Origin: Nitrospirota bacterium
Lineage (GTDB): Bacteria; Nitrospirota; Thermodesulfovibrionia; UBA6902; JAJYJJ01
Assembly: GCA_021789595.1 (NCBI GenBank)
Contig: JAJYJJ010000009.1
Span: 1,274-65,273 of the forward strand
DNA length: 64,000 nucleotides
Direction of reading: 5' to 3'
The notes under the pieces: generated by a model
What the model was told of the DNA's origin: nothing
What the model saw: only the letters and a program-made list of their open reading frames with translations
The model's database searches: none
In this document: piece after piece, positions 1 through 64,000 of the stretch
Numbering within the stretch: the stretch's first letter is position 1
Layout of the letters: the number at the start of each line of letters is the position of its first letter
Position numbers and translations under genes: made by a program

Positions 1-616
1 TATAGTTGATACTGCTGTATAAGCGGACTATAGAATTCTTCGAGTTCCCTGGAATGTAAAGGAGACAAAAAATATCTCAACTGACAAATCAAGCCAGACA
101 GATGCCGAAACTTACATTGCAGGCTTTAGGGCGGACAGCAGTAATTTTTACCTGACTTATATTCAGATAGATGTTCCAAATATTGACAATGGAGGCTTTG
201 CCGCGCCGCTTAAGATTTACGATAAAAATTTTAATTTGGTCGTGAATGAAAAAGTAAGAACTAAACAGTCAGGAGAGCCTGGTCTTCGACCCTCTTTGGA
301 ATTGAGAGGCGACACGATTTTTGTCGGCCATGACTCCGGAGCGTTAGGTAAAGGAAACGTAGAGGTTTATATTTATAAAATAAAAAGATGCAAACCGGCG
401 AATATGTGAAAAAATCACCTTAACCTTAACAGACAAGCCGGTGTTTGCGGAAGAGAAATGATAGAGCGAAAGCATTTTATTCTTCTGTAGAGTTGAAAAT
501 CCTTAATGCGGCGCGCCAACTTAGTTGGCACGAAAAATTGCGGCGGCGAAAAAAAGAAGCGACGAAAACGAGGACAGAAATGGGATAAAAAACACCAGTA
601 TCGAATGCACCCGGAA

Positions 617-1255
617 CTATCCCATGTCCTTTGCACCCATTATGGCAGTCACATCCCCTATAACGATTACGCCATTGCCCTGTCTCAAGACAAAGTCATT
701 CTGAGGAGTAAATATATAATCCTTCCCATCCTTTATGGCAACAACAGTAAGGTTATCCCTTTCAAGAAGGCCGCTCTCCTTTATGGTCTTATTCAGGTAA
801 GGCGAGCTTTCTGTTATAGGTATATCCTCAACCCTGATGGTTCTTGTCTTTTCCCGTAGCATCTCATCGAGAAAAGATACAACAGATGGTCTTATCATCT
901 CGGAGGCCATCCTGAGGCCGCCAATAAAATCTGGAATCACGACCCCATCTGCCCCTGCCCTTCTGAGTTTCTCCTCGCTCTCTTCTTCAACCGCCTTGGT
1001 TATAACCCGCACATCCGGATTTAGCCCCTTGGCTGTAAGTGTCAAGAGTAAGTTTTCAGCATCTGTGGGAAGGGTGCAGAAAATACCCTTTGCGCGCCTT
1101 ATCCCTGCCTGAAGCAGTATCACATCAGTTGTGGCATCGCCATGGACATAGAGTATTGTATCCGAGAGCTTAGAAAGGGCATCTGCATTCCTGTCGATAA
1201 CAACGAATTTTTTGTTTGTCTTTTCAAGCTCCTCCAGGAGCCTCTTTTTCAGCAT
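617..1255 (-). CDS. TrkA/KtrA-type K+ transport regulatory protein (TrkA-N NAD-binding + TrkA-C domains)
   Basis: 212 aa ORF. N-terminal Rossmann-like 'KKFVVIDRNADALSKL...GDATTDVILLQAGI' (TrkA-N) and C-terminal 'RVEDIPITESSPYLNKTIKESGL...VVAIKDGKDYIF' (TrkA-C/RCK_C) are recognised from family knowledge. Confidence 0.7.
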   Translation of the reverse strand: MLKKRLLEELEKTNKKFVVIDRNADALSKLSDTILYVHGDATTDVILLQAGIRRAKGIFCTLPTDAENLLLTLTAKGLNPDVRVITKAVEEESEEKLRRAGADGVVIPDFIGGLRMASEMIRPSVVSFLDEMLREKTRTIRVEDIPITESSPYLNKTIKESGLLERDNLTVVAIKDGKDYIFTPQNDFVLRQGNGVIVIGDVTAIMGAKDMG

Positions 1256-1324
1256 AGCAGATTATATCACGGATTCCCTTCCCTCTTCTTCTCAGATAGG
1301 CTATAATAATCGTGGAGGTGATTT

Positions 1325-1684
1325 ATGCTACCTTTTAAGCGTTCTCAAAGGGTTGGGGATTTGATGCGTGAGGAGATTGCAGATATTATAATGCGTAAGC
1401 TCAAGGACCCCAGGCTTGGTTTTATTACAGTTACAGGGGTTGATGTAAGCGATGACCTGAAACATGCCAGGGTCTATGTGAGTGTGCTTGAGGCAGAAAA
1501 GCGCGATGAGACAATGAAGGTGTTGGCATCTTCTACAGGTTTCGTAAAAGGAGAGCTCTCAAGGCGGATAAGGATAAAATTCCTTCCTGATATTATGTTT
1601 AAGCTCGATACATCAATCGAATACGGTGCAAAGATAGACAGGATACTAAAGGAGTTAAAAGAAAAAGGTGAAAGTTCCTCCTGA
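1325..1684 (+). CDS. rbfA: ribosome-binding factor A
   Basis: 119 aa with the RbfA pattern 'RSQRVGDLMREEIADII...DPRLGFITVTGVDVSDDLKHARVYVS'. Sits directly upstream of truB as in many bacteria. Confidence 0.85.
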   Translation: MLPFKRSQRVGDLMREEIADIIMRKLKDPRLGFITVTGVDVSDDLKHARVYVSVLEAEKRDETMKVLASSTGFVKGELSRRIRIKFLPDIMFKLDTSIEYGAKIDRILKELKEKGESSS

Positions 1685-2633
1685 ACTTCTATCGCTCATA
1701 ACATCAGCCAAGAGCTTTTTTATCGCAACCCATATCAACCCTGAAGGCGATGCCATCGGGTCTGCTGCAGCACTTGCAATTGCCTTAGAGTCAATTGGCA
1801 AGGATATCTATCTCTTTGACAGGGACCCTGTACCTGAGGTATACAGGTTCCTTCCCCACTCTGAGGGATTTACAAATATAATCCCGGCCTCAACATTTGA
1901 TGTAATGATAATTGTTGATTGTGGAGATATTGAGAGGATCGGTTCAAAAGCGCCTGAGTCAAGACACAGGGCAGTGATTGACCACCATATTACAGAAAGG
2001 CCATTTGGAGATATCAGATGGGTAACGCCGCATGCATCGGCAACAGGCGAGATGATTTACAGCCTGCTGAACAGCCTTGGGATCAAGATCACCAGAGATA
2101 TTGCCGTTAATCTCTATACAGCCATTGTAACAGATACGGGTTTCTTCAGGTATGCAAATACAACACCTGATGCCATGATGACCTGTGGAGAATTAATCGA
2201 CCTTGGGGTTGATCCATCAGAGGTGAATGAGGCAGTATCTGAGAGTTTTTCCCTTAACAAATTTAAACTCCTATCAAGGGTATTGAGTACAATTCAGATG
2301 GATGGAAAAACAGCATGGCTTACAGTCACCAATCAAATGTATGAAGAGACAGGGACATCTGCGGCGGATACGGAAAACTTTGTGAACTACCCGCTGATAA
2401 TAAGAGGGATTGCCGTATCTGTCCTTTTCAGACAGCTTGATCCTGATTTATGGAAGATAAGCCTTCGCTCAAAGAGAAGGCTCGATGTGGCATCCATTGC
2501 AGAGGAGTTCGGGGGCGGAGGCCACAAAAACGCTGCAGGCTGCAATGTAAAGGGAGACCTCCATTATGTCAGGGATCTGGTTATCAATTCTGTGAAGAGG
2601 GCTATCCATGAGTCTAATAGTAAATCTCAATAA
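1668..2633 (+). CDS. nrnA: DHH/DHHA1 family bifunctional oligoribonuclease / pAp phosphatase (NrnA-like)
   Basis: 321 aa with DHH motif 'AIVDHHITE', 'IVTDTGFFRY' and the DHHA1 C-terminal 'GGGGHKNAAG'. Overlaps the rbfA stop and the truB start, suggesting translational coupling. Confidence 0.8.
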   Translation: MKVPPELLSLITSAKSFFIATHINPEGDAIGSAAALAIALESIGKDIYLFDRDPVPEVYRFLPHSEGFTNIIPASTFDVMIIVDCGDIERIGSKAPESRHRAVIDHHITERPFGDIRWVTPHASATGEMIYSLLNSLGIKITRDIAVNLYTAIVTDTGFFRYANTTPDAMMTCGELIDLGVDPSEVNEAVSESFSLNKFKLLSRVLSTIQMDGKTAWLTVTNQMYEETGTSAADTENFVNYPLIIRGIAVSVLFRQLDPDLWKISLRSKRRLDVASIAEEFGGGGHKNAAGCNVKGDLHYVRDLVINSVKRAIHESNSKSQ

Positions 2634-3519
2634 GCCGTCAGGCATAACATCACAGGAGGCAATAGTTAAGGTCAGGGATACCCTTGGTGCAAAAAAGGCT
2701 GGACACAGCGGAACGCTTGACCCGATGGCATCAGGCGTCCTTATCGTGCTTCTTGATAAGGCAACAAGGCTGTCAGAGATATTCCTTAATTTTGATAAGG
2801 AATACCTTGCTACAATGAAACTCGGCGAGGCCACAGATACCCAAGATGTGGAGGGAAAGATAATCTCAAAGGTCGAATCCTTTGAGATTAACAGAGGTGA
2901 TATCGAGGCCGTCTTAAAGTCGTTTGTAGGCAGCATCAGCCAGATACCACCCATGTACTCTGCTATAAAACACGAAGGAATGCCGCTTTACAAACTGGCA
3001 AGAAAGGGTATAGAGATTCATAGAAGTCCAAGGGAGGTTTTTATTCATGAGCTTGCTGTTGAAGGGCTAAACATGCCCCTTGTTACTTTCAGGGTAAGAT
3101 GCTCCAAAGGCACTTATATACGCACCCTGTGTAATGATATAGGAATAGCCCTTGGAGTCGGTGCCCATCTGTTTTCGCTTATAAGGACAAAGGTTGGCCC
3201 ATTCACAATAAAGGATGCAGTCGGCCTTGATGAACTTCTAAATAGAGACAGAGGTATTTACAGCATTGACGATGCCCTGTCCTGGATGAAGGAGATAATG
3301 ATAAGGGATGAGGCAATTGTAAAGGTAAAAAATGGCGCTCCTCTCAAGGCAGCGGATGTGGAATATTTTAGTGATGGTATCAAGATCGGTGATAGGGTAA
3401 GGATAAAGGCAGGAGATAATACACTGCTTGCTATAGGTATTATTCAGGAGGACATGCAGTATCCTATCAGGACAGATAAGGTCATCATGGATTATGAAAA
3501 GGATTGTCTCAGGATATGA
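2608..3519 (+). CDS. truB: tRNA pseudouridine(55) synthase
   Basis: 303 aa with TruB catalytic motif 'GHSGTLDPMASGVLIVLLDKATR', followed by a PUA-like C-terminus. Confidence 0.9.
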   Translation: MSLIVNLNKPSGITSQEAIVKVRDTLGAKKAGHSGTLDPMASGVLIVLLDKATRLSEIFLNFDKEYLATMKLGEATDTQDVEGKIISKVESFEINRGDIEAVLKSFVGSISQIPPMYSAIKHEGMPLYKLARKGIEIHRSPREVFIHELAVEGLNMPLVTFRVRCSKGTYIRTLCNDIGIALGVGAHLFSLIRTKVGPFTIKDAVGLDELLNRDRGIYSIDDALSWMKEIMIRDEAIVKVKNGAPLKAADVEYFSDGIKIGDRVRIKAGDNTLLAIGIIQEDMQYPIRTDKVIMDYEKDCLRI

Positions 3520-4808
3520 CAAAAGATACTTCGCCTGTTGTTAACATAAAAACAATGGATATGCTTGGAAGGCCAGAGGTTGTCACTGTGGATGAAGCAA
3601 GAGGAATGCTGCTGTCACAGTTTAATCCTGTCCCGCCACCAAAGATAGAGATGCCAATAGATGACTGCCTTGGCAGGGTTACTGCGATAGATGTCCTTTC
3701 CCCTGAAGACCTGCCCAATTTTTCCCGTTCAACAGTTGACGGGTTTGCTGTTGCTGCATCGGATACATTTGGCGCAACAGAGGCTATCCCTGCCTATCTC
3801 AATATAGCCGCTGAGGTTATCATGGGTAAAGAGCCTGTATTTGAGCTAAGGAAAGGAGAGGTTGCGAGGATCGCTACAGGTGGTATGCTGCCAATAGGCT
3901 CGGATGCTGTTGTCATGCTTGAGCACACCCAAGCTATTAATGAAAAGATCATAGAGGTATTAAGACCTGTTGCCCCTGGTGACAATGTAATCCAGGCAGG
4001 AGAGGATGCAAAGAAAGGGGATTTAATACTCAGTAAGGGACACAGGATAAGACCGCAGGATATCGGAGCACTTGCAGGGCTTGGCATTACAAGCATACCG
4101 GTATATGAAAAACCAAGGGTTGTCATAATATCTACAGGGGATGAGGTGGTGCCTGCCTCAAGTCCAATCAAGACAGGAGAGGTAAGGGATATAAACTCCT
4201 ATAATCTCGCAGGACTCATTACCAAAAGAGGCGGTGTACCGATTAGAAAAGGGATATTGCCTGACAGATACGATGTCATAAAGGCAGTACTGAAGCAGTC
4301 TCTTAAAGAAGCTGATATTGTTACTATTACAGGCGGAAGCTCTGTTGGCGCAAGGGATCTGACCGCAAAGATAATCAATGACCTCGGCAGCCCAGGCGTC
4401 CTGTTTCATGGCGTATCTGTAAAGCCTGGCAAACCGATGATCGGCGGCATTGTTGATGGTAAGGCCGTATTCGGCCTTCCAGGACATCCTGCTGCTGTGA
4501 CTGTATGCTTTGAGCTTTTCATACGACCTGTGCTTGAACTCCTTACAGGTGAAAAAAAGAAGCACTATCGTCACGGAAACAATACAGTAAAGGCAAGGCT
4601 CACAAAAAACCTTGCCTCAAGCAGCGGCAGGGAGGAGCATATCAGGGTTGCCATTGAGGAGAGGGATGGCAAATTGTGGGCAAGACCAATCCTTGGAAAA
4701 TCAGGTCTCATCACTACCCTTGTAAAGGCTGATGGGACAATTGTAATACCATTAAGAAAACTTGGCTTGGATGAAGGTGAAGAGGTTGAGGTCATTCTAT
4801 TTGACTGA
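3504..4808 (+). CDS. moeA: molybdopterin molybdenumtransferase MoeA
   Basis: 434 aa with MoeA N-domain 'RSTVDGFAVAASDT', the MoCF-binding core 'VVIISTGDEVV...ITGGSSVGARD' and a MoeA_C tail. Confidence 0.85.
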   Translation: MSQDMTKDTSPVVNIKTMDMLGRPEVVTVDEARGMLLSQFNPVPPPKIEMPIDDCLGRVTAIDVLSPEDLPNFSRSTVDGFAVAASDTFGATEAIPAYLNIAAEVIMGKEPVFELRKGEVARIATGGMLPIGSDAVVMLEHTQAINEKIIEVLRPVAPGDNVIQAGEDAKKGDLILSKGHRIRPQDIGALAGLGITSIPVYEKPRVVIISTGDEVVPASSPIKTGEVRDINSYNLAGLITKRGGVPIRKGILPDRYDVIKAVLKQSLKEADIVTITGGSSVGARDLTAKIINDLGSPGVLFHGVSVKPGKPMIGGIVDGKAVFGLPGHPAAVTVCFELFIRPVLELLTGEKKKHYRHGNNTVKARLTKNLASSSGREEHIRVAIEERDGKLWARPILGKSGLITTLVKADGTIVIPLRKLGLDEGEEVEVILFD

Positions 4809-4830
4809 TTTTTTATTTTTTGTTACCCTG

Positions 4831-4853
4831 CGTTATGCAAAAAAGTCATAACG
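4831..4853. promoter_or_regulatory. inverted repeat CGTTATG-N9-CATAACG, ModE-operator-like, upstream of the ModE-N gene
   Basis: 7-bp perfect inverted-repeat arms seen in sequence, 43 bp upstream of the 4896 start codon. It resembles the CGnTATATA/TATATAnCG half sites of E. coli ModE operators (recalled from memory). Confidence 0.35.
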
Positions 4854-4895
4854 GTGGTAATATTAGAATTATAGATTTTCTGGAATATAAGCGGT

Positions 4896-5228
4896 ATGGA
4901 GATTAAATCAAAGCTCTGGATAGAGGTAGAGGGAGAACCTGTCTTCGGCAGGGGCAGGAGGTTTTTGCTTCAGGCAATAGATAAGTATGGCTCAATAAAC
5001 CAGGCAGCTAAGGAGATAAACATCTCCTACAGAAAGGCATGGGGTTACATAAACGCAATGGAAAAGAGGCTCGGTATCAGACTTGTCGAAAGACAGGCAG
5101 GCGGCAAAAATGGCGGCGGCGCCACTCTCACAAAGGAGGCACGGGAGTTTTTAAAGAAGTATGAGATGATGGAGGAAGGCATAAGGGAGATTGTGGATGC
5201 GAGGTTTAAAGAGATATTTGGCGAATAA
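4896..5228 (+). CDS. ModE N-terminal-domain-only winged-helix regulator (molybdate-responsive family, no Mop/TOBE domains)
   Basis: 110 aa resembling the ModE N-domain ('GRRFLLQAIDKYGSINQAAKEINISYRKAWGYINAMEKRLG'). Lies between moeA and a MoCF-binding gene, and a ModE-box-like inverted repeat sits upstream. Confidence 0.6.
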   Translation: MEIKSKLWIEVEGEPVFGRGRRFLLQAIDKYGSINQAAKEINISYRKAWGYINAMEKRLGIRLVERQAGGKNGGGATLTKEAREFLKKYEMMEEGIREIVDARFKEIFGE

Positions 5229-5319
5229 ATAGGATTCAGTGGCCAGGATACAGAAGTCAATAAAACAGTTTAATCCTGACCTTGGCCTCTGAATTCTGCC
5301 TCTAAAGAAAGGATTTGCT

Positions 5320-6564
5320 ATGTGTGATGTTCAATGTGATGAGACAAGAAACATCTGGAAAGGTAAAACAGTCCCTGTAACAGAGGCAGTGGGAATGGTG
5401 CTGGCACACGATATCACAGAGATAAGGCAGGATGAATTTAAAGGCAGGGCATTTAAAAAAGGACATATTGTCAGACATGAGGATATAAGCCACCTTCAAA
5501 GGCTCGGCAAGGAACATCTATTTGTTCTAAACATTGCTGAAGACGAGATGCATGAAGACGATGCAGCGTATGCCCTGGCCAATGCCTTGATGGGCGAAGG
5601 CGTTACAATGGAAGGCGAACCAAAGGAGGGCAAGATAAATATTGTTGCTAATAGAGACGGGCTTTTGAAGATCAATAAGGATGCCCTTTTACAATTCAAT
5701 ATGCTCGGAGATGTTATGTGTGCAAGCCTTCATGATAATACCGTGGTAAAAAGTGGCCAGGTTGTTGCAGGCACGAGGGCAATACCGCTGGTGGTAAAAA
5801 GAAGAATAATTGAAGAGGCAATGGCAATTGCAGAAAAAGTTAGGGTAAAAATCCCCCCTTACCCCCCTTTAGTAAAGGGGGGATGGGGATTTGAGGGGAA
5901 TCAGGAGGATTATAAATTTACTGGAATAATTGCAGTTAAAAAAATGAGAAGGCCAAAGGCAGGCATCATTATTACAGGCAATGAGGTCTATTATGGAAGG
6001 ATAAAGGACGCCTTTGCACCGATTATCACAAAAAAGATCGAGACATTTAAAGGGGAAATTGTAGGGATCTACTATGCGCCTGATGATGAGGTTTTCATAG
6101 AGGCGAGATTGAGGGAACTAATAGAGGCTGGAGCTGATTTGCTAATTACAACAGGAGGCATGTCTGTTGACCCTGATGATGTAACAAGGTTTGCCATAAG
6201 AACACTTGGTGCAACTGATATCACATATGGCTCAGCAGTGCTTCCAGGTGCGATGTTTCTGGTCGCGTATTTTAATAAGTTAAAAGTTAAAAGTCAGAAG
6301 TCAGATAAACCCCTTAATCCTCCCATTACTAAGGGAGGACAGGAGGTGGACTCCGGACTCCAAACTCCAGACTCAGAACTGGTGACTATCTTGGGCATCC
6401 CTGCCTGTGGGATGTATCATAAAACTACAATATTTGATTTAATCCTTCTAAGGGTGCTTGCAGGAGAGAAAATCGGGAGATATGAGCTTGCAGAACTTGG
6501 ACATGGCGGATTATGCCTTAATTGCAAGGAGTGCAGATACCCTGTATGCCCATTTGGAAAATAG
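5320..6564 (+). CDS. molybdopterin-binding (MoCF_biosynth / MoeA-like) domain protein carrying two in-frame repeat-element insertions
   Basis: 414 aa with MoeA-like N-region and MoCF-binding core 'GIIITGNEVYYG...LLITTGGMSVDPDDV'. Two low-complexity inserts, 'IPPYPPLVKGGWGF' and 'KLKVKSQKSDKPLNPPITKGGQEVDSGLQTPDSE', are encoded by palindromic repeat DNA. Confidence 0.6.
   Translation: MCDVQCDETRNIWKGKTVPVTEAVGMVLAHDITEIRQDEFKGRAFKKGHIVRHEDISHLQRLGKEHLFVLNIAEDEMHEDDAAYALANALMGEGVTMEGEPKEGKINIVANRDGLLKINKDALLQFNMLGDVMCASLHDNTVVKSGQVVAGTRAIPLVVKRRIIEEAMAIAEKVRVKIPPYPPLVKGGWGFEGNQEDYKFTGIIAVKKMRRPKAGIIITGNEVYYGRIKDAFAPIITKKIETFKGEIVGIYYAPDDEVFIEARLRELIEAGADLLITTGGMSVDPDDVTRFAIRTLGATDITYGSAVLPGAMFLVAYFNKLKVKSQKSDKPLNPPITKGGQEVDSGLQTPDSELVTILGIPACGMYHKTTIFDLILLRVLAGEKIGRYELAELGHGGLCLNCKECRYPVCPFGK
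5848..5892. repeat. 45-bp G/C-run palindromic element (aaatcccccc-tt-acccccc-ttt agt aaagggggg-at-ggggat-tt) inserted in-frame in a CDS
   Basis: Imperfect inverted repeat with a 3-nt loop, seen directly in sequence. Length is a multiple of 3 and the reading frame is kept. Same family as the perfect copy at 61344..61390. Confidence 0.7.
6285..6390. repeat. composite repetitive insertion (direct repeats aagttaaaag x2, gactcc x4) flanking a diverged palindromic element (aaacccc-ttaatcctccc-att-act-aa-gggagg) inside the same CDS
   Basis: Seen in sequence. 'cctcccattactaagggagg' at 6319..6338 is a hairpin of the same style as the 61344 element. The insertion stays in frame. Confidence 0.5.
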
Positions 6565-6634
6565 GTATCAACTTGTGCCGCAGTTTGCTTTGATGGTTCT
6601 ACGGTCGAAGACCCCTGTGCCTGCCTGATAACGG

Positions 6635-6643
6635 TGTTATAAT
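6635..6643 (+). promoter_or_regulatory. extended -10 (TGtTATAAT) immediately upstream of the addB-like start, suggesting a leaderless or very short-leader transcript
   Basis: TGTTATAAT lies 8 nt before the ATG at 6651. No Shine-Dalgarno sequence is visible in between. Confidence 0.25.
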
Positions 6644-6650
6644 ATAAAAG

Positions 6651-9368
6651 ATGATTACTCTTAAGACCCTGAATCTAAAAGAAGACCCGATTGAATATAT
6701 TTCCAAAAAGGTATATAGCGTTGGATATAAACCATCTGATATTGCCGTTGTCTTTCCAACTGCAAGGGGTATCAGATATTTCTACAGGGCTATATCATGC
6801 CATAACCCTCTGGAAACTATTCATGCGCCATACTGCTATGATATCAGCGAATTTCTAAAACTCTGTCTGAACGCCAATGGAACTGCCTTGATTGATGATG
6901 CCTTAAGGATTTTCTATCTTCATAAGGCCATCGGGAGCATTGATGGGCATCGGCTGTCCGAACTTTTCAAGGAAGGATACGAGAGGTTTGCCGGTGATTA
7001 TCTGAGTTTTATATCAACAGGCCAGCGGCTACTCAGGTTTTATGACGAGATTGCCACAGAAAGGGTTTCATTTCAAACATTAAAAACCAGCACCCTATAC
7101 ACTGATTATGAAAAACACATAGCCCTTCTTGAACAGATATTAACTCAATATAAAGGGCTGCTTTCTGGGGATGGACTTACCGATCCAATATTCCTTAAGA
7201 TGGATGCAAGGATTAATCTTGAGCTATTAGAGGGCTTCAAGAAGATATATTTTCTCACAGGTGGTTATCTCAGTAACTTTGAGCTCGAACTTATCAAGGC
7301 TATTTCGGATGTTAAAGACATCGAGTTGATACTCAGATTTGAAGGCCAGCCTGATGGGCAGACCAGGAAGATCTATAGTTTTTTTGACCTTAAACCAGAA
7401 AACACAACTGAGGAAACGCTTCCCTCCACACTGGAGATACATGAATTCGAGGAGGCCACATCACAGTTTGGCTTTATACTCTCCTCTGTAGAAAGGTCCC
7501 TGAATATGGGCATACCGTCAGAGGAGATTGTTGTGGTGCTGCCTGATGAAAATTTCAAGAGGATAATGTTCAGCCTTGACAGAGAGAGGATATTCAACTT
7601 CGCAATGGGGCTTGATATGAAAGAGACGCTCTTCTATTCATTTTTAAAAGGGATTGAAAGGCTGTTTCACGCTGATGCCCCTGACTCGTTCAGAACCCTG
7701 AGCCTTATACCATTTATAGAGCATCCGTTTGTAAAGAATCTTTTACCTGCAGGTTACGCTGACTCGCTATCAGGGCAACCAAAAAAGTCTAAAGACAAGG
7801 CCTTCTCCACACAGTTGATTGAGGACATTAAAGAGAAGAATAGACTTTTAATAGCAAGACCTGAGTTATTCAGAAGCCCGAAGCTGAGGGATTTCCTTAA
7901 TAAAACAGAGTATCTCCTGACATCAAAGATAGACTATAACAGCTTTTTACTCAGAACATCTGACCTCCTCAGGCATGTGCTTGCCCATCTGGACAAAGAG
8001 TTCATTGATAGGCTTGAGAAGAGTCCTGCGTTCAAGGAATCAAGGAAGGTCATATTTGAATATCTCTTTGAGCATGCATCAAAGCCCTACTATAACATCA
8101 ACACCGGGAACAACGCATTTAACCACCTTAAATACCTAAATCAACAGATCTCCGGAGTTAATTATCCTGATGTAGCAGGTGGAGCAATCACTGTTATGGG
8201 GGTTCTTGAGACAAGAGACCTGAGATTCAAGGCCGTTATTATCCCTGATATGAATGAGGAGATAATACCAAAGAGAAGCGAAAAAGAATTGTTCCTGAAT
8301 ACCGCCATCAGGAAATCCATAGGGATACCCACTTATACAGACAGAGAAAACCTGGGCAGATACTATTTCTTAAGCCTGATAAAAAATGCAGATGCCGTAT
8401 ACCTGAGCTATGTCAAGACAGATAATAGAAGGCCGAGAAGTAGATTTATTGAGGAGATTCTTACAGATACAGGCATAGAACATAGAAAAGGTCTGAGACA
8501 ATATATATTCTCTAATGACACGGCTGATACCCCTTATAGCCTAACCTTCCCTGATATGATAAAAAAGGACGCATATACAATGAGGCTGATAAACAGGATG
8601 CCATTAAGCCCTACAAGTATTAAGACCTACCTTGAATGCAGATACAGGTTTCTCCTCAAATATATAAAGGCTTTTAAAGAGCCAGTAGAGGTAAAAGAGG
8701 AGCTCAGGCCTTTTGACCTCGGCAATATATTTCATGAGGCAATAAAGAAGGTCTACAGGAAAAATAAGTCCTTTAGAGACCATGCAGCACTGTATGAAGT
8801 CATTGTTAATGCTGTCAGAAAAGAGGCGGTGGAAAATTATGATATATTCCGGCTGAGTCACCATGCAAGGTTTGAACTCGATGTGTTTGTTGAAAAGCTC
8901 AGGGCTTTTGTGGATAAGGAGATTGAGAGATTCTCTGGAGGCTGGCACCCAGAGTATATAGAAAAAACCTTATCCGTCCCTATCTTTGGCCATGAGTTCA
9001 AGGGTATGATAGATCGTGTGGATATAAGGCAGGGTAAGGCCATGATAATAGACTATAAACTCTCAGATGTAAGACCATGGAAAAAAGTGAAATTCGACAC
9101 AGATTTTACTGATGTCCAGCTTCCTCTATATATGGCAATGTTTCAAAAGGCTGTGCCTGAGATAGAGGTCGAGGGGATTGCCTATTATGATATGAAAAGG
9201 ACATTCTCGCTCATAACGGCATTTGAAAAAATGGATATTGCAGATTTCATGGAATTCATGCAAGGGGTAATAGCAGAGATGAAGGACAGGGCTGTCTGTT
9301 TCTCAAAGACAGAAAACATCAAGGTATGCAGGCACTGCGGATTTATAGATATGTGCAGAAGGAATTAG
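6651..9368 (+). CDS. addB: AddB-like helicase-nuclease subunit (inactivated helicase fold plus C-terminal RecB-family nuclease with Fe-S cysteines)
   Basis: 905 aa with no Walker A motif. C-terminus has nuclease motif 'MIIDYKLS...QLPLYM' and 'CRHCGFIDMC' (CxxCx5C), matching the AddB iron-staple cysteines. It precedes the addA-like gene, as in the Bacillus addB-addA order. Confidence 0.6.
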   Translation: MITLKTLNLKEDPIEYISKKVYSVGYKPSDIAVVFPTARGIRYFYRAISCHNPLETIHAPYCYDISEFLKLCLNANGTALIDDALRIFYLHKAIGSIDGHRLSELFKEGYERFAGDYLSFISTGQRLLRFYDEIATERVSFQTLKTSTLYTDYEKHIALLEQILTQYKGLLSGDGLTDPIFLKMDARINLELLEGFKKIYFLTGGYLSNFELELIKAISDVKDIELILRFEGQPDGQTRKIYSFFDLKPENTTEETLPSTLEIHEFEEATSQFGFILSSVERSLNMGIPSEEIVVVLPDENFKRIMFSLDRERIFNFAMGLDMKETLFYSFLKGIERLFHADAPDSFRTLSLIPFIEHPFVKNLLPAGYADSLSGQPKKSKDKAFSTQLIEDIKEKNRLLIARPELFRSPKLRDFLNKTEYLLTSKIDYNSFLLRTSDLLRHVLAHLDKEFIDRLEKSPAFKESRKVIFEYLFEHASKPYYNINTGNNAFNHLKYLNQQISGVNYPDVAGGAITVMGVLETRDLRFKAVIIPDMNEEIIPKRSEKELFLNTAIRKSIGIPTYTDRENLGRYYFLSLIKNADAVYLSYVKTDNRRPRSRFIEEILTDTGIEHRKGLRQYIFSNDTADTPYSLTFPDMIKKDAYTMRLINRMPLSPTSIKTYLECRYRFLLKYIKAFKEPVEVKEELRPFDLGNIFHEAIKKVYRKNKSFRDHAALYEVIVNAVRKEAVENYDIFRLSHHARFELDVFVEKLRAFVDKEIERFSGGWHPEYIEKTLSVPIFGHEFKGMIDRVDIRQGKAMIIDYKLSDVRPWKKVKFDTDFTDVQLPLYMAMFQKAVPEIEVEGIAYYDMKRTFSLITAFEKMDIADFMEFMQGVIAEMKDRAVCFSKTENIKVCRHCGFIDMCRRN

Positions 9369-9380
9369 AATCCTGTTATT

Positions 9381-12300
9381 ATGTTTGAACGAGATATTAT
9401 AGAGCCTGAAAAGAGTATCGCCCTAAGGGCATCTGCTGGAAGCGGAAAGACCTTTAACCTCAGTTTAAGGGTCGTTAACCTGCTTTTAAAAGGGGCAGAG
9501 CCTGATAAGATCCTCTGTATAACCTTTACAAACAAGGCAGCAAATGAGATGTATGAGCGGATTATGGAGATGCTCAGGTATCTATCCCTTGAATTGAATC
9601 CATCAAATATAAGGGCAGAGGCAGAATGCCTCCTCGGCAGTGAAATCGGCAACCCTGATGCTGTCGAAGGATTGAGACAGAGGGCAAATGAGATCAATAG
9701 AAATGTCATAAGAAACATCTCAAGACTTAAGGTATCAACAATTGACAGTTTTCTAAACAGCATCCTTAGGCTCTTTCCATTTGAGGCAGGGTTGATGCCT
9801 GACTTCAGGTTAATCACAGAAGAGATGGATGATAATCTTTACGCCCAGGCATTTGACATCTTTATAGAAGCCCTGTCATCCGATGACAAAACAAAAAAAC
9901 TCATACAGGATATTATTATACTCAGCGGTTCCGCCTTAAACTCCCCTTCGGATTTCCTCAACGATTATTTTAAAAGGCTCCTTTCCATGCGTACAGAGAT
10001 TGACCATATCCAGGGGTCATGCAGGTCATCGGAGATCTGGGATGATTTAGATGAGGTGAGAATGCTTGAGTCTGCGGCAAAGAATACCGCGAGGCAGTTT
10101 TCATCGATAATGCAGGCAAGATATCCTGGCCTTGGAAAAAATGCGGTTAATGAATTAATAAAATATGAGACATATCCGATAAAGGAGATCACAGGGCTTA
10201 CAAGTTTTTCAAAGAAGGAACACAAAGATTACAGATATTTTCCCGATGAGCGTAACGAAGAGATTCAGGCAGTCTTCGATGACCTCAAGGCAAAGACATC
10301 TGATTTTCTTATAAGGAAAAACAGGATTTTTCAGGATTCGCTGTTATATCTCTTCTACAGGTTTTTAGGCTATCTTGATGATGCAAAGCGAGAGCTTAAT
10401 GGTCTTACATTCTCAGATGTAACAAACAGGTGTTATAAGCTCCTTGTCTCAAACAACCTAATAAAGGATTCCCCTGACTATTTTTATTTCAGACTCGATA
10501 GCAGGATTGAACATCTTTTAATTGACGAGTTTCAGGACACAAATTTTACCCAGTGGCAGATACTCAAACCCATTGTTGATGAGCTCATCTCAGGCATTGG
10601 TCAGAAGGACAGGCAGGGTTCGTTTTTTTATGTCGGAGACCCCAAGCAGTCAATATACCGCTTCAGGGGAGGAGAAAGCAGGCTGTTTGACAGCATTGTC
10701 AGACAGTATAAGGGAAGGATACTTTCAAGGTCTTTAAATGACAACTACCGAAGTGCAAAGAATATAGTCAGGTTTATTAATGAAGTATTTACCAGAATAG
10801 GCATGCAATATGATTTTACCTATGAAGCACAGGATGCAATGATAGATGGTGTTGATGGATATGTTGAGGTTATGTTTTTTGATAGAAAGAGGTTTAAGGA
10901 TGTTGAGTTTAAGAAGAAACTGGTAGTGGAACATATCCAGAGACTGATCGACTGCGGGATAGAGGCTAAAGATATAACTATCCTCTGTAATAAAAATGAT
11001 GAGTGCGATAGTTATGCATCATATCTTATTAAAAATGGGATAAATGCTGTTACAGAGAGCGCTGATACATTCCTCAATGCCACGCCAGTAAGGGCAATGG
11101 TGAATCTGTTACGATACCTTGCTGATACAGGGCAGAAGGTTTATTTCCTAAGTTTTATGTCCTTAACTGAATATGTAGAAACGACGGACATCGAGGAAAA
11201 GATCCAGAGGATTTCTAACTATGCTAATCTTGTTCCTGTAAGCAAATTGCTTGCGATAATTGTCGAGGAGTTTGACTTGCTAAGGCGGTTTTCCTTTGAC
11301 CCGAACCTGCAGCTCCTGATTGAGTGTTCAACAAGCAATGAACTCGAAGACCCTGTTTCGATAAACGAATTTCTCAGCTTCGCAGAGACCAATCTCAGGG
11401 CTGTAAAGTCATTAAGAATTAATCCCGCCTATCCGCACTTTAATAAGGGAGGGATTCATAAGGGTGCTGTCTCGATCATGACTATCCATAAATCAAAGGG
11501 TCTTGAATTTCCATATGTGATAATCCCCGAGATGGAAGTAACGATGTCTCTGGATGCCAGATTAACACCGATCATATTTGAATACGATGACAACCTGTTT
11601 GTAAAAAACATCTACATAAACGAGAGAAGGGATATCCTGGAGATAAATCCACAGCTTAAAGAGGCTTACAGGTTAGAGCAGGAGTTAATTGTTCGTGACA
11701 GCCTCAATAGGCTCTATGTTGCAATGACAAGGGCAAAGCATGGGCTTTTTATAATCGCAGGGCACAGCGATGGAAACTCCGGAAAACTGCTTTCTGATGT
11801 GCTTTTAAATATCTTCAAAGAAGAACACCTTGTCTACGGCGAGATTCCCAGGCTAACAAAACAAGGCAGAGAAGATAAGGCTGAAACGCCTTTACTGCAG
11901 TCCTTAAGATCAATATGGAGCTTAAAGGACGCCAAGCCCATTATTGAGGAAGAGGAAAAGAAAGATGAAGAGATAACATCCTTTGAAGATTATCAGCACA
12001 GGCTTTTTGGCGAGGCCTTTCATTATGCAGTTCAGGTAATAAAGGGGTTTGAACAGGGTAATGTAGAGGATGCAGTCAAACTTGTGAAACAGAGATTCGG
12101 GGGACTAACATCAATCCCTCATCATTCTCCCTTGCTGAATGTGGGGTTGGAGGATCTAAAGGCAAGACTGTCTATGCTGATAGGTAATGCAGTGTTCAGA
12201 GATATTGTTAACGGGGCAGAGCTTATACGCGAAACAACATTCCTTAAGTCCCTCAAAGACTACAGGATAGACCTTATAGCATTAAAGGATAATACTGCAC

Positions 12301-12464
12301 AGGTTATTGATTTTAAGACAAATTATGATAAGGCCTCGCTAAATAAATATAAAAACCAGATAAGAAATTACTGCAGGCTTGTATCTGATGCTACAGGCAA
12401 AAAAGCATATGGCTATCTGATATTTATACTCGATGACAGGGTCGAGATTCAGGAAGTAAAGTAA
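9381..12464 (+). CDS. addA: UvrD/Rep-family helicase with C-terminal PD-(D/E)XK nuclease (AddA/RexA-like)
   Basis: 1027 aa with Walker A 'ASAGSGKTFNLS', helicase motifs ('LIDEFQDTN', 'VGDPKQSIYRFRGG', 'MTIHKSKGLEFP') and the C-terminal nuclease motif 'VIDFKTNY...YKNQIRNYCRLV'. Confidence 0.75.
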   Translation: MFERDIIEPEKSIALRASAGSGKTFNLSLRVVNLLLKGAEPDKILCITFTNKAANEMYERIMEMLRYLSLELNPSNIRAEAECLLGSEIGNPDAVEGLRQRANEINRNVIRNISRLKVSTIDSFLNSILRLFPFEAGLMPDFRLITEEMDDNLYAQAFDIFIEALSSDDKTKKLIQDIIILSGSALNSPSDFLNDYFKRLLSMRTEIDHIQGSCRSSEIWDDLDEVRMLESAAKNTARQFSSIMQARYPGLGKNAVNELIKYETYPIKEITGLTSFSKKEHKDYRYFPDERNEEIQAVFDDLKAKTSDFLIRKNRIFQDSLLYLFYRFLGYLDDAKRELNGLTFSDVTNRCYKLLVSNNLIKDSPDYFYFRLDSRIEHLLIDEFQDTNFTQWQILKPIVDELISGIGQKDRQGSFFYVGDPKQSIYRFRGGESRLFDSIVRQYKGRILSRSLNDNYRSAKNIVRFINEVFTRIGMQYDFTYEAQDAMIDGVDGYVEVMFFDRKRFKDVEFKKKLVVEHIQRLIDCGIEAKDITILCNKNDECDSYASYLIKNGINAVTESADTFLNATPVRAMVNLLRYLADTGQKVYFLSFMSLTEYVETTDIEEKIQRISNYANLVPVSKLLAIIVEEFDLLRRFSFDPNLQLLIECSTSNELEDPVSINEFLSFAETNLRAVKSLRINPAYPHFNKGGIHKGAVSIMTIHKSKGLEFPYVIIPEMEVTMSLDARLTPIIFEYDDNLFVKNIYINERRDILEINPQLKEAYRLEQELIVRDSLNRLYVAMTRAKHGLFIIAGHSDGNSGKLLSDVLLNIFKEEHLVYGEIPRLTKQGREDKAETPLLQSLRSIWSLKDAKPIIEEEEKKDEEITSFEDYQHRLFGEAFHYAVQVIKGFEQGNVEDAVKLVKQRFGGLTSIPHHSPLLNVGLEDLKARLSMLIGNAVFRDIVNGAELIRETTFLKSLKDYRIDLIALKDNTAQVIDFKTNYDKASLNKYKNQIRNYCRLVSDATGKKAYGYLIFILDDRVEIQEVK

Positions 12465-12507
12465 CTTCCATTTTGACGCCTTCGACGATAGCAGGTATAA
12501 TTGATTC

Positions 12508-13101
12508 ATGGAAAATCTATTGAAAATATTGCCAAGCACATTCATCCCATTGTTTGTCGCTATAGATGTCTTTGCAGTGCTGCCTATATTTATCTCGATG
12601 ACGGATGGGATGGCCAAGGAACACAGACAGACAGTGGTCAGGGACTCGATCCTCACTGCGCTATTTGTAAGTCTTGCGTTTATAGCAGTTGGGGAGGCCA
12701 TATTCAGGGTACTTGGCATTACCACTGATGATTTTAAGGTTGCCGGCGGCCTTGTGCTCCTTGTTTTCTCGGTTATTGAACTCATTATACCAGGCGAGGA
12801 AAGAAGGCAGCCCACGGGAAAACTCGGAGTAGTCCCTATAGGTGTCCCGCTTATTGTTGGTCCTGCTGTCCTTACTACCCTGATTGTGATTGTGGACCAT
12901 TATGGTATCGTGCCAGCAGTTATATCTCTCATCCTGAATCTCATCATTGTATGGCTTTCTTTTATTAATGCGCAGAGGATTATCAGAATCTTTGGCAGAG
13001 GAGGCATCATCGCAATCTCAAAGATCATGGCTTTGCTGCTTGCATCAATAGCGGTAATGATGATACGCCTCGGGATAGCAAATATCATCAGAGGCTCATA
13101 A
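12508..13101 (+). CDS. MarC family (UPF0056) integral membrane protein
   Basis: 197 aa, 6 TM, with the 'NPxG' style N-terminus 'FIPLFVAIDVFAVLPIFISMT' typical of MarC/YhgN family proteins. Confidence 0.7.
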   Translation: MENLLKILPSTFIPLFVAIDVFAVLPIFISMTDGMAKEHRQTVVRDSILTALFVSLAFIAVGEAIFRVLGITTDDFKVAGGLVLLVFSVIELIIPGEERRQPTGKLGVVPIGVPLIVGPAVLTTLIVIVDHYGIVPAVISLILNLIIVWLSFINAQRIIRIFGRGGIIAISKIMALLLASIAVMMIRLGIANIIRGS

Positions 13102-13177
13102 CACATTGAGAAATTACTACGCATCGTTTATCTGAAAAGTGTTTATAATATCTTATAAACACAAAAGGAGAAGGAAA

Positions 13178-13660
13178 ATGTTCATCGGGATCATCTCGGA
13201 TACACATGATGATCTGCCTGTCGTAAGAAAGGCAGTGAAGTTTTTCAATAGAAAGAATGTCGGGCATGTAATCCACGCAGGTGATCTAATATCGCCGTTT
13301 ACAATAGAGGTTTTTAAGGGATTAGACTGCAGGTTTACAGGGATTTTCGGAAACAATGATGGAGATAAGCTGCTGTTAAAAGACAAATCAGAAGGCCGCA
13401 TCCATAACCAGCCGCACATCATGACGCTTCATGGAAGGAAGATAGCACTGCTGCACGAGCCAGATGTCGTTAATGCCCTTGCTGACAGCGGACACTTTGA
13501 CCTTGTCATCTATGGCCACACCCACAGGCCTGATGTAAGGACGGTCAAAAATACCTTGATTGTCAATCCTGGTAAGGCCAGCGGTCTGCTAAAAGGCAGG
13601 GCAACCGTGGCAGTAGTGGATCTGGATAAGATGGAGGCCGAGATAGCGGAGATAAAATAG
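13178..13660 (+). CDS. YfcE/MJ0936-type metallophosphoesterase
   Basis: Motifs 'IISDTHDD', 'HAGDL', 'GNND', 'VIYGHTHRP'. The start was moved to the internal 'MFIGIIS'; the longer listed ORF (13139) adds a non-conserved Lys/Arg-rich leader. Confidence 0.75.
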   Translation: MFIGIISDTHDDLPVVRKAVKFFNRKNVGHVIHAGDLISPFTIEVFKGLDCRFTGIFGNNDGDKLLLKDKSEGRIHNQPHIMTLHGRKIALLHEPDVVNALADSGHFDLVIYGHTHRPDVRTVKNTLIVNPGKASGLLKGRATVAVVDLDKMEAEIAEIK

Positions 13661-13712
13661 TTAGAGTGCTGGATTGAAAATTCCCTGCAGCAAGCTGCGG
13701 GCAATACGCTCG

Positions 13713-14357
13713 CTATCCATTTATCAGGGCATCATCTATAACACTATAATCCTTTATCTTTACCTTCCTTCCAACGACCTCTAACCTGCCCTCGGCAAAG
13801 AGCTGTATTGCCATCGGAAATATCTTATGTTCCTGTTTCAGGATCCTGTCGGAAAGGCTTTCCTCTGTATCACCATCAAAAACAGGGACAGCGGCCTGGA
13901 TTATTATAGGGCCTGTATCCATGCCTTCATCAACAAAATGCACTGTGCAGCCTGAGATCCTCGCCCCATAGTCCACTGCCTGTTTCTGAGCATGTAGCCC
14001 TGGAAAGGATGGAAGCAGTGCAGGATGTATATTCATTATCCTGTTTCTGAAAGGCTCGATCAGGCTCTTTCCGACAACCCTCATAAAGCCCGCAAGAATG
14101 ACAAGCTCAACACCTCGCCTTCTGAGCTCATCTGCAATATGGGAAAAGTAGGTATCCCTGTCCTTGAATTCCTTCGGATCTATATGGAGGTAATCTATAC
14201 CGTGCCTTTTGGCCCTTTCAATGGCAAAGGCATCCTTTCTGTCAGTTATAAGTATGGATATTCCTGCATCAAGCCTGCCTGCCTCTATGGCATCTATTAT
14301 GGCCTGAAAATTTGAACCCCTTCCAGAGGCAAGCACACCGAGTTTTATCCTGGCCAT
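13713..14357 (-). CDS. purN: phosphoribosylglycinamide formyltransferase
   Basis: 'KLGVLASGRGSNFQAIIDA...HPALLPSFPG...SGCTVHFVDEGMDTGPII' matches PurN. The ATG at 14357 is preceded by AGGAG; the longer listed ORF begins at a TTG. Confidence 0.85.
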   Translation of the reverse strand: MARIKLGVLASGRGSNFQAIIDAIEAGRLDAGISILITDRKDAFAIERAKRHGIDYLHIDPKEFKDRDTYFSHIADELRRRGVELVILAGFMRVVGKSLIEPFRNRIMNIHPALLPSFPGLHAQKQAVDYGARISGCTVHFVDEGMDTGPIIIQAAVPVFDGDTEESLSDRILKQEHKIFPMAIQLFAEGRLEVVGRKVKIKDYSVIDDALING

Positions 14358-14380
14358 TATCTCCTTTGCACCCCAAAAGA

Positions 14381-14767
14381 TCAAGGATCTTTTGGGGACC
14401 CCGTTTCAACCCGAGGGAGTTCTATAACCTTTGATTCCTCTCTGGGCATGATGGACCTTCCCTCAAAAGAGCCGCCCTCTGCAATGGAGAGTTTAGGGGT
14501 CTTTATCTCGCCGGTAACGCTACCTTTGGTCTTTATCTCCACAATCTCCTTTGCGCCAAGGTTCCCTTCAATACTTCCTCCTATGATGATACCCTTGGCA
14601 GATACATCGCCCTTAACACTGCCGCTGTCTCCAACAATAACCCAATCTGCCTCTATATTGCCCTCTACACTGCCATCTATCCTCAATGTCCCATGATTTT
14701 TTATATTGCCATTAACAAATGTCCCTTTGCCAAGAAATGACTCAATCCTCTCATGTCTTTTAAACAT
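14381..14767 (-). CDS. bactofilin (CcmA-type polymer-forming cytoskeletal protein)
   Basis: 128 aa made of beta-helix repeats 'GNIKNHGTLRIDGSVEGNIEA...VKGDVSAKGIIIGGSIEGNL' diagnostic of the bactofilin/DUF583 fold. Confidence 0.8.
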   Translation of the reverse strand: MFKRHERIESFLGKGTFVNGNIKNHGTLRIDGSVEGNIEADWVIVGDSGSVKGDVSAKGIIIGGSIEGNLGAKEIVEIKTKGSVTGEIKTPKLSIAEGGSFEGRSIMPREESKVIELPRVETGSPKDP

Positions 14768-15625
14768 CTACCTTGCCTCTATAAATGGTAATGGGTTTGT
14801 CGGTTTCCCATCCTTCCACACCTCATAGTGGACATGCGGGCCTGTGGCATTGCCTGTCGAACCAACATATGCAATAATGTCCCCCCTCTTTATCTTCTGC
14901 CCGGTATGCACGAGGTTCTGTGAGGTATGGGCATAGACGGTTGAATAGCCATAGCCATCTTCAAGCACAACCAGCCTCCCATCACCGCCTTTCCAGCCCT
15001 CGTAGCTCACTATGCCGTCGGCAGTGGCCCTTATAGGGGTTCCCTTTAAATTTGCAATATCAACACCTGAATGAAACTCAGGGCCTCCATTTATCGGGTT
15101 TGTCCTGTATCCAAAGGGTGATGTGATGCGGCCATCAATGGGCCAGCCCTTTGGTGTAGAGACATAGATGTCCTTTTGCTGCCGCAGATAATCCTTAAAC
15201 TCTGACACACTCTTAAGCCTCTCCTGAACCTCTTTTCTTATGGCATCCATATCTACAGAGCCCATATCCTCTGGCTCATTGCTCACCTTTTCAAGGACCT
15301 TATCCCTGGATTTAGAGGATAAAAGATTAACAAGCTCTGCCTCTGCTGCCTTAAGGGTATTGACAGTGCCTTTGATGTCTTTGATCTGGCCTGCGTAGTA
15401 GTTCAATCTTGCCTTCATGCCCTGGTACCTGGCCCTATCAACCGCAGCAGATAACGCAGATATGCTAAAGACAAGCCAGATTGCAATTATGGCAATGATG
15501 CCTATGGACGGCAGATGTAGCCTTATGGTTCGATTGCTGCTGTGAGGAATCAGAATAATGGTTATAGGAGTAAATGCCTTTTTCAGCACCTTCCCAATCT
15601 TCTTAAACATATCAAACATATACAC
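14768..15625 (-). CDS. M23 family metallopeptidase (peptidoglycan endopeptidase) with N-terminal membrane anchor and coiled coil
   Basis: LytM motifs 'HSGVDIA' ... 'GSTGNATGPHVHYEV', an N-terminal TM 'IGIIAIIAIWLVFSISAL' and a coiled-coil segment. Confidence 0.8.
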   Translation of the reverse strand: MYMFDMFKKIGKVLKKAFTPITIILIPHSSNRTIRLHLPSIGIIAIIAIWLVFSISALSAAVDRARYQGMKARLNYYAGQIKDIKGTVNTLKAAEAELVNLLSSKSRDKVLEKVSNEPEDMGSVDMDAIRKEVQERLKSVSEFKDYLRQQKDIYVSTPKGWPIDGRITSPFGYRTNPINGGPEFHSGVDIANLKGTPIRATADGIVSYEGWKGGDGRLVVLEDGYGYSTVYAHTSQNLVHTGQKIKRGDIIAYVGSTGNATGPHVHYEVWKDGKPTNPLPFIEAR

Positions 15626-16643
15626 ATCCCCCCTCCCCTTTATCTATGAAACCGATTATATATGGCCTCTCTCCAAGCTCTTTCAGCCTGAAGATGGCTC
15701 TCTCCACATCCTCCTCTGAAAATACCAGGATAAAGCCAATACCCATGTTAAAAACCCTGAACATCTCAGAAGGAGATACATTCCCAAGTTCCTGTATAAC
15801 CGAAAAAACAGGCTGAATCTGCCATGAATCCTTTTTTATAACTGCCTTCAAACCCGACGGCAGTATCCTCGGCAGATTCTCCGTAATCCCTCCGCCAGTA
15901 ATATGGGCCATGCCCTTTATCTTAAAATCCTTAGACATCTCAAGGACGCTTTTTACATATATCCGCGTTGGCCTTATAAGCTCCTCTCCAAGCGTAGTGC
16001 CTAACTCAGGCATAAATCTGTCTATGCTGTATCCCTTTTCATCAAAGAACAATCTCCTTACAAGGGAAAATCCATTACTGTGAAGACCTGAGGATGCAAG
16101 GCCGACCAGGACATCGCCTGCCTTTATACCCGAACCATCTATTACCCTATCCTCATCAACAATACCAACTGCAAAGCCAGAAAGGTCGTATTCCCCTTCC
16201 CCATAGAAATCAGGCATCTCCGCTGTCTCGCCTCCTATGAGGGAACATCCTGCCTCACTGCACCCATTGCATATGCCCCTGACAACCTCAGCGGCCTTTT
16301 CTGGTCTGAGCCTTCCTATGGCAAAATAATCAAGGAAAAAAAGGGGCTCTGCGCCAGATGTCAGTATATCATTTACGCACATAGCAACAAGATCAATGCC
16401 AACCGTGTCATGTCTATCCATCATAAATGCAATCTTTAATTTCGTCCCAACGCCGTCTGTGCCGCTGACAAGTATAGGGTTTTTGTATCGCTCTATATCA
16501 GGCTTAAACAGTGCACCAAAGCCGCCTATATCAGTGACCACCTCTTTTCTGAAGGTGGCCTTTACAAATGGCGATATGATACCCACAAACCTGTTGCCGG
16601 CATCGATATCAACCCCTGCCTTTTTATAAGTGAGATCTCCCAT
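15612..16643 (-). CDS. purM: phosphoribosylformylglycinamidine cyclo-ligase
   Basis: 343 aa 'YKKAGVDIDAGNRFV...DIGGFGALF...SGTDGVGTKLKIA' is classic AIR synthetase. Confidence 0.9.
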   Translation of the reverse strand: MGDLTYKKAGVDIDAGNRFVGIISPFVKATFRKEVVTDIGGFGALFKPDIERYKNPILVSGTDGVGTKLKIAFMMDRHDTVGIDLVAMCVNDILTSGAEPLFFLDYFAIGRLRPEKAAEVVRGICNGCSEAGCSLIGGETAEMPDFYGEGEYDLSGFAVGIVDEDRVIDGSGIKAGDVLVGLASSGLHSNGFSLVRRLFFDEKGYSIDRFMPELGTTLGEELIRPTRIYVKSVLEMSKDFKIKGMAHITGGGITENLPRILPSGLKAVIKKDSWQIQPVFSVIQELGNVSPSEMFRVFNMGIGFILVFSEEDVERAIFRLKELGERPYIIGFIDKGEGGCVYV

Positions 16644-17025
16644 AATGAGGCTTTAGATTTAAAAGTTATAACATAAAAAAAATATTATTTCCACCCCAAC
16701 ACCTTGGGCTTGACCCCTACTTCGGCTCCTTCGTACAGGGATAAGGATTTGTGACGGAGAGATTTTTCAACATCTATTATTGGAATAGCAGGTCTTAATG
16801 CACAAATTTATGTGCACTGAGATTGTGGCTATTGGAAAACATCTCTTAGCCATACCCTGATATCAAAGAGATTATTGCACAAAAAAATATGCAATGAGGC
16901 CTTTTAAAAGCATCCAGAATTATAACAAAACCACTATATTTCAATGAGTTATGAATCTGGAATCTTGCTTGCAAGGAGAAAAGACAGCAATCTCTGAGGT
17001 CTAATCAGAAAAGGAGGCTACAGAA

Positions 17026-17628
17026 ATGTTGGAAAACAATGCCATATCACCCGATAAGACGATTAGAGGTGTTATTACGCCTGATAAACGGCTCTTTGAC
17101 TTACTCCATAATTCTAAATCGCTTGTTAAAAACAAGAGGATTATAACACCACGGTTGAACATGCAAGATGGCCTTCTGACAGACAGAAGAGTAATCTTTA
17201 CTTCGACCGTAGTCAATAGGGGGATAGACGATGTCTATCAGATCATAAAAGATGTTGAAGGATTCCCAAAATTTATGAAATGGGTCAAGGCCATTATTAT
17301 CCATGAGAGGGAAAACCACAGGGCAATAAGTGAATGGCTTGTTGATTTCGAGGATGCATATTTAGCATGGAAACAAGAAGAAATATATGATGACAGCAGG
17401 GAAAAAATCAGCTTTAACATGCTCAACGGTGACTTTGATGGTTATTGTGGGGAATGGAATCTATCTGAGATGGGAAATAACAAAACCCTTATAACCCTAA
17501 AGGCAAAGTTTGATTGGGGGATGCCCAACATCGAGGTCCTGATGGGACACATACTGAGGAGAAAGGCAAGATATGCTATGAGGACAATGCTCTTAGCAAT
17601 AAAGAAGGAGGTAGGGAATGTTGAGTGA
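17026..17628 (+). CDS. SRPBCC (START/Bet v1/polyketide-cyclase-like) lipid- or ligand-binding domain protein
   Basis: 200 aa. The C-terminal 150 aa has the pattern of cyclase/dehydrase-family proteins ('VVNRGIDDVYQIIKDVEGFPKFMKWVKAI...'). Its stop overlaps the downstream reductase gene. Confidence 0.45.
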   Translation: MLENNAISPDKTIRGVITPDKRLFDLLHNSKSLVKNKRIITPRLNMQDGLLTDRRVIFTSTVVNRGIDDVYQIIKDVEGFPKFMKWVKAIIIHERENHRAISEWLVDFEDAYLAWKQEEIYDDSREKISFNMLNGDFDGYCGEWNLSEMGNNKTLITLKAKFDWGMPNIEVLMGHILRRKARYAMRTMLLAIKKEVGNVE

Positions 17629-18715
17629 GTTCGCCTTTGTGATCCATGCAACCGACTTAAAACTGATGAGTATTGCGTTCGATGAACCAGGGATTATTAA
17701 AAAGAACAGGAGTCTTGTTGAGAAGGCCTTCTCATGGTTCCCTCCATTTAAATGTGCCCATATAGAAGGACTTAGATCGAGAACTGGCAAAACGAGCGAA
17801 GGAGATCTAATCTTCTGCACACTGACACCCGAGCAATTTCTGACAATGGAACCTGATTTTTTGCTTAATCGGATTGTGGAGGCCGGCAGATTGGCTATAG
17901 ACCTTGGAGCAAAGATTCTTGGGCTTGGTGCATATACAGCCTTTGTTGGAAGAAAAGGACTACAGGTAGCAAAGGCACTCGACATGCCAGTTACAACAGG
18001 CAGCAGTTATACGGCTGCAACTGCTGTGGAGGCAACCTTAAAGGCAGCTGTAGATACAGGGATGAGTCTCGATGAAATTAGAGCCTCAGTTGTGGGAGCA
18101 ACCGGGACAATAGGGAGTATATGTTCTCAACTTATTTCAAAAAAAATTCGAGCGATAAACCTTGTTGCGCGGAATCTACCGAGGTTAGAAAATCTATCCA
18201 AGAGAATTAAGGGGAAAAATGAAACGGCAAAGATAATTATCTCTACAGATATAAATTCAATCTCAGAAAGCGATATAGTTGTTTGTGTGACAAATGATCC
18301 TTCTGCCATTATAGATATCAATACCTTGAAATCAGGATCTGTGGTTTGTGATATTTCGATACCAAAGAATATCTCTGAAGAAAATGCCGCAGCAAGGAAA
18401 GACATCCTTGTGATAGATGGCGGCATCGTCAAGCTTCCTGGGGATGTAGAATTCAATTTCTATTTTGGCCTTCCACACAGTCATGCATATGCCTGTATGG
18501 CAGAGACCATGATTCTTGCCCTGGAAGAGCGATATGAATCTTACTCTATAGGTGGTAATATAACTATAGAAAAAGTCGAGGAGATAACCAGGCTTGCCTC
18601 AAAGCACGGATTCAGACTTGCAGAGCTAAAGAGCTTTGGCGTTGCAGTATCGGAAGAGAGGATGGAAAGCTTTAAATATTATTCAAGAGCAAAGGCAATA
18701 TGTGGTAGAATCTAA
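17618..18715 (+). CDS. acyl-ACP reductase-like NAD(P)-dependent oxidoreductase (cyanobacterial AAR family-like)
   Basis: 365 aa with Rossmann motif 'VVGATGTIGSICSQ'. C-terminal 'YACMAETMILALEERYESYSIGGNITIEKVEEITRLASKHGFRL' closely parallels the AAR C-terminus as I recall it ('FACFAESMLLEFE...GRNQITVDKMEQIG...KHGFRP'). Confidence 0.5.
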   Translation: MLSEFAFVIHATDLKLMSIAFDEPGIIKKNRSLVEKAFSWFPPFKCAHIEGLRSRTGKTSEGDLIFCTLTPEQFLTMEPDFLLNRIVEAGRLAIDLGAKILGLGAYTAFVGRKGLQVAKALDMPVTTGSSYTAATAVEATLKAAVDTGMSLDEIRASVVGATGTIGSICSQLISKKIRAINLVARNLPRLENLSKRIKGKNETAKIIISTDINSISESDIVVCVTNDPSAIIDINTLKSGSVVCDISIPKNISEENAAARKDILVIDGGIVKLPGDVEFNFYFGLPHSHAYACMAETMILALEERYESYSIGGNITIEKVEEITRLASKHGFRLAELKSFGVAVSEERMESFKYYSRAKAICGRI

Positions 18716-18718
18716 CCG

Positions 18719-20797
18719 ATGAATATCCATTCGATAGCATCACTTATAGCCTTCTTAGTGTGCACATCGCTGTCTGCCTTTGTATTTTTTAGAGGTAGGA
18801 GAAGCAATGTACACAATGGATTTATCATAGTTACTCAGCTGACAGGTATATGGTCTCTTTTCCCATTTCTGATACTTAACAATCTTATCCCTGTAAAGCA
18901 AATCCTTCTGGTGAGGGCTGTTTATTTAGCCGCCATATTCGACCCGACAGCCTTTCTTTATTTTTCCTTTGCCCTTGTTGGCATTGAGAACAAGAGGAGG
19001 CCCATTATAATGTTATCTTTACTTATATCATTGATACTGTCAGTATTTGGTTTTAGCCCATTATTTATAAAAGATATCGTTAGGTCGGGGAATCTTGCGT
19101 CCATTACGGTAGGGCCTTTGTACCATCTCTATATGCTTTTCTTTGTGTCTGTCTGCCTCTACACATTTTATAACTTTCTGAGTGCATATAAGGTCTCATA
19201 TGGAATATTAAGAAACCAGTTGGAATATGTATTTATAGGGTTTGGGATTGCTTATATTGGCGGATTGATGCATCTCGCAAATATATATTTTAAATATGAG
19301 CCATTTCCCCATGATTTCCTGATCATTCTTTTTGTTCTAATCATCTATTATGCAATCGTCAAATATCGTCTCATGGACATCGATATAGTCTTCAAAAAAG
19401 GTATCACTTATACAACACTGATAACCCTGACACTGCTTCCGGGTTTTGCCATCATCCTGCTCGCCGAGGACATCTTCTTTGGCCAAATAAATTACCCATT
19501 TTCCATTCTTATTCTCCTTGGACTTATAAGCGGAGCCTTTGCCTTTTATGCCATGCGGTTGAAGACTGAACGGGCTGTTGAAAAGAGGATATTCTCGAAG
19601 AAATATCGCTATCATGAAACCATAATGAGTTTCAGCAAGGATATTATCTCTATCCTCGACCTTGATGAACTTTTAAAGAGTCTTGATGCTGTGCTGACAA
19701 AGTCGCTTGACACAAGCGAGCTGTCAGTATTCTTGATAAAGGAGGGGAAAGACACCTATGGTCTTGCCCATTCAAGCGCCAAAAGGGATGAGCCAGCCAT
19801 TGTAGGGGATTTAGAAGACATGGGAAGGATATGGTTGAAGGAAGAGCTCACATGGAAAGAAGCCAACATAAAAAGGTTAATGGGCATGATTAATGCGGAA
19901 GTCTTCATACCGCTGAGGTGCAAGGGAAAGGCTATAGGATTTCTTACCCTCGGAGAAAAAAACAACGGTGGGTTTTATTCCTATGAGGAATTAAATATCC
20001 TATCCGCCCTTTCCAATCAGGCAGCCGTTGCCATTGACAATGCAAGGCTTATTAAGGAGCTTGACCGTTCAAAGGACCTCCTGCGCCGTTCAGAACAACT
20101 ATCCCTTATAGGAAATCTTGCAGTAAGAATAGCGCATGAGATAAGAAATCCGCTTGTAGCCATCGGGACATTCATCCAGATGTTGCCATATAAATACAGC
20201 GATCCTGAGTTCAGGGAGAATTTCTATAACATAGCGCTTGAGGAGGTTAACAGGATTAACGACCTCATAACCGAAATGCTCGACCTCACCAAAAATAAGG
20301 TGTCAAGGTTTCAGTCTGAAAATATACACAGGATTATTGAGAAGATGCTCCTGCTTGCATCCCCAAAGGCAAAAGAAAAGGGGATCAGTATCATCAAAAA
20401 ATACGACACGAGTATTCCAAATGTAATGCTAGATGTTGAAAAAATCAAACAGGTATTCCTCAACCTATTTTACAATGCTATTGAATTTAACAGGGAAGGC
20501 GGACAGATAGCGGTGGTTACAAGGCTCATAGATTCTAACAATAACCATTCGGTCCTGAGGGTTGATGTAAAAGATACAGGTATTGGAATACCTGCGGAAA
20601 ACATAGAGAGGATATTCGACCCTTATTTCACGACAAAACATAAAAGTCCTCTTTTTAAAGGTACAGGGCTCGGCCTGTTTATTTCTAATCAGTATATACT
20701 TGAACACATGGGATGGATTCAGGTAGAAAGCACAATAGATAAAGGTACCACATTTGCAGTGCATTTCCCTATAGAAAAAGGAAATGTGGGGGCTTGA
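18719..20797 (+). CDS. sensor histidine kinase (N-terminal ~7TM domain, GAF, HisKA, HATPase_c), no adjacent response regulator
   Basis: 692 aa with multiple N-terminal TM helices, GAF region 'IPLRCKGKAIGFLTLGEKNNGGFYSYEE', H-box 'HEIRNPL' and ATPase motifs 'DTGIGIP...GTGLGL'. Confidence 0.8.
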   Translation: MNIHSIASLIAFLVCTSLSAFVFFRGRRSNVHNGFIIVTQLTGIWSLFPFLILNNLIPVKQILLVRAVYLAAIFDPTAFLYFSFALVGIENKRRPIIMLSLLISLILSVFGFSPLFIKDIVRSGNLASITVGPLYHLYMLFFVSVCLYTFYNFLSAYKVSYGILRNQLEYVFIGFGIAYIGGLMHLANIYFKYEPFPHDFLIILFVLIIYYAIVKYRLMDIDIVFKKGITYTTLITLTLLPGFAIILLAEDIFFGQINYPFSILILLGLISGAFAFYAMRLKTERAVEKRIFSKKYRYHETIMSFSKDIISILDLDELLKSLDAVLTKSLDTSELSVFLIKEGKDTYGLAHSSAKRDEPAIVGDLEDMGRIWLKEELTWKEANIKRLMGMINAEVFIPLRCKGKAIGFLTLGEKNNGGFYSYEELNILSALSNQAAVAIDNARLIKELDRSKDLLRRSEQLSLIGNLAVRIAHEIRNPLVAIGTFIQMLPYKYSDPEFRENFYNIALEEVNRINDLITEMLDLTKNKVSRFQSENIHRIIEKMLLLASPKAKEKGISIIKKYDTSIPNVMLDVEKIKQVFLNLFYNAIEFNREGGQIAVVTRLIDSNNNHSVLRVDVKDTGIGIPAENIERIFDPYFTTKHKSPLFKGTGLGLFISNQYILEHMGWIQVESTIDKGTTFAVHFPIEKGNVGA

Positions 20798-20844
20798 CAT
20801 TGTATCGGCATGAGTGATATAAAGTGGTAAGAGGTTAGTAAGGC

Positions 20845-21111
20845 ATGTTCAGGCTGAAACTTATAATCTTTATACTGCTTGTGTTTCTGCTCTTTATATT
20901 TCCTGTCGGCTTTCTTTTTGCTGACAGAACTGGCGATATTATAGCTGCAGGGACAGCAGGCTATGTCCTTGGATGTGCCAGTGCCCCTCATTATTATGAC
21001 TATTACCCTGCGCCTTACTACTATGTCCCCCCTCCCCCACCTCCTGGTTACTATTACTATTATGCGCCGCCACCAGTGCCGCCACCTGGCATATATTATT
21101 ACGGTTATTAG
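20845..21111 (+). CDS. small membrane/secreted protein with Tyr/Pro-rich C-terminal tail
   Basis: 88 aa. Hydrophobic N-terminus 'LKLIIFILLVFLLFIFPVGFLFA', then 'HYYDYYPAPYYYVPPPPPPGYYYYYAPPPVPPPGIYYYGY'. The antisense ORF 20719..21117 has no such features. Confidence 0.35.
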   Translation: MFRLKLIIFILLVFLLFIFPVGFLFADRTGDIIAAGTAGYVLGCASAPHYYDYYPAPYYYVPPPPPPGYYYYYAPPPVPPPGIYYYGY

Positions 21112-21176
21112 CCGCATAACCCTAAAAGGGTACGAGTGATAACCTATCTTGTATATTACACTGAGGAGATGATCTT

Positions 21177-22022
21177 ATGGTTATGTTGAACCTTGATTTA
21201 AAGCCTGAGGATTTTACCATTCCTCCCCATGACAACATGGAAGACTTTCACGGTGACTTAAATAATCCTGACATAGTTATTTTCCTTAACGGCAACCAGT
21301 GGATGATAATGAAAGAGTTGCTTGCCGCTTTTCAGCAGGAACATCCAGAAATCAAGAATATCTTTTATGAGACTATCCCGCCTGGAATACTCTTAAAGCA
21401 GATTCGTCACGGCGCCCTGAAGGTTGGGGAGCTGGTTATCAGTGTGCCGCCTGATATCTATACAGCAGGCAGAGAGGAGATGGACTCTCTGTTAAACGAT
21501 GGCTTTATCAAAGAGTATGTTCCTTACGCGAAAAACCATCTGGCTATCATGGTGCCCGAAGGGAACCCGAAGGAGATCACGGGCTGGCGCGATTTAGGGC
21601 GTCCGGGAATCCGGGTGGTTATGCCCAATCCGGTAACGGAAGGTGTCGGTCGTCTGGCACTCAAGGCCATGGAAAAAGCAGAAGGACGTGAACTTGTGGA
21701 GACCGTTATGGGGGAAAAGTTGACCGATGGAGAGACCTTCCTTACCCATATCCACCATCGCCAGACTCTCCTTCTTCTCATGGATGGAACGGCAGATGCC
21801 GGGCCGGTATGGATCAGCGAAGCGCTTTATCAAAAGAGGATAGGAAGCCCTCTGGACTATGTGCCCATCCCGGAAGGACAGAATCAGAGCGGCACATATT
21901 TCATCGCCATCGTAGAGAAGACCGTGCAGCACAGGGTCGCGGCAGAGGCATTTCTTGACTTCATGAGGAGCAGGCAGGCTCAGGATATATATGCCGGCTA
22001 CGGCTTTAGCAGCGCGAATTAA
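21177..22022 (+). CDS. ModA/WtpA-like periplasmic-binding-fold protein (molybdate/tungstate type) lacking a signal peptide
   Basis: 281 aa resembling the ModA N-lobe ('IVIFLNGNQWMIMKELLAAFQQ...ETIPPGILLKQIRHGA'). No N-terminal signal peptide. GC content is locally high. Confidence 0.45.
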   Translation: MVMLNLDLKPEDFTIPPHDNMEDFHGDLNNPDIVIFLNGNQWMIMKELLAAFQQEHPEIKNIFYETIPPGILLKQIRHGALKVGELVISVPPDIYTAGREEMDSLLNDGFIKEYVPYAKNHLAIMVPEGNPKEITGWRDLGRPGIRVVMPNPVTEGVGRLALKAMEKAEGRELVETVMGEKLTDGETFLTHIHHRQTLLLLMDGTADAGPVWISEALYQKRIGSPLDYVPIPEGQNQSGTYFIAIVEKTVQHRVAAEAFLDFMRSRQAQDIYAGYGFSSAN

Positions 22023-22101
22023 ATTTTCAATTACTACTTGCAAAGCCTGTTATGCGAGGGAAATTGTATGAGGGCGCATTCAAATCGTCAGGAGGATATG
22101 G

Positions 22102-22335
22102 ATGAGACCCGATTCACCGTTTTATTTACGGAGTTTTGAAGTGCTTAAAAAATCAGCTTTATTCTCAAGACTCGATGAGGATGTCCTCAAGGAAATGTTT
22201 CTGATTTTCAGGCATCAAGAATGGGAGAAAAAACAGGTTGTTATGGAGCCCGCTCAAACAGTCGAGCAGGGGTTATTTAGAGATCAAAGACCTGCATGCC
22301 CTGATAAGAAAAATAGAAGAACACCTGCATTTTAA
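22102..22335 (+). pseudogene. Crp/Fnr-family cNMP-binding domain fragment (N-terminal ~45 aa only)
   Basis: 'LRSFEVLKKSALFSRLDEDVLKEMFLIFRHQEWEKKQVV' is a typical Crp effector-domain start. The rest of the ORF is unrelated read-through with no HTH. Confidence 0.4.
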
Positions 22336-22486
22336 TAAAGATAGAGATAGAAACAATGAGAAAGGATAAGGTATGTAACTTAAGTAGTAGAAGTGATCGA
22401 GAAAAACAGGTATGCTTTAAATAGGTTTCCCAAACGGCTCATTGGGCCTGACAAAAAAGTTAACCATTAAAAAGCAGGAGATGCAC

Positions 22487-22600
22487 CATGTCAAAGGGAA
22501 AAATGTAGCTGTTGCTATATTCAATACTCACGGTGAGGCCGAAAATGCCGTGTGCGTCTGGCTCAGAGGCGAAAGGAGGTGATGGCAGTCCTCGTCGAAA
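22487..22600 (+). pseudogene. 5' fragment of a paralog of the gene at 23629 (YflT-like stress protein), interrupted by a stop
   Basis: DNA encodes 'MSKGK-*-VAVAIFNTHGEAENAV' versus 'MSEKNLAVAIFNTHTEAEDAV' at 23629. The nucleotide-level similarity is seen directly. Confidence 0.4.
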
Positions 22601-22653
22601 AATAGAGTAAGCAGCAGGTGTCTCAGATGTTAATTCAACCCAAGGAGGAAGCT

Positions 22654-22992
22654 ATGTTCAAGAAAATCGTAGTAGTTGGAATTGCCGTGCTCATGGTTAG
22701 CGGTGCAGCGTTTGCTGCGGACAAGAGTAACAAGATCGCCAAGAGTGACAAGAAGACCCAACATCATCTTTCGAAGATGAAATGCGAAGATTTTCTCATG
22801 CTTGATGAGACGATCAGGCCCAAAGTCGTTTATTATGGGGTCGCATACGCACGCGGCGGCAAGCCGGAAGGCGCCGTGATCGACATCGAAAGAACAGAAA
22901 AGATCACGCCTATAATCGTTGATGAATGCAAGAAAGAGCCAAAAGCGTCCTTCTGGCAGAAACTCAAGGCGGAAGTCAAGAAAATCTTCTAA
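22654..22992 (+). CDS. HdeA/HdeB-family periplasmic acid-stress chaperone
   Basis: Signal peptide 'MFKKIVVVGIAVLMVSGAAFA'. 'CEDFLMLDETIRPKVVYYGVAYARGGKPEGAVIDIERTEKITPIIVDEC' matches the E. coli HdeA core ('CEDFLAVDESFQPTAV...KPEDAVLDV...VTPAIVQAC') including both Cys. The ATG at 22654 is preceded by AAGGAGG. Confidence 0.6.
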   Translation: MFKKIVVVGIAVLMVSGAAFAADKSNKIAKSDKKTQHHLSKMKCEDFLMLDETIRPKVVYYGVAYARGGKPEGAVIDIERTEKITPIIVDECKKEPKASFWQKLKAEVKKIF

Positions 22993-23026
22993 ACTCTCAA
23001 TGTAAAGAAAAAAAGGAGCACACCCT

Positions 23027-23518
23027 ATGAAACCATATCAACTGATTGCGGCCAGCGCGCTGGCACTTATGGTCCTGGCCGGTTGCACCACCACCGGCAT
23101 GGGGCGCGGAGAAATGACCGACAAAGGAAAACCCACCGAGCCCGTTCTGTTCAGTTGGAAAAGCACGGACGGGGGGCTGTCCGGCTCGATGGTGGCCACA
23201 CTGCCCGACGCGACCTACACAGGTAAGTTCTTTCAGATTACCCGTCAGACGCAGCGCGAAACCCTTGCTCCGCTGTGGAACGGCTGGAACGCAGGATGGT
23301 ACGACTGGCCGTACTGGAGCCAGCCTTATCCGGCCACGTACGATGCGACGCAGTTCATTACGTACTACAGCGGCAAAGTGGTTGCCAATCTTGAAACCAA
23401 CGGCGGCCAGCGCATGCGCTGCCGCTTCCATCTTGCCAATCCGACAAGCGGTATGGCTGATGGCGGCCAAGGCGAGTGTCAACTCTCCGGCGGTCGAATC
23501 ATTAACGCAACATTTTAA
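23027..23518 (+). CDS. lipoprotein of unknown function (Trp/Tyr-rich)
   Basis: Lipobox 'LAGC' after a signal peptide. 163 aa in GC-rich DNA. No recognisable domain. Confidence 0.5.
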   Translation: MKPYQLIAASALALMVLAGCTTTGMGRGEMTDKGKPTEPVLFSWKSTDGGLSGSMVATLPDATYTGKFFQITRQTQRETLAPLWNGWNAGWYDWPYWSQPYPATYDATQFITYYSGKVVANLETNGGQRMRCRFHLANPTSGMADGGQGECQLSGGRIINATF

Positions 23519-23628
23519 TCCTTAATTGATAACAAGAAAGAAGGAGGTGGTCAACGACGACGTAGTCAATCGACATATAGTCACGCCATAAATAATAGCA
23601 GTAAAATCACAAAAAAAGGAGGTACACT

Positions 23629-24144
23629 ATGTCAGAGAAAAATTTGGCTGTAGCTATTTTCAACACCCACACTGAGGCTGAGGATGCTGTCAAGGAACTC
23701 CAGAAATCCGGCTTCGATATGAAGAAGCTGTCCATCGTAGGCAAGGACTATCATTCTGAAGAGCATGTGGTAGGCTATTACAATACGGGTGACCGTGTCA
23801 AATACTGGGGAAAGTTGGGGGCCTTCTGGGGTGGATTATGGGGATTCCTTTTCGGTTCCGCGTTCTTTTTCATTCCCGGGATTGGCCCCATCGTTGTAGG
23901 CGGTCCGTTGGTGTCGTGGATCATTGGCGCGCTTGAAGGTGCCGCTATTGTGGGTGGAATGAGCGCCGTTGGAGCAGCGTTATACGGTATCGGCATTCCA
24001 AAAGACAGCGTCCTCAAATATGAGACTTCTCTGAAGGCGAACAAGTTCCTGTTGGTTGCGCACGGGACGGGGGAAGAAGCGGAAAAGGCAAAAAAGATTT
24101 TAGAGACGACTAATGCAGTTGAGACAGCAATTCATCACGCTTAA
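23629..24144 (+). CDS. general-stress-protein 17M (YflT)-like N-domain fused to a glycine-zipper membrane hairpin
   Basis: 171 aa. N-terminal 'LAVAIFNTHTEAEDAVKELQKSGFDMKKLSIVGKD', then 'GAFWGGLWGFLFGSAFFFIPGIGPIVVGGPLVSWIIGALEGAAIVGG'. Confidence 0.45.
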   Translation: MSEKNLAVAIFNTHTEAEDAVKELQKSGFDMKKLSIVGKDYHSEEHVVGYYNTGDRVKYWGKLGAFWGGLWGFLFGSAFFFIPGIGPIVVGGPLVSWIIGALEGAAIVGGMSAVGAALYGIGIPKDSVLKYETSLKANKFLLVAHGTGEEAEKAKKILETTNAVETAIHHA

Positions 24145-24159
24145 AAACGGAGGTATTGA

Positions 24160-24193
24160 AATACGAACAGGCTGTTTAAAAACCCTGTTGTGT
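24160..24193. promoter_or_regulatory. perfect 12-bp inverted repeat gtgtcattgcga-N10-tcgcaatgacac between the stress gene and the cytochrome operon
   Basis: Seen directly in sequence. No downstream U-tract, so it is either an operator or an RNA hairpin. Confidence 0.35.
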
Positions 24194-24242
24194 CATTGCG
24201 AGGAGCAATTTTCGCAATGACACAATCTATGAGGAGAACATT

Positions 24243-25118
24243 ATGGAAAAAAATAAGGTTATATTTGCCCTTGGGATAATTATCATTTTTGCCATTGTAG
24301 GCGCCGGCATCTCCATCGTATTCGGCAGATTTGTCAGCTTCAGCAACATCTCCAGCGTTGTTGCGGCCTCGGAAAAAACCGATGTAGCCGTACAGACGGG
24401 TATGGCAATCACAGATGCAGGCGGCGCAATCGCCTTTAACCCGCCCTCTGTCCAGGATGCGCCGGCAAACATAAAGGACGCGGTCATGCTCGGTCACAAC
24501 ATCCTGACGGATACCCGGAAATATGCGGGTCAATACGTTGGGAACAAGCTCGACTGTTCAAACTGTCATTTCAAGGGGGGCATGACCCAAGGCGGGAAAA
24601 ACGGAGGCCTCTCGCTTGTGGGAGTGGGTGCAACCTATCCCCAGTACAAGAAGAGACAGAACTATTCCGTGGACCTCGTGACACGAACAAATGACTGTTT
24701 TGAAAGGAGCATGAACGGCAAACCCTTGCCCGCTGACAGCCGGGAAATGATAGCTATAGTCACATATTATCAGTGGATATCAAAAGGACTGCCCATATAT
24801 GCCGATATCCCCTGGTTGGGGGTGAAACACCTCAAGAGTGGTCATAAGCCGGATGAGGTAAAGGGGAAGCAGGTCTTTGCAGACAAATGCGCCATGTGCC
24901 ACGGCAATAACGGCCAGGGAACCCCGGCGGCGCCGCCTCTGTGGGGAAAGGATTCCTTTAACGATGGCGCGGGTATGCATAAGCTGGAAAACCTTGCAGC
25001 CTTTGCCTATAAAAATATGCCAAGGGGAAATCCTGACCTTACCCCTGAAGATGCCCTGGATGTAGCAGCGTTTGTTACAACCCAGCCAAGACCTCATTTT
25101 GTGCCCAGAAAGGGATAG
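24243..25118 (+). CDS. membrane-anchored dihaem cytochrome c, TsdA/SoxA-like (thiosulfate dehydrogenase family candidate)
   Basis: N-terminal TM anchor and two CxxCH motifs (CSNCH, CAMCH). 'YVGNKLDCSNCH' and a free Cys in 'TNDCFERSMNG' resemble the TsdA haem-1 region with its Cys ligand (recalled from memory). Confidence 0.5.
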   Translation: MEKNKVIFALGIIIIFAIVGAGISIVFGRFVSFSNISSVVAASEKTDVAVQTGMAITDAGGAIAFNPPSVQDAPANIKDAVMLGHNILTDTRKYAGQYVGNKLDCSNCHFKGGMTQGGKNGGLSLVGVGATYPQYKKRQNYSVDLVTRTNDCFERSMNGKPLPADSREMIAIVTYYQWISKGLPIYADIPWLGVKHLKSGHKPDEVKGKQVFADKCAMCHGNNGQGTPAAPPLWGKDSFNDGAGMHKLENLAAFAYKNMPRGNPDLTPEDALDVAAFVTTQPRPHFVPRKG

Positions 25119-25126
25119 GAGGATTT

Positions 25127-26482
25127 ATGCAGTTTCCCATCTTTCAGGTACCGCATTTAGGCAACGGCATGACAATCGCACTGGATGCAGTGCTGCATGT
25201 GATCATAAGCCACGGACTGGCTATCGGCGCAATAACGCTCATCGTAATAAGTGAATACATGGGATTTAAGAAGTCTTCCCAGGACTGGGAAAATTTTGCA
25301 AAGGACTTTCTGAAATTCACCATTATAATCACCACAGGTGTCGGAGCGGTAACGGGAGTCGGCATATGGCTTATTACCAGCGCCCTTTCACCCCTTGGCA
25401 TAGGCTCTATGCTTCGTGTCTTTTTCTGGCCATGGTTTATTGAATGGATGATATTCACCAGTGAGGTGATTTTTCTTCTCCTCTACTACTTTACCTGGGA
25501 TAAATGGACAAGTGAGAGGAAGAAGCAGCATATTTATCTGGGAGCCGGCTATACCATTTTCGCTCTTTCCTCTGCCTTTCTGATTACAGGTATACTGGGT
25601 TTTATGCTTACTTCTGATGGCTGGCCCTGGGATAAAAGTATCTTATCTGCTTTTTTTAATCCAAGTTACCTACCTCAACTGCTATTGAGGATAGGTATTG
25701 CTTTAGCGCTTGGTACCGTATTCTCTGTGGCATTTCTTCTTTTTACCAGAAGGGAAAGTGGCTTCCGCAAAGAAGCCCTGAACTTTTTCGGAAAGGTTGC
25801 CCTGCTTTCATTATCGGCAACGGTTATATTCACCTGGTGGTATTTCAGCGTCGTCCCTTCATCGTTCAAAACCCACGCTAAATTTGCTGCCCTGACTTCC
25901 CACTTTTCCCAGCAACCTGAAATTTTCTGGATTGCGAATATTACCGCTGCTTTCCTGTTGTTCGTGTTAGCCCTGTCTGCCATGAGAGGTTCCACCCTTC
26001 TGGTTAAAATTCTCATTCTCCCTGCAATTTTGATATCCATGGGTTTTGTAAGTGAATTTGAACGTATAAGGGAGTTCATCAGAGGTCCTTACCTCATGCC
26101 GGGTTACATGTATGCTAATCAGGTATTGTTGAAGGAGACCCCCGTATTGGACAAAGAGGGGTTATTGAAGAATGCATACTGGTATAATTCAATCACAAAG
26201 AGACCTGATGTAGTGAATCAGGGCGCATACCTCTTTGCACAGAACTGTTCAGCATGCCATACCATCGGAGGAATTAATGACATTGCAAAGAGGGTGCAGG
26301 GAAGGACAGAGGATGGAATCTTTGTCATCCTCGGCCATACCCATGATATGGTTCCCTTCATGCCTCCTTTTTCAGGGACAGAGCAGGAGCGGAGGGTAAT
26401 GGCAAGCTTTCTCTATAAGCTATCAACGGGAAGGCTCAAAATGGGTGCACCTTCCCGTTTTACACCAGGGAGGTGGGAATGA
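25127..26482 (+). CDS. CydA-like (cytochrome bd subunit I N-terminal half-like) membrane domain fused to a C-terminal monohaem cytochrome c
   Basis: TM1 His 'DAVLHVIISHGLAIG', 'GVGAVTGVGIW' and 'FTSEVIFLLLYYFTWDKW' parallel CydA 'MYHFLFVPLTLG', 'GVATGLTMEF' and 'FLESTFVGLFFFGWDRL'. The C-terminal 'CSACH...MPPF' is a class I cytochrome c domain. Confidence 0.5.
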   Translation: MQFPIFQVPHLGNGMTIALDAVLHVIISHGLAIGAITLIVISEYMGFKKSSQDWENFAKDFLKFTIIITTGVGAVTGVGIWLITSALSPLGIGSMLRVFFWPWFIEWMIFTSEVIFLLLYYFTWDKWTSERKKQHIYLGAGYTIFALSSAFLITGILGFMLTSDGWPWDKSILSAFFNPSYLPQLLLRIGIALALGTVFSVAFLLFTRRESGFRKEALNFFGKVALLSLSATVIFTWWYFSVVPSSFKTHAKFAALTSHFSQQPEIFWIANITAAFLLFVLALSAMRGSTLLVKILILPAILISMGFVSEFERIREFIRGPYLMPGYMYANQVLLKETPVLDKEGLLKNAYWYNSITKRPDVVNQGAYLFAQNCSACHTIGGINDIAKRVQGRTEDGIFVILGHTHDMVPFMPPFSGTEQERRVMASFLYKLSTGRLKMGAPSRFTPGRWE

Positions 26483-28071
26483 ATAGCCTCTTCGACATAA
26501 TGCTCTCAAAACCGCTTCCGGATGCGTGGCTCCGTGGTCTCCTTTTTGCCTCCTTCACCCTTCATATGGTATTTGTTCTCTTAACTTTAGGGACTGCCAT
26601 CCTTTCTGTTTACTATTTTATTGATGCCCGATGGACCGGTAAACCGGAAGAGTTGCGTATGGATAAGAGGATATTAAAGACCTTCATGGCCCACAAGAGC
26701 CTGGCAGTGGTGCTGGGAGTTGCACCATTGCTTCTGATCCAGATCGGCTTTACCGTCCCCTTCTTTACCGGGGTTAATCTACTTGCGCCTTTATGGATGT
26801 TAGTCATTGTATTTCTGGTAGTGGCATTTTTGTCCTTTGATGCCCTGGGGCACAAAATGTATGTGCACCCTTATTTACATCTGGTTTTTGGCATCATTGC
26901 CCTCCTCCTTCTCCTTGCAGTTCCTGCAGTATTCGTCGGGATTCTGGTGGTGGCAGAAAATCCGGAAAAGTGGTTAACAATAATCAGTAGTGGCTATAAG
27001 CTAAGGGGTTCCTTAGCCTTACACTGGCTTTTCAGATACCTGCATGTCCTCGGGGCTGCGGTTGTATTCGGTGCAGCATTTCATTATTTCTTCTCAGCAA
27101 AAGATGAAACCGAAAAGAGGTCACTGCTTAAATGGATCATTGCCGGGATATTGCTTCAGATCATCCTCGGCACAACGCTCTACAGTTCTTTATTAGAAAA
27201 ACCTGATTACATCACCAATGCTTCATTATTTATTGGCGTCGTCGGTGTCGCATTATTATTGTGGATAATTTATCTCAATGTGGGTAAAAAGAGCACTTTA
27301 GATATCAGAACAGTACTACCTCTCTTAATGCTCATACTTATACCAATGCTTTTAGCAAGACAATTTATTCAGTATAAGAAGTTTCTGCCCCTTGAAAAAC
27401 AGTTACAGGCAAACGCTCAAGCTTACCAAAAAGAATTGCAGCCCTATTCCCAGGAAGCCCTTAATAAATATAAAGACGATTTAAAAGTGGTCTATGACAA
27501 TGGCGAGACCATATATTCAAAGAGCTGTGCCTTCTGTCACGGAGAAAAGGCGGATGGTATCGGACCAGAAGCAAAAAACCTTACAATCCCTCCGGAAGAC
27601 ATATCGGCTATAAGAACCACAAGAACGCATCTTCATAAGATACTAGTCGAAGGCGTTTCGGGCTCTGCCATGCCTTACTTTACTTTTTTTGATAGGTATA
27701 AAATAGACAGCTTGATCGATTATCTGGATAAAAAATATCATGTTCTAAGTTTACCTGAACCTCTTCCTGTTAAAATCTCTGATACAGCATTGCAACAGGC
27801 CCAGAAAATTTATAATGAAACCTGCTCCGGGTGTCATGGAATGGATGGCAGAGGTTCAGCGCTTTCAAAAGGTTTTCAGCCCCAGCCTCCGGACTTTACC
27901 GTTTACAGCTTATCGCCTAAGAGGGCCTTTGATGTCATAACAAAAGGTTATCCAGGGACTGCGATGCCATCATTTAGCAACCTGCCGGAAGAGGTCCGAT
28001 GGAGCCTGGTAAAAATTATTAATGACAAAAGAATCCCTGAACTGACAGGAAGGGGAAAGATAAGAAAATGA
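26473..28071 (+). CDS. second CydA-like membrane domain fused to a C-terminal CcoP-like dihaem cytochrome c
   Basis: TM1 'FTLHMVFVLLTLGTAIL' (cf. CydA 'YHFLFVPLTLGMAFL') and 'APLWML...FLSFDALGHKMY'. C-terminus has 'CAFCH...GSAMP' and 'CSGCH...GTAMPSF' haem sites. The start overlaps the previous stop by 10 bp. Confidence 0.5.
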   Translation: MGMNSLFDIMLSKPLPDAWLRGLLFASFTLHMVFVLLTLGTAILSVYYFIDARWTGKPEELRMDKRILKTFMAHKSLAVVLGVAPLLLIQIGFTVPFFTGVNLLAPLWMLVIVFLVVAFLSFDALGHKMYVHPYLHLVFGIIALLLLLAVPAVFVGILVVAENPEKWLTIISSGYKLRGSLALHWLFRYLHVLGAAVVFGAAFHYFFSAKDETEKRSLLKWIIAGILLQIILGTTLYSSLLEKPDYITNASLFIGVVGVALLLWIIYLNVGKKSTLDIRTVLPLLMLILIPMLLARQFIQYKKFLPLEKQLQANAQAYQKELQPYSQEALNKYKDDLKVVYDNGETIYSKSCAFCHGEKADGIGPEAKNLTIPPEDISAIRTTRTHLHKILVEGVSGSAMPYFTFFDRYKIDSLIDYLDKKYHVLSLPEPLPVKISDTALQQAQKIYNETCSGCHGMDGRGSALSKGFQPQPPDFTVYSLSPKRAFDVITKGYPGTAMPSFSNLPEEVRWSLVKIINDKRIPELTGRGKIRK

Positions 28072-29516
28072 AGAGCAGAAAGATACTTTCAATCGTTCAA
28101 ATGAACGACAGCCATGCCTATTTTGATTTACACCAGGAGATGTTCTGGCAGGGCGACCACGCGGTATACCGTCCCGCCGGAGGTTACGCGCGCATCGCCA
28201 CGATTGTAAAACAGATTCGGGCTGAGAGCCAGGGACGCATTCTCTTTTGCGACTGCGGCGATACCCTCCATGGCACCTATCCTGCCCTGGACACACAGGG
28301 ACAGGCTTTGGTCCCTGTTTTGAATTCATTGGGGCTTGATGCCATGACAGCTCACTGGGAATTTGCTTACGGTCCAAAGGTATTTAACCAGCGGGTTGCT
28401 GAACTGAATTATCCGATGCTGGCAAACAATGTCTATGATAAAGAGACAAAGAAGCCGGTCTATCGGTCGTATGCCGTAAAAGAGATTGGCGGATTACGGA
28501 TCGGCCTTGTGGGGATAGCCTCAAACATTGTGGACAAGACCATGCCGCCTTCTTACAGCGAAGGCATATTCTTTACCCTGGGCAGGGACGAACTTCCGCC
28601 AATTGTCGATACGTTACGCACTCAGGAAAAGGCAGACTTAATCGTTTTGGTCTCGCACCTCGGGTTCCCTCAGGAGATGAAGCTTTTGTCCGAGGTGCAC
28701 GGCATAGATATCTGTCTCAGCGGCCATACGCATAACCGCCTGTACAAGGCGGTTCTCAATGGGAAAACTATTGTTATACAGTCAGGCTGCCATGGTTCTT
28801 TTTTGGGTCGCCTTGACCTGGAGGTGGAGGATAGACAAATCGTCGTTTACCGGCACCGGTTGATTGAGGTTGAAGCAGCAATACAACCTGACCCCGCAGT
28901 AGATGACCTGGTAAGACAGGCGCTCGCACCCTATAAGAATGACCTCTCAGAGGTTGTCGGTGAAACTGCCACAGCACTCAACCGAGGAACAACCCTGGAG
29001 GCCACAATGGACAATTTTCTCCTTCAGGCTTTACTCGAAAGCACCGGTGCGCAATTAGCATTTTCGAATGGCTGGCGCTACGGCGCACCGATAGTTCCCG
29101 GGAAGATAACCTTGAATGACCTTTACAACATTATTCCCATGAATCCACCTGTCTCAACAGTAGAGTTGGCAGGAGAGGAAATCAAGGTAATGTTGGAGGA
29201 GAACCTCGAAAGGACGTTTTCATGCGATCCGTACCAGCAGATGGGAGGGTATGTCAAGCGCTGTATCGGTCTTAATGTATACTTTAAGATAGAGAACCCT
29301 CCAGGACACCGTATTCAAAAACTATTTGCAGGCAATGAAGAGGTACAGCCCGGCCGGCACTACACAGCGGCATTCGTCACGCCGCAAGGGGTCCCTCAGA
29401 AATACGGCCGCAATCGCGAAAACCGGTCGGAACGAACCATAGATGCGCTGCGAAAATATCTGGTGGTGCATCGCCCCCTTCATGCAGAACTCAGAGGCAC
29501 ATTTGTGGCGGTATAA
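28068..29516 (+). CDS. 5'-nucleotidase/SoxB-family dimetal phosphoesterase (no signal peptide)
   Basis: Calcineurin-like motifs 'MNDSHAYFD', 'CGDTLHG', 'GHTHNRL' and a 5'-nucleotidase C-domain. Overlaps the upstream gene by 4 bp. Confidence 0.6.
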   Translation: MKSRKILSIVQMNDSHAYFDLHQEMFWQGDHAVYRPAGGYARIATIVKQIRAESQGRILFCDCGDTLHGTYPALDTQGQALVPVLNSLGLDAMTAHWEFAYGPKVFNQRVAELNYPMLANNVYDKETKKPVYRSYAVKEIGGLRIGLVGIASNIVDKTMPPSYSEGIFFTLGRDELPPIVDTLRTQEKADLIVLVSHLGFPQEMKLLSEVHGIDICLSGHTHNRLYKAVLNGKTIVIQSGCHGSFLGRLDLEVEDRQIVVYRHRLIEVEAAIQPDPAVDDLVRQALAPYKNDLSEVVGETATALNRGTTLEATMDNFLLQALLESTGAQLAFSNGWRYGAPIVPGKITLNDLYNIIPMNPPVSTVELAGEEIKVMLEENLERTFSCDPYQQMGGYVKRCIGLNVYFKIENPPGHRIQKLFAGNEEVQPGRHYTAAFVTPQGVPQKYGRNRENRSERTIDALRKYLVVHRPLHAELRGTFVAV

Positions 29517-29636
29517 AAGAGCCTTCGACATATCAAAAGGAGATGAAGGAAGGAGGAGAATGAGGATGATGCAAAGAAGATAATAAACTACCTTGCCGCA
29601 AACTGCGGCACAGGAAATTAAAACAGAGGAGAGTAA

Positions 29637-30128
29637 ATGAAAAAGATTTTAGCAATATATATTTTAGTTATGGGAGTGTGTTTATTTTCCACGGCCGGTT
29701 TTGCCGAAACCAATTTAATTGTTTTGGAATCACCTTATCCCTTCGATAAGACCGTCAAGGCTATTGAACAGGCAATCCGACCTAATAATATGGGGATTAC
29801 GGCAAAGATTAACGCACAGGCTAATTTGGCGAGAGCAGGAATCAAAATCAGAGGAAACCAGATTTTTGAAATTTTCAGACCCGATTATGCTAAACGTATT
29901 TTTGATCGAAATCTCCAGGCCGGGATTGAGCCGCCTCTACGGATTTATATCTACGAAGACGGAAATAAAACCTTTGTTGTCTATCGAAAGCCGTCTTCCA
30001 TCTTCAAACCTTACGATGATCCTGTTTTGATGGATATTGGAAAGAAGCTTGATTCAATTTTAGAAAAGATCATCAAAATAGCCTTTAGTACGGCGCATGG
30101 CAAAGGAGGCAGAGGGGAAACAGAATGA
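29637..30128 (+). CDS. DUF302 domain protein with signal peptide
   Basis: 163 aa with signal 'MKKILAIYILVMGVCLFSTAGFA' and a DUF302-like core ('PFDKTVKAIEQAI...GIKIRGNQIFEIFRPDYAKRIF...PLRIYIYEDG'). Confidence 0.55.
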   Translation: MKKILAIYILVMGVCLFSTAGFAETNLIVLESPYPFDKTVKAIEQAIRPNNMGITAKINAQANLARAGIKIRGNQIFEIFRPDYAKRIFDRNLQAGIEPPLRIYIYEDGNKTFVVYRKPSSIFKPYDDPVLMDIGKKLDSILEKIIKIAFSTAHGKGGRGETE

Positions 30129-30369
30129 AGCGCTTGTTTTTAAGGGTTCTGCCCATGCACAGGCTATATTCCGCACGTCAAATGGACCTCGCCTGACCAA
30201 TGAGATTCTGCAGCAGCTTATCAAACGTGCGCATATGGTAAAATGAGTATATTTTACAATTGGAGGTGATGATATATCGTTTATTGAAGGTTCAGAGAAT
30301 GGCTGACAAGCAAGAAAAGAATAACGGCTCAAAAAGCTGTAAAACAAACTTGTAATTAAGGAGCGATTT

Positions 30370-30831
30370 ATGGAAGATATCAAACGTATACTTGTCGTAA
30401 GCAGGATGACCAAATACTGCCGGAAGGCTGTTCATTATGGCGTTTCTCTATCTAAAAAATATGGAGCAGAACTTTTTGTCATCCATGTGATTCATAACCC
30501 TTTCGGACTTGAGGGATGGAACCTGCCGATACCTTCTCTGGAAGAAGAATACAAGAGAATTCTCCTGGAAGAGAAAAAGCAGCTGGATATAATTATAAAT
30601 CTGGAGAAAGGAAAAGGCATGTCTGTAAAAGAATTGATTAGAGAAGGAGAGCCTACCGGAGAAATTTTAAAAGCCGTCAAAGAAGAGAATATAGATATCG
30701 TCATCATGCTTGCCCATGAGGAAGGCCATTTGGAACACTTTCTTTTTGGGCACAGCAATGAAGAAATTATCCGGAAGATGCCATGTTCGATTCTCATGGT
30801 GAAGAAGGAGCCTGAGCCTGTGGCATTCTGA
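30370..30831 (+). CDS. universal stress protein (UspA family)
   Basis: 153 aa with 'ILVVSRMTKYCRKAVHYGVSLSKKYGAELFVIHVI' and C-terminal 'MPCSILMVK'. Confidence 0.75.
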   Translation: MEDIKRILVVSRMTKYCRKAVHYGVSLSKKYGAELFVIHVIHNPFGLEGWNLPIPSLEEEYKRILLEEKKQLDIIINLEKGKGMSVKELIREGEPTGEILKAVKEENIDIVIMLAHEEGHLEHFLFGHSNEEIIRKMPCSILMVKKEPEPVAF

Positions 30832-30854
30832 ATTAAGAATCCCGTCGCATTTGA

Positions 30855-30986
30855 AGAGAAAAAAGGGTCTTCGCCGATGTTGCTGAAAAAGAGGGATTTC
30901 CCGAAATTGCCAGACGCTTAAGAGCAATCGCCAGAGCAGAAGAACATCACGAAGAAAGATACAAAAAATTATTAAAGGAGGACGTA
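30855..30986 (+). pseudogene. rubrerythrin ferritin-like-domain remnant (44 codons, no start, no rubredoxin domain)
   Basis: Encodes '[38 protein letters not shown]'. This resembles the Desulfovibrio rubrerythrin segment 'FAKIAREEGYEEIARVFASIAVAEEFHEKRF' (recalled from memory). It sits wedged between the two usp genes. Confidence 0.4.
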
Positions 30987-31435
30987 TGATTTCAAAGATT
31001 TTTGTGCCAACAGACGGTTCAGAGACATCTCAAAAGGCAGCCAGGTATGCAATTGACCTTGCAAAACAGTTGAATGCCTCAGTAATTATCATGAGCGTTA
31101 TCGATAAACGTTCACTTATAGAGCAGACAGTTCCTGCAGAGGCAACTTCAATGCATATAATAGAGCCTATTGAGGATTATCTGCGTGAGGCCGCCCAGAG
31201 GTATGCTGGAGAGGTAAAAAAACTGTGTGATAAAAATGGTGTCCAGTCAAAGACTATCATAACGACAGGATATCCTGTTGAGGATATTGTGAAAGAGGCT
31301 GAGAGGTCGAAGGCAAATCTTATTATTATGGGTTCCCATGGTAGAAGTGCTTTAGCAGCCGCAGTTCTTGGTAGTGTTACATTTGGAGTTATTCATAAAG
31401 ACACAAAAATCCCTGTTCTTGTGGTAAGAAGGTGA
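30986..31435 (+). CDS. universal stress protein (UspA family)
   Basis: 149 aa with '[35 protein letters not shown]' and '[21 protein letters not shown]...IPVLVV'. Confidence 0.75.
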
Positions 31436-31438
31436 TGA

Positions 31439-32032
31439 ATGTTCTGCACTAAGATTCCGAGACTTATAGAAGATGGCCGTATCATGCTGCGACCTCTTCG
31501 GCTCAGCGATGGCCCATTCTTGAGTAATGGATTAAGAGACGAAGACATTTTGAAGGCAAAGGGGTTAAATAAGCCTGTATCTCCATCATGGTTTTTTATC
31601 TGGTGGTGGTTTAGAAAGACCTATATTTGCCCTTTCTGCATTGAATTGAATTCAATGCCCATAGGATTTATAGGTCTATACAACGTGAGACTCGGTAAAT
31701 CTGCCGAAATAAGTCTGGTGATATTCGACAAAACCTTAAGGAGACAGGGTTATGGGACCAGGGCGTTTAAGCTTTTTGCGAAAAGCCTGCAGAGGCATTC
31801 AGTAGTGGAAAAAATACTCATAAAGATTAAGGCAGATAACCACATTGCACTTTCATTCTGGAGGAAACTTGGTTTTGTGGAGGCAAGTATTTCGAATGGT
31901 ATAAATGGTATAATCAGTATGTCTATGGATTTATTAATGGCCTCAAAAATAGAATTGACACTAATTATAAAATCTCCCCTCGCCCCTCTTTGCCAAAGAG
32001 GGGAAATCCTACCTTTGGCAAAGGGAGGTTAG
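31439..32032 (+). CDS. GNAT family N-acetyltransferase whose C-terminus is encoded by a palindromic repeat element
   Basis: GNAT core 'IGFIGLYNV...RRQGYGTRAFKLF...WRKLGFVE'. The last ~20 codons ('IIKSPLAPLCQRGEILPLAKGG') are read from the repeat at 31968..32044. Confidence 0.55.
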   Translation: MFCTKIPRLIEDGRIMLRPLRLSDGPFLSNGLRDEDILKAKGLNKPVSPSWFFIWWWFRKTYICPFCIELNSMPIGFIGLYNVRLGKSAEISLVIFDKTLRRQGYGTRAFKLFAKSLQRHSVVEKILIKIKADNHIALSFWRKLGFVEASISNGINGIISMSMDLLMASKIELTLIIKSPLAPLCQRGEILPLAKGG

Positions 32033-32044
32033 GAGGGATTTTCA
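31968..32044. repeat. composite palindromic element (aaaatctcccct ... cccctctttgccaaagagggg ... cctacctttggcaaagggagg ... aggagggatttt)
   Basis: Nested inverted repeats with C5/G5-type arms, seen in sequence. Related in style to the 61344 element. Confidence 0.55.
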
Positions 32045-32111
32045 TATTTTATGTAATCATTAATTATGAGACCCTTAATAAATAGCAACTATTTATAAGA
32101 AGGGAAGTTTT

Positions 32112-34229
32112 GTGGATAACATGAAAGACAGATTCCCCTATCTCCCGGATAGAATATCGGGTCTTGGTGAATTAGCCTACAATCTCTGGTGGAGCTGGCA
32201 ACCTTCAGTGAGGATGCTCTTTAAGATGTTAAACCGTCCGGCATGGAAAGAGAGTGTCCATAATCCAGTAAAGATGTTAAGAGAACTCCCCAAAGACATT
32301 GTGGAATCAGTTGCAAATGACCCGGAGTATTTACACCACTATGATGCGGTGCTCTCCAGGTTTCGGAAAGAGATGTCTTCAAAAGGGGGCTGGTTTTCTG
32401 AAAATATTGCTGATCCTGAATATTTACCCATTGCCTATTTCTCGGCCGAGTACGGGCTGCACCATTCCCTCCCCTTTTATGCAGGTGGATTGGGCTTCCT
32501 GGCAGGCGACCATATAAAGGAATACAGCGATCTTGGAGCGCCTTTAGTGGCTGTGGGCTTTATGTATCCTGAAGGATATTTGCGCCAGAAAATTCGTGCA
32601 GACGGCTGGCAGGAGAGCGTGGATGAAGTCCTGGACAGGGACGCTGCTCCGATCACAAGGGTTCTCAATGACAAAGGAGAACAGCTTGTGGTCAAGGTAC
32701 CTTTTATCGATCCTCCTGTTTATGTGGCTGTATGGAAAGTGATGGTAGGCCGTGTGCCTCTCTATTTAATAGATACTGATATAGAAATAAATGATCCATG
32801 GAACAGGGGGATATCTGCCCACCTCTATATCGGAGATATCGAACAGCGCCTGCGTCAGGAGATTGTTCTGGGTATCGGCGGAAGTGAGGTCTTGAACACC
32901 CTCGGAATCAAACACTCTGTACTCCATCTGAATGAAGGACATCCGGCCTTTGCCATTTTGGAACGGATAAGGGAAAGGGTACAAGGAGGAATGGGTTTTG
33001 ATAAAGCAATGGAACAGGTCAGGGCGACTACGGTTTTTACCACCCACACGCCTGTGCCTGCAGGGCATGATGTCTTCCCTTTTCATCTGATGGATAAATA
33101 TTTCAGCCATTATTATCCCCTTCTCGGTCTCAATAGAGATGCTTTTCTTCAGATTGGAACTCATCCAGAGAATCCCGCAGCCGGTTTTAACATGACCGCT
33201 TTCGCCCTCAGGATGTCAGCTTATCGTAATGGTGTCAGCAAAAAACATGGAGCGGTTGCTCGCCGTATGTGGCAAGCACTCTGGCCTGAAAGGCAAGAAG
33301 AAAATATCCCCATTGATTTTATAACCAACGGAGTCCATGTCCCCACATGGATAGAACCAAAAATGGAGCTTCTTCTTAACAGATACCTCGGCCCAAACTG
33401 GCTGGAGGATCACGACAACCCTGTAATCTGGGAATTGATAGACGATATTCCTGATAAGGAATTATGGCAGGTCCACTACTGGCTGAAGATGAAACTGATT
33501 AATGTCATCCGGGAGCAGGCACGCCGGAGATGGGTTGAGGACAAGATTTCCCCCACCAATGTTGTGGCTGGGGGGACATTGCTGGATCCATCGGCTTTAA
33601 CTATAGGTTTTGCCCGCCGCTTTGCTACCTATAAAAGGGCGGATTTAATCTTTCAGGATATGGAACGGTTGAAAAGACTCCTTAATGACCGGTGGCGGCC
33701 TCTGCAGATCATATTTGCCGGTAAGGCCCATCCTGCGGATGACCCAGGGAAACGAATCCTTCAGCGGATATTTAATTTTGCCCATGACCCTGATCTGAGA
33801 GGAAGAATTGCCTTTGTGGAGGACTATGGGGAACAACTGGCACAATACATGGTCCACGGAGTGGATGTATGGCTCAACAATCCCTTGCCCCCATTAGAGG
33901 CCAGCGGGACCAGCGGGATGAAGGCATCCCTGAATGGTGTTCCTCACCTGAGCATTCTTGATGGATGGTGGATTGAGGGTTTCAATGGCAAGAATGGATG
34001 GGCATTTGAGGGAAGTGGTGACGATGGTAAAGATGCTGAGGCGATTTATGATATTCTTGAAAATAATGTGATTCCCCTGTATTACAAACTGGATGACTAT
34101 GGCATTCCCCGCGAATGGGTGAAGATTATGAAGGAGGCGATTAAGAGCAACGCACCATTATTCAGTGCCAGAAGAATGGTAAAGGAGTATGTTCAGAAAT
34201 TTTATCAGAGCGCATTGAAATCAGCTTAG
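32112..34229 (+). CDS. glgP: alpha-glucan phosphorylase (GT35, bacterial 'DUF3417' type)
   Basis: 705 aa with 'WWSWQP', 'YFSAEYGL', 'GGLGFLAGDH' and pyridoxal-phosphate region 'EASGTSGMKASLNG'. Confidence 0.85.
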   Translation: MDNMKDRFPYLPDRISGLGELAYNLWWSWQPSVRMLFKMLNRPAWKESVHNPVKMLRELPKDIVESVANDPEYLHHYDAVLSRFRKEMSSKGGWFSENIADPEYLPIAYFSAEYGLHHSLPFYAGGLGFLAGDHIKEYSDLGAPLVAVGFMYPEGYLRQKIRADGWQESVDEVLDRDAAPITRVLNDKGEQLVVKVPFIDPPVYVAVWKVMVGRVPLYLIDTDIEINDPWNRGISAHLYIGDIEQRLRQEIVLGIGGSEVLNTLGIKHSVLHLNEGHPAFAILERIRERVQGGMGFDKAMEQVRATTVFTTHTPVPAGHDVFPFHLMDKYFSHYYPLLGLNRDAFLQIGTHPENPAAGFNMTAFALRMSAYRNGVSKKHGAVARRMWQALWPERQEENIPIDFITNGVHVPTWIEPKMELLLNRYLGPNWLEDHDNPVIWELIDDIPDKELWQVHYWLKMKLINVIREQARRRWVEDKISPTNVVAGGTLLDPSALTIGFARRFATYKRADLIFQDMERLKRLLNDRWRPLQIIFAGKAHPADDPGKRILQRIFNFAHDPDLRGRIAFVEDYGEQLAQYMVHGVDVWLNNPLPPLEASGTSGMKASLNGVPHLSILDGWWIEGFNGKNGWAFEGSGDDGKDAEAIYDILENNVIPLYYKLDDYGIPREWVKIMKEAIKSNAPLFSARRMVKEYVQKFYQSALKSA

Positions 34230-34289
34230 AAACCTTGCATAGGGCTGTTGAATGCTACTGCCAGGCTCATAGATCAAAGGAGGCTACAA

Positions 34290-35408
34290 ATGGACCGACA
34301 TACGATTCCATTGGGACGCATTCTGGGTATCCCTATTGGACTGGATTATTCCTGGTTTTTGATTTTTATACTGCTCACCTGGACGATGGCCGTTGGCTAC
34401 TACCCGGCTGAATTTAAGAACTGGCCCACGACCCAATATTGGGTCGTGGGCGCGGCGACTGCCATCATGCTGTTTGTGAGCGTACTGCTGCATGAGTTGG
34501 GACATTCGGTGGTGGCGATGCACTACAAAATTCCGGTGCGGAGCATCACGCTCTTTATCTTTGGCGGCATCTCCCTCATTGGCGCCGAACCACCAAACGC
34601 TGCTGCTGGATTCTGGATCGCCATCGCTGGCCCTGTTGTCAGTTTCGTTTTGGCAGTCCTCCTCAGTCTGACGCAGCCTTTCTTCGCAGGTGTCGCCCCA
34701 CTACTGGCCCTGTTCAAATATCTGGTCTATATCAACGTCGCGATAGGCTTGTTCAATCTTATTCCGGGCTTTCCCCTGGACGGTGGCGGTGTCCTTCGGG
34801 CCATTGTCTGGAGTATCAACCACAACATGCGCCGGGCCACCCTCATCGCCGCCAATGTTGGGCGATTCATCGCCTACCTCTTCATCTTCTTCGGTGTGTG
34901 GCAAATATTTGGTGGCAACTTCATCAACGGCATGTGGATCGCCTTCATCGGCTGGTTTCTTGAGAGTGCCGCCAGGGGGCAGGTTCAGCAACTGGCGCTT
35001 CACGATATGCTGGCAGGCCGTAAAGTGTCACAGGCAATGAATCGGCAATACGCAGCCATCCCTGCCGACACTACCTTGCAACACCTGGTGGACGATCACA
35101 TTTTGGGCAGCGGCCGCCGGAGTTTCGTGGTCAAGCGGGGTGATGATGTTATTGGCTTGTTGACCTTACATCACATAAAAGATGTCCCGCGGTCTGAATG
35201 GCCAGTGATGACCACCGCTCAAGCCATGATCCCGATAGAGCAAACGAAACGGGTGCGGCCAGATGAGGAGCTGTGGACAGCTCTGGAAGAGATGGACCGC
35301 GATGGGGTCAATCAACTTCCCGTAATGGTGGATGGGCAAATTCAGGGTATGCTCAGCCGGGAGGATATTATCAGCTATTTGCGCACTCTACGGGAATTCG
35401 GTGCTTAG
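34290..35408 (+). CDS. site-2 protease family (M50) zinc metalloprotease with tandem CBS domains
   Basis: 'HELGH' zinc motif and 'NLIPGFPLDGG', then CBS pair ('VSQAMNRQYAAIPADTTL...', '...LPVMVDGQIQGMLSRED'). A ~105-nt stretch within the gene counts at ~59% GC versus ~40% nearby. The ATG at 34290 is preceded by AAGGAGG. Confidence 0.75.
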   Translation: MDRHTIPLGRILGIPIGLDYSWFLIFILLTWTMAVGYYPAEFKNWPTTQYWVVGAATAIMLFVSVLLHELGHSVVAMHYKIPVRSITLFIFGGISLIGAEPPNAAAGFWIAIAGPVVSFVLAVLLSLTQPFFAGVAPLLALFKYLVYINVAIGLFNLIPGFPLDGGGVLRAIVWSINHNMRRATLIAANVGRFIAYLFIFFGVWQIFGGNFINGMWIAFIGWFLESAARGQVQQLALHDMLAGRKVSQAMNRQYAAIPADTTLQHLVDDHILGSGRRSFVVKRGDDVIGLLTLHHIKDVPRSEWPVMTTAQAMIPIEQTKRVRPDEELWTALEEMDRDGVNQLPVMVDGQIQGMLSREDIISYLRTLREFGA

Positions 35409-35434
35409 CCGATGTCCCGTTACAAGGAGGGATT

Positions 35435-36085
35435 ATGGTCACTATCAAGAAAAAACTCGGCGAGATGCTTGTAGAGGAAGGTCTTATTGACAACCTGCAG
35501 CTTAATTCTGCATTAGGGCATCAGCGACAGTGGGGTGGACATTTAGGTTCCATATTTGTTGAGATGGGTTTTGTTGATGAAAAGGATATAGCTGCAGCGC
35601 TTGAAAGGCAGCTCGGAATAAGATGCATCAATATAGATGACTTCGATGTGTCTGAGGCAGCAATTGAGGCCATGAAGGTAGATATCGCAAAGAAGTATAT
35701 GGCATTCCCGCTGATGTTAGAAGATAAAACACTTACCCTTGCCATGACCAACCCCGCAGAACTGAATGTCATTGATGAACTGCAATTCATGCTTGGCTAT
35801 AGGATAAAGCCTGTACTTGCCCTTGAGTCAGACATAAAAAGGGCTATTGCCTATCACTATGAGGGGGTTGAAAGACCAAAACAAAGAATTGATAGAAAAT
35901 CTGTTCAGGAAGTTGAGATCAAACCAACCGAATTCAAACAGGAACAGGAGACTCTTAGGCAGGAAGAGCCAAAAAGAGAGATTACACAAAAAATGGTTAT
36001 CGAGGCTCTGATTAGCCTTCTTGTGGAAAAAGGCATTATAACAAAAGATGAGATGCTGAACAGGCTTCATGATAGAACTGGATAA
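35435..36085 (+). CDS. stand-alone T2SSE_N / MshEN-domain protein (putative c-di-GMP-binding module)
   Basis: 216 aa. N-terminal 'LGEMLVEEGLIDNLQLNSALGHQRQWGGHLGSIFVEMGFVDEKDIAAALERQLGI' is the GspE/MshE N-domain repeat pattern, followed by a charged helical tail. The ATG at 35435 is preceded by AAGGAGG. Confidence 0.55.
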   Translation: MVTIKKKLGEMLVEEGLIDNLQLNSALGHQRQWGGHLGSIFVEMGFVDEKDIAAALERQLGIRCINIDDFDVSEAAIEAMKVDIAKKYMAFPLMLEDKTLTLAMTNPAELNVIDELQFMLGYRIKPVLALESDIKRAIAYHYEGVERPKQRIDRKSVQEVEIKPTEFKQEQETLRQEEPKREITQKMVIEALISLLVEKGIITKDEMLNRLHDRTG

Positions 36086-36138
36086 TTGTAAACCATTCTA
36101 ATATTATGAGTTGACAATCCTATCTTCTTTAGTAAAAT
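36086..36138 (+). promoter_or_regulatory. bio operon promoter (-35 TTGACA at 36111-36116, -10 TAAAAT at 36133-36138) overlapping a BirA-operator-like dyad TTGTAAACC-N15-GTTGACAA
   Basis: The left half-site TTGTAAACC is identical to the E. coli bioO half-site (recalled from memory). The right half GTTGACAA differs by one base from GTTTACAA. Confidence 0.4.
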
Positions 36139-36147
36139 ATATACCTG

Positions 36148-37107
36148 ATGATAGATCTTCTCGAAACCATCCTTGAAGAATCCACATTTGATGGGCTGAC
36201 AAGTGTAGAGACGGCCATTACACTTGTCAATGAGGACATATACCGTCTTATGGATCTATCAAACAGGTTGAGGCAGGGCTTCAGGGGCAATAGGATTGAT
36301 ATCTGCTCTATTGTTAATGCAAAGTCAGGTGCATGCACCGAAGACTGCCACTATTGTGCACAGTCTGCAAAAAGCAACGCAGGGGTAAAGGTCTACCCCC
36401 TCTTACCGGATGAGATAATTACTGAAGCGGCAAGGGCTGCAATGGAAAATGGTGCAAAGAGGTTCTGCATCGTTACAAGTGGTAAAAAGGTCAACAATGA
36501 TGATCTTAAGAGGATATGCAGGGTTGTTACACAGATAAGGGAGCTTGGGCTGCTTCCATGCGCTACACTTGGTCTTTTAAATAGAGACGAGCTTATGGAG
36601 TTAAAGGATGCCGGCCTTGAAAGGTTTCACCACAATATTGAGACCTCAAGGGATTTCTTCCCGAGGATATGCAGAACCCACAGATATGAGGATAAACTCA
36701 TGACAATAGAGGCTGTGAAGGATACAGGCCTTTCGCTCTGTTCAGGCGGGATCTTTGGCATGGGAGAGTCATGGAAGGACAGGATAGAAATGGCCTTTGA
36801 ACTGAGGGAAATAGGTGCTGATTCGATTCCAATAAACTTTCTTACCCCAATAAAGGGAACCCTCCTTGGCGATATGGAAATGCTTTCACCAATCGAGGCG
36901 CTGAGGATCATAAGCCTCTACCGACTCATCCTTCCATCAAAGGAAATAAGGGTCTGTGGTGGAAGGAATGTGGTATTAAGAGAATTAAATTCTTTTATAT
37001 TCATGGCAGGCGCAAATGGATTTCTCATCGGCAATTACCTCACAACCACAGGCAGGGAGCCAAAGGCTGACCTGAAACTCCTTGATGACCTGAACCTTGA
37101 GAGATAA
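36148..37107 (+). CDS. bioB: biotin synthase
   Basis: Radical-SAM 'CTEDCHYCAQS' and typical BioB length and patterning (319 aa). Confidence 0.9.
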   Translation: MIDLLETILEESTFDGLTSVETAITLVNEDIYRLMDLSNRLRQGFRGNRIDICSIVNAKSGACTEDCHYCAQSAKSNAGVKVYPLLPDEIITEAARAAMENGAKRFCIVTSGKKVNNDDLKRICRVVTQIRELGLLPCATLGLLNRDELMELKDAGLERFHHNIETSRDFFPRICRTHRYEDKLMTIEAVKDTGLSLCSGGIFGMGESWKDRIEMAFELREIGADSIPINFLTPIKGTLLGDMEMLSPIEALRIISLYRLILPSKEIRVCGGRNVVLRELNSFIFMAGANGFLIGNYLTTTGREPKADLKLLDDLNLER

Positions 37108-37954
37108 TTTATACAGCCTTCGAATGAGGGCATCAAAGGGCGGCCTTCATATCTCAGGCGCAGAGGGCATATTCACAGAAGATGCAATCCCAAGAAGAAT
37201 GAAAGACTTCTATCTCCGTGCTATACATCATGAAAGGGGTAAACCCTCTGAGATACATATAACCGCCACGGCCTTGAAATCCCGGCCAATCATAATAAAA
37301 ACCCTTCCCCTGATCACTGTCGAAACAAAAAATCCAGCCGATGCCATAAGAACTGCATCCAGCATCCTGAGCCTTAAAGGGATATCAAAGGATGCAATAG
37401 ACCTTGCAATAAATGGTATTTTTAAGGGTCATGTCATGCGGGGGGCTATGATTGTTGATGCAGAAGATGCCATACGACTGGAGCCTGACAGACAAAGAGG
37501 TGTAAGGGCATCCATGCTCGGCATTAAAGATGAGGCATACCGGATATTATCAAAAAGGCTCTCAAGACTCGGAATCAACAATGTGACAGTCAGGGATGCC
37601 TTAATACTTGCCTCAAAGGTGGCCTCTCACCTCTGTATCCTTGGAGAGCTCTGCGTATCTGATGACCCTACATATACAACAGGCTATGTTGCAACAGGGG
37701 ATTATGGATACATAAGACTGCCCAATATAAAGCGCTACGGCCTTAAAAAAGGAGGACGGGCATTCTTTATAAAAAAAGGAACGAATATCAAAAAACTGGT
37801 AGAATATCTCGAAGAAACACCTGCAATGGTTGGTGAGGTTTCTGAATGCAGGGCAACCATAACCATGGAGGAGTTCAGTGATATCCTTGATAGGAAACCC
37901 TGTAGCAGGAAAGGGTTCATTAAAAAAGATTGCAAAGGCAGAAGCACTGCTTAA
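37097..37954 (+). CDS. bioW: 6-carboxyhexanoate-CoA ligase (pimeloyl-CoA synthetase)
   Basis: 'YSLRMRAS', 'LASKVASHLCILGELCVSDDPTYTTGYVA' and 'GGRAFFIKKG' align with B. subtilis BioW. It has a ~30 aa C-terminal extension that overlaps the next gene. Confidence 0.7.
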   Translation: MRDNLYSLRMRASKGGLHISGAEGIFTEDAIPRRMKDFYLRAIHHERGKPSEIHITATALKSRPIIIKTLPLITVETKNPADAIRTASSILSLKGISKDAIDLAINGIFKGHVMRGAMIVDAEDAIRLEPDRQRGVRASMLGIKDEAYRILSKRLSRLGINNVTVRDALILASKVASHLCILGELCVSDDPTYTTGYVATGDYGYIRLPNIKRYGLKKGGRAFFIKKGTNIKKLVEYLEETPAMVGEVSECRATITMEEFSDILDRKPCSRKGFIKKDCKGRSTA

Positions 37955-38729
37955 GGCAAAAGGTATTGAGTTTAAGTCCTTTATAACAAGAAAAAGAGGA
38001 GATGCTGAATACTTTGCAAAAAGGGCTGTGGATGAAGGTGCAGGGCTTGTCATTGCTGCAGGGGGAGATGGGACATATAACGAGGTAATAAACGGCCTTG
38101 CACTTACAGATGTTCCAATGGCCATTGTTGCACTCGGGACAACCAATGTCCTTGCAAAGGAGCTCAATATACCAGAGGATGTAGAGGCTGCATTAAAGAC
38201 TGCCTTTGAAGGCAACATCCACCATGTCTCCCTTGGCAGGATTGATGGAAGGTTCTTTTCCCTGATGGCAGGTATTGGCTTTGATGGCAACGCGGTTTAC
38301 AGGGTTGGTCATGGATTAAAACGCCTTGGAAGGATTGGCTACATCCTGTCAGGCCTTAATGTCCTTTTGAATTACAGGCCAGAGGAGATAGAGCTGAGGA
38401 TTGATGACAGGGTACTCAGGGGCTATAGCGCAATCATCGGAAATGCAAGATGTTATGGAGGTAATTTTAATATCACTCCCAAGGCAGATATGCTTGAGCC
38501 TTTGTTAGACCTATGCCTTCTTATGGGAAACAAGAGGCGTGATATGCTAAGATATGTAATTGGTATATTTGCTAATGGACGCCATTTGAGGTTCAGGGAT
38601 GTGCATTATGAGAAGGTCAAGGGGATTGAGGTTATTGGGAATTCCCACATCCAGATAGACGGGGATTATTTCGGAAGACTACCTGTAAACATAGAGGTTG
38701 TTCCTGATGCACTCAGGCTCATCTGGTAA
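37878..38729 (+). CDS. DAGK_cat-family lipid kinase (YegS/DgkA-like)
   Basis: 'MISLIGNPVAGKGS', 'VIAAGGDGTYNEV' and a C-terminal accessory domain. Overlaps bioW by 77 bp. Confidence 0.7.
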   Translation: MISLIGNPVAGKGSLKKIAKAEALLKAKGIEFKSFITRKRGDAEYFAKRAVDEGAGLVIAAGGDGTYNEVINGLALTDVPMAIVALGTTNVLAKELNIPEDVEAALKTAFEGNIHHVSLGRIDGRFFSLMAGIGFDGNAVYRVGHGLKRLGRIGYILSGLNVLLNYRPEEIELRIDDRVLRGYSAIIGNARCYGGNFNITPKADMLEPLLDLCLLMGNKRRDMLRYVIGIFANGRHLRFRDVHYEKVKGIEVIGNSHIQIDGDYFGRLPVNIEVVPDALRLIW

Positions 38730-38747
38730 AGACATTCAGGAGGGGAT

Positions 38748-40073
38748 ATGAATATGGGCAGATTTGAAAGAGACCTCATAAGATTTCCAGAGGCCATTGA
38801 TGATGAGGATTATGTAATCGTTACCTATTATCTTGAAACAGCAATGGATATTGAAAAGGCAGCCAATGCCTTTGCAGCAGAACAGTCAACAGGAACATGG
38901 CAGAGGGTTGGCTATGAAACTGATGACCTGAGAGAAAAACACGGCGCAAAGGTCATCGGCATCTATCCCATCCCTGGCGAATGTCCTCAGAATCTTCCAA
39001 GCGGCACGACCATGAAGGAGTTTGGTGCTGGCAATAGATGCATTAGGGCGTCAGTCTTAAGATTGGCCTTCCCGCACATAAACTTTGGCCCTAAGATTCC
39101 AAACCTCCTTACAGCAGTGGCAGGGAATCTCTATGAGATGGGTTCATTTACAGCCATAAAGCTCATTGATATAGAGTTCCCAGATTCCTACCTCAAGGAT
39201 TTTACAGGACCAAGATTCGGGGTAAAGGTCTGCAGAGACATCCTCGGTGTTTATGGCAGACCACTGATAGGGGCCATTATTAAACCATGTGTAGGTCTGA
39301 GTGCAGAAAGGCTTGCAGAGCTTGCATACCAGGGAGCAAAAGGAGGTCTTGACTTTATCAAGGACGATGAACTCCTTGCTGATACAACATATAACTCGAT
39401 AAAAGACAGGGTAAAACATGTGATGGCAGCCTTAAAGAGGGCAGATGAGGAAAAGGGCGAAAAGACCATGTATGCCTTTAATATCACAGACAGGCTGGAC
39501 AGGGTTAAGGAGCTCCATGATATTGTTGTAGAAAATGGCGGCAACTGTGTGATGCTTAATGCTGCAACCATCGGGCTTGAGGCAATGAGGGAGCTTGCTG
39601 AATACACAGAGGTCCCCATACACTGCCACAGGGACTTTGCACCAATGTGGGCAAGGAGTCCCTATCTTGGGATCTCATTTCCAGCCCTAACAAAACTCTT
39701 CAGGCTGTGCGGTGCAGACCAGATACACTGCGGCGCAATACAGGGCAAACTATACGAGACAGACGAGGAAGTCGTTACGAATATGAGGGCATGCACCCTT
39801 GAATTTGGAGGTATAAAGGATGCAATGCCTGTTAGCTCTGGGGGCCAGTGGGCAGGCAAGTCACCTGTGAATGCAAGAAAGATAGGACACTATGACTTCC
39901 TGCACCTTTCTGGCGGAGGCATCTATGCACATCCTGATGGTGCAGAGGCAGGTGCAAGAAGCGTAAGGCAGGCATGGGATGCTGTTTTAAAAGGGATCCG
40001 ATTAGAGGATTATGCAAAGGAAAAAAGAGAGCTCGCAAGGGCTATTGAACACTTCGGAAGTGTGATATACTGA
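38748..40073 (+). CDS. rbcL: ribulose-1,5-bisphosphate carboxylase large-subunit family, form III-like with complete catalytic residue set
   Basis: Catalytic residues are all present: 'AAEQSTGTWQ' (E60/T65 equivalents), 'VAGNLYEM' (N123), 'IIKPCVGLS' (K175), 'GGLDFIKDDE' (K201/D203/E204), 'IHCHRDF' (H294/R295), 'ADQIHCGAIQGKL' (H327/K334), 'VSSGGQ' and 'SGGGIYAHPDG'. The C-terminus 'HPDGAEAGARSVRQAWDAVLKGIRLEDYAKEKRELARAIEHFG' is near-identical in pattern to archaeal form III enzymes as I recall them. Confidence 0.75.
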   Translation: MNMGRFERDLIRFPEAIDDEDYVIVTYYLETAMDIEKAANAFAAEQSTGTWQRVGYETDDLREKHGAKVIGIYPIPGECPQNLPSGTTMKEFGAGNRCIRASVLRLAFPHINFGPKIPNLLTAVAGNLYEMGSFTAIKLIDIEFPDSYLKDFTGPRFGVKVCRDILGVYGRPLIGAIIKPCVGLSAERLAELAYQGAKGGLDFIKDDELLADTTYNSIKDRVKHVMAALKRADEEKGEKTMYAFNITDRLDRVKELHDIVVENGGNCVMLNAATIGLEAMRELAEYTEVPIHCHRDFAPMWARSPYLGISFPALTKLFRLCGADQIHCGAIQGKLYETDEEVVTNMRACTLEFGGIKDAMPVSSGGQWAGKSPVNARKIGHYDFLHLSGGGIYAHPDGAEAGARSVRQAWDAVLKGIRLEDYAKEKRELARAIEHFGSVIY

Positions 40074-40080
40074 ATACGCC

Positions 40081-41454
40081 ATGGCTGTAAAAGGTATCTT
40101 GGAGGCCATTGCTCGATTCATCGAAAAGGAACATATCCTTTCCTGCAAGGAAGACCTCATATGCTATTCATCTGATGCAACATACCATAATGCCATGCCT
40201 GATGTAGTGGTCATCCCTGAGGAAAAGAGGGAGATAATACAAGTCCTGAGGTTTGCAAACAGCGAGAGGATACCTGTTACTCCAAGGGGTGCAGGCACAG
40301 GGCTTTCTGGTGGGGCATTGCCAGTCAGAGGAGGTATCGTCCTTGCTACAACGAGGTTAAATCGCATCATAGACATAGATGAATCAAATCTCTATGCTGT
40401 TGTCGAACCAGGTGTGATAACAGCATCACTACACTCAGAGGTGGAGCAGAGGGGATTATTTTATCCGCCTGACCCATCAAGCCTCAGGGTATGCACAATA
40501 GGCGGTAATCTCGGCCACTCAGCAGGCGGGCCAAGAGGACTCAAATACGGTATAACAAGAAATTATGTAATGGGGCTTGAGGTTGTCCTTCCCCAGGGTA
40601 AGATAATAAACACAGGTGCAAGGACTGTTAAGAGTGTCTCAGGTTATGACCTGACAAGGCTCATGACAGGCTCAGAAGGGACATTGGGAGTTATTACAAA
40701 GGCACTGCTTAGACTTATACCGAAACCAGAGGCCTCCATGACATTCATGGCATTTTTTGACAGCATCTCTCTCGCAGCGGATGCGGTGGTTGGAATAATC
40801 AAAAAAGGCATCCTTCCAACAAGCCTTGAATTCATGGACGGCACAACAATAAAGGCGATAATCCAGTATAAGTCCATAGAACTGCCAGAGGATGCAGATG
40901 CAGCACTCCTTATAGAGGTAGATGGCTTTGAATCAGAGGTAAAAAGGCAGGCAGCGCTTCTTATGGATGTCCTTCATGGTTCGGGTGCAAGGGGCATACA
41001 TTCCGCAAAGGATAAAACGGAAATGGAAGATATGTGGAATGCGCGCAGGATGGCCCTCCCTGCCCTTTCAAGGATAAGGCCAAGCACAATCTTAGAGGAT
41101 GCCACTGTGCCAAGGCATCAGGTTCCAATAATGGTAAGGGCAATACAGGGCCTTTCTATAAAATATGATATTCCAATTGGTATTTTTGGCCATGCAGGTG
41201 ACGGCAACCTGCATCCAACCATACTTACAGATGTCCATGATAAGGACGAGATGGAAAAGGTGGATAAGGTTATAGAGGAGATATTTGAGATTGCCCTTTC
41301 CCTCGGTGGAACCCTTACAGGTGAGCACGGCATTGGGGTGAGCAAGGCAAGGTTTCTCAAAAAAGAGATTGGTGAAGAAGGCATTCGGCTTATGAGGGCA
41401 ATCAGGAATATCTTTGACCCAAATGGTATAATGAACCCCGGGAAGATATGCTGA
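40081..41454 (+). CDS. FAD-binding oxidoreductase, GlcD/D-lactate dehydrogenase family (glycolate oxidase subunit-like)
   Basis: 457 aa with FAD_binding_4 'PRGAGTGLSGGALP' and FAD-oxidase_C 'GHAGDGNLHP...GEHGIG'. Confidence 0.8.
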   Translation: MAVKGILEAIARFIEKEHILSCKEDLICYSSDATYHNAMPDVVVIPEEKREIIQVLRFANSERIPVTPRGAGTGLSGGALPVRGGIVLATTRLNRIIDIDESNLYAVVEPGVITASLHSEVEQRGLFYPPDPSSLRVCTIGGNLGHSAGGPRGLKYGITRNYVMGLEVVLPQGKIINTGARTVKSVSGYDLTRLMTGSEGTLGVITKALLRLIPKPEASMTFMAFFDSISLAADAVVGIIKKGILPTSLEFMDGTTIKAIIQYKSIELPEDADAALLIEVDGFESEVKRQAALLMDVLHGSGARGIHSAKDKTEMEDMWNARRMALPALSRIRPSTILEDATVPRHQVPIMVRAIQGLSIKYDIPIGIFGHAGDGNLHPTILTDVHDKDEMEKVDKVIEEIFEIALSLGGTLTGEHGIGVSKARFLKKEIGEEGIRLMRAIRNIFDPNGIMNPGKIC

Positions 41455-42110
41455 GACAATGCCTTAAGCTGTTTAAACAGTCCTATATCAGGCGGGTTGC
41501 AGCGTCTTTCTGGCTCCTGATTATTGGCATCTGGCTTATGACTCCGCCTATCGCAACAGCCATTGATAACAAACCGCTCAAGGCAATATTGAAGGAAAAA
41601 GGGATATACCGCATAGATGAGCCGAGGATCGTCATAAAAAAATTAACATATGAGCTCATCCTCTTTGACGGCAGCAGGGAATTAAAGACCTATTCTATCT
41701 ACCTTGGAAGCGATGAGAATAACGACAAGGAGGTCCGCGGTGATAGAAATACACCTGAGGGCGAGTTTTATATATGCATGCGGAAAAAGAGCAAAAGATT
41801 TTACAGATTTCTCGGACTCAGCTACCCTGACCTGAAAAGGGCAGAATACGGCCTCAGACATAACCTGATTACAGAGTATGATTACTGGCGGATTTTCCAG
41901 GCTATAAACGATAAAAAACAACCGCCATGGAATACAAGACTCGGAGGGTTTATAGGAATCCATGGAATGGGGAAGAAAAGGGAAAAGATATTAAGGGATC
42001 TGCCCTTCAAGATAAACTGGACAAAGGGCTGTATTGCACTTTCAGACAGGGATATAGAGGAGATATTCTCAGTTGCAAGGATTGGCACGCCTGTGATAAT
42101 AACTCAATAA
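41448..42110 (+). CDS. L,D-transpeptidase (YkuD family) with signal anchor
   Basis: 'GGFIGIHGMG' and the catalytic 'TKGCIAL' motif. Confidence 0.65.
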   Translation: MLRQCLKLFKQSYIRRVAASFWLLIIGIWLMTPPIATAIDNKPLKAILKEKGIYRIDEPRIVIKKLTYELILFDGSRELKTYSIYLGSDENNDKEVRGDRNTPEGEFYICMRKKSKRFYRFLGLSYPDLKRAEYGLRHNLITEYDYWRIFQAINDKKQPPWNTRLGGFIGIHGMGKKREKILRDLPFKINWTKGCIALSDRDIEEIFSVARIGTPVIITQ

Positions 42111-42115
42111 TAAGA

Positions 42116-42571
42116 TTAGGGCCCGTGCCCTGTCCATATACCAGCACCAACCGCAATAAGGCTAAGGATTAAAAGAAACCAGTGAAATACCTGGAGCCTG
42201 AAGAATACCCGGGATGCATCCATATCCTTTGAAAAGAGGGTTTTAAAGATTATCGGCTCAAAGATAAAGAGTATGAGGACATATGTAGTCCATGCAACAA
42301 TCATTACCCATATCCCTATGCCTCTACCAGTAAGCAGGAAAGACATGCCCATCCTGTAAAGGAGAAACAGTCCTGTTATTCCTGCAGTTATGGAATATAT
42401 CTTTGCAAGCCGTGCAAACCTGTGTTCAACCCCCTGAAACATAATGGCCTTTTCAATAGAGCCCGCTGTCCGCATGATTATCGGAAACATCACCATGGTC
42501 ACAAACGCAACGCCGCCAATCCATAAAACTACTGATATGACATGGATAATCAGCAATAGTGTAAAGAGCAT
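42116..42571 (-). CDS. small integral membrane protein of unknown function (4 TM)
   Basis: 151 aa, strongly hydrophobic helices, no motif recognised. Confidence 0.4.
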   Translation of the reverse strand: MLFTLLLIIHVISVVLWIGGVAFVTMVMFPIIMRTAGSIEKAIMFQGVEHRFARLAKIYSITAGITGLFLLYRMGMSFLLTGRGIGIWVMIVAWTTYVLILFIFEPIIFKTLFSKDMDASRVFFRLQVFHWFLLILSLIAVGAGIWTGHGP

Positions 42572-42662
42572 TGATCGCCTCCTCTCTAAATAATCTGGTT
42601 ATCAAAATATAACTTCATGCCTATCAGTCTGCAAGCCATAGGACAAACACCACATAATCTAA

Positions 42663-42737
42663 TGGAGCCGGCGGGGAGGATCGAACTCCCGACCTGCTGA
42701 TTACGAATCAGCTGCTCTACCTCTGAGCTACGCCGGC
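42663..42737 (-). tRNA. tRNA-Thr (anticodon CGU), CCA encoded
   Basis: The reverse complement folds as a cloverleaf: acceptor GCCGGCG/CGCCGGC, D-arm GCTC..GAGC, anticodon arm GCTGA-TTCGTAA-TCAGC (anticodon CGT), T-arm GGGAG-TTCGATC-CTCCC, then CCA. Confidence 0.85.
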
Positions 42738-42952
42738 GTACATCGGTTTAAAGTTTACAACAATCAAAGATAATAGCACAGGATTTCGAATATTTTATTA
42801 GCTATAATCTCTCTTTGTCAATCACTCGAAATTTATAAAGTTCATTTGAAAGTTGAAAATTTGACAGTCTGCCCTGCCCACTTGACACATTTAATGTGAA
42901 AGCAGTATATTTTAACTAGGACACAGAGGTCTACGAACAAAAAGGAGCTAAT

Positions 42953-45391
42953 ATGTTTGAGAAATTCACTGAGCGAGGACGCAAGGTGATAATCTATGCA
43001 AGGGAAGAGGCCGAGAAAAGACAGAACGACTACTTAGGAACAGAACACCTGCTCCTTGCAATCCTGAGAGAAGACGACAGCCTACCAGCATTGATCCTGA
43101 AAAAGATGGGGCTCTCAATAGATGAGATCAGGATAGAAGTAGAGCGGAATCTACCATCGGGGACAAATCTACTTACCTTTGGCGACATACCATTTACACC
43201 AAGGGCAAAAAAGGTTCTTGAACTTGCCGTAGAAGAGGCCAGACTCCTCGGCCACAACTATATAGGCAGCGAACACCTTCTGCTCGGGATTATAAGAGAA
43301 GATGAAGGTATAGCTGGAAAAATCCTGAGGAGCCTTGGCGCTAATCTCCTCGGTGCAAGACAGCTTGCCATAAACTTTGCCCTGCGCGGACAGCCGCAAA
43401 CAAAGGAACGAAAGAGCCAGACACCTGCCCTTGATGAATTCGGCAGGGATCTCACAAACCTTGCACGACAGGGAAAACTCGACCCGGTTATCGGCAGAGA
43501 GGATGAGATAGAAAGGGTATTGCAGATACTTTCAAGAAGGATAAAGAACAACCCTGCAATAATAGGAGAGTCTGGTGTTGGGAAGACAGCTATTGTTGAG
43601 GGCCTTGCCCAGAGGATTGTGGCAGGGGATGTACCAGAAAACCTTCTGAACAAGAGGATTGTGGCCCTTGACCTCGGCGCGCTTATTGCAGGGACAAAAT
43701 ACCGTGGCCAGTTTGAGGAAAGACTCAAATTTGTCATGAAGGAGATCATGCAGTCAGACAATATAATACTGTTTGTGGATGAGTTTCACACACTTGTTGG
43801 CGCAGGCGCTGCAGAGGGGTCAATAGATGCATCCAGCATGTTAAAACCTGCTCTCTCAAGGGGTGAGATACAATGTATTGGCGCAACCACTCCAGATGAG
43901 TTCAGAAAATACATAGAAAAAGACGGTGCACTTGAGCGGAGATTCCAGCCGATATTCCTCCAGCCGCCATCGGTTGATGAGACAATAAAGATACTGAAGG
44001 GGCTTAAAAGCCGCTACGAGATGCATCACAGGGTCAAGATTACGGATGAAGCAATTGCTGCGGCTGTCAAATTATCAGACCGCTACATATCTGAGAGGTT
44101 TCTTCCTGATAAGGCCATTGATGTCATTGACGAGACAGGTGCAAGAATAAAACTCAGAAAATATACCGTTCCCCAGGACCTTAAGGAACTTGAAAAGGAT
44201 ACAAAACGCCTGGCTAAGGAAAAAGCCCTCTACATAAAACTACATGATTTTGAAAAGGCAGCTTCCATCAGAAGCGAAGAAGAACGGATAAAGAGGCTTT
44301 ACAACGAGCGATACCAGAAATGGAAGGAAAATCAGCAAAAAGAAATGCCAATTCTTCAGGAGGAGGATGTGGCCTATACTGTCTCAAAGATAACAGGCAT
44401 ACCTCTTTTCAAGCTCGAAGAAAAGGAAACAGAGAAGCTTGTCCGCATGGAGGCTGAACTTCATAAGAGGATAATCGCCCAGGAAGAGGCTATAAAGGCT
44501 GTATCAAATGCCATCAGGCGTTCAAGGGCAGGGATTAAAACAAGAAAGAGGCCTATAGGTTCGTTCTTTTTCCTTGGTCCAACAGGGGTTGGAAAGACAG
44601 AACTCGCAAAGGCACTTGCGGAGTTTCTATTCAATGACGAATCATCGCTCATAAAGATAGATATGTCTGAATATATGGAACGGTTTAATGTATCGAGGCT
44701 TACAGGCGCCCCGCCCGGCTATGTAGGGTATGAAGAGGGAGGACAGTTAACCGAAAGGGTAAGGAGAAAGCCGTATGTTGTGATACTATTTGATGAGATA
44801 GAAAAGGCACATCCGGATGTCTTTAACATCCTGCTACAGGTTCTTGACGAAGGGGTTCTGACAGACAGTTTTGGCAGAAAGGTAGACTTCAGGAACACTG
44901 TGATAATAATGACATCCAATCTTGGCGCAAGATATATAGAAAAGGCGACACCCCTCGGCTTTCAGAAGGGAACTGCCGAGGATGCATACAAAAAGATAAA
45001 GGACAGCATACTTGATGAGCTCAAAAAGACATTCAATCCCGAATTCCTGAACCGTGTTGATGAGACTGTGGTATTCCATCAGCTCGGGAAAGAGCATCTT
45101 ATAAAGATTATTGACCTCTTGATAAATGAGGTAAACAAGCAATTAATAGAGCAAGACCTTGCCATAGAGGTAAGCGACGAGGTAAAGGAATGGATACTGG
45201 AACACTATTATCAGCCAAATTACGGCGCAAGACCTATGAGAAGGGCTATCCAGAAATGTATAGAAGACCCGCTTTCAGAAGAGCTCCTCAGAGGAAACTT
45301 CAAGGGCACAAAAAAGATACGGGTCATCCTGGAGGGCAATTCACCAGTATTTGTTGAGAGCGAGGCAGAGGTTCTCACTGGAGTAAATTAA
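42953..45391 (+). CDS. clpC: ATP-dependent Clp protease ATP-binding subunit ClpC
   Basis: 812 aa with Clp_N repeat pair, two AAA+ modules (Walker A 'GESGVGKT' and 'GPTGVGKT') and UVR-like linker '[25 protein letters not shown]'. Confidence 0.85.
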
Positions 45392-45455
45392 CAGAAAACA
45401 AAGACCTGCCACGGCCGTAATAAAGCAGCACTCTTCCCACAGCAGAGCGCTGTAG

Positions 45456-45824
45456 TTATTTATAGTAGGTTGCTCCAGCAGTTGCCGATTCCCATACCAT
45501 TACTGCAGATACCTCTATATCGCCGTCCTCGATCTTTTTACTCAGGGAATCGTATATCCACCTTGCAATATTTTCAGAGGATGGATTTAGCTCTGTAAAT
45601 GGAAAAACCTCATTTAAGCAGGCATGCTCAATTGGCAATAATATCTCGTCTGTCATCTTCTTCAGTTTGTGGAAGTCTATAGCAAGGCCTATCTCATCAA
45701 GGTGCTCTGCTGTAACAAACACCTGAACCTTCCAGTTATGCCCGTGAAGCCTCTCACACTTTCCCATATAGCCCCTTAATTGATGGGCTGCTGAAAAATT
45801 TGTTTCTATCATAAGTTCATACAT
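45456..45824 (-). CDS. queD: 6-carboxy-5,6,7,8-tetrahydropterin synthase (QueD / PTPS family)
   Basis: 122 aa with 'FSAAHQL...CERLHGHNWKV' zinc-binding CxxH/HGH signature. Confidence 0.8.
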   Translation of the reverse strand: MYELMIETNFSAAHQLRGYMGKCERLHGHNWKVQVFVTAEHLDEIGLAIDFHKLKKMTDEILLPIEHACLNEVFPFTELNPSSENIARWIYDSLSKKIEDGDIEVSAVMVWESATAGATYYK

Positions 45825-45835
45825 AAACTATCCTC

Positions 45836-48005
45836 CTATGTCCACATTGTAGCCTCAAATTCAGGCGATGGCACAGTCAGCGATATATAACCCCTCCACG
45901 GCCATCTCTCAACCTCTTCACCACCCTTCTGAAGCGAGACAAAGAAACTTACCTCATCCTTCTGAGCTGCATCAATGTCCTTAAACGGGACAGCCATCTC
46001 AAGAATATCCAAACAAGCCACATCCTTGATGGTTTTATAGATACTCCAATCGCCATTGCCTTTACGATAGAGCTTCCCTGTAACCTTTGCCTCTTCGATA
46101 AAGACATCTATCCTCAGTGCCAAGGGCTTTATAAAGAAAAACGATATACCCATGTCATTTAGTATATCCTTGAGCGGTGACTTTGCATCAAGCCTCAGAT
46201 AGAGATTGTCAAGGTCAAACCCATAGTATATGTAGGTGATAAAGCTCTCGCTCTTGTGCATGGTTCCGCCTGATCTCATGACCTCTAAATATGCGGCATT
46301 AAACCATTCATAATAGTTTGTTATCTCACCATCTATCCTCGGCGTTATAAAGCCCCTCGGTTCAATTGTCGGCTTAATTGCCCTATCCTCCTTGAGTATT
46401 GAGAGAAGGAGTTTTGATGGTATGTCCTTACCCATCTCTTTATAGACATTCATGAGGTTCAGCCTGAAAAGCTCATCAAATTCTTCCTGAGTCTCCGTCA
46501 CATGCTCATCCCCATACCACCACCACCAATCACTGCCTTCTGCAATATATATGGATTTCCATGCCCTGGTGTAATCCGTATCAGGATGAAGGGCAGAAAA
46601 TTTGGCAAGGTCTTCCCTTGTCTCTCCAAGCATATCCCATGCAAGGTTGTCCTCCTCATGTCCTATCCATATGCTGAAATTCGAAGCAATCCAAGAGCCT
46701 GAAAAGAGCCTTGAGAGGGTCTTCTTAGGCTGATTTTCCTTAAGGTATTCCGAGACAGTCGCTGCCTTAATACCGCCTTCCTTGCTTAGTCCGTCATAGA
46801 GATAGAGTAAGAAATCCCTGCCATCGTTTTTATAATGCTCCCATGCATTCTCTCCATCAAGGATTATAGGAACAATGAAATTTCTATCCTTAGGAAGGAC
46901 TGCCCTTATTGTTTTTAATCTCTTAATAAGGTCATTTGCAGCCTCCCTTGAATCCCACTTTGAATAGATAAACCCTATAAGATCGGACAGCTCATGGTCT
47001 CTGAAGATGATTGAAAGCCTATCCTTTATAGAATAAGGCTGGTAGAGATTTTTTGGGTCGTTGAGCCTTCCTCTCACATCCCTCAGTGGTATACCGATTG
47101 ATCTTTCGAGTATCCCTTCATCTGTTGCTATCCATTTTATTCCGTTTTCTATAAATGCATCTATAACCTCATAGCTTACAGAGCCCTCAGATGGCCACAT
47201 CCCCTCTGGCCTCTTTCCAAATGCCCTCTCATGATACTCCACAGCCATTGCTATCTGTCTTACTGCATCTTCAGGGTGAGAGAATCTATTTTGCGGGAGT
47301 TTTATTTCCGGGAGTGCCATCCGCGCGGAATTTGTATCATAGAGCAATGGAAGGATTGGATGATAAAAAGGCGATGTTGTCAGTTCCACCTGGCCTCTTT
47401 CCATCATCCTTCTATATTCAGGGATAATCATCCTCATCAACTCCATTTGTTTATTTATAAGAATAGCCTTTTCCTCTTCTGTAAACCCCCTTCCCTTTTT
47501 AATAAGTTCTTTAAGAAAGCCGTCTTCGGTCCTGAACATCGGGTCAAACCATGCAAGGTTGAATATGACCTGAAGGTCAAGAAAATCAGCAGGTGTAAAA
47601 TATCTGCTTACCCTCTCAAGCTCGGTATGGGATACATTCATTCCCCTTTTTATCAGCAACTCCCAGTAACGGGGGAACGGTCTTATCATATTGTCCCAGT
47701 TGGCATAAAAGAAGTTCTCAAGGATAAATACCTTTTGTTCTATGTTTAGATCCTTTGCAGGATATAAGGCCATCTCTAAATAATTGTCCTTTACATTTCC
47801 ATCTGCATAATCCATGATCTGCTCTAAGAGTGAGGGGACAATATTGAATGTCTGGTATATTCCTGGGAAATCCTTAAGAATAGCAACCATATCGTAATAG
47901 TCTTTTATTCCATGCAGTCTTACCCATGGAAGGCGATATACACCTGTTAAGGGGTCTTTGTAGTAAGGCTGATGCATATGCCAGAGAAAGGCTATGTAAA
48001 GCTGG

Positions 48006-48016
<11 letters not shown>
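45836..48016 (-). CDS. glycoside hydrolase family 57 (alpha-amylase / 4-alpha-glucanotransferase / branching-enzyme type)
   Basis: 726 aa. N-terminal 'LYIAFLWHMHQPYYKDP' is the GH57 hallmark, with a large C-terminal extension. Confidence 0.8.
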
Positions 48017-51020
<3,004 letters not shown>

Positions 51021-51024
<4 letters not shown>

Positions 51025-52406
51025 TTCCTTGGCGCATGGATAGCTAAATTATGGGCATCCTCAGCAGCCTCCATCAAGCCCTCAGACAGGGTTGGATGGG
51101 CGTGTATTGTGTTGGCTATGTCCTGGATCTTAAGCTTTGCCCTAAGGGCAATAGCAATCTCATGGATGAGGTCAGATGCATGTGGACCAATGATATGGGC
51201 GCCGAGGAGGGCATCGTCCTCTGCATTGGCTATGAGCTTTATTATTCCTGAAATCTCTCCCATCGCATGGGCCTTGCCAAGTCCCCTGAACTGGAATCTG
51301 CCGATCCTGAGTCTGTAGCCTCTCTGGATAGCCTGATTTTCCCTCAAACCAACAGATGCAATCTCAGGTGATGTAAATATTGCAGCAGGGACAATAGAAT
51401 AATCCATCCGTTCGTCTTTACCAAGTGCATTGGCCGCTGCAATAAGGCCCTCTTTTGAGGCTACATGGGCAAGCAGTATTCCGCCAATGACATCGCCTAT
51501 GGCATAGACGCCGTCTACATTTGTCTGCATTCTGTCATCAACTACAATCTCTCCTCTCGGACCTTTTTTAATCCCTACATCCTCAATGCCCATGCCATCG
51601 CTGTTGAACGACCTTCCAATGGAAACAAGAACCTTTTCTGCAACAATCACCTTCCCATCACCGAGGAAGGCATGGATTTCGTCATCCTTCAATTCAACGG
51701 CATTGACCTTTGTATCTGTAAGGAGCTTTATCTTCTTTTTCTTTAGCTCCCTCTCAAGGATAGCTGAAATCTCTTCATCTTCTGTAGATACTGCCCGAGG
51801 AAGCATCTCAACCATAGTCACATCAGAGCCAAGTCCCCTGAAGATAAAAGCAAATTCGCAGCCTACAACACCAGCGCCGACTATGAGGATGCTCTTTGGT
51901 ATATCTTTGAGGTTGAGTGCATCGGTGCTCGAAAGGATCTTTTCACCGTCAAAGGGAAAGGTCGGAATCTGAGCTGGCCTTGAGCCTGTGGCGATAATTA
52001 TCCTGTCTGCATCTATCTCTTCAGCAGGGCTATTATTTACATCAACTCTTATCTTCCTCGGAGAGGCAATAACACCTCTGCCCTGCACAAGCCTGACACC
52101 CCAGCTCTTAAAAAGACCCTTGATTCCCTTTACCTGGATGGCAACTACCTTTTCCTTTCGCTCCATTATCCTGGCGATATCAGGCCTTACATTGCCTGTA
52201 AGTTCAAGACCAAATTCATCAAGCCTTCCTGCCCTGTCAATTGCCTCTGCAGAGGCAACAAGGGCCTTTGTCGGGATACAGCCTCGGTTAAGGCATGTCC
52301 CCCCTACCTCTGTGTCCTCTATGACAGTTACCTGAGCGCCGAGCTGTGCAGCCCTGATAGCAGCAACATAACCTCCTGGGCCTGCACCAATAATTGCAAG
52401 CCTCAT
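51021..52406 (-). CDS. lpdA: dihydrolipoyl dehydrogenase
   Basis: 'IIGAGPGGYVAAIRAAQLG', redox-active 'GGTCLNRGCIPTK', second Rossmann fold and dimerisation domain. Confidence 0.9.
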
Positions 52407-52789
52407 CTGCTCTCCTCTTCAACATGCTTTTCATACTCAGAGGCATCCATCAGATCGCTCAGTTCAGAAGGATCATCCATCTCGATTACTGCTATCCAGC
52501 CTTTCCCATATGGCTCCTCGTTTATTATTTCAGGCGAATCGGAAAGCTCCTCATTAACCTCGATAATCGTCCCGCCTACAGGACTTATTACCGATGATGT
52601 AGCCTTTGTGGATTCTATCTCCGTGAGCTCTGAATTTGCCTCCACAGCGCTATCAACCTCAGGAAGGTCTATGTAGACTATATCTCCTAACTCCTTCTGA
52701 GCATAGTCTGTAATGCCAATCGTTGCCTTCTTGCCTGAAACCCTTACCCATGTGTGCTCCTTGTGATACTTCAAGTCCTTTGGATTCAT
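52403..52789 (-). CDS. gcvH: glycine cleavage system H protein
   Basis: 128 aa, 'YHKEHTWVRV...ATIGITDYAQ' and lipoyl-lysine 'ESTKATS'. Confidence 0.9.
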   Translation of the reverse strand: MNPKDLKYHKEHTWVRVSGKKATIGITDYAQKELGDIVYIDLPEVDSAVEANSELTEIESTKATSSVISPVGGTIIEVNEELSDSPEIINEEPYGKGWIAVIEMDDPSELSDLMDASEYEKHVEEESR

Positions 52790-52874
52790 TATATCCCCTC
52801 CTTTAAAAATTTTAAAAATTCAATCTTCAGGTGAGTCAATTCTTAACATAGGATTTTACCTTTTGTCAATGGGT

Positions 52875-53726
52875 TTAATAAAACTCCTTCACAGTAGCAG
52901 CTAATCCTGACAGGTCGAAGGATTGCCTTACAAGGGGTTTATCCTTGATTACTGGTATTCTCTCCTCAAATATTGGACGGTTATTGCGATAGATTACACC
53001 AATAGGTATGCGCTGTCCCCATTCAAGGGCCTTTTTAAACGCCTCTGTCCTGTCTTCAGGGTTGTATTCTGGCTCTATGTGATAGACCCTCTGCCTATAC
53101 CATTCATAGGTATTGACTTTATTGAATGTTACACAGGGCTGAAGGATATCAACCAGAGAAAATCCCCTGTGGTTTACCGCCTCTTTTATCAGGCCTTTTA
53201 AATGCACATTATCGCCTGCAAATCCTCTTGCCACAAAGCTGCAGTCAAGGGCTACTGCCAGTGCCATGGGATTGAGCTGCTCAGAAAGGACTCCAAAGGG
53301 CTGATTCTTTGTTGTCATGCCCTCCATACTTGTAGGAGATGCCTGACCCTTTGTGAGTCCGTATATCTGGTTGTCATGCACAAAGAGTTTTACATTGATG
53401 TTCCTTCTCATGGCATGTATTAAGTGGTTTCCGCCCTCGCCATAACAGTCCCCATCTCCAGCAACGGCGATTACAAGCATCTCATGATCGGCAAGCCTTA
53501 TCCCTGATGCAACAGGGAGCGTCCTTCCGTGAAGGCCGTTGAAGGTATTACATTTCAGATAATGGGGGAATTTCCCTGCCTGACCTATTCCGGAGACAAT
53601 GGTAAACTGATAAGGCTCTATGGCAAGCTCCATCATGGCATCTTTAAATGACTTTAATATGCCGAAATTACCGCATCCAGGACACCATGCAGGGTTCTGC
53701 CCTTTATAATCATCTAAGGATGACAT
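52875..53726 (-). CDS. korB: 2-oxoacid:ferredoxin oxidoreductase beta subunit (TPP-binding, KorB-like)
   Basis: 'WCPGCGNFGI' and TPP motif 'AGDGDCYGEGGNHLIHAMRRNINVKLFVHDNQIYGLTKGQ'. Confidence 0.8.
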   Translation of the reverse strand: MSSLDDYKGQNPAWCPGCGNFGILKSFKDAMMELAIEPYQFTIVSGIGQAGKFPHYLKCNTFNGLHGRTLPVASGIRLADHEMLVIAVAGDGDCYGEGGNHLIHAMRRNINVKLFVHDNQIYGLTKGQASPTSMEGMTTKNQPFGVLSEQLNPMALAVALDCSFVARGFAGDNVHLKGLIKEAVNHRGFSLVDILQPCVTFNKVNTYEWYRQRVYHIEPEYNPEDRTEAFKKALEWGQRIPIGVIYRNNRPIFEERIPVIKDKPLVRQSFDLSGLAATVKEFY

Positions 53727-55431
53727 TTAATTCCTTCAATAACCCTTCCAGCGAAAACGGTCTTCCATCGTATTTATTAATCAATCTATTGAAAGTGTAT
53801 CCTGTTTCTGTCTTCATAAGGCGGGCGAACTGTCCTGTTGCATTATTTTCAATGCATAAGGTTAATCCTGCACTCTTCAGTACCTTAATGTAATTGAATT
53901 TAGCTGTGGACGGAAGTGGATAGATCTCACTGAAGTGCAGCATGGCTATACTATAATTCTTTGACAGCTCATCAACCACCTCCTTCATCACTCCATAGGT
54001 TGACCCCCACCCTGTAACTACTATCTCTGGATCAGAATCACCATAAAGAAATGGGGCATCTATCTCTTTTCTGATAAAGGGCGATTTCTTAAACAGTCTC
54101 TTTTGTACCATTTTTATCCTTGTCTCTGCATCCTCAACAATATGCCCTTCTTCATCATGTTCGTCGCTGTCTGTTACAACAAGGTGTTTTGCATCTCCAG
54201 GGACACCTAACAATGACACCCCGCTTTCAGTAAAGGCATGTCTTTTATATTCCCTGAGATCTCTAAATGCCTCGCCCCTTAATCTGTAATCTGTATATTT
54301 AACCCTGCTTAGATCAAACCCTTCAAATGTCCACTGGGAATCAGCAAGGTATTGGTCGGTAAGGATAAACACAGGTATCTGGTATTTCTCTGCTATATCA
54401 AATGCCTTGTTTGTGAGATAGAATGCCTGCTCAGGTGTGCCCGGGGCAAATATTACTCTTGGAAATTCCCCGTGTGCTGTATACAGGGCAAATTGCAGTT
54501 CAGCCTGTTCTGTTCTCGTGGGGAATCCTGTAGCAGGCCCCGGCCTCTGCGCAAGGGCAATGACTATCGGGGTCTCTGTCATGGCAGCCAAGGAAAGGCC
54601 CTCTACCATTAATGCAAAACCTCCTCCTGAGCTCCCTGTCATAGCCCTGACGCCTGCAAATGAAGCGCCCAATGCCATGTTAATGGCTGCAATCTCGTCC
54701 TCTGCCTGTTCAACGATAATTCCGTATTCCTTTGCCTTGCTCGCGATATAGAGCATAATCCCAGTCGAGGGTGTCATTGGATACGCTGAATAGAATTTAC
54801 AACCCGATGCAATAGCGCCAAGTCCTACAGCCTCATTTCCTGCAATTAAAAGTAGGGGCGAACTGCCGTTCGCCCCTACAGAGAATGAACATCGCAAACA
54901 TTCCTTCGCAGCATAATCATGGCCAGCCATAGCAGTATTGATATTCGCCTTTATAATATCTTCACCCTTCTTTTTGAATATATCCTTTATAATTTCAAGG
55001 AGGATGTTCAATTCCATGCCAAGCATGCCTAACACTGCTCCAGTGGCAACGGTGTTTGCCATTATCTTATTTCCGCCATGTTCTACCGCTAAATTGACGA
55101 AGGGGATGTCCACAGAGTTTTGAGTTGAGAGTTTAGAGTTATGACTTTTTGAGTCATAGATTATCTGACCGTATTCTGAAAGCTCTTTTTCATGAAGCAG
55201 TATGCTTTCTTTATCGAGGGCAACCAGGATATCAATAATGTCTCTGCATGCTGTTACAGGCTTGTCAGAAAACCTTATCTGGAAAAAATTGTGACCGCCC
55301 CTTATGCGTGACTCATAATCCTGATGGGTAAATACATGATAACCTGCCCTTGAAAATACCCTCGCAAGGGTGTCTCCAATAGTCTGTATACCCTGTCCTG
55401 CCTCACCGCCTATCTTGATTGAGTAGTCCAA
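53710..55431 (-). CDS. korA: 2-oxoacid:ferredoxin oxidoreductase alpha subunit with fused N-terminal gamma domain (KorA-like)
   Basis: 573 aa. N-terminal gamma-like 'IGGEAGQGIQTIGDTLARV', followed by the pyruvate-flavodoxin-OR-type alpha domain. Confidence 0.8.
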   Translation of the reverse strand: MDYSIKIGGEAGQGIQTIGDTLARVFSRAGYHVFTHQDYESRIRGGHNFFQIRFSDKPVTACRDIIDILVALDKESILLHEKELSEYGQIIYDSKSHNSKLSTQNSVDIPFVNLAVEHGGNKIMANTVATGAVLGMLGMELNILLEIIKDIFKKKGEDIIKANINTAMAGHDYAAKECLRCSFSVGANGSSPLLLIAGNEAVGLGAIASGCKFYSAYPMTPSTGIMLYIASKAKEYGIIVEQAEDEIAAINMALGASFAGVRAMTGSSGGGFALMVEGLSLAAMTETPIVIALAQRPGPATGFPTRTEQAELQFALYTAHGEFPRVIFAPGTPEQAFYLTNKAFDIAEKYQIPVFILTDQYLADSQWTFEGFDLSRVKYTDYRLRGEAFRDLREYKRHAFTESGVSLLGVPGDAKHLVVTDSDEHDEEGHIVEDAETRIKMVQKRLFKKSPFIRKEIDAPFLYGDSDPEIVVTGWGSTYGVMKEVVDELSKNYSIAMLHFSEIYPLPSTAKFNYIKVLKSAGLTLCIENNATGQFARLMKTETGYTFNRLINKYDGRPFSLEGLLKELNVILR

Positions 55432-55448
55432 GGAACCTTCTTGAACTT

Positions 55449-55703
55449 CTATTCCCTTTCTTCGAAATTCTTAATGAACTGCCCTATCTGGACACCGAGG
55501 TAAACGCATTTGAAGCCATCCATGCACTCATCGGCATCCCTTTTTTCAAGATGCGTTGTAAGCTCATTGCCATCCCTTTTAAACCTGACAATATATGCAT
55601 TGTTTTCTTCGTTAAATTCAAGTCCTACAGAAATGCCATGTTTTGAGATTTCAGGATACATCTCCATAATCTTCTCTTTTAATGCAACAACCGTATAACC
55701 CAC
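55449..55703 (-). CDS. small conserved-looking hypothetical protein (84 aa)
   Basis: ORF directly downstream of sod on the minus strand and upstream of korA. No motif recognised. Confidence 0.3.
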   Translation of the reverse strand: MGYTVVALKEKIMEMYPEISKHGISVGLEFNEENNAYIVRFKRDGNELTTHLEKRDADECMDGFKCVYLGVQIGQFIKNFEERE

Positions 55704-55730
55704 GTCCTTACCTCCTTAAACCGCGGGATA

Positions 55731-56309
55731 TTATCTCATCCTTGCTTCAACCGCCTTCCAGTCTATGTTCTTGAAGAACGAATCTATATAATCTGCCCTC
55801 TTGAGTCCATAATCAAGCATAAAGGCATGCTCAAATACATCCATTATCAATAGAGGGTTGCACCCTGCCGGATGCGAGACATCATGCTCATTTATCCAGA
55901 AATTGATAAGTTTCCCGTCTGTCATATCCTGATAAAGCACTGCCCAACCAATACCTCTCATTGTTCCTGTTGCCTTGAAGTCCTTTTCCCACAGCTCATA
56001 GCTTCCAAAATCTTCGGTCAGTTTGCTGGCAAGCCTCCCATCCTTGTCAATTCCACCTTTTCCGCCAAGATTCTCAAAATAGTACTCGTGAAGCCTCATT
56101 CCGTTAAATTCCCATCCCAGTCTCCTTTTCAACTCAGCAAATTCGGGGATTCCTGTCCTTCCGTCCTTTAACATATGCCCAAGCGTCTCAATGGCCTTGT
56201 TTGTATTTGTCACATAGCCCTGATAGAGGGTAAAGTGATTCTTTAAGAGTGTCTCACTGAATCCCTCCATACCGATAAGTCTTGAGTAATCCTTTGCGGT
56301 GTAAGCCAT
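55731..56309 (-). CDS. Fe/Mn superoxide dismutase
   Basis: 192 aa with 'HFTLYQGYV', 'DVFEHAFMLDY' and metal-ligand His/Asp positions. Confidence 0.9.
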   Translation of the reverse strand: MAYTAKDYSRLIGMEGFSETLLKNHFTLYQGYVTNTNKAIETLGHMLKDGRTGIPEFAELKRRLGWEFNGMRLHEYYFENLGGKGGIDKDGRLASKLTEDFGSYELWEKDFKATGTMRGIGWAVLYQDMTDGKLINFWINEHDVSHPAGCNPLLIMDVFEHAFMLDYGLKRADYIDSFFKNIDWKAVEARMR

Positions 56310-56349
56310 GGTCTTCCTCCTTATTTTAAATTTAAATTTACAGCAAATC

Positions 56350-57183
56350 CTATCTCACGATTACCCCTGCATAGCCAACCACATGTTCAAAATCCCCGCT
56401 TACTTCTCCTGATGTCATGTATTTAATGAGTTCTGCTTCTCTTGCGCCAAGGGCCTTTGATGCGGACAACATTGCTGTTGCCGGGGCAAATCCGCACATG
56501 GATATCCTCTCCTCCATAACGGTTCTATGAAGACCCTCTGGGTCGAGATCAAGGATCCTTTCTATGGCCTTCTTATCCTTTTGTCTTGCTATGTCATCAG
56601 GTTCATAATGGCTCATGTCAGAGCTTGCAACGATTACCACGGAGTGTGATGTCTGCTCTACTGCCTTGGCTATGGCCTCTCCGACTGCCATACAGTCCTC
56701 AAGGGAATGCGACATCATCGTAATCGGAACTATCATTACATTCTGAGAAAAATAAAGGATAAACGGAAGTTGAACCTCGAGTGAATGTTCGAAAAGATGG
56801 GCCTGTGCGTCCTCTTCTATAATTGCCCCCTCTGTAAGTATCTTGCCTGAGAGCTCTTCATCTATCTTTACCGTGCCAAGTGGAATCTCCCATTCTCCAT
56901 AGGACATAAGAGCGACCTTGGTGCCAAATCCAGTGTGGTTTGGGCCTATGAGTATAAATGTATGGGGGAATTTTATCCTCGAATATACTGCGCCTGCCAC
57001 AGCCCCTGAATACATAAGACCTGCATGAGGGGAAAGCACCCCAATCACCTTTTCTTTACCTGCTTCCCCGGAAAATCTGCGCCCCTCTGGTAATCCTGTC
57101 GCAATACATGCCTCTACCTGTGCCCTTAGTTTTGATAGATTGGCATAATAAAACTGTCCTGAAACAGCAGGTCTTCTCTTCAT
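56350..57183 (-). CDS. Memo-like / AmmeMemoRadiSam system protein B family
   Basis: 277 aa, 'VSGQFYY...VIGVLSPHAGLMYSGAVAG...GPNHTG...HSLEVQLPF...SSDMSHY'. Confidence 0.75.
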   Translation of the reverse strand: MKRRPAVSGQFYYANLSKLRAQVEACIATGLPEGRRFSGEAGKEKVIGVLSPHAGLMYSGAVAGAVYSRIKFPHTFILIGPNHTGFGTKVALMSYGEWEIPLGTVKIDEELSGKILTEGAIIEEDAQAHLFEHSLEVQLPFILYFSQNVMIVPITMMSHSLEDCMAVGEAIAKAVEQTSHSVVIVASSDMSHYEPDDIARQKDKKAIERILDLDPEGLHRTVMEERISMCGFAPATAMLSASKALGAREAELIKYMTSGEVSGDFEHVVGYAGVIVR

Positions 57184-57234
57184 ACTGCCCTCCTATCGAA
57201 CAGTTCAATTGGTTTGAACCCTTCCCCTCAGAGG

Positions 57235-58581
57235 TCAGAACACCTGATGGTCTGTATAGCTTTCAAACCTCGTGTATTTGTCCCTGAAGGTGAGATTCAC
57301 CGTTCCTATAGGGCCGTTTCTTTGCTTTGAAATGATCAGCTCTGCCTTGCCCTTGTTTGGGCCGTCAGGGTTATAGACCTCATCCCTGTAAAGAAAGATT
57401 ATAACATCGGCATCCTGCTCTATTGCACCTGATTCCCTGATATCAGCAAGGTTTGGTCTCTTATCATTCCTTTGTTCAACAGACCTGTTTAACTGGCTTA
57501 GTGCAACAACAGGAATCTTTAACTCCTTTGCAAGCGACTTTAAAGAACGGGAGATATCAGATACCTCCTGCTCCCTTCGCTCAAAACTACCCCTTCCCTT
57601 CATTAGCTGCAGGTAGTCGACTATGATTAAGCTCAGACCGTGCTCTGCCTTTAACCGCCTTGCCTTTGCCCTCATCTCAAAGACATTCGTATCTGTTCCA
57701 TCGTCTATAAAGATCGGCGCCTCTGTTAATCTTCCAGCGGCATTGGTGAGCTTTCGCCAGTCGTCCTTCCCGAGGAATCCTGAACGGACTGCCTTACTGT
57801 CAACCTCTGCCTCAGAGCAGAGCATCCTCAGGACAAGTTGCTCCTTTGACATCTCGAGGCTGAATATGGCAACCGGCTCTCTTTTTTCAATCGCAACATG
57901 CTGTGCCATATTCAAGGCAAGGGCGGTCTTTCCCATAGAAGGCCTGCCGCCTATGACTATCAGATCACATTGTTGGAGTCCTGATGTTTTATGGTCGAGG
58001 TCTGAAAAACCAGTGGGAAGCCCTGTGATGAGTTCCTTCTTCTCATACATCTGCTCTATCATCTCAAAGCTGTCCTTAATGACCTCCTTTATCCCCACAA
58101 ATGAAGGCCTTATCCTTCTCTCTGAAAGTTCAAACACCTTTTTCTCTGCATAATCCATCAGCTCATCTACCTCAAGGCTGTTTTCATAGCCGAGGGTTAT
58201 GAGCTCTGTTGCAGTCTTTATGAGATTCCTGATAGCAGACCTCTCCCTTACTATCCTTGCGTGGTATCTGATGTTAGCTGCTGTTGGAACTACTGTGGCA
58301 AGGGAGCTGAGGTATGATATGCCGCCCACGGCCTCAATAGCATCTTCCCTCTTCATGTAGTCGGTGAGGGTTATAAGGTCTATGGCCTCATTCTTATCAA
58401 AAAGCTCGAGCATGGCCTTAAATATCTTTCTATGGGATTCCTTATAAAAATCATCAGGCGAGATTATCTCTATTGCCCTGTGGATGGCTTCATTCTCAAG
58501 GAGGATTGCCCCAAGCACAGACTGCTCTGCCTCAAGGTTCTGAGGTGGCAGTCTGTCAAGGACAACATCTAATTCTTTCAT
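57235..58581 (-). CDS. dnaB: replicative DNA helicase
   Basis: 448 aa with N-terminal 'PPQNLEAEQSVLGAIL', Walker A 'GGRPSMGKT' and the RecA-like fold. Confidence 0.9.
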   Translation of the reverse strand: MKELDVVLDRLPPQNLEAEQSVLGAILLENEAIHRAIEIISPDDFYKESHRKIFKAMLELFDKNEAIDLITLTDYMKREDAIEAVGGISYLSSLATVVPTAANIRYHARIVRERSAIRNLIKTATELITLGYENSLEVDELMDYAEKKVFELSERRIRPSFVGIKEVIKDSFEMIEQMYEKKELITGLPTGFSDLDHKTSGLQQCDLIVIGGRPSMGKTALALNMAQHVAIEKREPVAIFSLEMSKEQLVLRMLCSEAEVDSKAVRSGFLGKDDWRKLTNAAGRLTEAPIFIDDGTDTNVFEMRAKARRLKAEHGLSLIIVDYLQLMKGRGSFERREQEVSDISRSLKSLAKELKIPVVALSQLNRSVEQRNDKRPNLADIRESGAIEQDADVIIFLYRDEVYNPDGPNKGKAELIISKQRNGPIGTVNLTFRDKYTRFESYTDHQVF

Positions 58582-59021
58582 TCCCTTACTACTATAACAT
58601 TCAAGGAGGCATTGGTCTCTGGATGGATCTTTACTGTTACAGTATATGTCCCGAGGCGTTTTATGGGCTCTTCAAGGATTATCCTTCTCTTATCTATCTC
58701 AACACCTTCCTTCAGCAATGCCTCGGCTATATCCATAGCAGTCACAGAGCCAAAAAGCCTATCCTCCTCCCCTGCCCTGGCAGGGATGGTTATTGTAGTT
58801 GAAGAGATCCTGGCGGCAATGTCATCTGCAGCCTTTTTCTCTTTCCTGGCCTTCTCTGCAACTATCTTTTTATAATGCTCAAACTCCTTTATATTCTTTG
58901 GATCTGCCTCAATGGCAAGTTTCTTAGGGATCAGAAAATTCCTTCCATACCCATCAGCCACATTCAAGATGTCACCCATCCTGCCGAGATCTTTAACATC
59001 TTCTCTAAGAATTACCTGCAT
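58578..59021 (-). CDS. rplI: 50S ribosomal protein L9
   Basis: 147 aa 'MQVILREDVKDLGRMGDILNVADGYGRNFLIP'. Confidence 0.9.
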   Translation of the reverse strand: MQVILREDVKDLGRMGDILNVADGYGRNFLIPKKLAIEADPKNIKEFEHYKKIVAEKARKEKKAADDIAARISSTTITIPARAGEEDRLFGSVTAMDIAEALLKEGVEIDKRRIILEEPIKRLGTYTVTVKIHPETNASLNVIVVRE

Positions 59022-59087
59022 CTATATCCCTCCTTTATTATGGATAAATCTATGAAAATAGTAACCCATGCATAAGCTAATTGTCAA

Positions 59088-61330
59088 TCAGTCAGTGCCA
59101 CGATCTCTTGTTTCAAGTGTTTTTTCATGGGGCACTGAAAGTGCAAATGCCTTTGATAGTTCCGCCACGGCCTGCATAAACCTTTTCTTTCCATCATCCT
59201 GCAGGAGGATACACTCCATTGCCTCTTTTATAACAGTCAACCTTTCGGCAGGACTGCCGGATAAGAATCTTGAATAGTCAAATCCATGAAACATTGATGA
59301 AACAATCTCATATTTCTCAAGCATTATAGCGACTGCCTCTTCCTGAGGAATGCCTGTCATGTCACGGTCTCTTTCTATGTAATCGGAAAGTGCCTTCTTC
59401 AGTTCATCTGCAATGCCAAGGTAATCAACCACCAGACCACCTGGTTTATCCTTAAATACCCTGTTGACTCTGGCTATTGCCTGCATAAGCCCGTGTCCGC
59501 GCATTGGCTTGTCTATATACATGGTATGAAGACAGGGAGCATCAAAGCCTGTGAGCCACATATCACGCACAATGACAAGTTTAAATGGATGCTCAGTTTT
59601 TTTTGAAAAGGTTTTTGCAAGTTTCTCTCTCTTTGCTTTGTTCCTGATATGCTGCTGCCATTCTACAGGATCAGATGCAGAACCGGTCATAACTACCTTC
59701 AAGAATCCCTTATCATTATCTTTATGATGCCATTCAGGCCTGAGTTTGATTAATGCATTATAGAGATCAACACATATACGCCTGCTCATGCAGACGATCA
59801 TGCCTTTCCCGTCCATAGCCTCAAGCCTTTTCGCAAAGTGATCAATAATGTCTTTCGCCACGAGGCCGATACGTTTTTCTGTCCCGACCATTGCCTCAAG
59901 CTGTGCCCATTTCCGCTTTAGCTTTTCCTTTACATTTATCTCTTCTCCCTCTGTCACTTCTTCAAATTCAGGGTCAATCCTTGGCCTTTCTTCTTCCCCT
60001 CTATAGGCGTACCTGTGAATCCGATAAACGAGGCGTTCGGAAGGGCATCTCTCATATGTCTGGCAAAGCCATCTATGAAGTCATACTGGCTCCTGTGCGC
60101 CTCATCAGCAATAACAATTATATTCCTTCTGTCAGAGAGCTTGGGATAATCCCCTCCTTTTTCAGGCAAAAACTTCTGTATGGTTGTAAACACAACACCG
60201 CCTGATGCGACATTGAGAAGCTTTCTAATATCTTCCCTGCTTCCCGCCTGCACGGGTGTCTGCCTGAGCAGGTCTCTGCACCGTGAAAATGTCCCGAACA
60301 ACTGGTCATCAAGGTCATTGCGGTCTGTAAGAAGAACGATCGTTGGATTCTGCATTTCAGGATGCTGTATTATCTTCCCAGCATAAAATACCATTGTCAG
60401 GCTTTTGCCACTCCCCTGTGTATGCCAGACAACACCAACCCGTTTGTCACCCTTTGGAGATACCGCCTGAATCGTACATTCAACAGCCTTATTTACTGCA
60501 TGGAATTGATGATATCCTGCCATCTTCTTTACAATTTCAGAGCCGTCAATCTCAAAGACAAGGAAGTATCTTAGTAAATCAAGAAATCTCTGCCTTTCAA
60601 AGATTCCCTTAATCATTACCTCAAGTTCAGGAAGACCCTTCGGAGCTAAATCATCTCCTGTTATTGTTCTCCACGGCAGAAACCATTCCCAGTCTGCAGT
60701 CAGAGTCCCTGCCCTTGCCTCTATACCGTCAGAGACAAGGAGGATTCCGTTATAAAGGAAAAGAGAGGGGATTTCTTTTTTGTATGTCTGCAATTGATTA
60801 AATGCATCCTTAACTGTTGCATTTTCGTCAGAGGGATTCTTAAGTTCAATTACACCTAATGGTATGCCATTCACGAAAACAACTATGTCAGGCCGTCTGT
60901 TACTTTGTCCTTCAACAACTGTGAACTGATTAACTGCCAGCCAGTTGTCGTTATCAAGATTGTCGAAATCTATAATCCCGACACTGTCACCAACAATCCG
61001 GCCTTCTGCGTCTTTATATTCAACCTCTATACCTTCAGTAAGCATTTTATGAAACCGATGATTGTTTGCTGCAAGAAGGGGCGATTCGTGAATAATCCTT
61101 GTTAATTTACGGAAGGCATCCTCAATTGCCTCATCTGGAATAGCAGGATTGATTTTCGTTAAAGCAGAACGAACCCTATTCTCAAGAATCACATCGCTGT
61201 AAGATGCCCGTTCAGCAAATAATTCACCAGAAGCAATATCTGGTTCATTGAGAACGGAATACCCCAACCCCTTGAACCAGTCAAGGGCTGCTTGTTCTAT
61301 TTCTGATTCTGTAATAATATTTCTCTTCAT
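59088..61330 (-). pseudogene. hsdR: type I restriction enzyme R subunit (HsdR), disrupted: frameshift at ~59955, internal deletion and truncated C-terminus
   Basis: Upstream ORF (458 aa) has the nuclease N-domain and helicase motifs '[13 protein letters not shown]', '[11 protein letters not shown]', 'GFTGTP'. Downstream ORF (289 aa, GTG start overlapping the first stop as GTGA) resumes at 'WAQLEAMVG' and carries '[15 protein letters not shown]'. About 100 aa expected between motif III and this point are missing, and the usual ~200 aa C-terminal domain is absent. Confidence 0.65.
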
Positions 61331-61343
61331 TTTTCAGTTTCCT

Positions 61344-61390
61344 AAATCCCCCTTAATCCCCCTTTAGCAAAGGGGGATTAAGGGGGATTT
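61344..61390. repeat. perfect 47-bp palindrome aaatcccccttaatcccccttt-agc-aaagggggattaagggggattt (22-nt arms, 3-nt loop)
   Basis: Seen directly in sequence, immediately upstream of the hsdR start. This is the best-preserved copy of the element family seen at 5848, ~6307 and 31968. Confidence 0.85.
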
Positions 61391-61666
61391 TTTACTCATT
61401 ATTTTTTTCTGTGATTCCATCTGACTATGTAGTATAATAGTCCCATGAAAAAGAAATCCCTCAAAGAAACCAATCCTTATTTAAAAGACCCAAAAAAATA
61501 CGAAGCTTCATTGGCTATAAATCTTGTAACATCCTCTGCGGTTGAAGGCATCCGCATAAGACCCTCTCAACTCCTCAAAAAGAACCTTAAATCTAAACGG
61601 ACTTAGATTTAATAGACCGCTCAATGATTTTTTTTAAAAGCCTTTCCATCGGTTTATAATCCCTGC

Positions 61667-61933
61667 TTAAGCCGCTGTTGATTGCGGCAAAATACTCTTT
61701 TCGTTTGAGCCATATTTTATGCTTGTTTTAATGTCTTCTGCTGTAAAACAATGGCTTGCATCATACCTGCGGAAAAGCTTATCAATCGCTGATGCAAGAG
61801 CCACGGACTCTGCCTCATCCATTTCTCTTTTCAACTTTATGCCAAGCTTGTTTTTTAGGACACGGCCGCGAGAGTCGGTCTCAAATTGGGCTTCGGGTAA
61901 AGCTGATGTGTCATAACGACCGGATTTTTTCAT
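61667..61933 (-). pseudogene. Fic/Doc-family protein N-terminal fragment (no HPFx[DE]GNGR core)
   Basis: 88 aa containing the conserved Fic N-terminal 'GRVLKNKLGIK...EAESVAL'. The ORF stops before the catalytic motif and no continuation is found in any frame. Confidence 0.45.
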
Positions 61934-62090
61934 ATCTTCTCCACAAACCTCTCCGCATCCTCACTATGATTTCCTCCGACAACAGCTTTGGCAGCAAGGT
62001 GTCACGGATAGAGGCGAGGGTGCGGGATTGTATCGCATTATTAATTCGTTTCTCTATTAAAGGACTTATAATTGTATCCAATAAATCTAA

Positions 62091-63026
62091 TTAATCAGGC
62101 GAAGGAATAAGAACTTTGGCTTCCGCCAGATGATGGCGCTGGATATGCCCCATCGTGGTAGCTTTAGTAGCTGCAATCGCTTGAAAATCTGATAAATAAT
62201 GTTTTGTCCACAAATAATAAAACCATTTGGGATAGTTTTTTGATGTTACCTTAAACAAATGCTGATTCAACGCACCACGACCACCGCACCATATAACTAC
62301 CTCAAGACTACCAGACCAAGAAAATAATATATCTCCATCGCTGACAATATAGGCAGGGTTAATATTAACACTTGCCTTATCGCTTCCTTCGGTGCTGTCT
62401 TTCCTTAATTGTGCAATTTTTATTACTGGCAGGAAATCATAATCATTTTCTGGTGGATACTTCTGCAAAGCTAATCCGTTCAGATAATCAGCTATTTCAC
62501 CAAGGCTTCCCACCCCCCACCCCTTCGGAATCTTGCCGAGCGGCGAATCTTGCCATTCTTTATGAGGGCCAAGGCCGGAGATATGGTCGAAGTCCACAAA
62601 CCATGATTTAAAAATCGCCCTTGCCATAGCCTCAAGTGTCTCATTCATTTTCCTGTTCAGTTCAATCTTATCATCCAGCGCACCTAAGATTGATGCAATG
62701 GCTTTTTGTTCGGGGAGAGGAGGGAGATTAAGCGTCAATCTTGCAATTGCACTTGCTGGCACTCGTTGCCGTCCTGTTGAACCTTCCATGTGCTGAATAG
62801 CATAATTTCTGAACTCAGGGTCTCCTACCAGGTAGTAAACAAAAAGGTTGTCAGATATGCCATCTTTACCTGAAAGCACTATAAATTCGGTTGAACCATG
62901 TCCTACGACATCATCAGGTAAGCAACTTAAGAATACTGTTTTACCATTTTCAAGACAAGGTGTAATTCTTGCCAACAAAGTATCACCATTTTGAAATCGT
63001 GAACCAGAACCTTTAAATTCTTTCAT
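62091..63026 (-). CDS. hsdS: type I R-M specificity subunit HsdS, atypical/truncated (starts mid-TRD, lacks distal conserved repeat)
   Basis: 311 aa with central conserved region 'LPPLPEQKAIASILGALDDKIELNRKMNETLEAMARAIFKSWFVDFD' flanked by TRD-like sequence. The N-terminus 'GDTLLARITPCLENGK' is normally internal to a TRD. Confidence 0.6.
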   Translation of the reverse strand: MKEFKGSGSRFQNGDTLLARITPCLENGKTVFLSCLPDDVVGHGSTEFIVLSGKDGISDNLFVYYLVGDPEFRNYAIQHMEGSTGRQRVPASAIARLTLNLPPLPEQKAIASILGALDDKIELNRKMNETLEAMARAIFKSWFVDFDHISGLGPHKEWQDSPLGKIPKGWGVGSLGEIADYLNGLALQKYPPENDYDFLPVIKIAQLRKDSTEGSDKASVNINPAYIVSDGDILFSWSGSLEVVIWCGGRGALNQHLFKVTSKNYPKWFYYLWTKHYLSDFQAIAATKATTMGHIQRHHLAEAKVLIPSPD

Positions 63027-63204
63027 TTCAAAATGATTAATCGTACGGGTAAAAGGCTACACAATATCCATAGAAACATGAGGTGCGAGTTCTCCTCGTA
63101 AAATTTTTCGTGGAGGGTTTATATCTACTGCGTCTTCAAATATCATTTCCTTCCACTTATCCCCCATTCCCCAACCCCTTCAAATTTCCAATGCCTGTTT
63201 TGCA

Positions 63205-63249
63205 GGGGCGACCTGTTGGGTCGCCCAAAGAGGGCGAGGCCTCGCCCCT
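63205..63249. repeat. tandem GC-rich hairpins (ggggcgacc-tgtt-gggtcgccc; agggcgagg-cctcgccct) preceded by C-run motif atcccccattcccc
   Basis: Seen in sequence, between the ORF6N stop and the hsdS start on the minus strand. Terminator-like, but it lacks a U-tract. Confidence 0.45.
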
Positions 63250-63285
63250 ACATGATAATGTTGTAATGAATTATTAATCCTGCAA

Positions 63286-63851
63286 TTATACATCATGTTC
63301 TTGCTTCCTGCGGCTTGATATTTTGTACCTTGCGCCTTTTTCCCTCACTCTGAATCCGATTTTCTTTTCCTTTGGTTCAGGTTGTGCCATGAGCTGACGA
63401 ATGGCGTCAAAAACAACCCTGAATTGGGCATCGTATTTCTTTTCAAGCTCATCAAGCCTTTTTGCAAGGTCTTTATGAGAGGCTATCATTTCCCTGAGCT
63501 TTACGAACGCACGCATTATGTGAATGTTTACTTCTATCGCTCTCTCGCTATTTAGCACAGTTGAAAGCATAGCAACCCCTTGTTCGGTAAAAACATAGGG
63601 CTGATACCCTCCAAGATGTTTGCGTGAAGGTATCGCATTTTGCGATACCATAATGTCAATCTCCTGTTCATTTAATTGGAACATAAAGTCTTCAGGGAAA
63701 CGTCTCATGTTTCGTTTGACTTGCTCTCTCAATCGTATCGGTTTTACACTATAAAGACCTGCAGGTCTTTATCCAGCATGACTTTATGACCACGAATCAA
63801 ATAGATTTTTCGTTCGATCACTTCAACAGGAATAATTTCTTTCATCCGCCC
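63286..63851 (-). pseudogene. ORF6N-domain protein (common hsdM-hsdS intervening gene) with a frameshift at the palindrome GACCTGCAGGTC (~63757-63768)
   Basis: The downstream frame gives '[28 protein letters not shown]...' (ORF6N core). The upstream ATG frame gives '[28 protein letters not shown]' and then hits a stop. The two halves join only after a 1-nt frame change. Confidence 0.5.
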
Positions 63852-63929
63852 TCCTTTTTGTGTAAAGCAAAATGCGGATTCGCTTTACACAAAATATTTT
63901 ATGCCCATTCCACTTGTCATAAAATCTCT

Positions 63930-64000
63930 ATTTTTCAAAGAAATATCTACGATTAGCCTTTATTGCCTTCTCAAGCTCTGTGCTTTCTGCAAACTGCTCT
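63930..64000 (-). CDS. hsdM: probable 3' end of hsdM (type I methyltransferase), partial at window edge
   Basis: The reverse strand reads '...EQFAESTELEKAIKANRRYFFEK*', consistent with an HsdM C-terminus. Only ~23 codons are in the window. Confidence 0.3.

Follow-up and report, generated by a model that had tools for sequence, protein, structure and literature searches.

A Cys177-bearing form IV RuBisCO-like protein and its GlcD-type neighbour in a Nitrospirota bacterium

Why a gene of the rbcL family should lie in a run of biotin and lipid genes, immediately upstream of a glycolate-oxidase-like flavoenzyme, is the question raised by a 64-kb stretch of Nitrospirota DNA (hereafter the window). 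Six ORFs on the + strand (36148-42110) follow one another head to tail exactly where the initial annotation had placed them, with successive junctions of -11, -77, +18, +7 and -7 nt. The run opens with bioB (36148-37107), which encodes a radical SAM biotin synthase (Radical_SAM and BATS domains; TIGR00433, 395 bits against a cut-off of 225), and continues with bioW (37097-37954) for 6-carboxyhexanoate-CoA ligase (PF03744, 244 bits; NF002360, 240 bits against 226), so that both products exceed their curated equivalog cut-offs. The domain of the bioW product stops at residue 245 of 285, and its C-terminal extension of ca. 40 residues overlaps by 77 nt the gene of a YegS/Rv2252/BmrU-family kinase with the DAG-kinase fold (37878-38729; DAGK_cat and YegS_C; TIGR00147, 151 bits against 119). 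The rbcL-family gene (38748-40073), with an AGGAGG ribosome-binding site 5 nt upstream, is followed by a gene for a GlcD-family FAD-linked D-2-hydroxy-acid dehydrogenase of the glycolate or D-lactate type (40081-41454; FAD_binding_4 and FAD-oxidase_C), and the run closes with a YkuD-domain L,D-transpeptidase (41448-42110; PF03734, 68 bits). Directly 5' of bioB, a sigma-70-like promoter candidate (TTGACA-16-TAAAAT, 36111-36138, + strand), identified by its match to 11 of 12 consensus positions, probably marks the start of a six-gene transcription unit.

The rbcL-family protein contains the RuBisCO large-subunit domains PF02788 and PF00016, and its sequence identifies it as a form IV RuBisCO-like protein (RLP) rather than the form III-type RuBisCO that had first been proposed. 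In a phmmer search of solved structures (PDB) the highest scores belong to RLPs (353 bits for that of C. tepidum, 307 for 3NWR and 290 for 2QYG), whereas form III structures reach 214-225 bits. Furthermore, the top six Foldseek matches to its AF2 model (pLDDT 92.4) are all RLPs, including 1YKW, 1TEL, 2QYG and 3NWR. No NCBIfam model is passed at its cut-off: the protein scores 305 bits against 497 for rubisco_III (TIGR03326), 329 against 700 for OiaX (NF042437), and 226 against 514 and 251 against 409 for the two MtnW models (TIGR03332 and NF007095, respectively). In a distance-based neighbor-joining tree (149 sequences, 340 columns, four bona fide RuBisCO references), the split between forms I, II and III (two sequences) and all remaining proteins, the present one among them, is recovered in 97, 94 and 96% of bootstraps, depending on which of three distance measures is applied. 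The phylogenetic placement thus falls on the form IV side, the outcome that the initial annotation had itself named as evidence against its reading. Within the same tree, the branching order among the four clades A-D has 33-35% support.

The active site of this RLP is unusually well preserved for its class. When the protein is aligned to the verified spinach sequence, 19 of 21 canonical RuBisCO positions match: E60, T65, W66, N123, K175, K201, D203, E204, H294, R295, H327, K334, L335, S379, G380, G381, G403 and G404 (spinach numbering) are kept, and position 173 is Ile, as in the R. rubrum form II enzyme. Retained in this way are the enolisation centre with its carbamate and Mg2+ residues (K201, D203, E204, K175 and H294), the proximal phosphate cradle (T65, W66, G381, G403 and G404) and the carboxylate-handling set E60/N123/K334. 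The motif GGLDFIKDDE (residues 199-208; 39342-39371, + strand), in which K205 corresponds to the carbamylated K201 and D207 and E208 to the Mg ligands, is invariant across a 44-sequence family alignment. The distal-phosphate ligands R295 and H327 are also kept, so the substrate may yet be a bisphosphate.

The two substitutions are found at positions that do not vary among the form I, II and III sequences taken as references. K177 is replaced by Cys181 (codon TGT, 39288-39290, + strand), and H298, in the distal phosphate site, by Ala298 (codon GCA, 39639-39641, + strand). Since the CO2-derived carboxyl of 2CABP is hydrogen-bonded by K177 together with K334 (bioRxiv 10.64898/2025.12.22.696010), and since the cysteine is a signature of the whole lineage (63/64 clade A, 22/22 clade B and 28/29 clade D sequences, with K177 replaced in about 98% overall), the protein is not catalytically complete as had been supposed, and the claim of a full set of carboxylation residues breaks down at these two positions. 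In this lineage the residue at position 298 is small or hydrophobic: Ala is found in 53 of 64 clade A sequences and Phe in all 29 of clade D. The C-terminus does resemble archaeal form III enzymes, its last 58 residues being 56% identical to those of T. kodakarensis. The resemblance is nevertheless non-diagnostic, because the same stretch is similarly close to OiaX (53%), R. rubrum form II (50%) and the archaeal sister clade (58%), and the form III assignment drawn from it does not hold. The initial annotation was right, on the other hand, that the protein is hardly degenerate, RLP though it is. RLPs with Cys at position 177 constitute an uncharacterised form IV lineage that keeps nearly the entire RuBisCO active site.

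The neighbourhoods of related genes bear on the second part of the question. Among dereplicated, informative contexts, the RLP gene has a GlcD gene, a GlcF-like Fe-S gene or both at a distance of no more than 6 kb in 6 of 10 from clade A (bacterial) and in 7 of 7 from clade D (its archaeal sister clade), as against 1 of 69 in the comparison clade C of DUF1537-kinase-linked RLPs (Fisher p = 3.6e-11). About 40% of the informative clade A contexts (L001, L004, L007 and L119) contain neither gene, and part of the bacterial signal is due to shared ancestry, because several of the Nitrospirota loci are related. At least eight distinct arrangements are observed, among them RLP-GlcD; RLP-x-GlcD-GlcF-Tal; RLP-(AI-2E)-GlcD-x-CCG; a divergent GlcD<-GlcF<-|->RLP; GlcD-NaH-GlcF-RLP; and TIM-GlcF-RLP with overlapping stop and start codons, with L175 as one further independent case. 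In addition, the pairwise identities of the GlcD proteins mirror the RLP tree, GlcD divergence following RLP divergence. These observations support the GlcD-type FAD dehydrogenase as a putative evolutionarily conserved partner of the Cys177 lineage, and the fact that distantly related bacteria and archaea share the pairing suggests a pathway not described so far. The functional pairing suggested by the initial annotation is in this respect upheld in both domains, but not its connection with photorespiratory glycolate salvage.

The dehydrogenase of the window scores below the TIGR00387 cut-off (521 versus 568 bits), and its best PDB matches are glycolate oxidase (9QGZ, 326 bits), LctD (7QH2_C, 310 bits) and LDHD (265 bits); glycolate, D-lactate or another D-2-hydroxy acid, which sequence does not distinguish, are its candidate substrates. 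In the relatives, GlcD is usually accompanied by a GlcF/HdrD-type Fe-S CCG subunit (Fer4 and two CCG domains), while no GlcE or GlcF-like gene is found in the 64-kb window. A lactate-type acid would be consistent with the best NCBIfam match of the GlcF-like protein, which is the LdhH lactate-dehydrogenase model (below cut-off), and with the presence of LarE in the Nitrospirota block.

Beyond the observed placement, residue pattern and neighbourhood, we infer a substrate class, a cleavage chemistry and a direction of flux. In the reading that we favor, with confidence only a little better than even, the Cys177 RLP works with the 2-hydroxy-acid dehydrogenase by a RuBisCO-type cleavage that feeds GlcD. 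The RLP would bind a keto sugar phosphorylated at C1, or the corresponding 2-carboxy beta-keto acid, in either case without a distal phosphate. It would form the Mg-bound enediolate and then cleave between C2 and C3, so that 3-phosphoglycerate is released along with a free D-2-hydroxy acid, either glycolate or D-lactate. This acid would in turn be oxidised to the 2-oxo acid by GlcD, together with GlcF in those relatives that have it. RLP precedents for this chemistry come from the D-apiose and D-hamamelose pathways: 3-oxo-isoapionate-4-P is decarboxylated or transcarboxylated/hydrolysed by RLPs (PMC6302742), and the RLP step of the hamamelose pathway is said to give rise to 3-phosphoglycerate and glycolate (PMC8914248). 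A more speculative extension, which we regard as a long shot, is that the Cys177 RLPs and GlcD/GlcF form a hitherto undescribed CO2-incorporating salvage route, in which a 1-phospho-ketose without a distal phosphate is carboxylated and cleaved. The best candidate substrate would be 5-deoxyribulose-1-phosphate, which would stem from 5'-deoxyadenosine, a by-product of radical SAM enzymes; this agrees with the Ala or Phe at position 298, the BioB gene in the same operon and the MTAP and SAH hydrolase genes upstream of the RLP in a different lineage. The products would then be 3-phosphoglycerate and D-lactate, the latter oxidised to pyruvate by the GlcD/LdhH-like dehydrogenase; if true, the form IV side of the RuBisCO superfamily would thereby include an enzyme that carboxylates its substrate.

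Of the alternatives, the one that survives best, although we consider it unlikely, is that the RLP merely enolises or isomerises its substrate in the manner of MtnW or the R. rubrum RLP, salvaging a SAM by-product (MTA or 5'-deoxyadenosine), with GlcD as uncoupled, inherited synteny. Characterised MtnW and DeepYkr RLPs do use methylthio-pentulose phosphates (PMC6302742), the RLP gene of one lineage (L002/L102/L174) is directly preceded by those of an MTAP-like PNP and an SAH hydrolase, and radical SAM genes are found no more than three genes away from the RLP in L175, L004, L007 and the window itself (BioB). However, these radical SAM genes share no homology with each other, the PNP/SAHH adjacency is limited to that single lineage, and N123, K334, R295 and H327, which the enolase and isomerase RLPs have lost, are kept here; nor does synteny alone explain the rearranged, divergent and overlapping GlcD/GlcF configurations of the archaea.

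Three archaeal contexts offer the CCG protein alone and one pairs it with HdrA and MvhD, and the tighter partner of the RLP may therefore be the Fe-S protein rather than the hydroxy-acid dehydrogenase. Taken to its conclusion, this would make the GlcF/HdrD-like protein the true partner, with the enediolate or the Cys177 thiol engaged in a redox step and GlcD and HdrA as interchangeable flavoprotein modules, a proposal that we find distinctly improbable. All 7 clade D contexts have the CCG gene next to the RLP gene, four of them at 0-18 nt upstream or overlapping it, while GlcD is present in just three; genes for HdrA-like, MvhD/FlpD, CCG and RLP proteins stand in a row in L125, and Cys177 is near-invariant. 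Against this, the 64-kb window contains no CCG gene, CCG proteins are commonly mere electron conduits for GlcD-type flavoproteins, and we know of no RLP with redox chemistry involving an Fe-S partner.

We regard as very improbable that the protein is a bona fide form III-like RuBP carboxylase/oxygenase able to work with Cys177 and Ala298, with GlcD oxidising glycolate derived from 2-phosphoglycolate, the product of the oxygenase reaction. All residues to which a part in acid/base catalysis or metal binding has been assigned are among those kept, GlcD is conserved beside the gene, the clade D sister proteins match the rubisco_III model best (344-388 bits), and c-type cytochromes and superoxide dismutase encoded in the window make exposure to O2 plausible. 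These points are outweighed by the position outside forms I-III in 94-97% of bootstraps, the failure to reach any RuBisCO model cut-off and the loss of the carboxylate contact K177 across the lineage. Moreover, as first noted for AMP phosphorylase and R15P isomerase, neither of these nor PRK or phosphoglycolate phosphatase is found among the larger, Pfam-scanned ORFs of the window, nor does any of the four recur among the neighbours of related RLPs.

A role in biotin metabolism, as a biotin-independent carboxylase or a pimelate/biotin enzyme co-expressed with bioB and bioW, is hardly credible: it draws on the shared operon, on BirA and BioY beside GlcF-RLP at the archaeal clade D locus L127 and on a rhizobial RLP reported as required for biotin-independent growth (PMC8914248), but that RLP falls in the kinase-linked clade C, and two biotin-gene adjacencies in some 20 dereplicated contexts are near a rough chance estimate. 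In fact, of the 176 further loci that were retrieved, about 55 of them belonging to the clades of the present protein, not one has bioB, bioW, the kinase or YkuD adjacent to the RLP gene; the arrangement is peculiar to this genome, and a role embedded in a cofactor/lipid operon finds no support.

Compared with the GlcDEF glycolate oxidase and the D-lactate dehydrogenases LctD and LDHD, the neighbour of the RLP has the same FAD_binding_4 and FAD-oxidase_C architecture, and the Fer4-CCG-CCG subunit beside GlcD in the relatives resembles GlcF and the Desulfovibrio-type D-LDH of GlcD plus an Fe-S CCG protein; unlike GlcDEF, the GlcD of the window is below the equivalog cut-off and lacks GlcE and GlcF within the window. 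The predicted model of the RLP shares its fold with form III RuBisCO (T. kodakarensis 1GEH/3A12; 8DHT) at TM 0.85-0.87, with 37-39% identity over residues 100-437. The IV-Photo group (C. tepidum RLP, R. palustris RLP2 2QYG) supplies the best structural match (TM 0.90) and the best solved sequence match (C. tepidum 1TEL/1YKW, 40% identity), but has lost T65, N123, R295, H327, K334 and S379, all six of which are kept here, and is placed outside the A-D super-clade in the neighbor-joining tree. The nearest characterised relatives are the DUF1537-kinase-linked IV-NonPhoto RLPs (OiaX/OiaC of D-apiose catabolism; Burkholderia fungorum 3NWR), with 36-46% identity; the proposed mechanism is modelled on their beta-keto-acid decarboxylation or transcarboxylation/hydrolysis (PMC6302742). 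They share E60, N123, K175, K201, D203, E204, H294, R295, H327, K334 and G403/G404 with the present protein and have likewise lost K177 and H298; clade C, however, has Ser177, Trp298, Phe66, Phe335 and Ser380 in place of Cys177, Ala298, Trp66, Leu335 and Gly380. A DUF1537 kinase lies beside the RLP gene, usually immediately downstream, at 67 of 69 clade C loci and is absent from the window and from all clade A, B and D loci examined, where GlcD/GlcF takes its place.

The RuBisCO large-subunit family gene of the window (38748-40073, + strand, encoding both domains) is, judged from its sequence, a form IV RuBisCO-like protein (RLP) of an uncharacterised lineage that carries cysteine at position 177 (spinach numbering throughout, unless stated) and has a conserved GlcD/GlcF partner, where GlcD is an FAD dehydrogenase and GlcF an Fe-S protein with Fer4 and two CCG domains. 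The initial annotation, which described a catalytically complete form III enzyme paired with GlcD, was largely accurate in what it observed and right about the pairing, but it missed two substitutions and was wrong as to form. Its six open reading frames are all present on the + strand, with exactly the boundaries proposed: BioB (36148-37107; TIGR00433, 395 bits against a cut-off of 225), BioW (37097-37954; PF03744, and NF002360 at 240 against 226), a DAG-kinase-fold kinase of the YegS/Rv2252/BmrU type (37878-38729; TIGR00147, 151 against 119), the RLP, a protein of GlcD architecture (40081-41454; FAD_binding_4 and FAD-oxidase_C; TIGR00387 at 521, slightly below its cut-off of 568) and a YkuD L,D-transpeptidase (41448-42110). 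The successive junctions measure -11, -77, +18, +7 and -7 nt, and a good Shine-Dalgarno sequence (AGGAGG) precedes the RLP gene. A single transcript from bioB to ykuD is plausible, because the region's best sigma-70-like site (TTGACA-16-TAAAAT, 36111-36138) lies directly 5' of bioB and no convincing terminator was seen within the run. The 77-nt overlap of bioW with the kinase gene (37878-37954) falls in a C-terminal extension of BioW, since the BioW domain stops at residue 245 of 285, and the kinase start cannot be shifted downstream because the N-terminal NPxAGxG motif begins at residue 6. No riboswitch was found in the operon by Rfam, leaving the bio genes without an associated one; the sole Rfam or ARAGORN match in the 64 kb is a tRNA-Thr (CGT) at 42663-42737 (- strand), between a convergent membrane-protein gene (42116-42571) and clpC.

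Form III identity is contradicted, and was ruled out, by bit scores, curated cut-offs, the tree and the fold search. A PDB sequence search returned RLPs first (C. tepidum 1TEL/1YKW, 353 bits; B. fungorum 3NWR, 307; R. palustris RLP2, 290), with form III chains at 214-225 bits. The protein reaches no NCBIfam cut-off (OiaX 329/700, rubisco_III 305/497, MtnW 251/409, form II 193/489); OiaX is its best match there and JGI labels one relative OiaX/OiaC, an identity that was rejected since the score falls below the cut-off and the DUF1537 kinase partner is absent. The AlphaFold2 model (pLDDT 92.4) matches the same RLPs best (TM 0.87-0.90), form III structures coming second (TM 0.85-0.87). Phylogenetic placement, the check that the initial annotation had itself proposed, puts the protein on the form IV side, a result that the annotation had named in advance as refuting its reading. 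In a neighbor-joining tree of 340 shared columns, comprising the query, 115 database homologues, 23 locus-encoded homologues and 10 references (form I, form II, two form III, two IV-Photo, OiaX, Bacillus MtnW, a haloarchaeal kinase-linked RLP and a DeepYkr-type RLP found with mtnA), the split between forms I, II and III and all other sequences, the query included, has bootstrap support of 97% with Kimura, 94% with p- and 96% with gamma distances. As the initial annotation noted, the final 58 residues do resemble form III (56%), but the likeness is no marker of form, because the archaeal sister clade (58%), OiaX (53%) and form II (50%) match equally well; it was set aside as such a marker, being equally high in RLPs.

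The active site was compared at the 21 positions usually listed, on a MAFFT alignment of 149 sequences. Spinach was represented by the PDB 8RUC/1IR1 chains and R. rubrum by 9RUB, and the T. kodakarensis, 8DHT (form IIIb), C. tepidum and R. palustris RLP sequences were taken from HMMER alignments to PDB chains. The query is canonical at 18 of the 21 (E60, T65, W66, N123, K175, K201, D203, E204, H294, R295, H327, K334, L335, S379, G380, G381, G403 and G404), and its Ile at position 173 resembles that of R. rubrum form II, so that 19 of the 21 match bona fide RuBisCO. The remaining two, K177 and H298, are invariant among the form I, II and III references used and are replaced by Cys 181 (TGT, 39288-39290) and Ala 298 (GCA, 39639-39641; query numbering). 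At atomic resolution, K334 and K177 of spinach RuBisCO hydrogen-bond the 2CABP carboxyl group, which mimics the added CO2 (bioRxiv 10.64898/2025.12.22.696010). The predicted site is thus remarkably complete for an RLP, yet not catalytically complete as had been claimed. Two related proteins, both deep within their own RLP clades by distance, dissociate the substitutions: P0075 (archaeal clade D) combines K177 with F298, differing from bona fide RuBisCO at H298 only, and P0020 (clade A; L176:5751-7073) combines C177 with H298. The two lend themselves to testing what residues 177 and 298 do.

The closest database proteins, 76-82% identical, come from Nitrospirota MAGs and metagenomes, and no exact match was found in the databases searched; the source organism is accordingly probably a Nitrospirota bacterium. 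Form IV sub-clades go by six names in secondary sources (PMC6389311, PMC6302742, PMC8914248), IV-GOS and IV-AMC among them. Here the tree resolved five groups: clade A (n = 64), to which the query belongs and which consists mainly of Nitrospirota, besides Latescibacterota and others; clade B, with Goldbacteria and Spirochaetia among its members; the widespread clade C (Paenibacillus, Cohnella, Pedobacter, haloarchaea, rhizobia, and the 3NWR and OiaX types); the archaeal clade D, including Hydrothermarchaeota-labelled and marine metagenome sequences; and a fifth group with a degenerate active site, found through its KPC motif. The branching order of clades A-D has only 33-35% support. Cys 177 occurs in 63/64 clade A, 22/22 clade B and 28/29 clade D sequences, with Ser in clade C; the residue at 298 also varies by clade, being Ala in A, Phe in D and Trp in C. 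All other canonical residues are kept in 29/29 clade D sequences; among the sub-types of clade A, that of the query (ETWN...GGGG) is fully conserved, and E60, T65, W66 and N123 are lost in others. A profile search of genome contigs with the full-length family alignment (DFIKDDEL pattern) was flooded by clade C, and the metagenome search therefore used an alignment trimmed to the KPC region. The lineage at loci L131-L173 (L131:4612-5925, L146:9581-10870, L159:9629-10798) carries the KPC (Cys 177) motif in a degenerate site (P123, S295, R298, Q327; K334 absent), is 31-39% identical to clade D and has GlcD/GlcF neighbours in 0/8 cases. The shared motif suggests that Cys 177 goes back to the ancestor of a large radiation of RLPs. 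Global Ocean Sampling had earlier noted that K177 is one of the positions poorly conserved in novel marine RuBisCO homologues (PMC1821046), so the radiation was in part already known.

A GlcD-like gene recurs beside related RLPs, mostly together with a GlcF/HdrD-like Fer4 and double-CCG protein. The bacterial arrangements are RLP-GlcD (window), RLP-GlcD-GlcF-transaldolase (L009, L010; L108 ends within GlcD), the same with a cytochrome c gene after the RLP (L015, L111, L113, L114), PNP-SAH hydrolase-RLP-(AI-2E)-GlcD-x-CCG (L002, L102/L105, L174) and radical SAM-RLP-GlcD-GlcF (L175); in archaea, GlcF and GlcD diverge from the RLP (L017, L095) or form GlcD-Na/H exchanger-GlcF-RLP (L093). When the RLPs were dereplicated at 90% identity and only contexts with sufficient flank were counted, one or both of GlcD and GlcF turned up within 6 kb in 6/10 clade A and 7/7 clade D contexts, compared with 1/69 in clade C, 0/2 in clade B and 0/8 in the fifth group (Fisher p = 3.6e-11, A + D versus C). 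The count leaves out L174-L176, of which L175 is an additional positive clade A context, L174 belongs to the same lineage as L102/L105, and L176, whose flank is short, has no GlcD there. Neither GlcD nor GlcF is present in four of the informative clade A contexts, and most of the RLPs of these four are altered (Ala at G404, Phe 298, other). Furthermore, all-against-all clustering found only GlcD/GlcF common to bacterial clade A and archaeal clade D, and GlcD pairwise identities follow RLP relationships, as for a co-inherited pair. Adjacency preserved despite rearrangement across two domains is a classical signature of functional coupling, and the suggested GlcD pairing is therefore well founded; it is real and, as far as the literature searched shows, undescribed, whether between RuBisCO-like proteins and GlcD, GlcF, glycolate oxidase, D-lactate or heterodisulfide reductase. 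The window contains no CCG gene, and a search for GlcF or transaldolase elsewhere in it found none.

In the Nitrospirota block (L015:8208-15444; also L009, L111, L114), LarE (TIGR00268), a TPR lipoprotein and the RLP are followed by an opposite-strand multihaem cytochrome (in some), GlcD, an LdhH/GlcF-like protein and a small TAL_FSA transaldolase; the window lacks this LarE and transaldolase, and in L011 and L109 the transaldolase directly follows the RLP without GlcDF. The bioB, bioW, kinase and YkuD genes adjoin an RLP nowhere else, tblastn of all four proteins against 173 other loci giving no match, and a conserved bio/lipid-kinase/YkuD operon was discarded on this result. As a control, the DUF1537 four-carbon acid-sugar kinase adjoins the clade C RLP in 67/69 dereplicated loci, usually immediately downstream, and is absent from all loci of clades A, B and D. 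A radical SAM gene lies within three genes of the RLP in 4 of about 12 clade A contexts (L175:5605-6981, L004:10064-11440, L007:10132-10977, window 36148-37107), but the four genes are of unrelated families, tblastn at 1e-8 giving no match between them; radical SAM as a shared partner was rejected, the L175, L004 and L007 neighbours being mutually non-homologous, and the proximity is at most a weak hint of a link to SAM by-product metabolism.

In L001, L006 and L016 the RLP follows a housekeeping run (PriA, IspE-like kinase, PRPP synthase, L25, Pth, MoeA), and the MoeA immediately 5' of it is ~60% identical to that of the window (3504-4808). The RLP has thus moved between genomic settings, since the two genes are 34 kb apart in the window. 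Elsewhere in the window, a c-type cytochrome cluster (24243-29516) with a SoxA/TsdA-type dihaem cytochrome (24243-25118), two membrane proteins with C-terminal cbb3-type cytochrome c domains (25127-28071) and a SoxB-like Metallophos/5'-nucleotidase (28068-29516) resembles a module for the oxidation of thiosulfate or sulfur. The gene for the type I restriction protein HsdR is broken up on the - strand (59088-61330) into two adjacent frames bearing HSDR_N and SWI2/SNF2 (59954-61330) and domain 3 with the C-terminal region (59088-59957), probably as a frameshifted or truncated gene, and HsdS lies at 62091-63026. No Pfam family was matched at E <= 1e-5 by a 463-residue frame (49633-51024, - strand) that is flanked by enolase/FtsB-like genes and lpd-gcvH.

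As to the reaction, the intact proximal phosphate cradle and the loss of the distal-site His 298 suggest a substrate phosphorylated only at its C1 end. In the preferred mechanism, the RLP would form a RuBisCO-type enediolate and then cleave C2-C3 to give 3-PGA plus a free D-2-hydroxy acid; oxidation of this acid would fall to GlcD, together with GlcF in loci that encode it. The acid is at least as likely to be D-lactate as glycolate, because the nearest solved relatives of GlcD are glycolate oxidase 9QGZ, the LctD subunit of lactate dehydrogenase and mammalian D-LDH, the Nitrospirota block contains LarE (TIGR00268, 309 against 150), and LdhH is the best NCBIfam match, below cut-off, of the GlcF-like protein. 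A specific version, speculative and with a small chance of being right, has 5-deoxyribulose-1-phosphate as substrate, derived from radical-SAM 5'-deoxyadenosine, for which a salvage route is known (PMC6079011); it draws on the hydrophobic residue 298, BioB in the operon, and MTAP and SAH hydrolase upstream in the L002 lineage.

An enolase or isomerase RLP with a merely syntenic GlcD is a less likely alternative: N123, K334, R295 and H327 are lost in such RLPs (MtnW, DeepYkr) but kept in the query and in clade C. A redox role with the CCG protein, perhaps through Cys 177, is a more doubtful proposition, suggested by the translational coupling seen in archaea and by the association with HdrA/MvhD. 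Archaeal RLPs have the Fe-S protein as a more constant partner than GlcD; stop and start codons overlap in TIM-GlcF-RLP (L097, L128), and L125:6091-10876 encodes an HdrA-like flavoprotein, MvhD/FlpD, the Fer4 and CCG protein and the RLP in a row, with a 4-nt CCG/RLP overlap, linking a heterodisulfide-reductase-type module rather than GlcD to the Fe-S partner. A true RuBP carboxylase with a photorespiratory GlcD is very improbable in view of the K177/H298 substitutions and the placement outside forms I-III. A biotin-linked role is barely tenable, for although biotin genes adjoin the RLP in the window (36148-37954, bioB-bioW) and in an archaeal locus (L127:237-1837, BirA with HTH and BPL domains, and BioY, directly 5' of GlcF-RLP), and a rhizobial RLP is reportedly needed for biotin-independent growth (PMC8914248), the two adjacencies are independent and, among about 20 dereplicated contexts, not above chance, and the rhizobial protein is from a different clade.

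The lineage bears on how carboxylation arose or was lost in the RuBisCO superfamily: its catalytic core is whole, including residues for the CO2-derived carboxylate, yet K177 has become a conserved Cys, and the RLP is co-inherited with a GlcD/GlcF-type dehydrogenase in Bacteria and Archaea. The pair may hold an RLP reaction that is new and a new connection between the metabolism of sugar phosphates and that of 2-hydroxy acids. For annotation, the case cautions against calling a form III RuBisCO from an almost full set of active-site residues, and genes of this kind should be left out when CO2-fixation potential is assessed in MAGs of Nitrospirota and archaea.

To our knowledge, only a handful of RLP functions are known, among them that of OiaC, whose products secondary sources give as 3-PGA and glycolate. 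The cleavage to 3-PGA and a D-2-hydroxy acid is preferred for the present lineage on account of the residues kept, the proposed C1 phosphate and the precedents of clade C and the hamamelose pathway. Characterised clade C RLPs act on 3-oxo-isoapionate-4-phosphate, a truncated analogue of the beta-keto-acid intermediate of RuBisCO, by decarboxylation or transcarboxylation/hydrolysis (PMC6302742), and the RLP step of the hamamelose pathway is described as leading to 3-phosphoglycerate and glycolate (PMC8914248).

Follow-up and report, generated by a model that had tools for sequence, protein, structure and literature searches.

[quoted passage not shown] The antitoxins of Fic proteins have an inhibitory motif, (S/T)xxxE(G/N), and the genes of the known class I antitoxins are located immediately upstream of the toxin and on the same strand (PMC3667792). 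The locus described here occupies positions 59088-64000 of the window (the whole stretch of 64,000 nucleotides that was analysed). Like type I R-M systems, it contains three subunit genes whose order is the usual one and whose domains can be recognised (HSDR_N, SWI2_SNF2, T1R_D3-like and T1RH-like_C; HsdM_N and N6_Mtase; Methylase_S twice), and, as in the R-M operons with toxin-like accessory genes, a Fic gene and an ORF6N gene are found between the hsd genes, which PADLOC assigns to its candidate defence families PDC-S04 (Fic) and PDC-S05 (ORF6N). Unlike working type I systems, however, all of its subunit genes are disrupted, and unlike embedded accessory genes such as PrrC, both of its accessory genes have been inactivated. 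A literature search for ORF6N, Fic and R-M genes together found nothing.

In an uncultured Nitrospirota bacterium, the cluster lies upstream of rplI-dnaB and runs, on the minus strand, hsdM (3' end)-ORF6N-hsdS-Fic-hsdR, with every one of these genes damaged; hsdM, hsdS and hsdR co-occur, with domain matches for all three, but as remnants only. It is an ordinary and completely inactivated relic, in which a 53-codon ORF is the sole intact gene. A sequence-only reading of the same DNA had described a type I R-M locus in decay, together with a piece of Fic and repeat elements, and this was correct; the lesions have now been mapped against intact homologues. Deletions flanked by microhomology have taken 127 nt and the 3' end from hsdR, 363 nt from hsdM and ~310 nt from Fic; small indels have shifted the frames of ORF6N (-1), Fic (-1) and hsdM (+2); hsdS carries two nonsense substitutions, and hairpin repeats have been inserted. 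We consider it highly probable that this is an acquired type I R-M island that decayed gene by gene, and that the 53-aa ORF, a putative Fic antitoxin, has survived that decay.

The hsdR gene persists as two pieces on the minus strand, both 83% identical to intact 1022-aa HsdR homologues from metagenomes. Fragment 1 (59954-61330) carries the nuclease domain and the helicase motifs up to GFTGTPIE (TIGR00348 1-414, HSDR_N, SWI2_SNF2), while fragment 2 (59088-59957) matches TIGR00348 479-672 and retains only positions 3-91 of the 329 of T1RH-like_C. The two ORFs meet in a GTGA stop/start overlap, as had been noted from the sequence, but the overlap is not the frameshift it was taken for: DNA alignment against an intact hsdR (L006) places an out-of-frame deletion of 127 nt, with GG microhomology, at 59996-59999 on the minus strand (junction 59997|59998), ~40 nt upstream of the GTGA, and the overlap is a by-product of this deletion. 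It falls after motif III (GFTGTPIE) and removes residues ~443-485, so that the gap amounts to ~42 codons rather than the ~100 aa first estimated. The C-terminal truncation had been seen as well, at ~200 aa; the alignment with intact homologues that had been proposed as a check corrects its size, since homology stops at 59103 and the last 239 codons are absent. An uninterrupted protein of ~1000 aa with nuclease, complete SF2 motor and C-terminal helical domain is no longer encoded, and the restriction arm, which had looked dead to the sequence-only reading, is indeed dead. Among solved structures, EcoR124I HsdR (PDB 2W00) comes closest to the HsdR family, as a distant match (E 4e-38); because it covers only residues 113-485, we assigned no IA-IE subtype.

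Only the 3' end of hsdM was said to lie within the window, and this is the case (63928-64000, minus strand; translation ...EQFAESTELEKAIKANRRYFFEK*). The remainder, past the window edge, was read not from the window itself but from a near-identical contig (L001, positions 6058-7403), on which HsdM_N and N6_Mtase fragments are recognised. There an in-frame deletion of 363 nt (121 codons) takes out the region of AdoMet-binding motif I (DPCCGSGGM in an intact HsdM homologue), the frame shifts by +2 nt after NPPF, and a hairpin repeat of 93 nt has been inserted; on this contig motif I and the catalytic NPPF do not stand together in one frame. A search for the hsdM-type hairpin within the window gave no match. 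The hsdS pseudogene (61911-63167, minus strand) had been thought to start mid-TRD and to lack the distal conserved repeat. Its single-frame translation shows instead that all 402 codons of the frame remain, two TRDs and the two conserved regions among them, but that the frame is broken by a TAG (63057-63059) and a TAA (62091-62093); the TAA is passed in frame by the tblastn alignment of the L005 HsdS. The comparison with an intact homologue that had been suggested for HsdS gave an end-to-end match: the reconstructed 402-aa protein aligns in one piece, over residues 3-402, with an annotated intact HsdS, and Pfam Methylase_S matches it twice. The methylation arm, then, which had been expected perhaps to persist, is dead as well. 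As the loss of the defining motifs shows, the locus can carry out neither restriction nor methylation, and no methylation motif is to be expected from it.

The ORF6N pseudogene (63286-63845, minus strand; KilA-N-like), recognised by Pfam, its reading frames and PADLOC, has lost one nucleotide (CTG-GCA-GGT to CTGCAGGT). Its domain is complete in a single frame only once the deletion is repaired (Pfam ORF6N, E 3e-32, profile 2-86); the largest ORF of the unrepaired gene covers profile positions 29-86 only. The earlier placement of this 1-nt frameshift inside a palindrome holds, but the inverted-repeat search shows the perfect palindrome to be 22 bp long (ATAAAGACCTGCAGGTCTTTAT, 63751-63772) and not 12 bp. 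The Fic pseudogene (61593-61933, minus strand; class-I-like), delimited by alignments and PADLOC, retains, out of 216 residues, 1-76 and 180-216. The 88-aa N-terminal ORF previously noted is indeed found at 61667-61933, but it is not the only part left, as 37 C-terminal codons survive in another frame (61596-61706). The lesions are a 1-nt deletion and a deletion of ~103 codons (residues 77-179, ~310 nt), and with them the catalytic core is gone, including the motif HPFx(D/E)GNGRxxR, which an intact 216-aa orthologue (L010) possesses as HPFREGNGRVAR (HPFREGNGR). The stub had no match in Pfam or NCBIfam, and dS of the N-terminal remnant is saturated.

The intact 53-aa ORF (61445-61606, plus strand), which was missing from the inventory of the sequence-only reading, has no prior annotation, is widespread, and is tightly linked to Fic genes in R-M operons. 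It is convergent with Fic, whose 3' end it overlaps over 14 nt, and the same layout (downstream, convergent, 14-nt 3' overlap) is found in four related loci (L007-L010). The family comprises 97 protein clusters, and 422 stretches of the JGI metagenome collection contain it; a scan of viral contigs yielded only 4 weak matches, so the family is not phage-enriched. We analysed 80 loci, all chosen for containing the small ORF, and in 70 of the 75 that were informative for Fic linkage a Fic gene lies convergent and directly downstream (it is intact in 39, decayed in 23 and runs off the contig in 8); the 5' end of hsdR diverges from the small ORF in 25/58 related loci. Residues 30-35 read SSAVEG, with S30, A32 and E34 invariant and V33 and G35 nearly so (32 sequences), and dN is 0.065 against a dS of 0.91 (dN/dS 0.07). 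A TATAAT -10 box (61433-61438, plus strand) ends 6 nt before the ATG, and the element gTATAATaa keeps a fixed spacing (6-7 nt) to the ATG in most of 65 distinct and otherwise unrelated upstream regions, implying a predicted promoter of the leaderless type. Pfam, NCBIfam and PADLOC gave no match to the protein; confidence in its AF2 model is low (pLDDT 69), and a Foldseek comparison with PDB returned nothing meaningful. A weak PDB profile match (E = 0.47), aligned on the motif, leads to 5nh2_B, a 69-aa chain co-crystallised with a Fic AMP-transferase. A 31% identity between the small ORF and the C-terminal 37 aa of Fic was set aside as too weak (E 0.029 in a 900-nt search space).

Taken together, the match to the inhibitory motif, the linkage to Fic and the conserved promoter suggest that the 53-aa ORF is probably a Fic antitoxin. 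Like the toxins of VbhT/VbhA, E. coli FicT/YhfG and Fic-1/AntF, the intact Fic orthologues have HPFx(D/E)GNGR, and they match VbhT, EcFicT and other Fic chains in PDB. As in class I modules, they are, by our reading, without an internal inhibitory helix (the L010 Fic has no (S/T)xxxE(G/N) of its own), and the signature is borne by a separate small partner. Unlike the known Fic antitoxins, which are upstream and co-transcribed, the small gene is downstream, convergent and 3'-overlapping, with its own leaderless-type promoter, and it has no detectable sequence-family match to them. It is a serious, if somewhat doubtful, possibility that the ORF is not a Fic antitoxin at all, but a general small regulator or partner of variable defence-island "cargo," or that it acts mainly through antisense transcription into its neighbor. 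Three more distant members of the family are convergent with non-Fic genes (a 196-aa protein of unknown function beside SIR2 and ParE, a DUF3800 remnant, and a 435-aa TPR-like protein beside DUF3644 and TIR), the strand of the small gene is always opposite to that of its neighbors, and the gene remains where Fic has been destroyed. Against this stand the closer subfamily, with its Fic gene directly downstream in nearly every informative locus, the invariant S-x-A-V-E-G, which fits the Fic inhibitory motif, and the strong purifying selection at the protein level, which speaks against a purely RNA role. Somewhat less likely than not, the ORF may define an undescribed family of Fic antitoxins, each encoded by a leaderless, convergent, 3'-overlapping gene in a module typically just upstream of hsdR in type I R-M operons, in which the toxin core has repeatedly and independently been deleted while the antitoxin and the 3' end of the toxin were kept, and whose distant members may partner other defence-island genes.

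As for the decay itself, three other explanations must be weighed. Survival of HsdM and HsdS as an orphan methyltransferase beside a dead restriction arm would have precedent, since orphans outliving their nuclease are common (PMC12707154), and the NPPF motif and the C-terminal part of hsdM are still readable; with 121 codons including AdoMet motif I gone from hsdM, which is also frameshifted by +2, and two stop codons in the hsdS frame, we regard it as very unlikely. That sequencing or assembly introduced the frameshifts and truncations by error, and that the organism itself carries an intact R-M system, is less probable still. The source is evidently a metagenome assembly, and the contigs found may come from overlapping read sets, but the same gene arrangement recurs in 4/4 of the public contigs read that carry the HsdR, HsdS and RplI fragments exactly, and an exact-protein look-up of RplI among public contigs returned no other context than the decayed one. 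Two contigs, one from MEGAHIT (ENA) and one from Logan, show 1 mismatch in 14 kb when aligned to the window (L001 is 99.993% identical to it over 14,047 nt), and at least two assemblers lie behind the matching contigs. Moreover, large deletions and base substitutions make up most of the lesions: read errors of the indel type produce neither deletions of 127, 363 and ~310 nt, nor the loss of 239 codons, nor two nonsense substitutions, and the housekeeping genes that flank the relic are intact. Because the contigs are concordant and the lesions are mostly of these kinds, the locus is no assembly artefact. Reversible switching, raised earlier as possible phase variation for the ORF6N palindrome, is hardly credible either there or at the hsdR GTGA. 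The ORF6N frameshift does sit at the center of its perfect 22-bp palindrome, but it is a GG-to-G loss, no homopolymer or simple-sequence tract is present at any lesion, the hsdR "frameshift" is a deletion, and the ORF6N site is not palindromic in the one homologue examined (L005). The single hsdS is accompanied by neither invertible copies nor a recombinase, a different arrangement was found in none of the four public contigs read, and some ten independent lesions cannot all revert; to reactivate one gene would leave about ten other lesions and would not rescue the locus.

The main reading is that of an acquired island that has decayed. In eleven Nitrospirota/Thermodesulfovibrionales relatives rplI adjoins dnaB, with memo also kept in ten of them, and no hsdR or hsdM match was found upstream of rplI in any of the eleven (up to ~9.5 kb upstream examined), from which we conclude that the locus was acquired and later decayed. 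Base composition reveals no island, the relic having a GC content of 0.39-0.46 and its flanks 0.40-0.48. The ancestral architecture is displayed by intact relatives (L005, with the order hsdM-ORF6N-hsdS-cargo-hsdR, and related loci). Most probably this Nitrospirota lineage gained the island horizontally, upstream of rplI-dnaB and with the order hsdM-ORF6N-hsdS-Fic/small convergent ORF-hsdR, after which ordinary mutational decay inactivated its genes one after another. The 53-aa gene, now the only intact frame, is probably still functional and would be transcribed from its own near-leaderless promoter toward the 3' end of Fic; most likely it encodes the inhibitory-helix antitoxin of a class-I-type Fic and has outlived the toxin here, as it has in many related loci. 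Decayed R-M islands are common, and the relic itself is of little weight: it records that an uncultured Nitrospirota lineage acquired a defence island beside essential genes and then lost it. Of its contents, only the small ORF merits being carried further: should it prove to be an antitoxin, the notion of a class I Fic toxin-antitoxin module would widen to take in a convergent gene arrangement.

The repeat elements were also borne out. Twin GC-rich, REP-like hairpins (63206-63226 and 63232-63247) lie next to each other at 63206-63247, between the ORF6N stop and the hsdS start, with one exact match per pattern against 0.03-0.09 expected and a fold z-score of -5.4. The perfect 47-bp palindrome (61344-61390), with 22-nt arms followed by a T-run on the plus strand, is located between the hsdR start and the promoter of the small ORF; its fold z-scores are -6.6 and -7.4, 0/200 shuffles fold equally well, and we read it as a predicted REP-like, terminator-like element. 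Related copies are present at 5846-5895 and 31968-32045 of the window, and in related loci the same intergenic slot is taken by different, unrelated hairpins. An Rfam scan of the hairpins returned no family; sub-threshold miRNA-like matches to the palindrome were rejected as generic hairpin matches. The elements resemble REP/MITE-like intergenic repeats, since they are short hairpins, perfect or nearly so and rich in GC against an AT-rich genomic background, with several related copies in the 64-kb window, and differ from them in that no transposase association is established for the hairpins here. At the relic, the eight "genes" of the gene caller on L001 are fragments and would properly be annotated as pseudogenes. 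A promoter-like site (TTGACA-18-TACTAT, 59058-59087, minus strand), identified by consensus match, directly follows the truncated hsdR and precedes rplI by 37 nt.

The ORF list and domain scans return the same features that the sequence-only reading had described in this locus (59088-64000), so its inventory of genes and repeats is real: on the minus strand, 24 codons from the 3′ end of hsdM, an ORF6N gene spread over two frames, a 311-aa Methylase_S ORF, an 88-aa ORF at the Fic position (from the ORF list) and HsdR in two ORFs (458 and 289 aa), as well as two GC hairpins and a perfect 47-bp palindrome. Its general interpretation, a decayed type I restriction-modification (R-M) locus, was right, and the underlying observation largely so: about 10 independent lesions lie within about 6.2 kb, and rplI, dnaB, a Memo-like gene and sodB are intact directly downstream. 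Decay of R-M systems is ordinary, and the relic itself is minor; the modest but real lead is a small ORF that was overlooked, a member of an unannotated family that may represent a Fic antitoxin in an unusual orientation.

Intact HsdR relatives are about 1022 aa long and up to 83% identical; protein and DNA alignments to them place a 127-nt deletion in hsdR (junction cctatagagg/ggaagaag, window 59997/59998) that removes residues ~443-485, rather than the ~100 aa proposed earlier, and shifts the frame. The GTGA overlap that had been held responsible for the split does exist, but the sequence ahead of the GTG “start” of the second fragment still codes for a 13-aa peptide, and together with the deletion this makes the overlap a by-product and not the lesion itself. 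Homology stops at codon 783 (window 59103) and the final 239 residues are absent, rather than the ~200 aa suggested earlier. A near-consensus promoter-like site (TTGACA-18-TACTAT, 59058-59087, minus strand) coincides exactly with this truncation point and precedes rplI by 37 nt; rplI-dnaB has probably retained a promoter of its own, without needing read-through from the relic.

The HsdS was thought to start within a target recognition domain and to lack the distal conserved repeat, but a one-frame translation of 63284-61908 spans the entire gene from an ATG at 63167, interrupted only by a TAG (63057-63059) and a TAA (62091-62093), with the distal conserved region (LASIRDTLLPKLLSEEI) in frame after the TAA. 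Residues 3-402 of the rebuilt 402-aa protein align in one piece to an annotated intact HsdS. Nor is the proposal that the methylation arm (hsdM and perhaps hsdS) persists supported, given these two stops and the state of hsdM in L001, an ENA contig that is nearly identical to the window and runs past its edge. There, preceded by an APS kinase gene, hsdM is broken into pieces that match HsdM_N (217 aa) and N6_Mtase (231/250 aa). Between flanking copies of CATT(T/C)T, 363 nt have been lost in frame, and with them 121 codons, including motif I (DPCCGSGGM in the intact homologue); downstream of NPPFNVSDW...RWRYG, 2 inserted nt shift the frame. The variable linker, beyond the window edge, also carries an insertion (L001 7056-7170, net 93 nt, with three short GC hairpins) that preserves the frame and encodes SPLPSVGEGISKSSSPLAGDGISKFPSPLAGEGKGEG.

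The ORF6N gene lacks one G from CTG-GCA-GGT, and repair restores a complete ORF6N domain. Loss of the G turned a near-palindrome into a perfect 22-bp palindrome (63751-63772), and the same position is not palindromic in the homologue from L005, an intact relative locus; we consider the change compatible with a template-switch type of mutation and not a designed switch. The phase-variation point suggested here is not supported: no lesion in the locus has a simple-sequence tract, and four public contigs (possibly not independent samples) carry the HsdR and HsdS fragments exactly, all with the identical gene arrangement. As to assembly error, the lesions are mostly large deletions or substitutions, and the aligned contigs L001 and L002 (the latter from Logan), which come from at least two assemblers, show one mismatch in 14,047 nt against window 49954-64000.

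We take the locus to be a lineage-specific acquired island, because none of eleven relatives in which rplI adjoins dnaB has an HsdR or HsdM match up to ~9.5 kb upstream of rplI; the Memo-like gene is also kept in 10 of the 11. Within the set of species-representative genomes, even the best DnaB matches, which come from Thermodesulfovibrio, Thermodesulfovibrionales and Nitrospirota MAGs like these relatives, reach only 67% identity. The base composition of the island is indistinguishable from that of its flanks. The intact relatives L005 and L006 are arranged in the same way, the cargo between hsdS and hsdR being variable. Toxin genes inside R-M operons, Fic/Doc-like ones among them, have been described (PMC3710099), as has PrrC, a toxin gene embedded in an R-M operon (PMC12707154), and PADLOC counts both Fic (PDC-S04) and ORF6N (PDC-S05) among its defence candidates.

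The 88-aa Fic ORF is present, but it is more than the N-terminal stub it was taken for: compared with an intact 216-aa orthologue from locus L010 (HPFREGNGRVAR), the gene keeps residues 1-71, followed by a 1-nt deletion and HKIWL, lacks residues 77-179 with the catalytic motif, and resumes at residues 180-216, with its stop codon at 61593. At least six different internal Fic deletions (metagenome loci L108-L110, L112-L113, L122-L126, L141, L142; window 61593-61933) remove the catalytic core, and each spares the start of the gene as well as its 3′ end, where the small ORF overlaps. Toxin loss is recurrent and independent across loci. A second relic, of a homologous locus, is seen in L007-L010 (e.g., L010 267-716), where hsdR is reduced to a 149-aa HSDR_N fragment abutting pabB, beside an intact Fic and small ORF, 73% nucleotide-identical to window 60950-61933.

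The small ORF (61445-61606, plus strand) is intact and encodes 53 aa. Its family comprises 97 protein clusters, with 422 related stretches in JGI metagenomes, and matches no Pfam domain. Comparison with the L010 copy gives dN 0.065 and dS 0.91; thus, it is conserved as a protein. The only conserved element in 65 distinct upstream regions is gTATAATaa, intact in the window as a -10 box (61433-61438, plus strand); because it ends 6-7 nt before the ATG, the transcript would be leaderless or nearly so.

The N-terminus of the family is almost invariant (MKKKSLKETNPYLKD), and S30, A32 and E34 are invariant, with V33 and G35 nearly so, giving S-x-A-V-E-G, which fits (S/T)xxxE(G/N), the inhibitory-helix signature of Fic antitoxins (PMC3667792). 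The family profile also has a weak PDB match (E 0.47) to 5nh2_B, the 69-aa chain in a co-crystal with a Fic AMP-transferase, with the motif in the aligned region. The intact Fic partner matches VbhT, E. coli FicT and other Fic chains in PDB, and by our reading has no internal inhibitory motif. Both in L007-L010 and in the window, the small ORF converges on Fic, with a 14-nt overlap at the 3′ end of Fic. Among 80 related metagenome loci, picked for containing the small ORF, 75 had enough downstream sequence to judge, and a convergent Fic lies directly downstream in 70 of these (complete in 39, decayed in 23 and cut off by the contig end in 8); on the other side, the 5′ end of hsdR diverges in 25 of 58. 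Known class I Fic modules, however, have the antitoxin upstream and co-transcribed, and structure prediction of the small protein was uninformative. A Fic antitoxin in unusual orientation has, in our view, a little under an even chance of being correct.

Also against a simple antitoxin reading, three distant family members (L096, L097, L098-L101) adjoin and converge on non-Fic defence-island genes. One of these neighbours is a 196-aa unknown protein, with SIR2 and ParE alongside, in a type I R-M locus; another is what remains of a DUF3800 gene; the third, a TPR-like protein of 435-462 aa, lies next to DUF3644 and TIR. In L011 (5001-5319), the small ORF and a 58-aa Fic remnant lie inside a type I-C CRISPR-cas operon, between cas7 and cas4, so the module is not restricted to R-M loci. 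On a Candidatus Brocadia contig (L012 5150-5900), an uncalled Fic with in-frame stops stands beside an intact small ORF; the region upstream of this ORF, half of the hairpin included, shares ~78% identity with the window despite the different phylum, which suggests that the module spreads horizontally.

Compared with shuffled sequence, the 47-bp palindrome forms a much more stable fold (z = -6.6 and -7.4), and a run of T follows it on the plus strand; the corresponding site in related loci, between hsdR and the promoter of the small ORF, is taken up by other hairpins. The twin hairpins (63206-63247) and the hairpins of the hsdM insertion resemble the palindrome in general type, and we read all of these repeats, which match no Rfam family, as REP-like elements settled in the island. 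Related palindromic elements of the AAATCCCCC...GGGGGATTT type at 5846-5895 and 31968-32045 overlap long ORFs (5320-6564 and 31439-32032), and thus may have been inserted in frame, as happened in hsdM.

Follow-up and report, generated by a model that had tools for sequence, protein, structure and literature searches.

In the window, by which we mean the whole 64,000-nucleotide stretch of DNA analysed here, the hsdR gene is split into two open reading frames: an N-terminal fragment on the minus strand (59954..61330), which carries the HSDR_N and SWI2_SNF2 domains, and a second fragment (59088..59957), which carries a T1R_D3-like domain and a truncated T1RH-like_C domain. This agrees with the original prediction, which had described hsdR as decayed. 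It had also described a perfect 47-bp palindrome at positions 61344-61390, and this sequence, AAATCCCCCTTAATCCCCCTTT-AGC-AAAGGGGGATTAAGGGGGATTT, does consist of two 22-nt arms that are exact reverse complements (22+3+22, 100% complementary) around the 3-nt AGC loop. The placement of the palindrome in the 5′ region of hsdR was, however, mistaken, as it lies between genes, the hsdR start codon (ATG at 61330, minus strand) following 14 nt downstream, and the AGGA ribosome-binding site of hsdR directly abuts it. Folded as single-stranded DNA, the palindrome reaches -24.9 kcal/mol compared to -8.0 ± 1.9 for shuffled sequences (z = -9.0); none of the 200 shuffles folded as well, and the structure is far beyond chance. 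The non-coding stretch beside it holds no recognisable gene remnant. A search of the whole window against Rfam at the gathering score gave a tRNA as the only pass, and at the palindrome locus, where matches with E-values up to 10 were considered, there were only generic hairpin matches far below the gathering score; hence, no curated Rfam covariance model fits the palindrome.

Read on the plus strand, the palindrome gives a GC-rich hairpin of 20-22 bp with a T6 tail behind it and is called terminator-like; there is no plus-strand gene upstream of it to terminate. It is probably a passive insertion in an already decayed R-M operon. A hairpin of such stability, directly 5′ of the hsdR ribosome-binding site, may nevertheless impede read-through or translation. 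Since the arms are perfect, the recent activity that had been proposed for this copy is plausible.

The palindrome is made up of two inverted copies of a 33-nt unit (61344-61376 on the plus strand and 61358-61390 on the minus strand, each with 0 mismatches to the unit), which have one CCCCCTTT/AAAGGGGG hairpin in common and enclose neither a central region nor a gene. The family unit, AAATCCCCC-N3-5-CCCCCTTT-NNN-AAAGGGGG, is composed of a single-stranded tag, AAATCCCCC, a linker of 3-5 nt and a hairpin of 8-9 bp, CCCCC(C)TTT-NNN-AAAGGGGG(G). When 137 distinct sites from a scan of IMG/VR with the pattern CCCCN{3,7}CCCCCTTTNNNAAAGGGGG were aligned on the hairpin, the AAAT located 5′ of the first C-run was 64-88% conserved, even though it is absent from the search pattern, while the sequence on the 3′ side, past the first G-run, was random; the matches in genomes give the same picture. 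The unit is therefore asymmetric, with a conserved AAAT side and random sequence beyond the first G-run. Its loop is often conserved across phyla as TTC/GAA, and the common half-unit lacks a T-tract after the hairpin. A unit may stand alone, be paired with an inverted unit, whichever of the two comes first, or be fused with it on a shared hairpin. The copies thus form one family, as had been predicted, whose conserved structure extends well past the C and G runs. The best reading of the palindrome at 61344 is that of a non-autonomous, gene-less copy of a small hairpin repeat common to many bacterial phyla.

Three matches to the core CCCCCTTTNNNAAAGGGGG with up to two mismatches are present in the window, compared to 0.05 expected, and a census with the 23 specified bases of the unit, allowing up to 5 mismatches, found nine half-units in the window and none in five shuffled windows. 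Two of the three relatives that had been named for the palindrome are borne out by this census. The copy at 5848-5892 is a near-perfect fused pair (5849-5881 on the plus strand and 5863-5892 on the minus strand, with 0 and 1 mismatches), which lies within the MoCF_biosynth ORF 5320..6564. The element at 31968-32044 is a two-hairpin composite (31962..32044) with units at 31970-32002 (plus, 3 mismatches) and 32009-32041 (minus, 4 mismatches). It forms the tail of the GNAT ORF 31439..32032, whose last ~25 codons and stop codon it provides, the GNAT domain ending near residue 148-165. The third relative, CCCCTTAATCCTCCCATTACTAAGGGAGGACAGGAGG at about 6307-6346 (6292..6372), has more than 5 mismatches in the 23 specified bases and is too decayed to pass the census, but it was assigned to the family by context, as it sits at a loop where homologous proteins hold clear copies. 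GTCAGAA-type heptamers form an outer inverted repeat around it (6292..6372). The remaining census hits are weak and uncertain candidate relics inside ORF 9381..12464, each with 5 mismatches out of 23: a single plus-strand unit at 11420..11451 and a pair at 12112-12144 (plus) and 12127-12157 (minus). Palindromes tagged with GTAG are also present in the window.

Outside of the window, the family is widespread. The pattern AAATCCCCCN{3,6}CCCCCTTTNNNAAAGGGGG, with 25 specified bases, has a chance expectation of 0.004 matches in 596 Gb, and at least 120 matches were found in contigs from one genome per species, spanning at least 12 phyla. The looser pattern CCCCN{3,7}CCCCCTTTNNNAAAGGGGG is also abundant in viral contigs (IMG/VR, at least 137 distinct sites), and the unit is thus not specific to this genome. 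The matches listed include Desulfobacterota, Nitrospirota (with Thermodesulfovibrionales), Omnitrophota, Schekmanbacteria, Patescibacteria, Chloroflexota, Ignavibacteria, Myxococcota, Acidobacteriota, Methylomirabilota and a Melainabacterium, as well as the Beta- and Gammaproteobacteria Chromatium okenii, Lysobacter, Pseudoxanthomonas, Iodobacter, Methylobacter and Sulfuricella. Many of the genome matches lie at contig ends, as is expected for a multicopy repeat. The plasmids of PLSDB gave only a handful of weak matches, which indicates that the family is rare on the plasmids of cultured bacteria.

We examined the placement of 171 unit sites in 846 kb of unit-bearing genome loci. The units are intergenic in 66% of cases, compared to a crude coding fraction of 83%, and with respect to co-directional neighbouring genes they are equally often in sense and antisense orientation (26 of each), while the intergenic units lie more often between divergent (19) than between convergent (8) genes. 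Inverted doublets occur alongside singlets, with pairs within 300 nt in the arrangements '-+' (15), '+-' (12) and fused (5). The copies of one genome have their own linker, loop and extended flanks in common. In composites of ~95 nt (L064) and ~150 nt (Thalassocella), units are located at both ends and the flanks are unrelated, the similarity between composites stopping exactly at AAAT and ATTT. The intergenic excess, the lack of an orientation bias and the sharp composite ends show that the family behaves as a selfish repeat and not as a terminator or regulatory site. No target-site duplication was visible at the copies examined. An all-against-all BLAST of 330 loci recovered no clean pair of filled and empty sites; it gave one polymorphism only, blurred by recombination. 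Among the roles that had been offered for the palindrome, that of a mobile MITE- or REP-like element is the best supported.

The family had been placed inside coding sequences, and the copies at 5848-5892 and 6307-6346 do both lie in frame within ORF 5320..6564 (PF00994, MoCF_biosynth), where they are read as KIPPYPPLVKGGWGF and KPLNPPITKGGQE, respectively. An alignment of homologues from Thermodesulfovibrionales and other Nitrospirota revealed two loop hot spots for inserts. The shortest homologues (353-360 aa) have no insert at either hot spot, and almost every longer homologue has a different palindromic peptide there. An insert of the PPxxPLxKGG type is found at the first hot spot in 32 of 120 homologues, and a clear PPxxKGG unit is found at the second, which is the site of 6307-6346, in 7 of 120. 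We compared the window gene with four homologues bearing a related insert at the first hot spot, to which it is 67-77% identical in nucleotide sequence and 40-57% identical at third codon positions. For the three that carry the same IPPxPPLxKGGWG insert, these values are 67-73% and 41-52%, and the DNA of the insert is nearly identical in those three, the differences being limited to the hairpin loop and the length of one G-run; ATCCCCCCTTACCCCCCTTT is identical in the window and in P0067. The CCC codon for proline and the GGG codon for glycine are rare elsewhere in the genes compared. These nucleotide comparisons show that the in-frame element is maintained as DNA, which points to recurrent insertion or gene conversion from other copies and not to selection on the peptide. 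Three near-identical strains have both inserts, one or none, and these differences in presence are confined to mosaic blocks that are ~85% identical, the rest of the gene being 99-100% identical, which indicates that the inserts travel by recombination. As C and G runs encode proline and glycine in every frame, the copies can survive in the surface loops of proteins.

To look for a gene associated with the units, the ORFs within 2.5 kb of them were clustered. One small family stood out; it is present in different phyla, at 6 of the 120 loci seeded with units, and encodes a 115-aa DUF559 protein (PF04480, Pfam E-values 1e-31 to 1e-34). Upstream of the DUF559 gene, the end of a minus-strand unit is 1-25 nt away from the start codon, with GGGGGATTT at the position expected of a ribosome-binding site. 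On the other side, a plus-strand unit or a full composite starts at the stop codon or just past it, and the downstream unit often overlaps this codon (TAATCCCCC... or TGATTTATAAAATCTCCCCT.ACCCCTCTTTGCCAAAGAGGGG). An independent set of 80 metagenome loci was fetched by DUF559 protein similarity alone, and 73 of these had enough flanking sequence. The upstream minus-strand unit, 1-25 nt before the start, was present at 40 of the 73 loci with strict matching and at 54 with relaxed matching, compared to ~1-1.5 loci expected (0.013-0.02 per flank, from a unit background of 0.08-0.12 per kb; binomial P 1e-55 to 1e-75). A downstream plus-strand unit within 150 nt was present at 15 (strict) or 26 (relaxed) of the 73 (the expectation per flank being equal to that upstream; binomial P 4e-14 to 1e-25). 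The DUF559 query was taken from the unit-seeded loci, and the association covers that subfamily (52-76% identity). Within it, the arrangement of the loci shows that the unit is tightly coupled to a conserved gene for a predicted DUF559 nuclease, a link that had been missed in the original prediction, as had the asymmetric half-unit, while the family and its hairpins, which it had described, are real. Over its whole length, the two-hairpin composite of the window (31962-32044) can be aligned with the 3′ module located immediately after the DUF559 stop codon at other loci (L326, L327, L290, L283 and L300).

The bracketing of DUF559 genes is not uniform. The flanking repeats of the Peribacteria locus L142 differ in sequence and are reversed in polarity, and other variants of the hairpin flank the more distant DUF559 genes (L211 and L142). 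Together with E. coli, these loci suggest an association with the whole Pfam family. The putative catalytic residues E25, D54, E65, D67, H71 and D80 are 98-100% conserved in 70 sequences, and the nearest solved structure is that of a DUF559 protein from Neisseria (3HRL, E 8e-21). DUF559 has been classed with Vsr, DUF2726 and the homing endonuclease I-Bth0305I (PMC3424549, PMC3239194). The subfamily comprises at least 7939 clusters (90% identity) at an E-value of 1e-10, the best 120 of which are 86-96% identical and lie mostly on short contigs. DUF559 proteins that are 88% identical occur in unrelated gene neighbourhoods, and an identical protein found on 12 contigs always represents one locus from different samples, so that there is no direct sign of very recent jumps. 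No co-variation between unit subtype and DUF559 subclade was seen among the 70 sequences, and the 64-kb window contains no DUF559 gene or remnant. In 1.9 Mb of sequence, DUF559 was the only candidate enzyme family found repeatedly near units, and no transposase-bearing element was found between distant unit pairs or among the recurrent neighbours; where a full-length IS was sought between distant unit pairs (L161), there were only ordinary genes. A literature search of incomplete coverage gave no link between DUF559 and a repeat, and no cross-phylum account of the unit.

In E. coli K-12, the single DUF559 gene is ycjD. Its stop codon lies inside a degenerate C-block/G-block hairpin, corresponding to a degenerate unit, which is followed by a duplicated fragment of the ycjD 3′ end. 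The palindrome TCCCCTCGCCCCTCT-GGGG-AGAGGGTTAGGGTGAGGGGA is located 170 nt downstream of ycjD. The BoxC repeat has been known since the early 1990s, and its first description placed it next to envM (fabI), the gene that also neighbours the palindrome here. Each of the 5426 complete E. coli genomes contains the palindrome near ycjD, in 18 copies at the median and in at most 32, and its 15-mer TCCCCTCGCCCCTCT is also found at 31972-31986 of the window. The probability that one of 18-32 copies would lie so near a given gene is 0.004-0.008, in a test devised post hoc. BoxC is a GC-rich imperfect palindrome of about 56 bp with about 20-32 copies per E. coli genome, and the copy numbers found here agree with the published figures of 56 bp and about 22-32 copies (PMC2267715). 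Like the window element, it has two C-blocks, a short loop and two G-blocks in a fused palindrome; unlike the unit, it has interrupted C-blocks (CCCCTC) and lacks the AAAT/ATTT ends. The copy number, the length and the envM (fabI) neighbour indicate that the palindrome near ycjD is probably BoxC, and a homology between BoxC and the window element at 31968 is plausible.

These observations lead us to lean, on balance, towards a non-autonomous, selfish element of the REP/BoxC kind, whose probable partner is the DUF559 nuclease acting on the units. The chief rival, unlikely in our judgement but of appreciable weight, is that the units are moved by something else and that DUF559 is only their cargo or preferred neighbour, for example a repair or defence gene. 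The units would then merely happen to supply its ribosome-binding site and terminator, and the gene-less copies would be spread by some transposase, or by recombination and horizontal transfer alone. The position of GGGGGATTT at ribosome-binding-site distance and the overlap of the downstream unit with the stop codon would suit plain expression signals; identical DUF559 proteins are found only at one locus, and the units far outnumber the genes (171 compared to 6 in 846 kb). On the other hand, a cargo role does not sit well with the absence of any other recurrent enzyme family in 1.9 Mb or with the conserved catalytic residues of the nuclease, and L211, L142 and ycjD are flanked by other hairpin variants, as would be expected of an enzyme-substrate pair and not of random cargo. 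The hairpins could instead be functional cis-elements (bidirectional terminators, attenuators or RNA-stability hairpins) kept by selection at each site, which is improbable for the family. The copy at 61344, with its hairpin and T6 on the plus strand and its location between the upstream genes and hsdR, has the form of a terminator, and both ends of the fused palindromes are A/T runs. Against this, the even orientation (26 compared to 26) and the lower number of convergent (8) than divergent (19) sites are not those of terminators, the half-unit lacks a T-tract, copies lie in frame inside genes, Rfam gave no match and the 61344 copy has no plus-strand gene upstream. Hence, the terminator or attenuator role that had been proposed does not hold as a family-level function, and only the plus strand of the 61344 copy fits it.

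A classical REP/REPIN, moved by a RAYT (Y1 HUH) transposase whose gene lies in another part of the genome, is quite improbable in spite of the same layout of a short conserved 5′ tag followed by a hairpin, the frequent inverted doublets and the mostly extragenic location. RAYT genes are single-copy, so that one could easily fall outside of the sampled DNA, and the GTAG-tagged palindromes of the window would also suit such a system. However, the tag of the unit is AAATCCCCC, set off by a 3-5 nt linker, and not GTAG or GTGG, the gene that is really bracketed by units is DUF559, and the unit is conserved across phyla, whereas REP sequences are lineage-specific. A tblastn search of the 1.9 Mb of unit loci and of the window with IS200 TnpA and E. 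coli YafM, as approximate queries of limited sensitivity, found no Y1/RAYT gene. We strongly disfavour an independent origin of the hairpins, by slippage or template switching on C/G runs at each site with convergent likeness, and give it a very low probability. The internal repetition of the palindrome arms, in which ATCCCCCTT occurs twice, and the many other repeat-built palindrome families in the same protein loops of the lineage are what such a process would produce, but a 25-base pattern with an expectation of 0.004 would not then recur at least 120 times, the AAAT tag, which was not selected for, and often the TTC/GAA loop would not be conserved across phyla, and the composite modules of unrelated contigs would not match that of the window along more than 80 nt. 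Integron attC sites, CRISPR, DNA uptake sequences and KOPS were dropped on grounds of sequence and layout alone.

Among known systems, REP/REPIN-RAYT resembles the preferred reading of a repeat with a DUF559 partner in that a short conserved 5′ tag precedes a hairpin, in that the repeat occurs both singly and as inverted doublets, with tens to hundreds of copies that lie mostly outside of genes, and in that a small nuclease-type gene is bracketed by inverted repeat copies. It differs in that the protein here is a DUF559 PD-(D/E)XK and not a Y1 HUH enzyme, with no covalent intermediate and no rejoining, and in that the unit here is found across phyla and its copies are tolerated in frame within genes. 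The Rickettsia palindromic elements (RPE) likewise insert in frame, as palindromes, at tolerated surface positions and add a peptide segment to the protein. They are, however, 100-150 bp in length and Rickettsia-specific and have no known partner enzyme, while the unit, in a comparison made by size and composition, forms cross-phylum elements of 33-90 bp that encode Pro/Gly-rich peptides in every frame. The composites, in which a short variable core is bounded by units acting as terminal inverted repeats, are similar to MITEs such as Correia/NEMIS and Nezha. For the family, no target-site duplication was visible at the copies examined and no parent IS with a DDE transposase was found, and the minimal form, unlike a MITE, is coreless.

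The Vsr-like (EDxHD) homing endonuclease I-Bth0305I belongs to the same nuclease clade as DUF559 (PMC3424549), and both may be seen as selfish nuclease genes that stand on their own and could be spread by copying induced by breaks. With such enzymes, DUF559 also has in common the Vsr/PD-(D/E)XK fold (PF04480 and the 3HRL match) and the conserved putative catalytic residues. Enzymes of the I-Bth0305I type differ in having extra DNA-binding domains and unique targets in conserved genes, and they reside in introns, inteins and phage genes, while the 115-aa DUF559 protein is a bare nuclease domain associated with a dispersed repeat.

From these comparisons, we infer how DUF559 could act on the units. 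The nuclease would recognise the tag and hairpin, probably in an extruded or single-stranded form, and would nick or cut there. Host recombination or repair might then copy the units, and sometimes the gene as well, to new or existing sites, and the same repair could homogenise the copies of the unit. As in the case of REP and RAYT, the repeat would depend on an enzyme, but this enzyme is a different one and would not be able to rejoin DNA itself; since a PD-(D/E)XK nuclease cannot ligate, the transposition-like step would have to come from the host. The wider proposal is that hairpin repeats of one pan-bacterial class, E. coli BoxC among them, have DUF559, a very large family, as their dedicated nuclease; it falls a little short of an even chance in our estimation. 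If true, it would represent a second, independently evolved partnership between a repeat and a domesticated nuclease, with a Vsr-like PD-(D/E)XK enzyme instead of a RAYT, and it would explain why these repeats are homogenised as DNA and why they are inserted in frame into the loops of proteins.

Bacteria commonly carry small palindromic repeats, and to our knowledge the spreading agent is not known for most of their families, BoxC among them. Palindromic repeats, BoxC, REP/RAYT and in-frame RPEs are all already known. What is described here is one repeat family that is common to at least a dozen phyla and to phage contigs, that is written in frame into proteins as Pro/Gly-rich loops and that is tightly and specifically coupled to a small, predicted nuclease gene of no assigned function. 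If the nuclease acts on the repeat, DUF559 would gain a function and BoxC an origin, the spurious 'PPLxKGG' peptides and broken contigs in metagenome annotations would be explained, and bacterial repeats would have a second route of proliferation without transposase chemistry.

The window's MoCF_biosynth ORF (5320-6564), which carries copies of the 33-nt hairpin repeat (the unit) in frame, encodes a protein with two loop hot spots, at residues ~172-203 and ~317-357, and the palindromic peptide inserts at both loops differ in almost each of 120 homologues. These inserts are of different types, including QDAGYR..ASCI, EEQKSRSAE..SELPNFRASEL, ADCGL..SEIQNPKS and SPIHPFTHSPI, so these same sites are colonised by several hairpin-repeat families that are unrelated to one another. 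The families at these loops are sometimes nested, one within another.

Two GC-rich palindromes carry a GTAG tag: GTAGGGGCGAAC-TGCC-GTTCGCCCCTAC, whose 12-nt arms are perfect (54852-54879), and GGGCGAGGCCTCGCCCCTAC, with a second hairpin adjoining (63205-63251). They represent a second REP-like family, of the classical kind, which shares this genome with the units. The palindrome at 54852-54879 lies inside an ORF (53710..55431). Three perfect short palindromes, the loop-free GCCCACGACCCAAT/ATTGGGTCGTGGGC (34424-34451), TTGTGTCATTGCGA..TCGCAATGACACAA (24188-24225) and CCCCAAAAGATC..GATCTTTTGGGG (14371-14397), are unrelated to the unit family. The decay of the restriction-modification locus (61667-63026) extends past hsdR: ~340 nt of non-coding DNA, with short ORFs only, separate hsdR from hsdS, which itself appears to be split in two (62091..63026 and a 56-aa ORF, 61911..62081, holding the conserved C-terminal LLPKLLS motif).

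In one subfamily of the nuclease gene DUF559, the whole cassette, that is, the gene bracketed by units, is enclosed by an outer inverted repeat, CGTGGAAGTGAGTGGGTAAAA ... GAAATGACCCACTCGATTACGCGAAGAG (retrieved loci L259, L283, L286, L290, L306, L323, L326 and L333), which suggests that the cassette was inserted in the middle of a different palindromic element. At L333, the cassette and a Pol-beta-type nucleotidyltransferase gene lie between a rubrerythrin gene and a duplicate of its 3′ end (2279-2400 and 3355-3478; the duplicate is 124 nt, 82% identical), an arrangement that looks like an insertion that carried in a replacement gene end. Three DUF559 gene fragments with a 275-nt period, each with the variant unit CCTCCCCTNACCCCTCCTTACAAAGGAGGGG, form a putative tandem array of decayed cassettes at L211 (5256-5942). 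In E. coli K-12 (NC_000913.3, 1351200-1351830; L328), a perfect 17-nt inverted repeat, TCACCTCATTCTGACAA / TTGTCAGAATGAGGTGA, precedes the DUF559 gene ycjD and overlaps its start; downstream of ycjD come first a duplicated piece of the gene's 3′ end and then a BoxC-like palindrome.

Among the matches listed, 27 of the 120 unit-bearing viral contigs (L006-L125) encode a Mu-type portal (PF06074), and the unit is read in frame as PPPPFAKGG within the GemA protein (PF06252) of a viral contig; example loci for portal and GemA are L073 (2681-4921) and L022 (5700-6368). Transposable Mu-like phages may help to carry the repeat between hosts.
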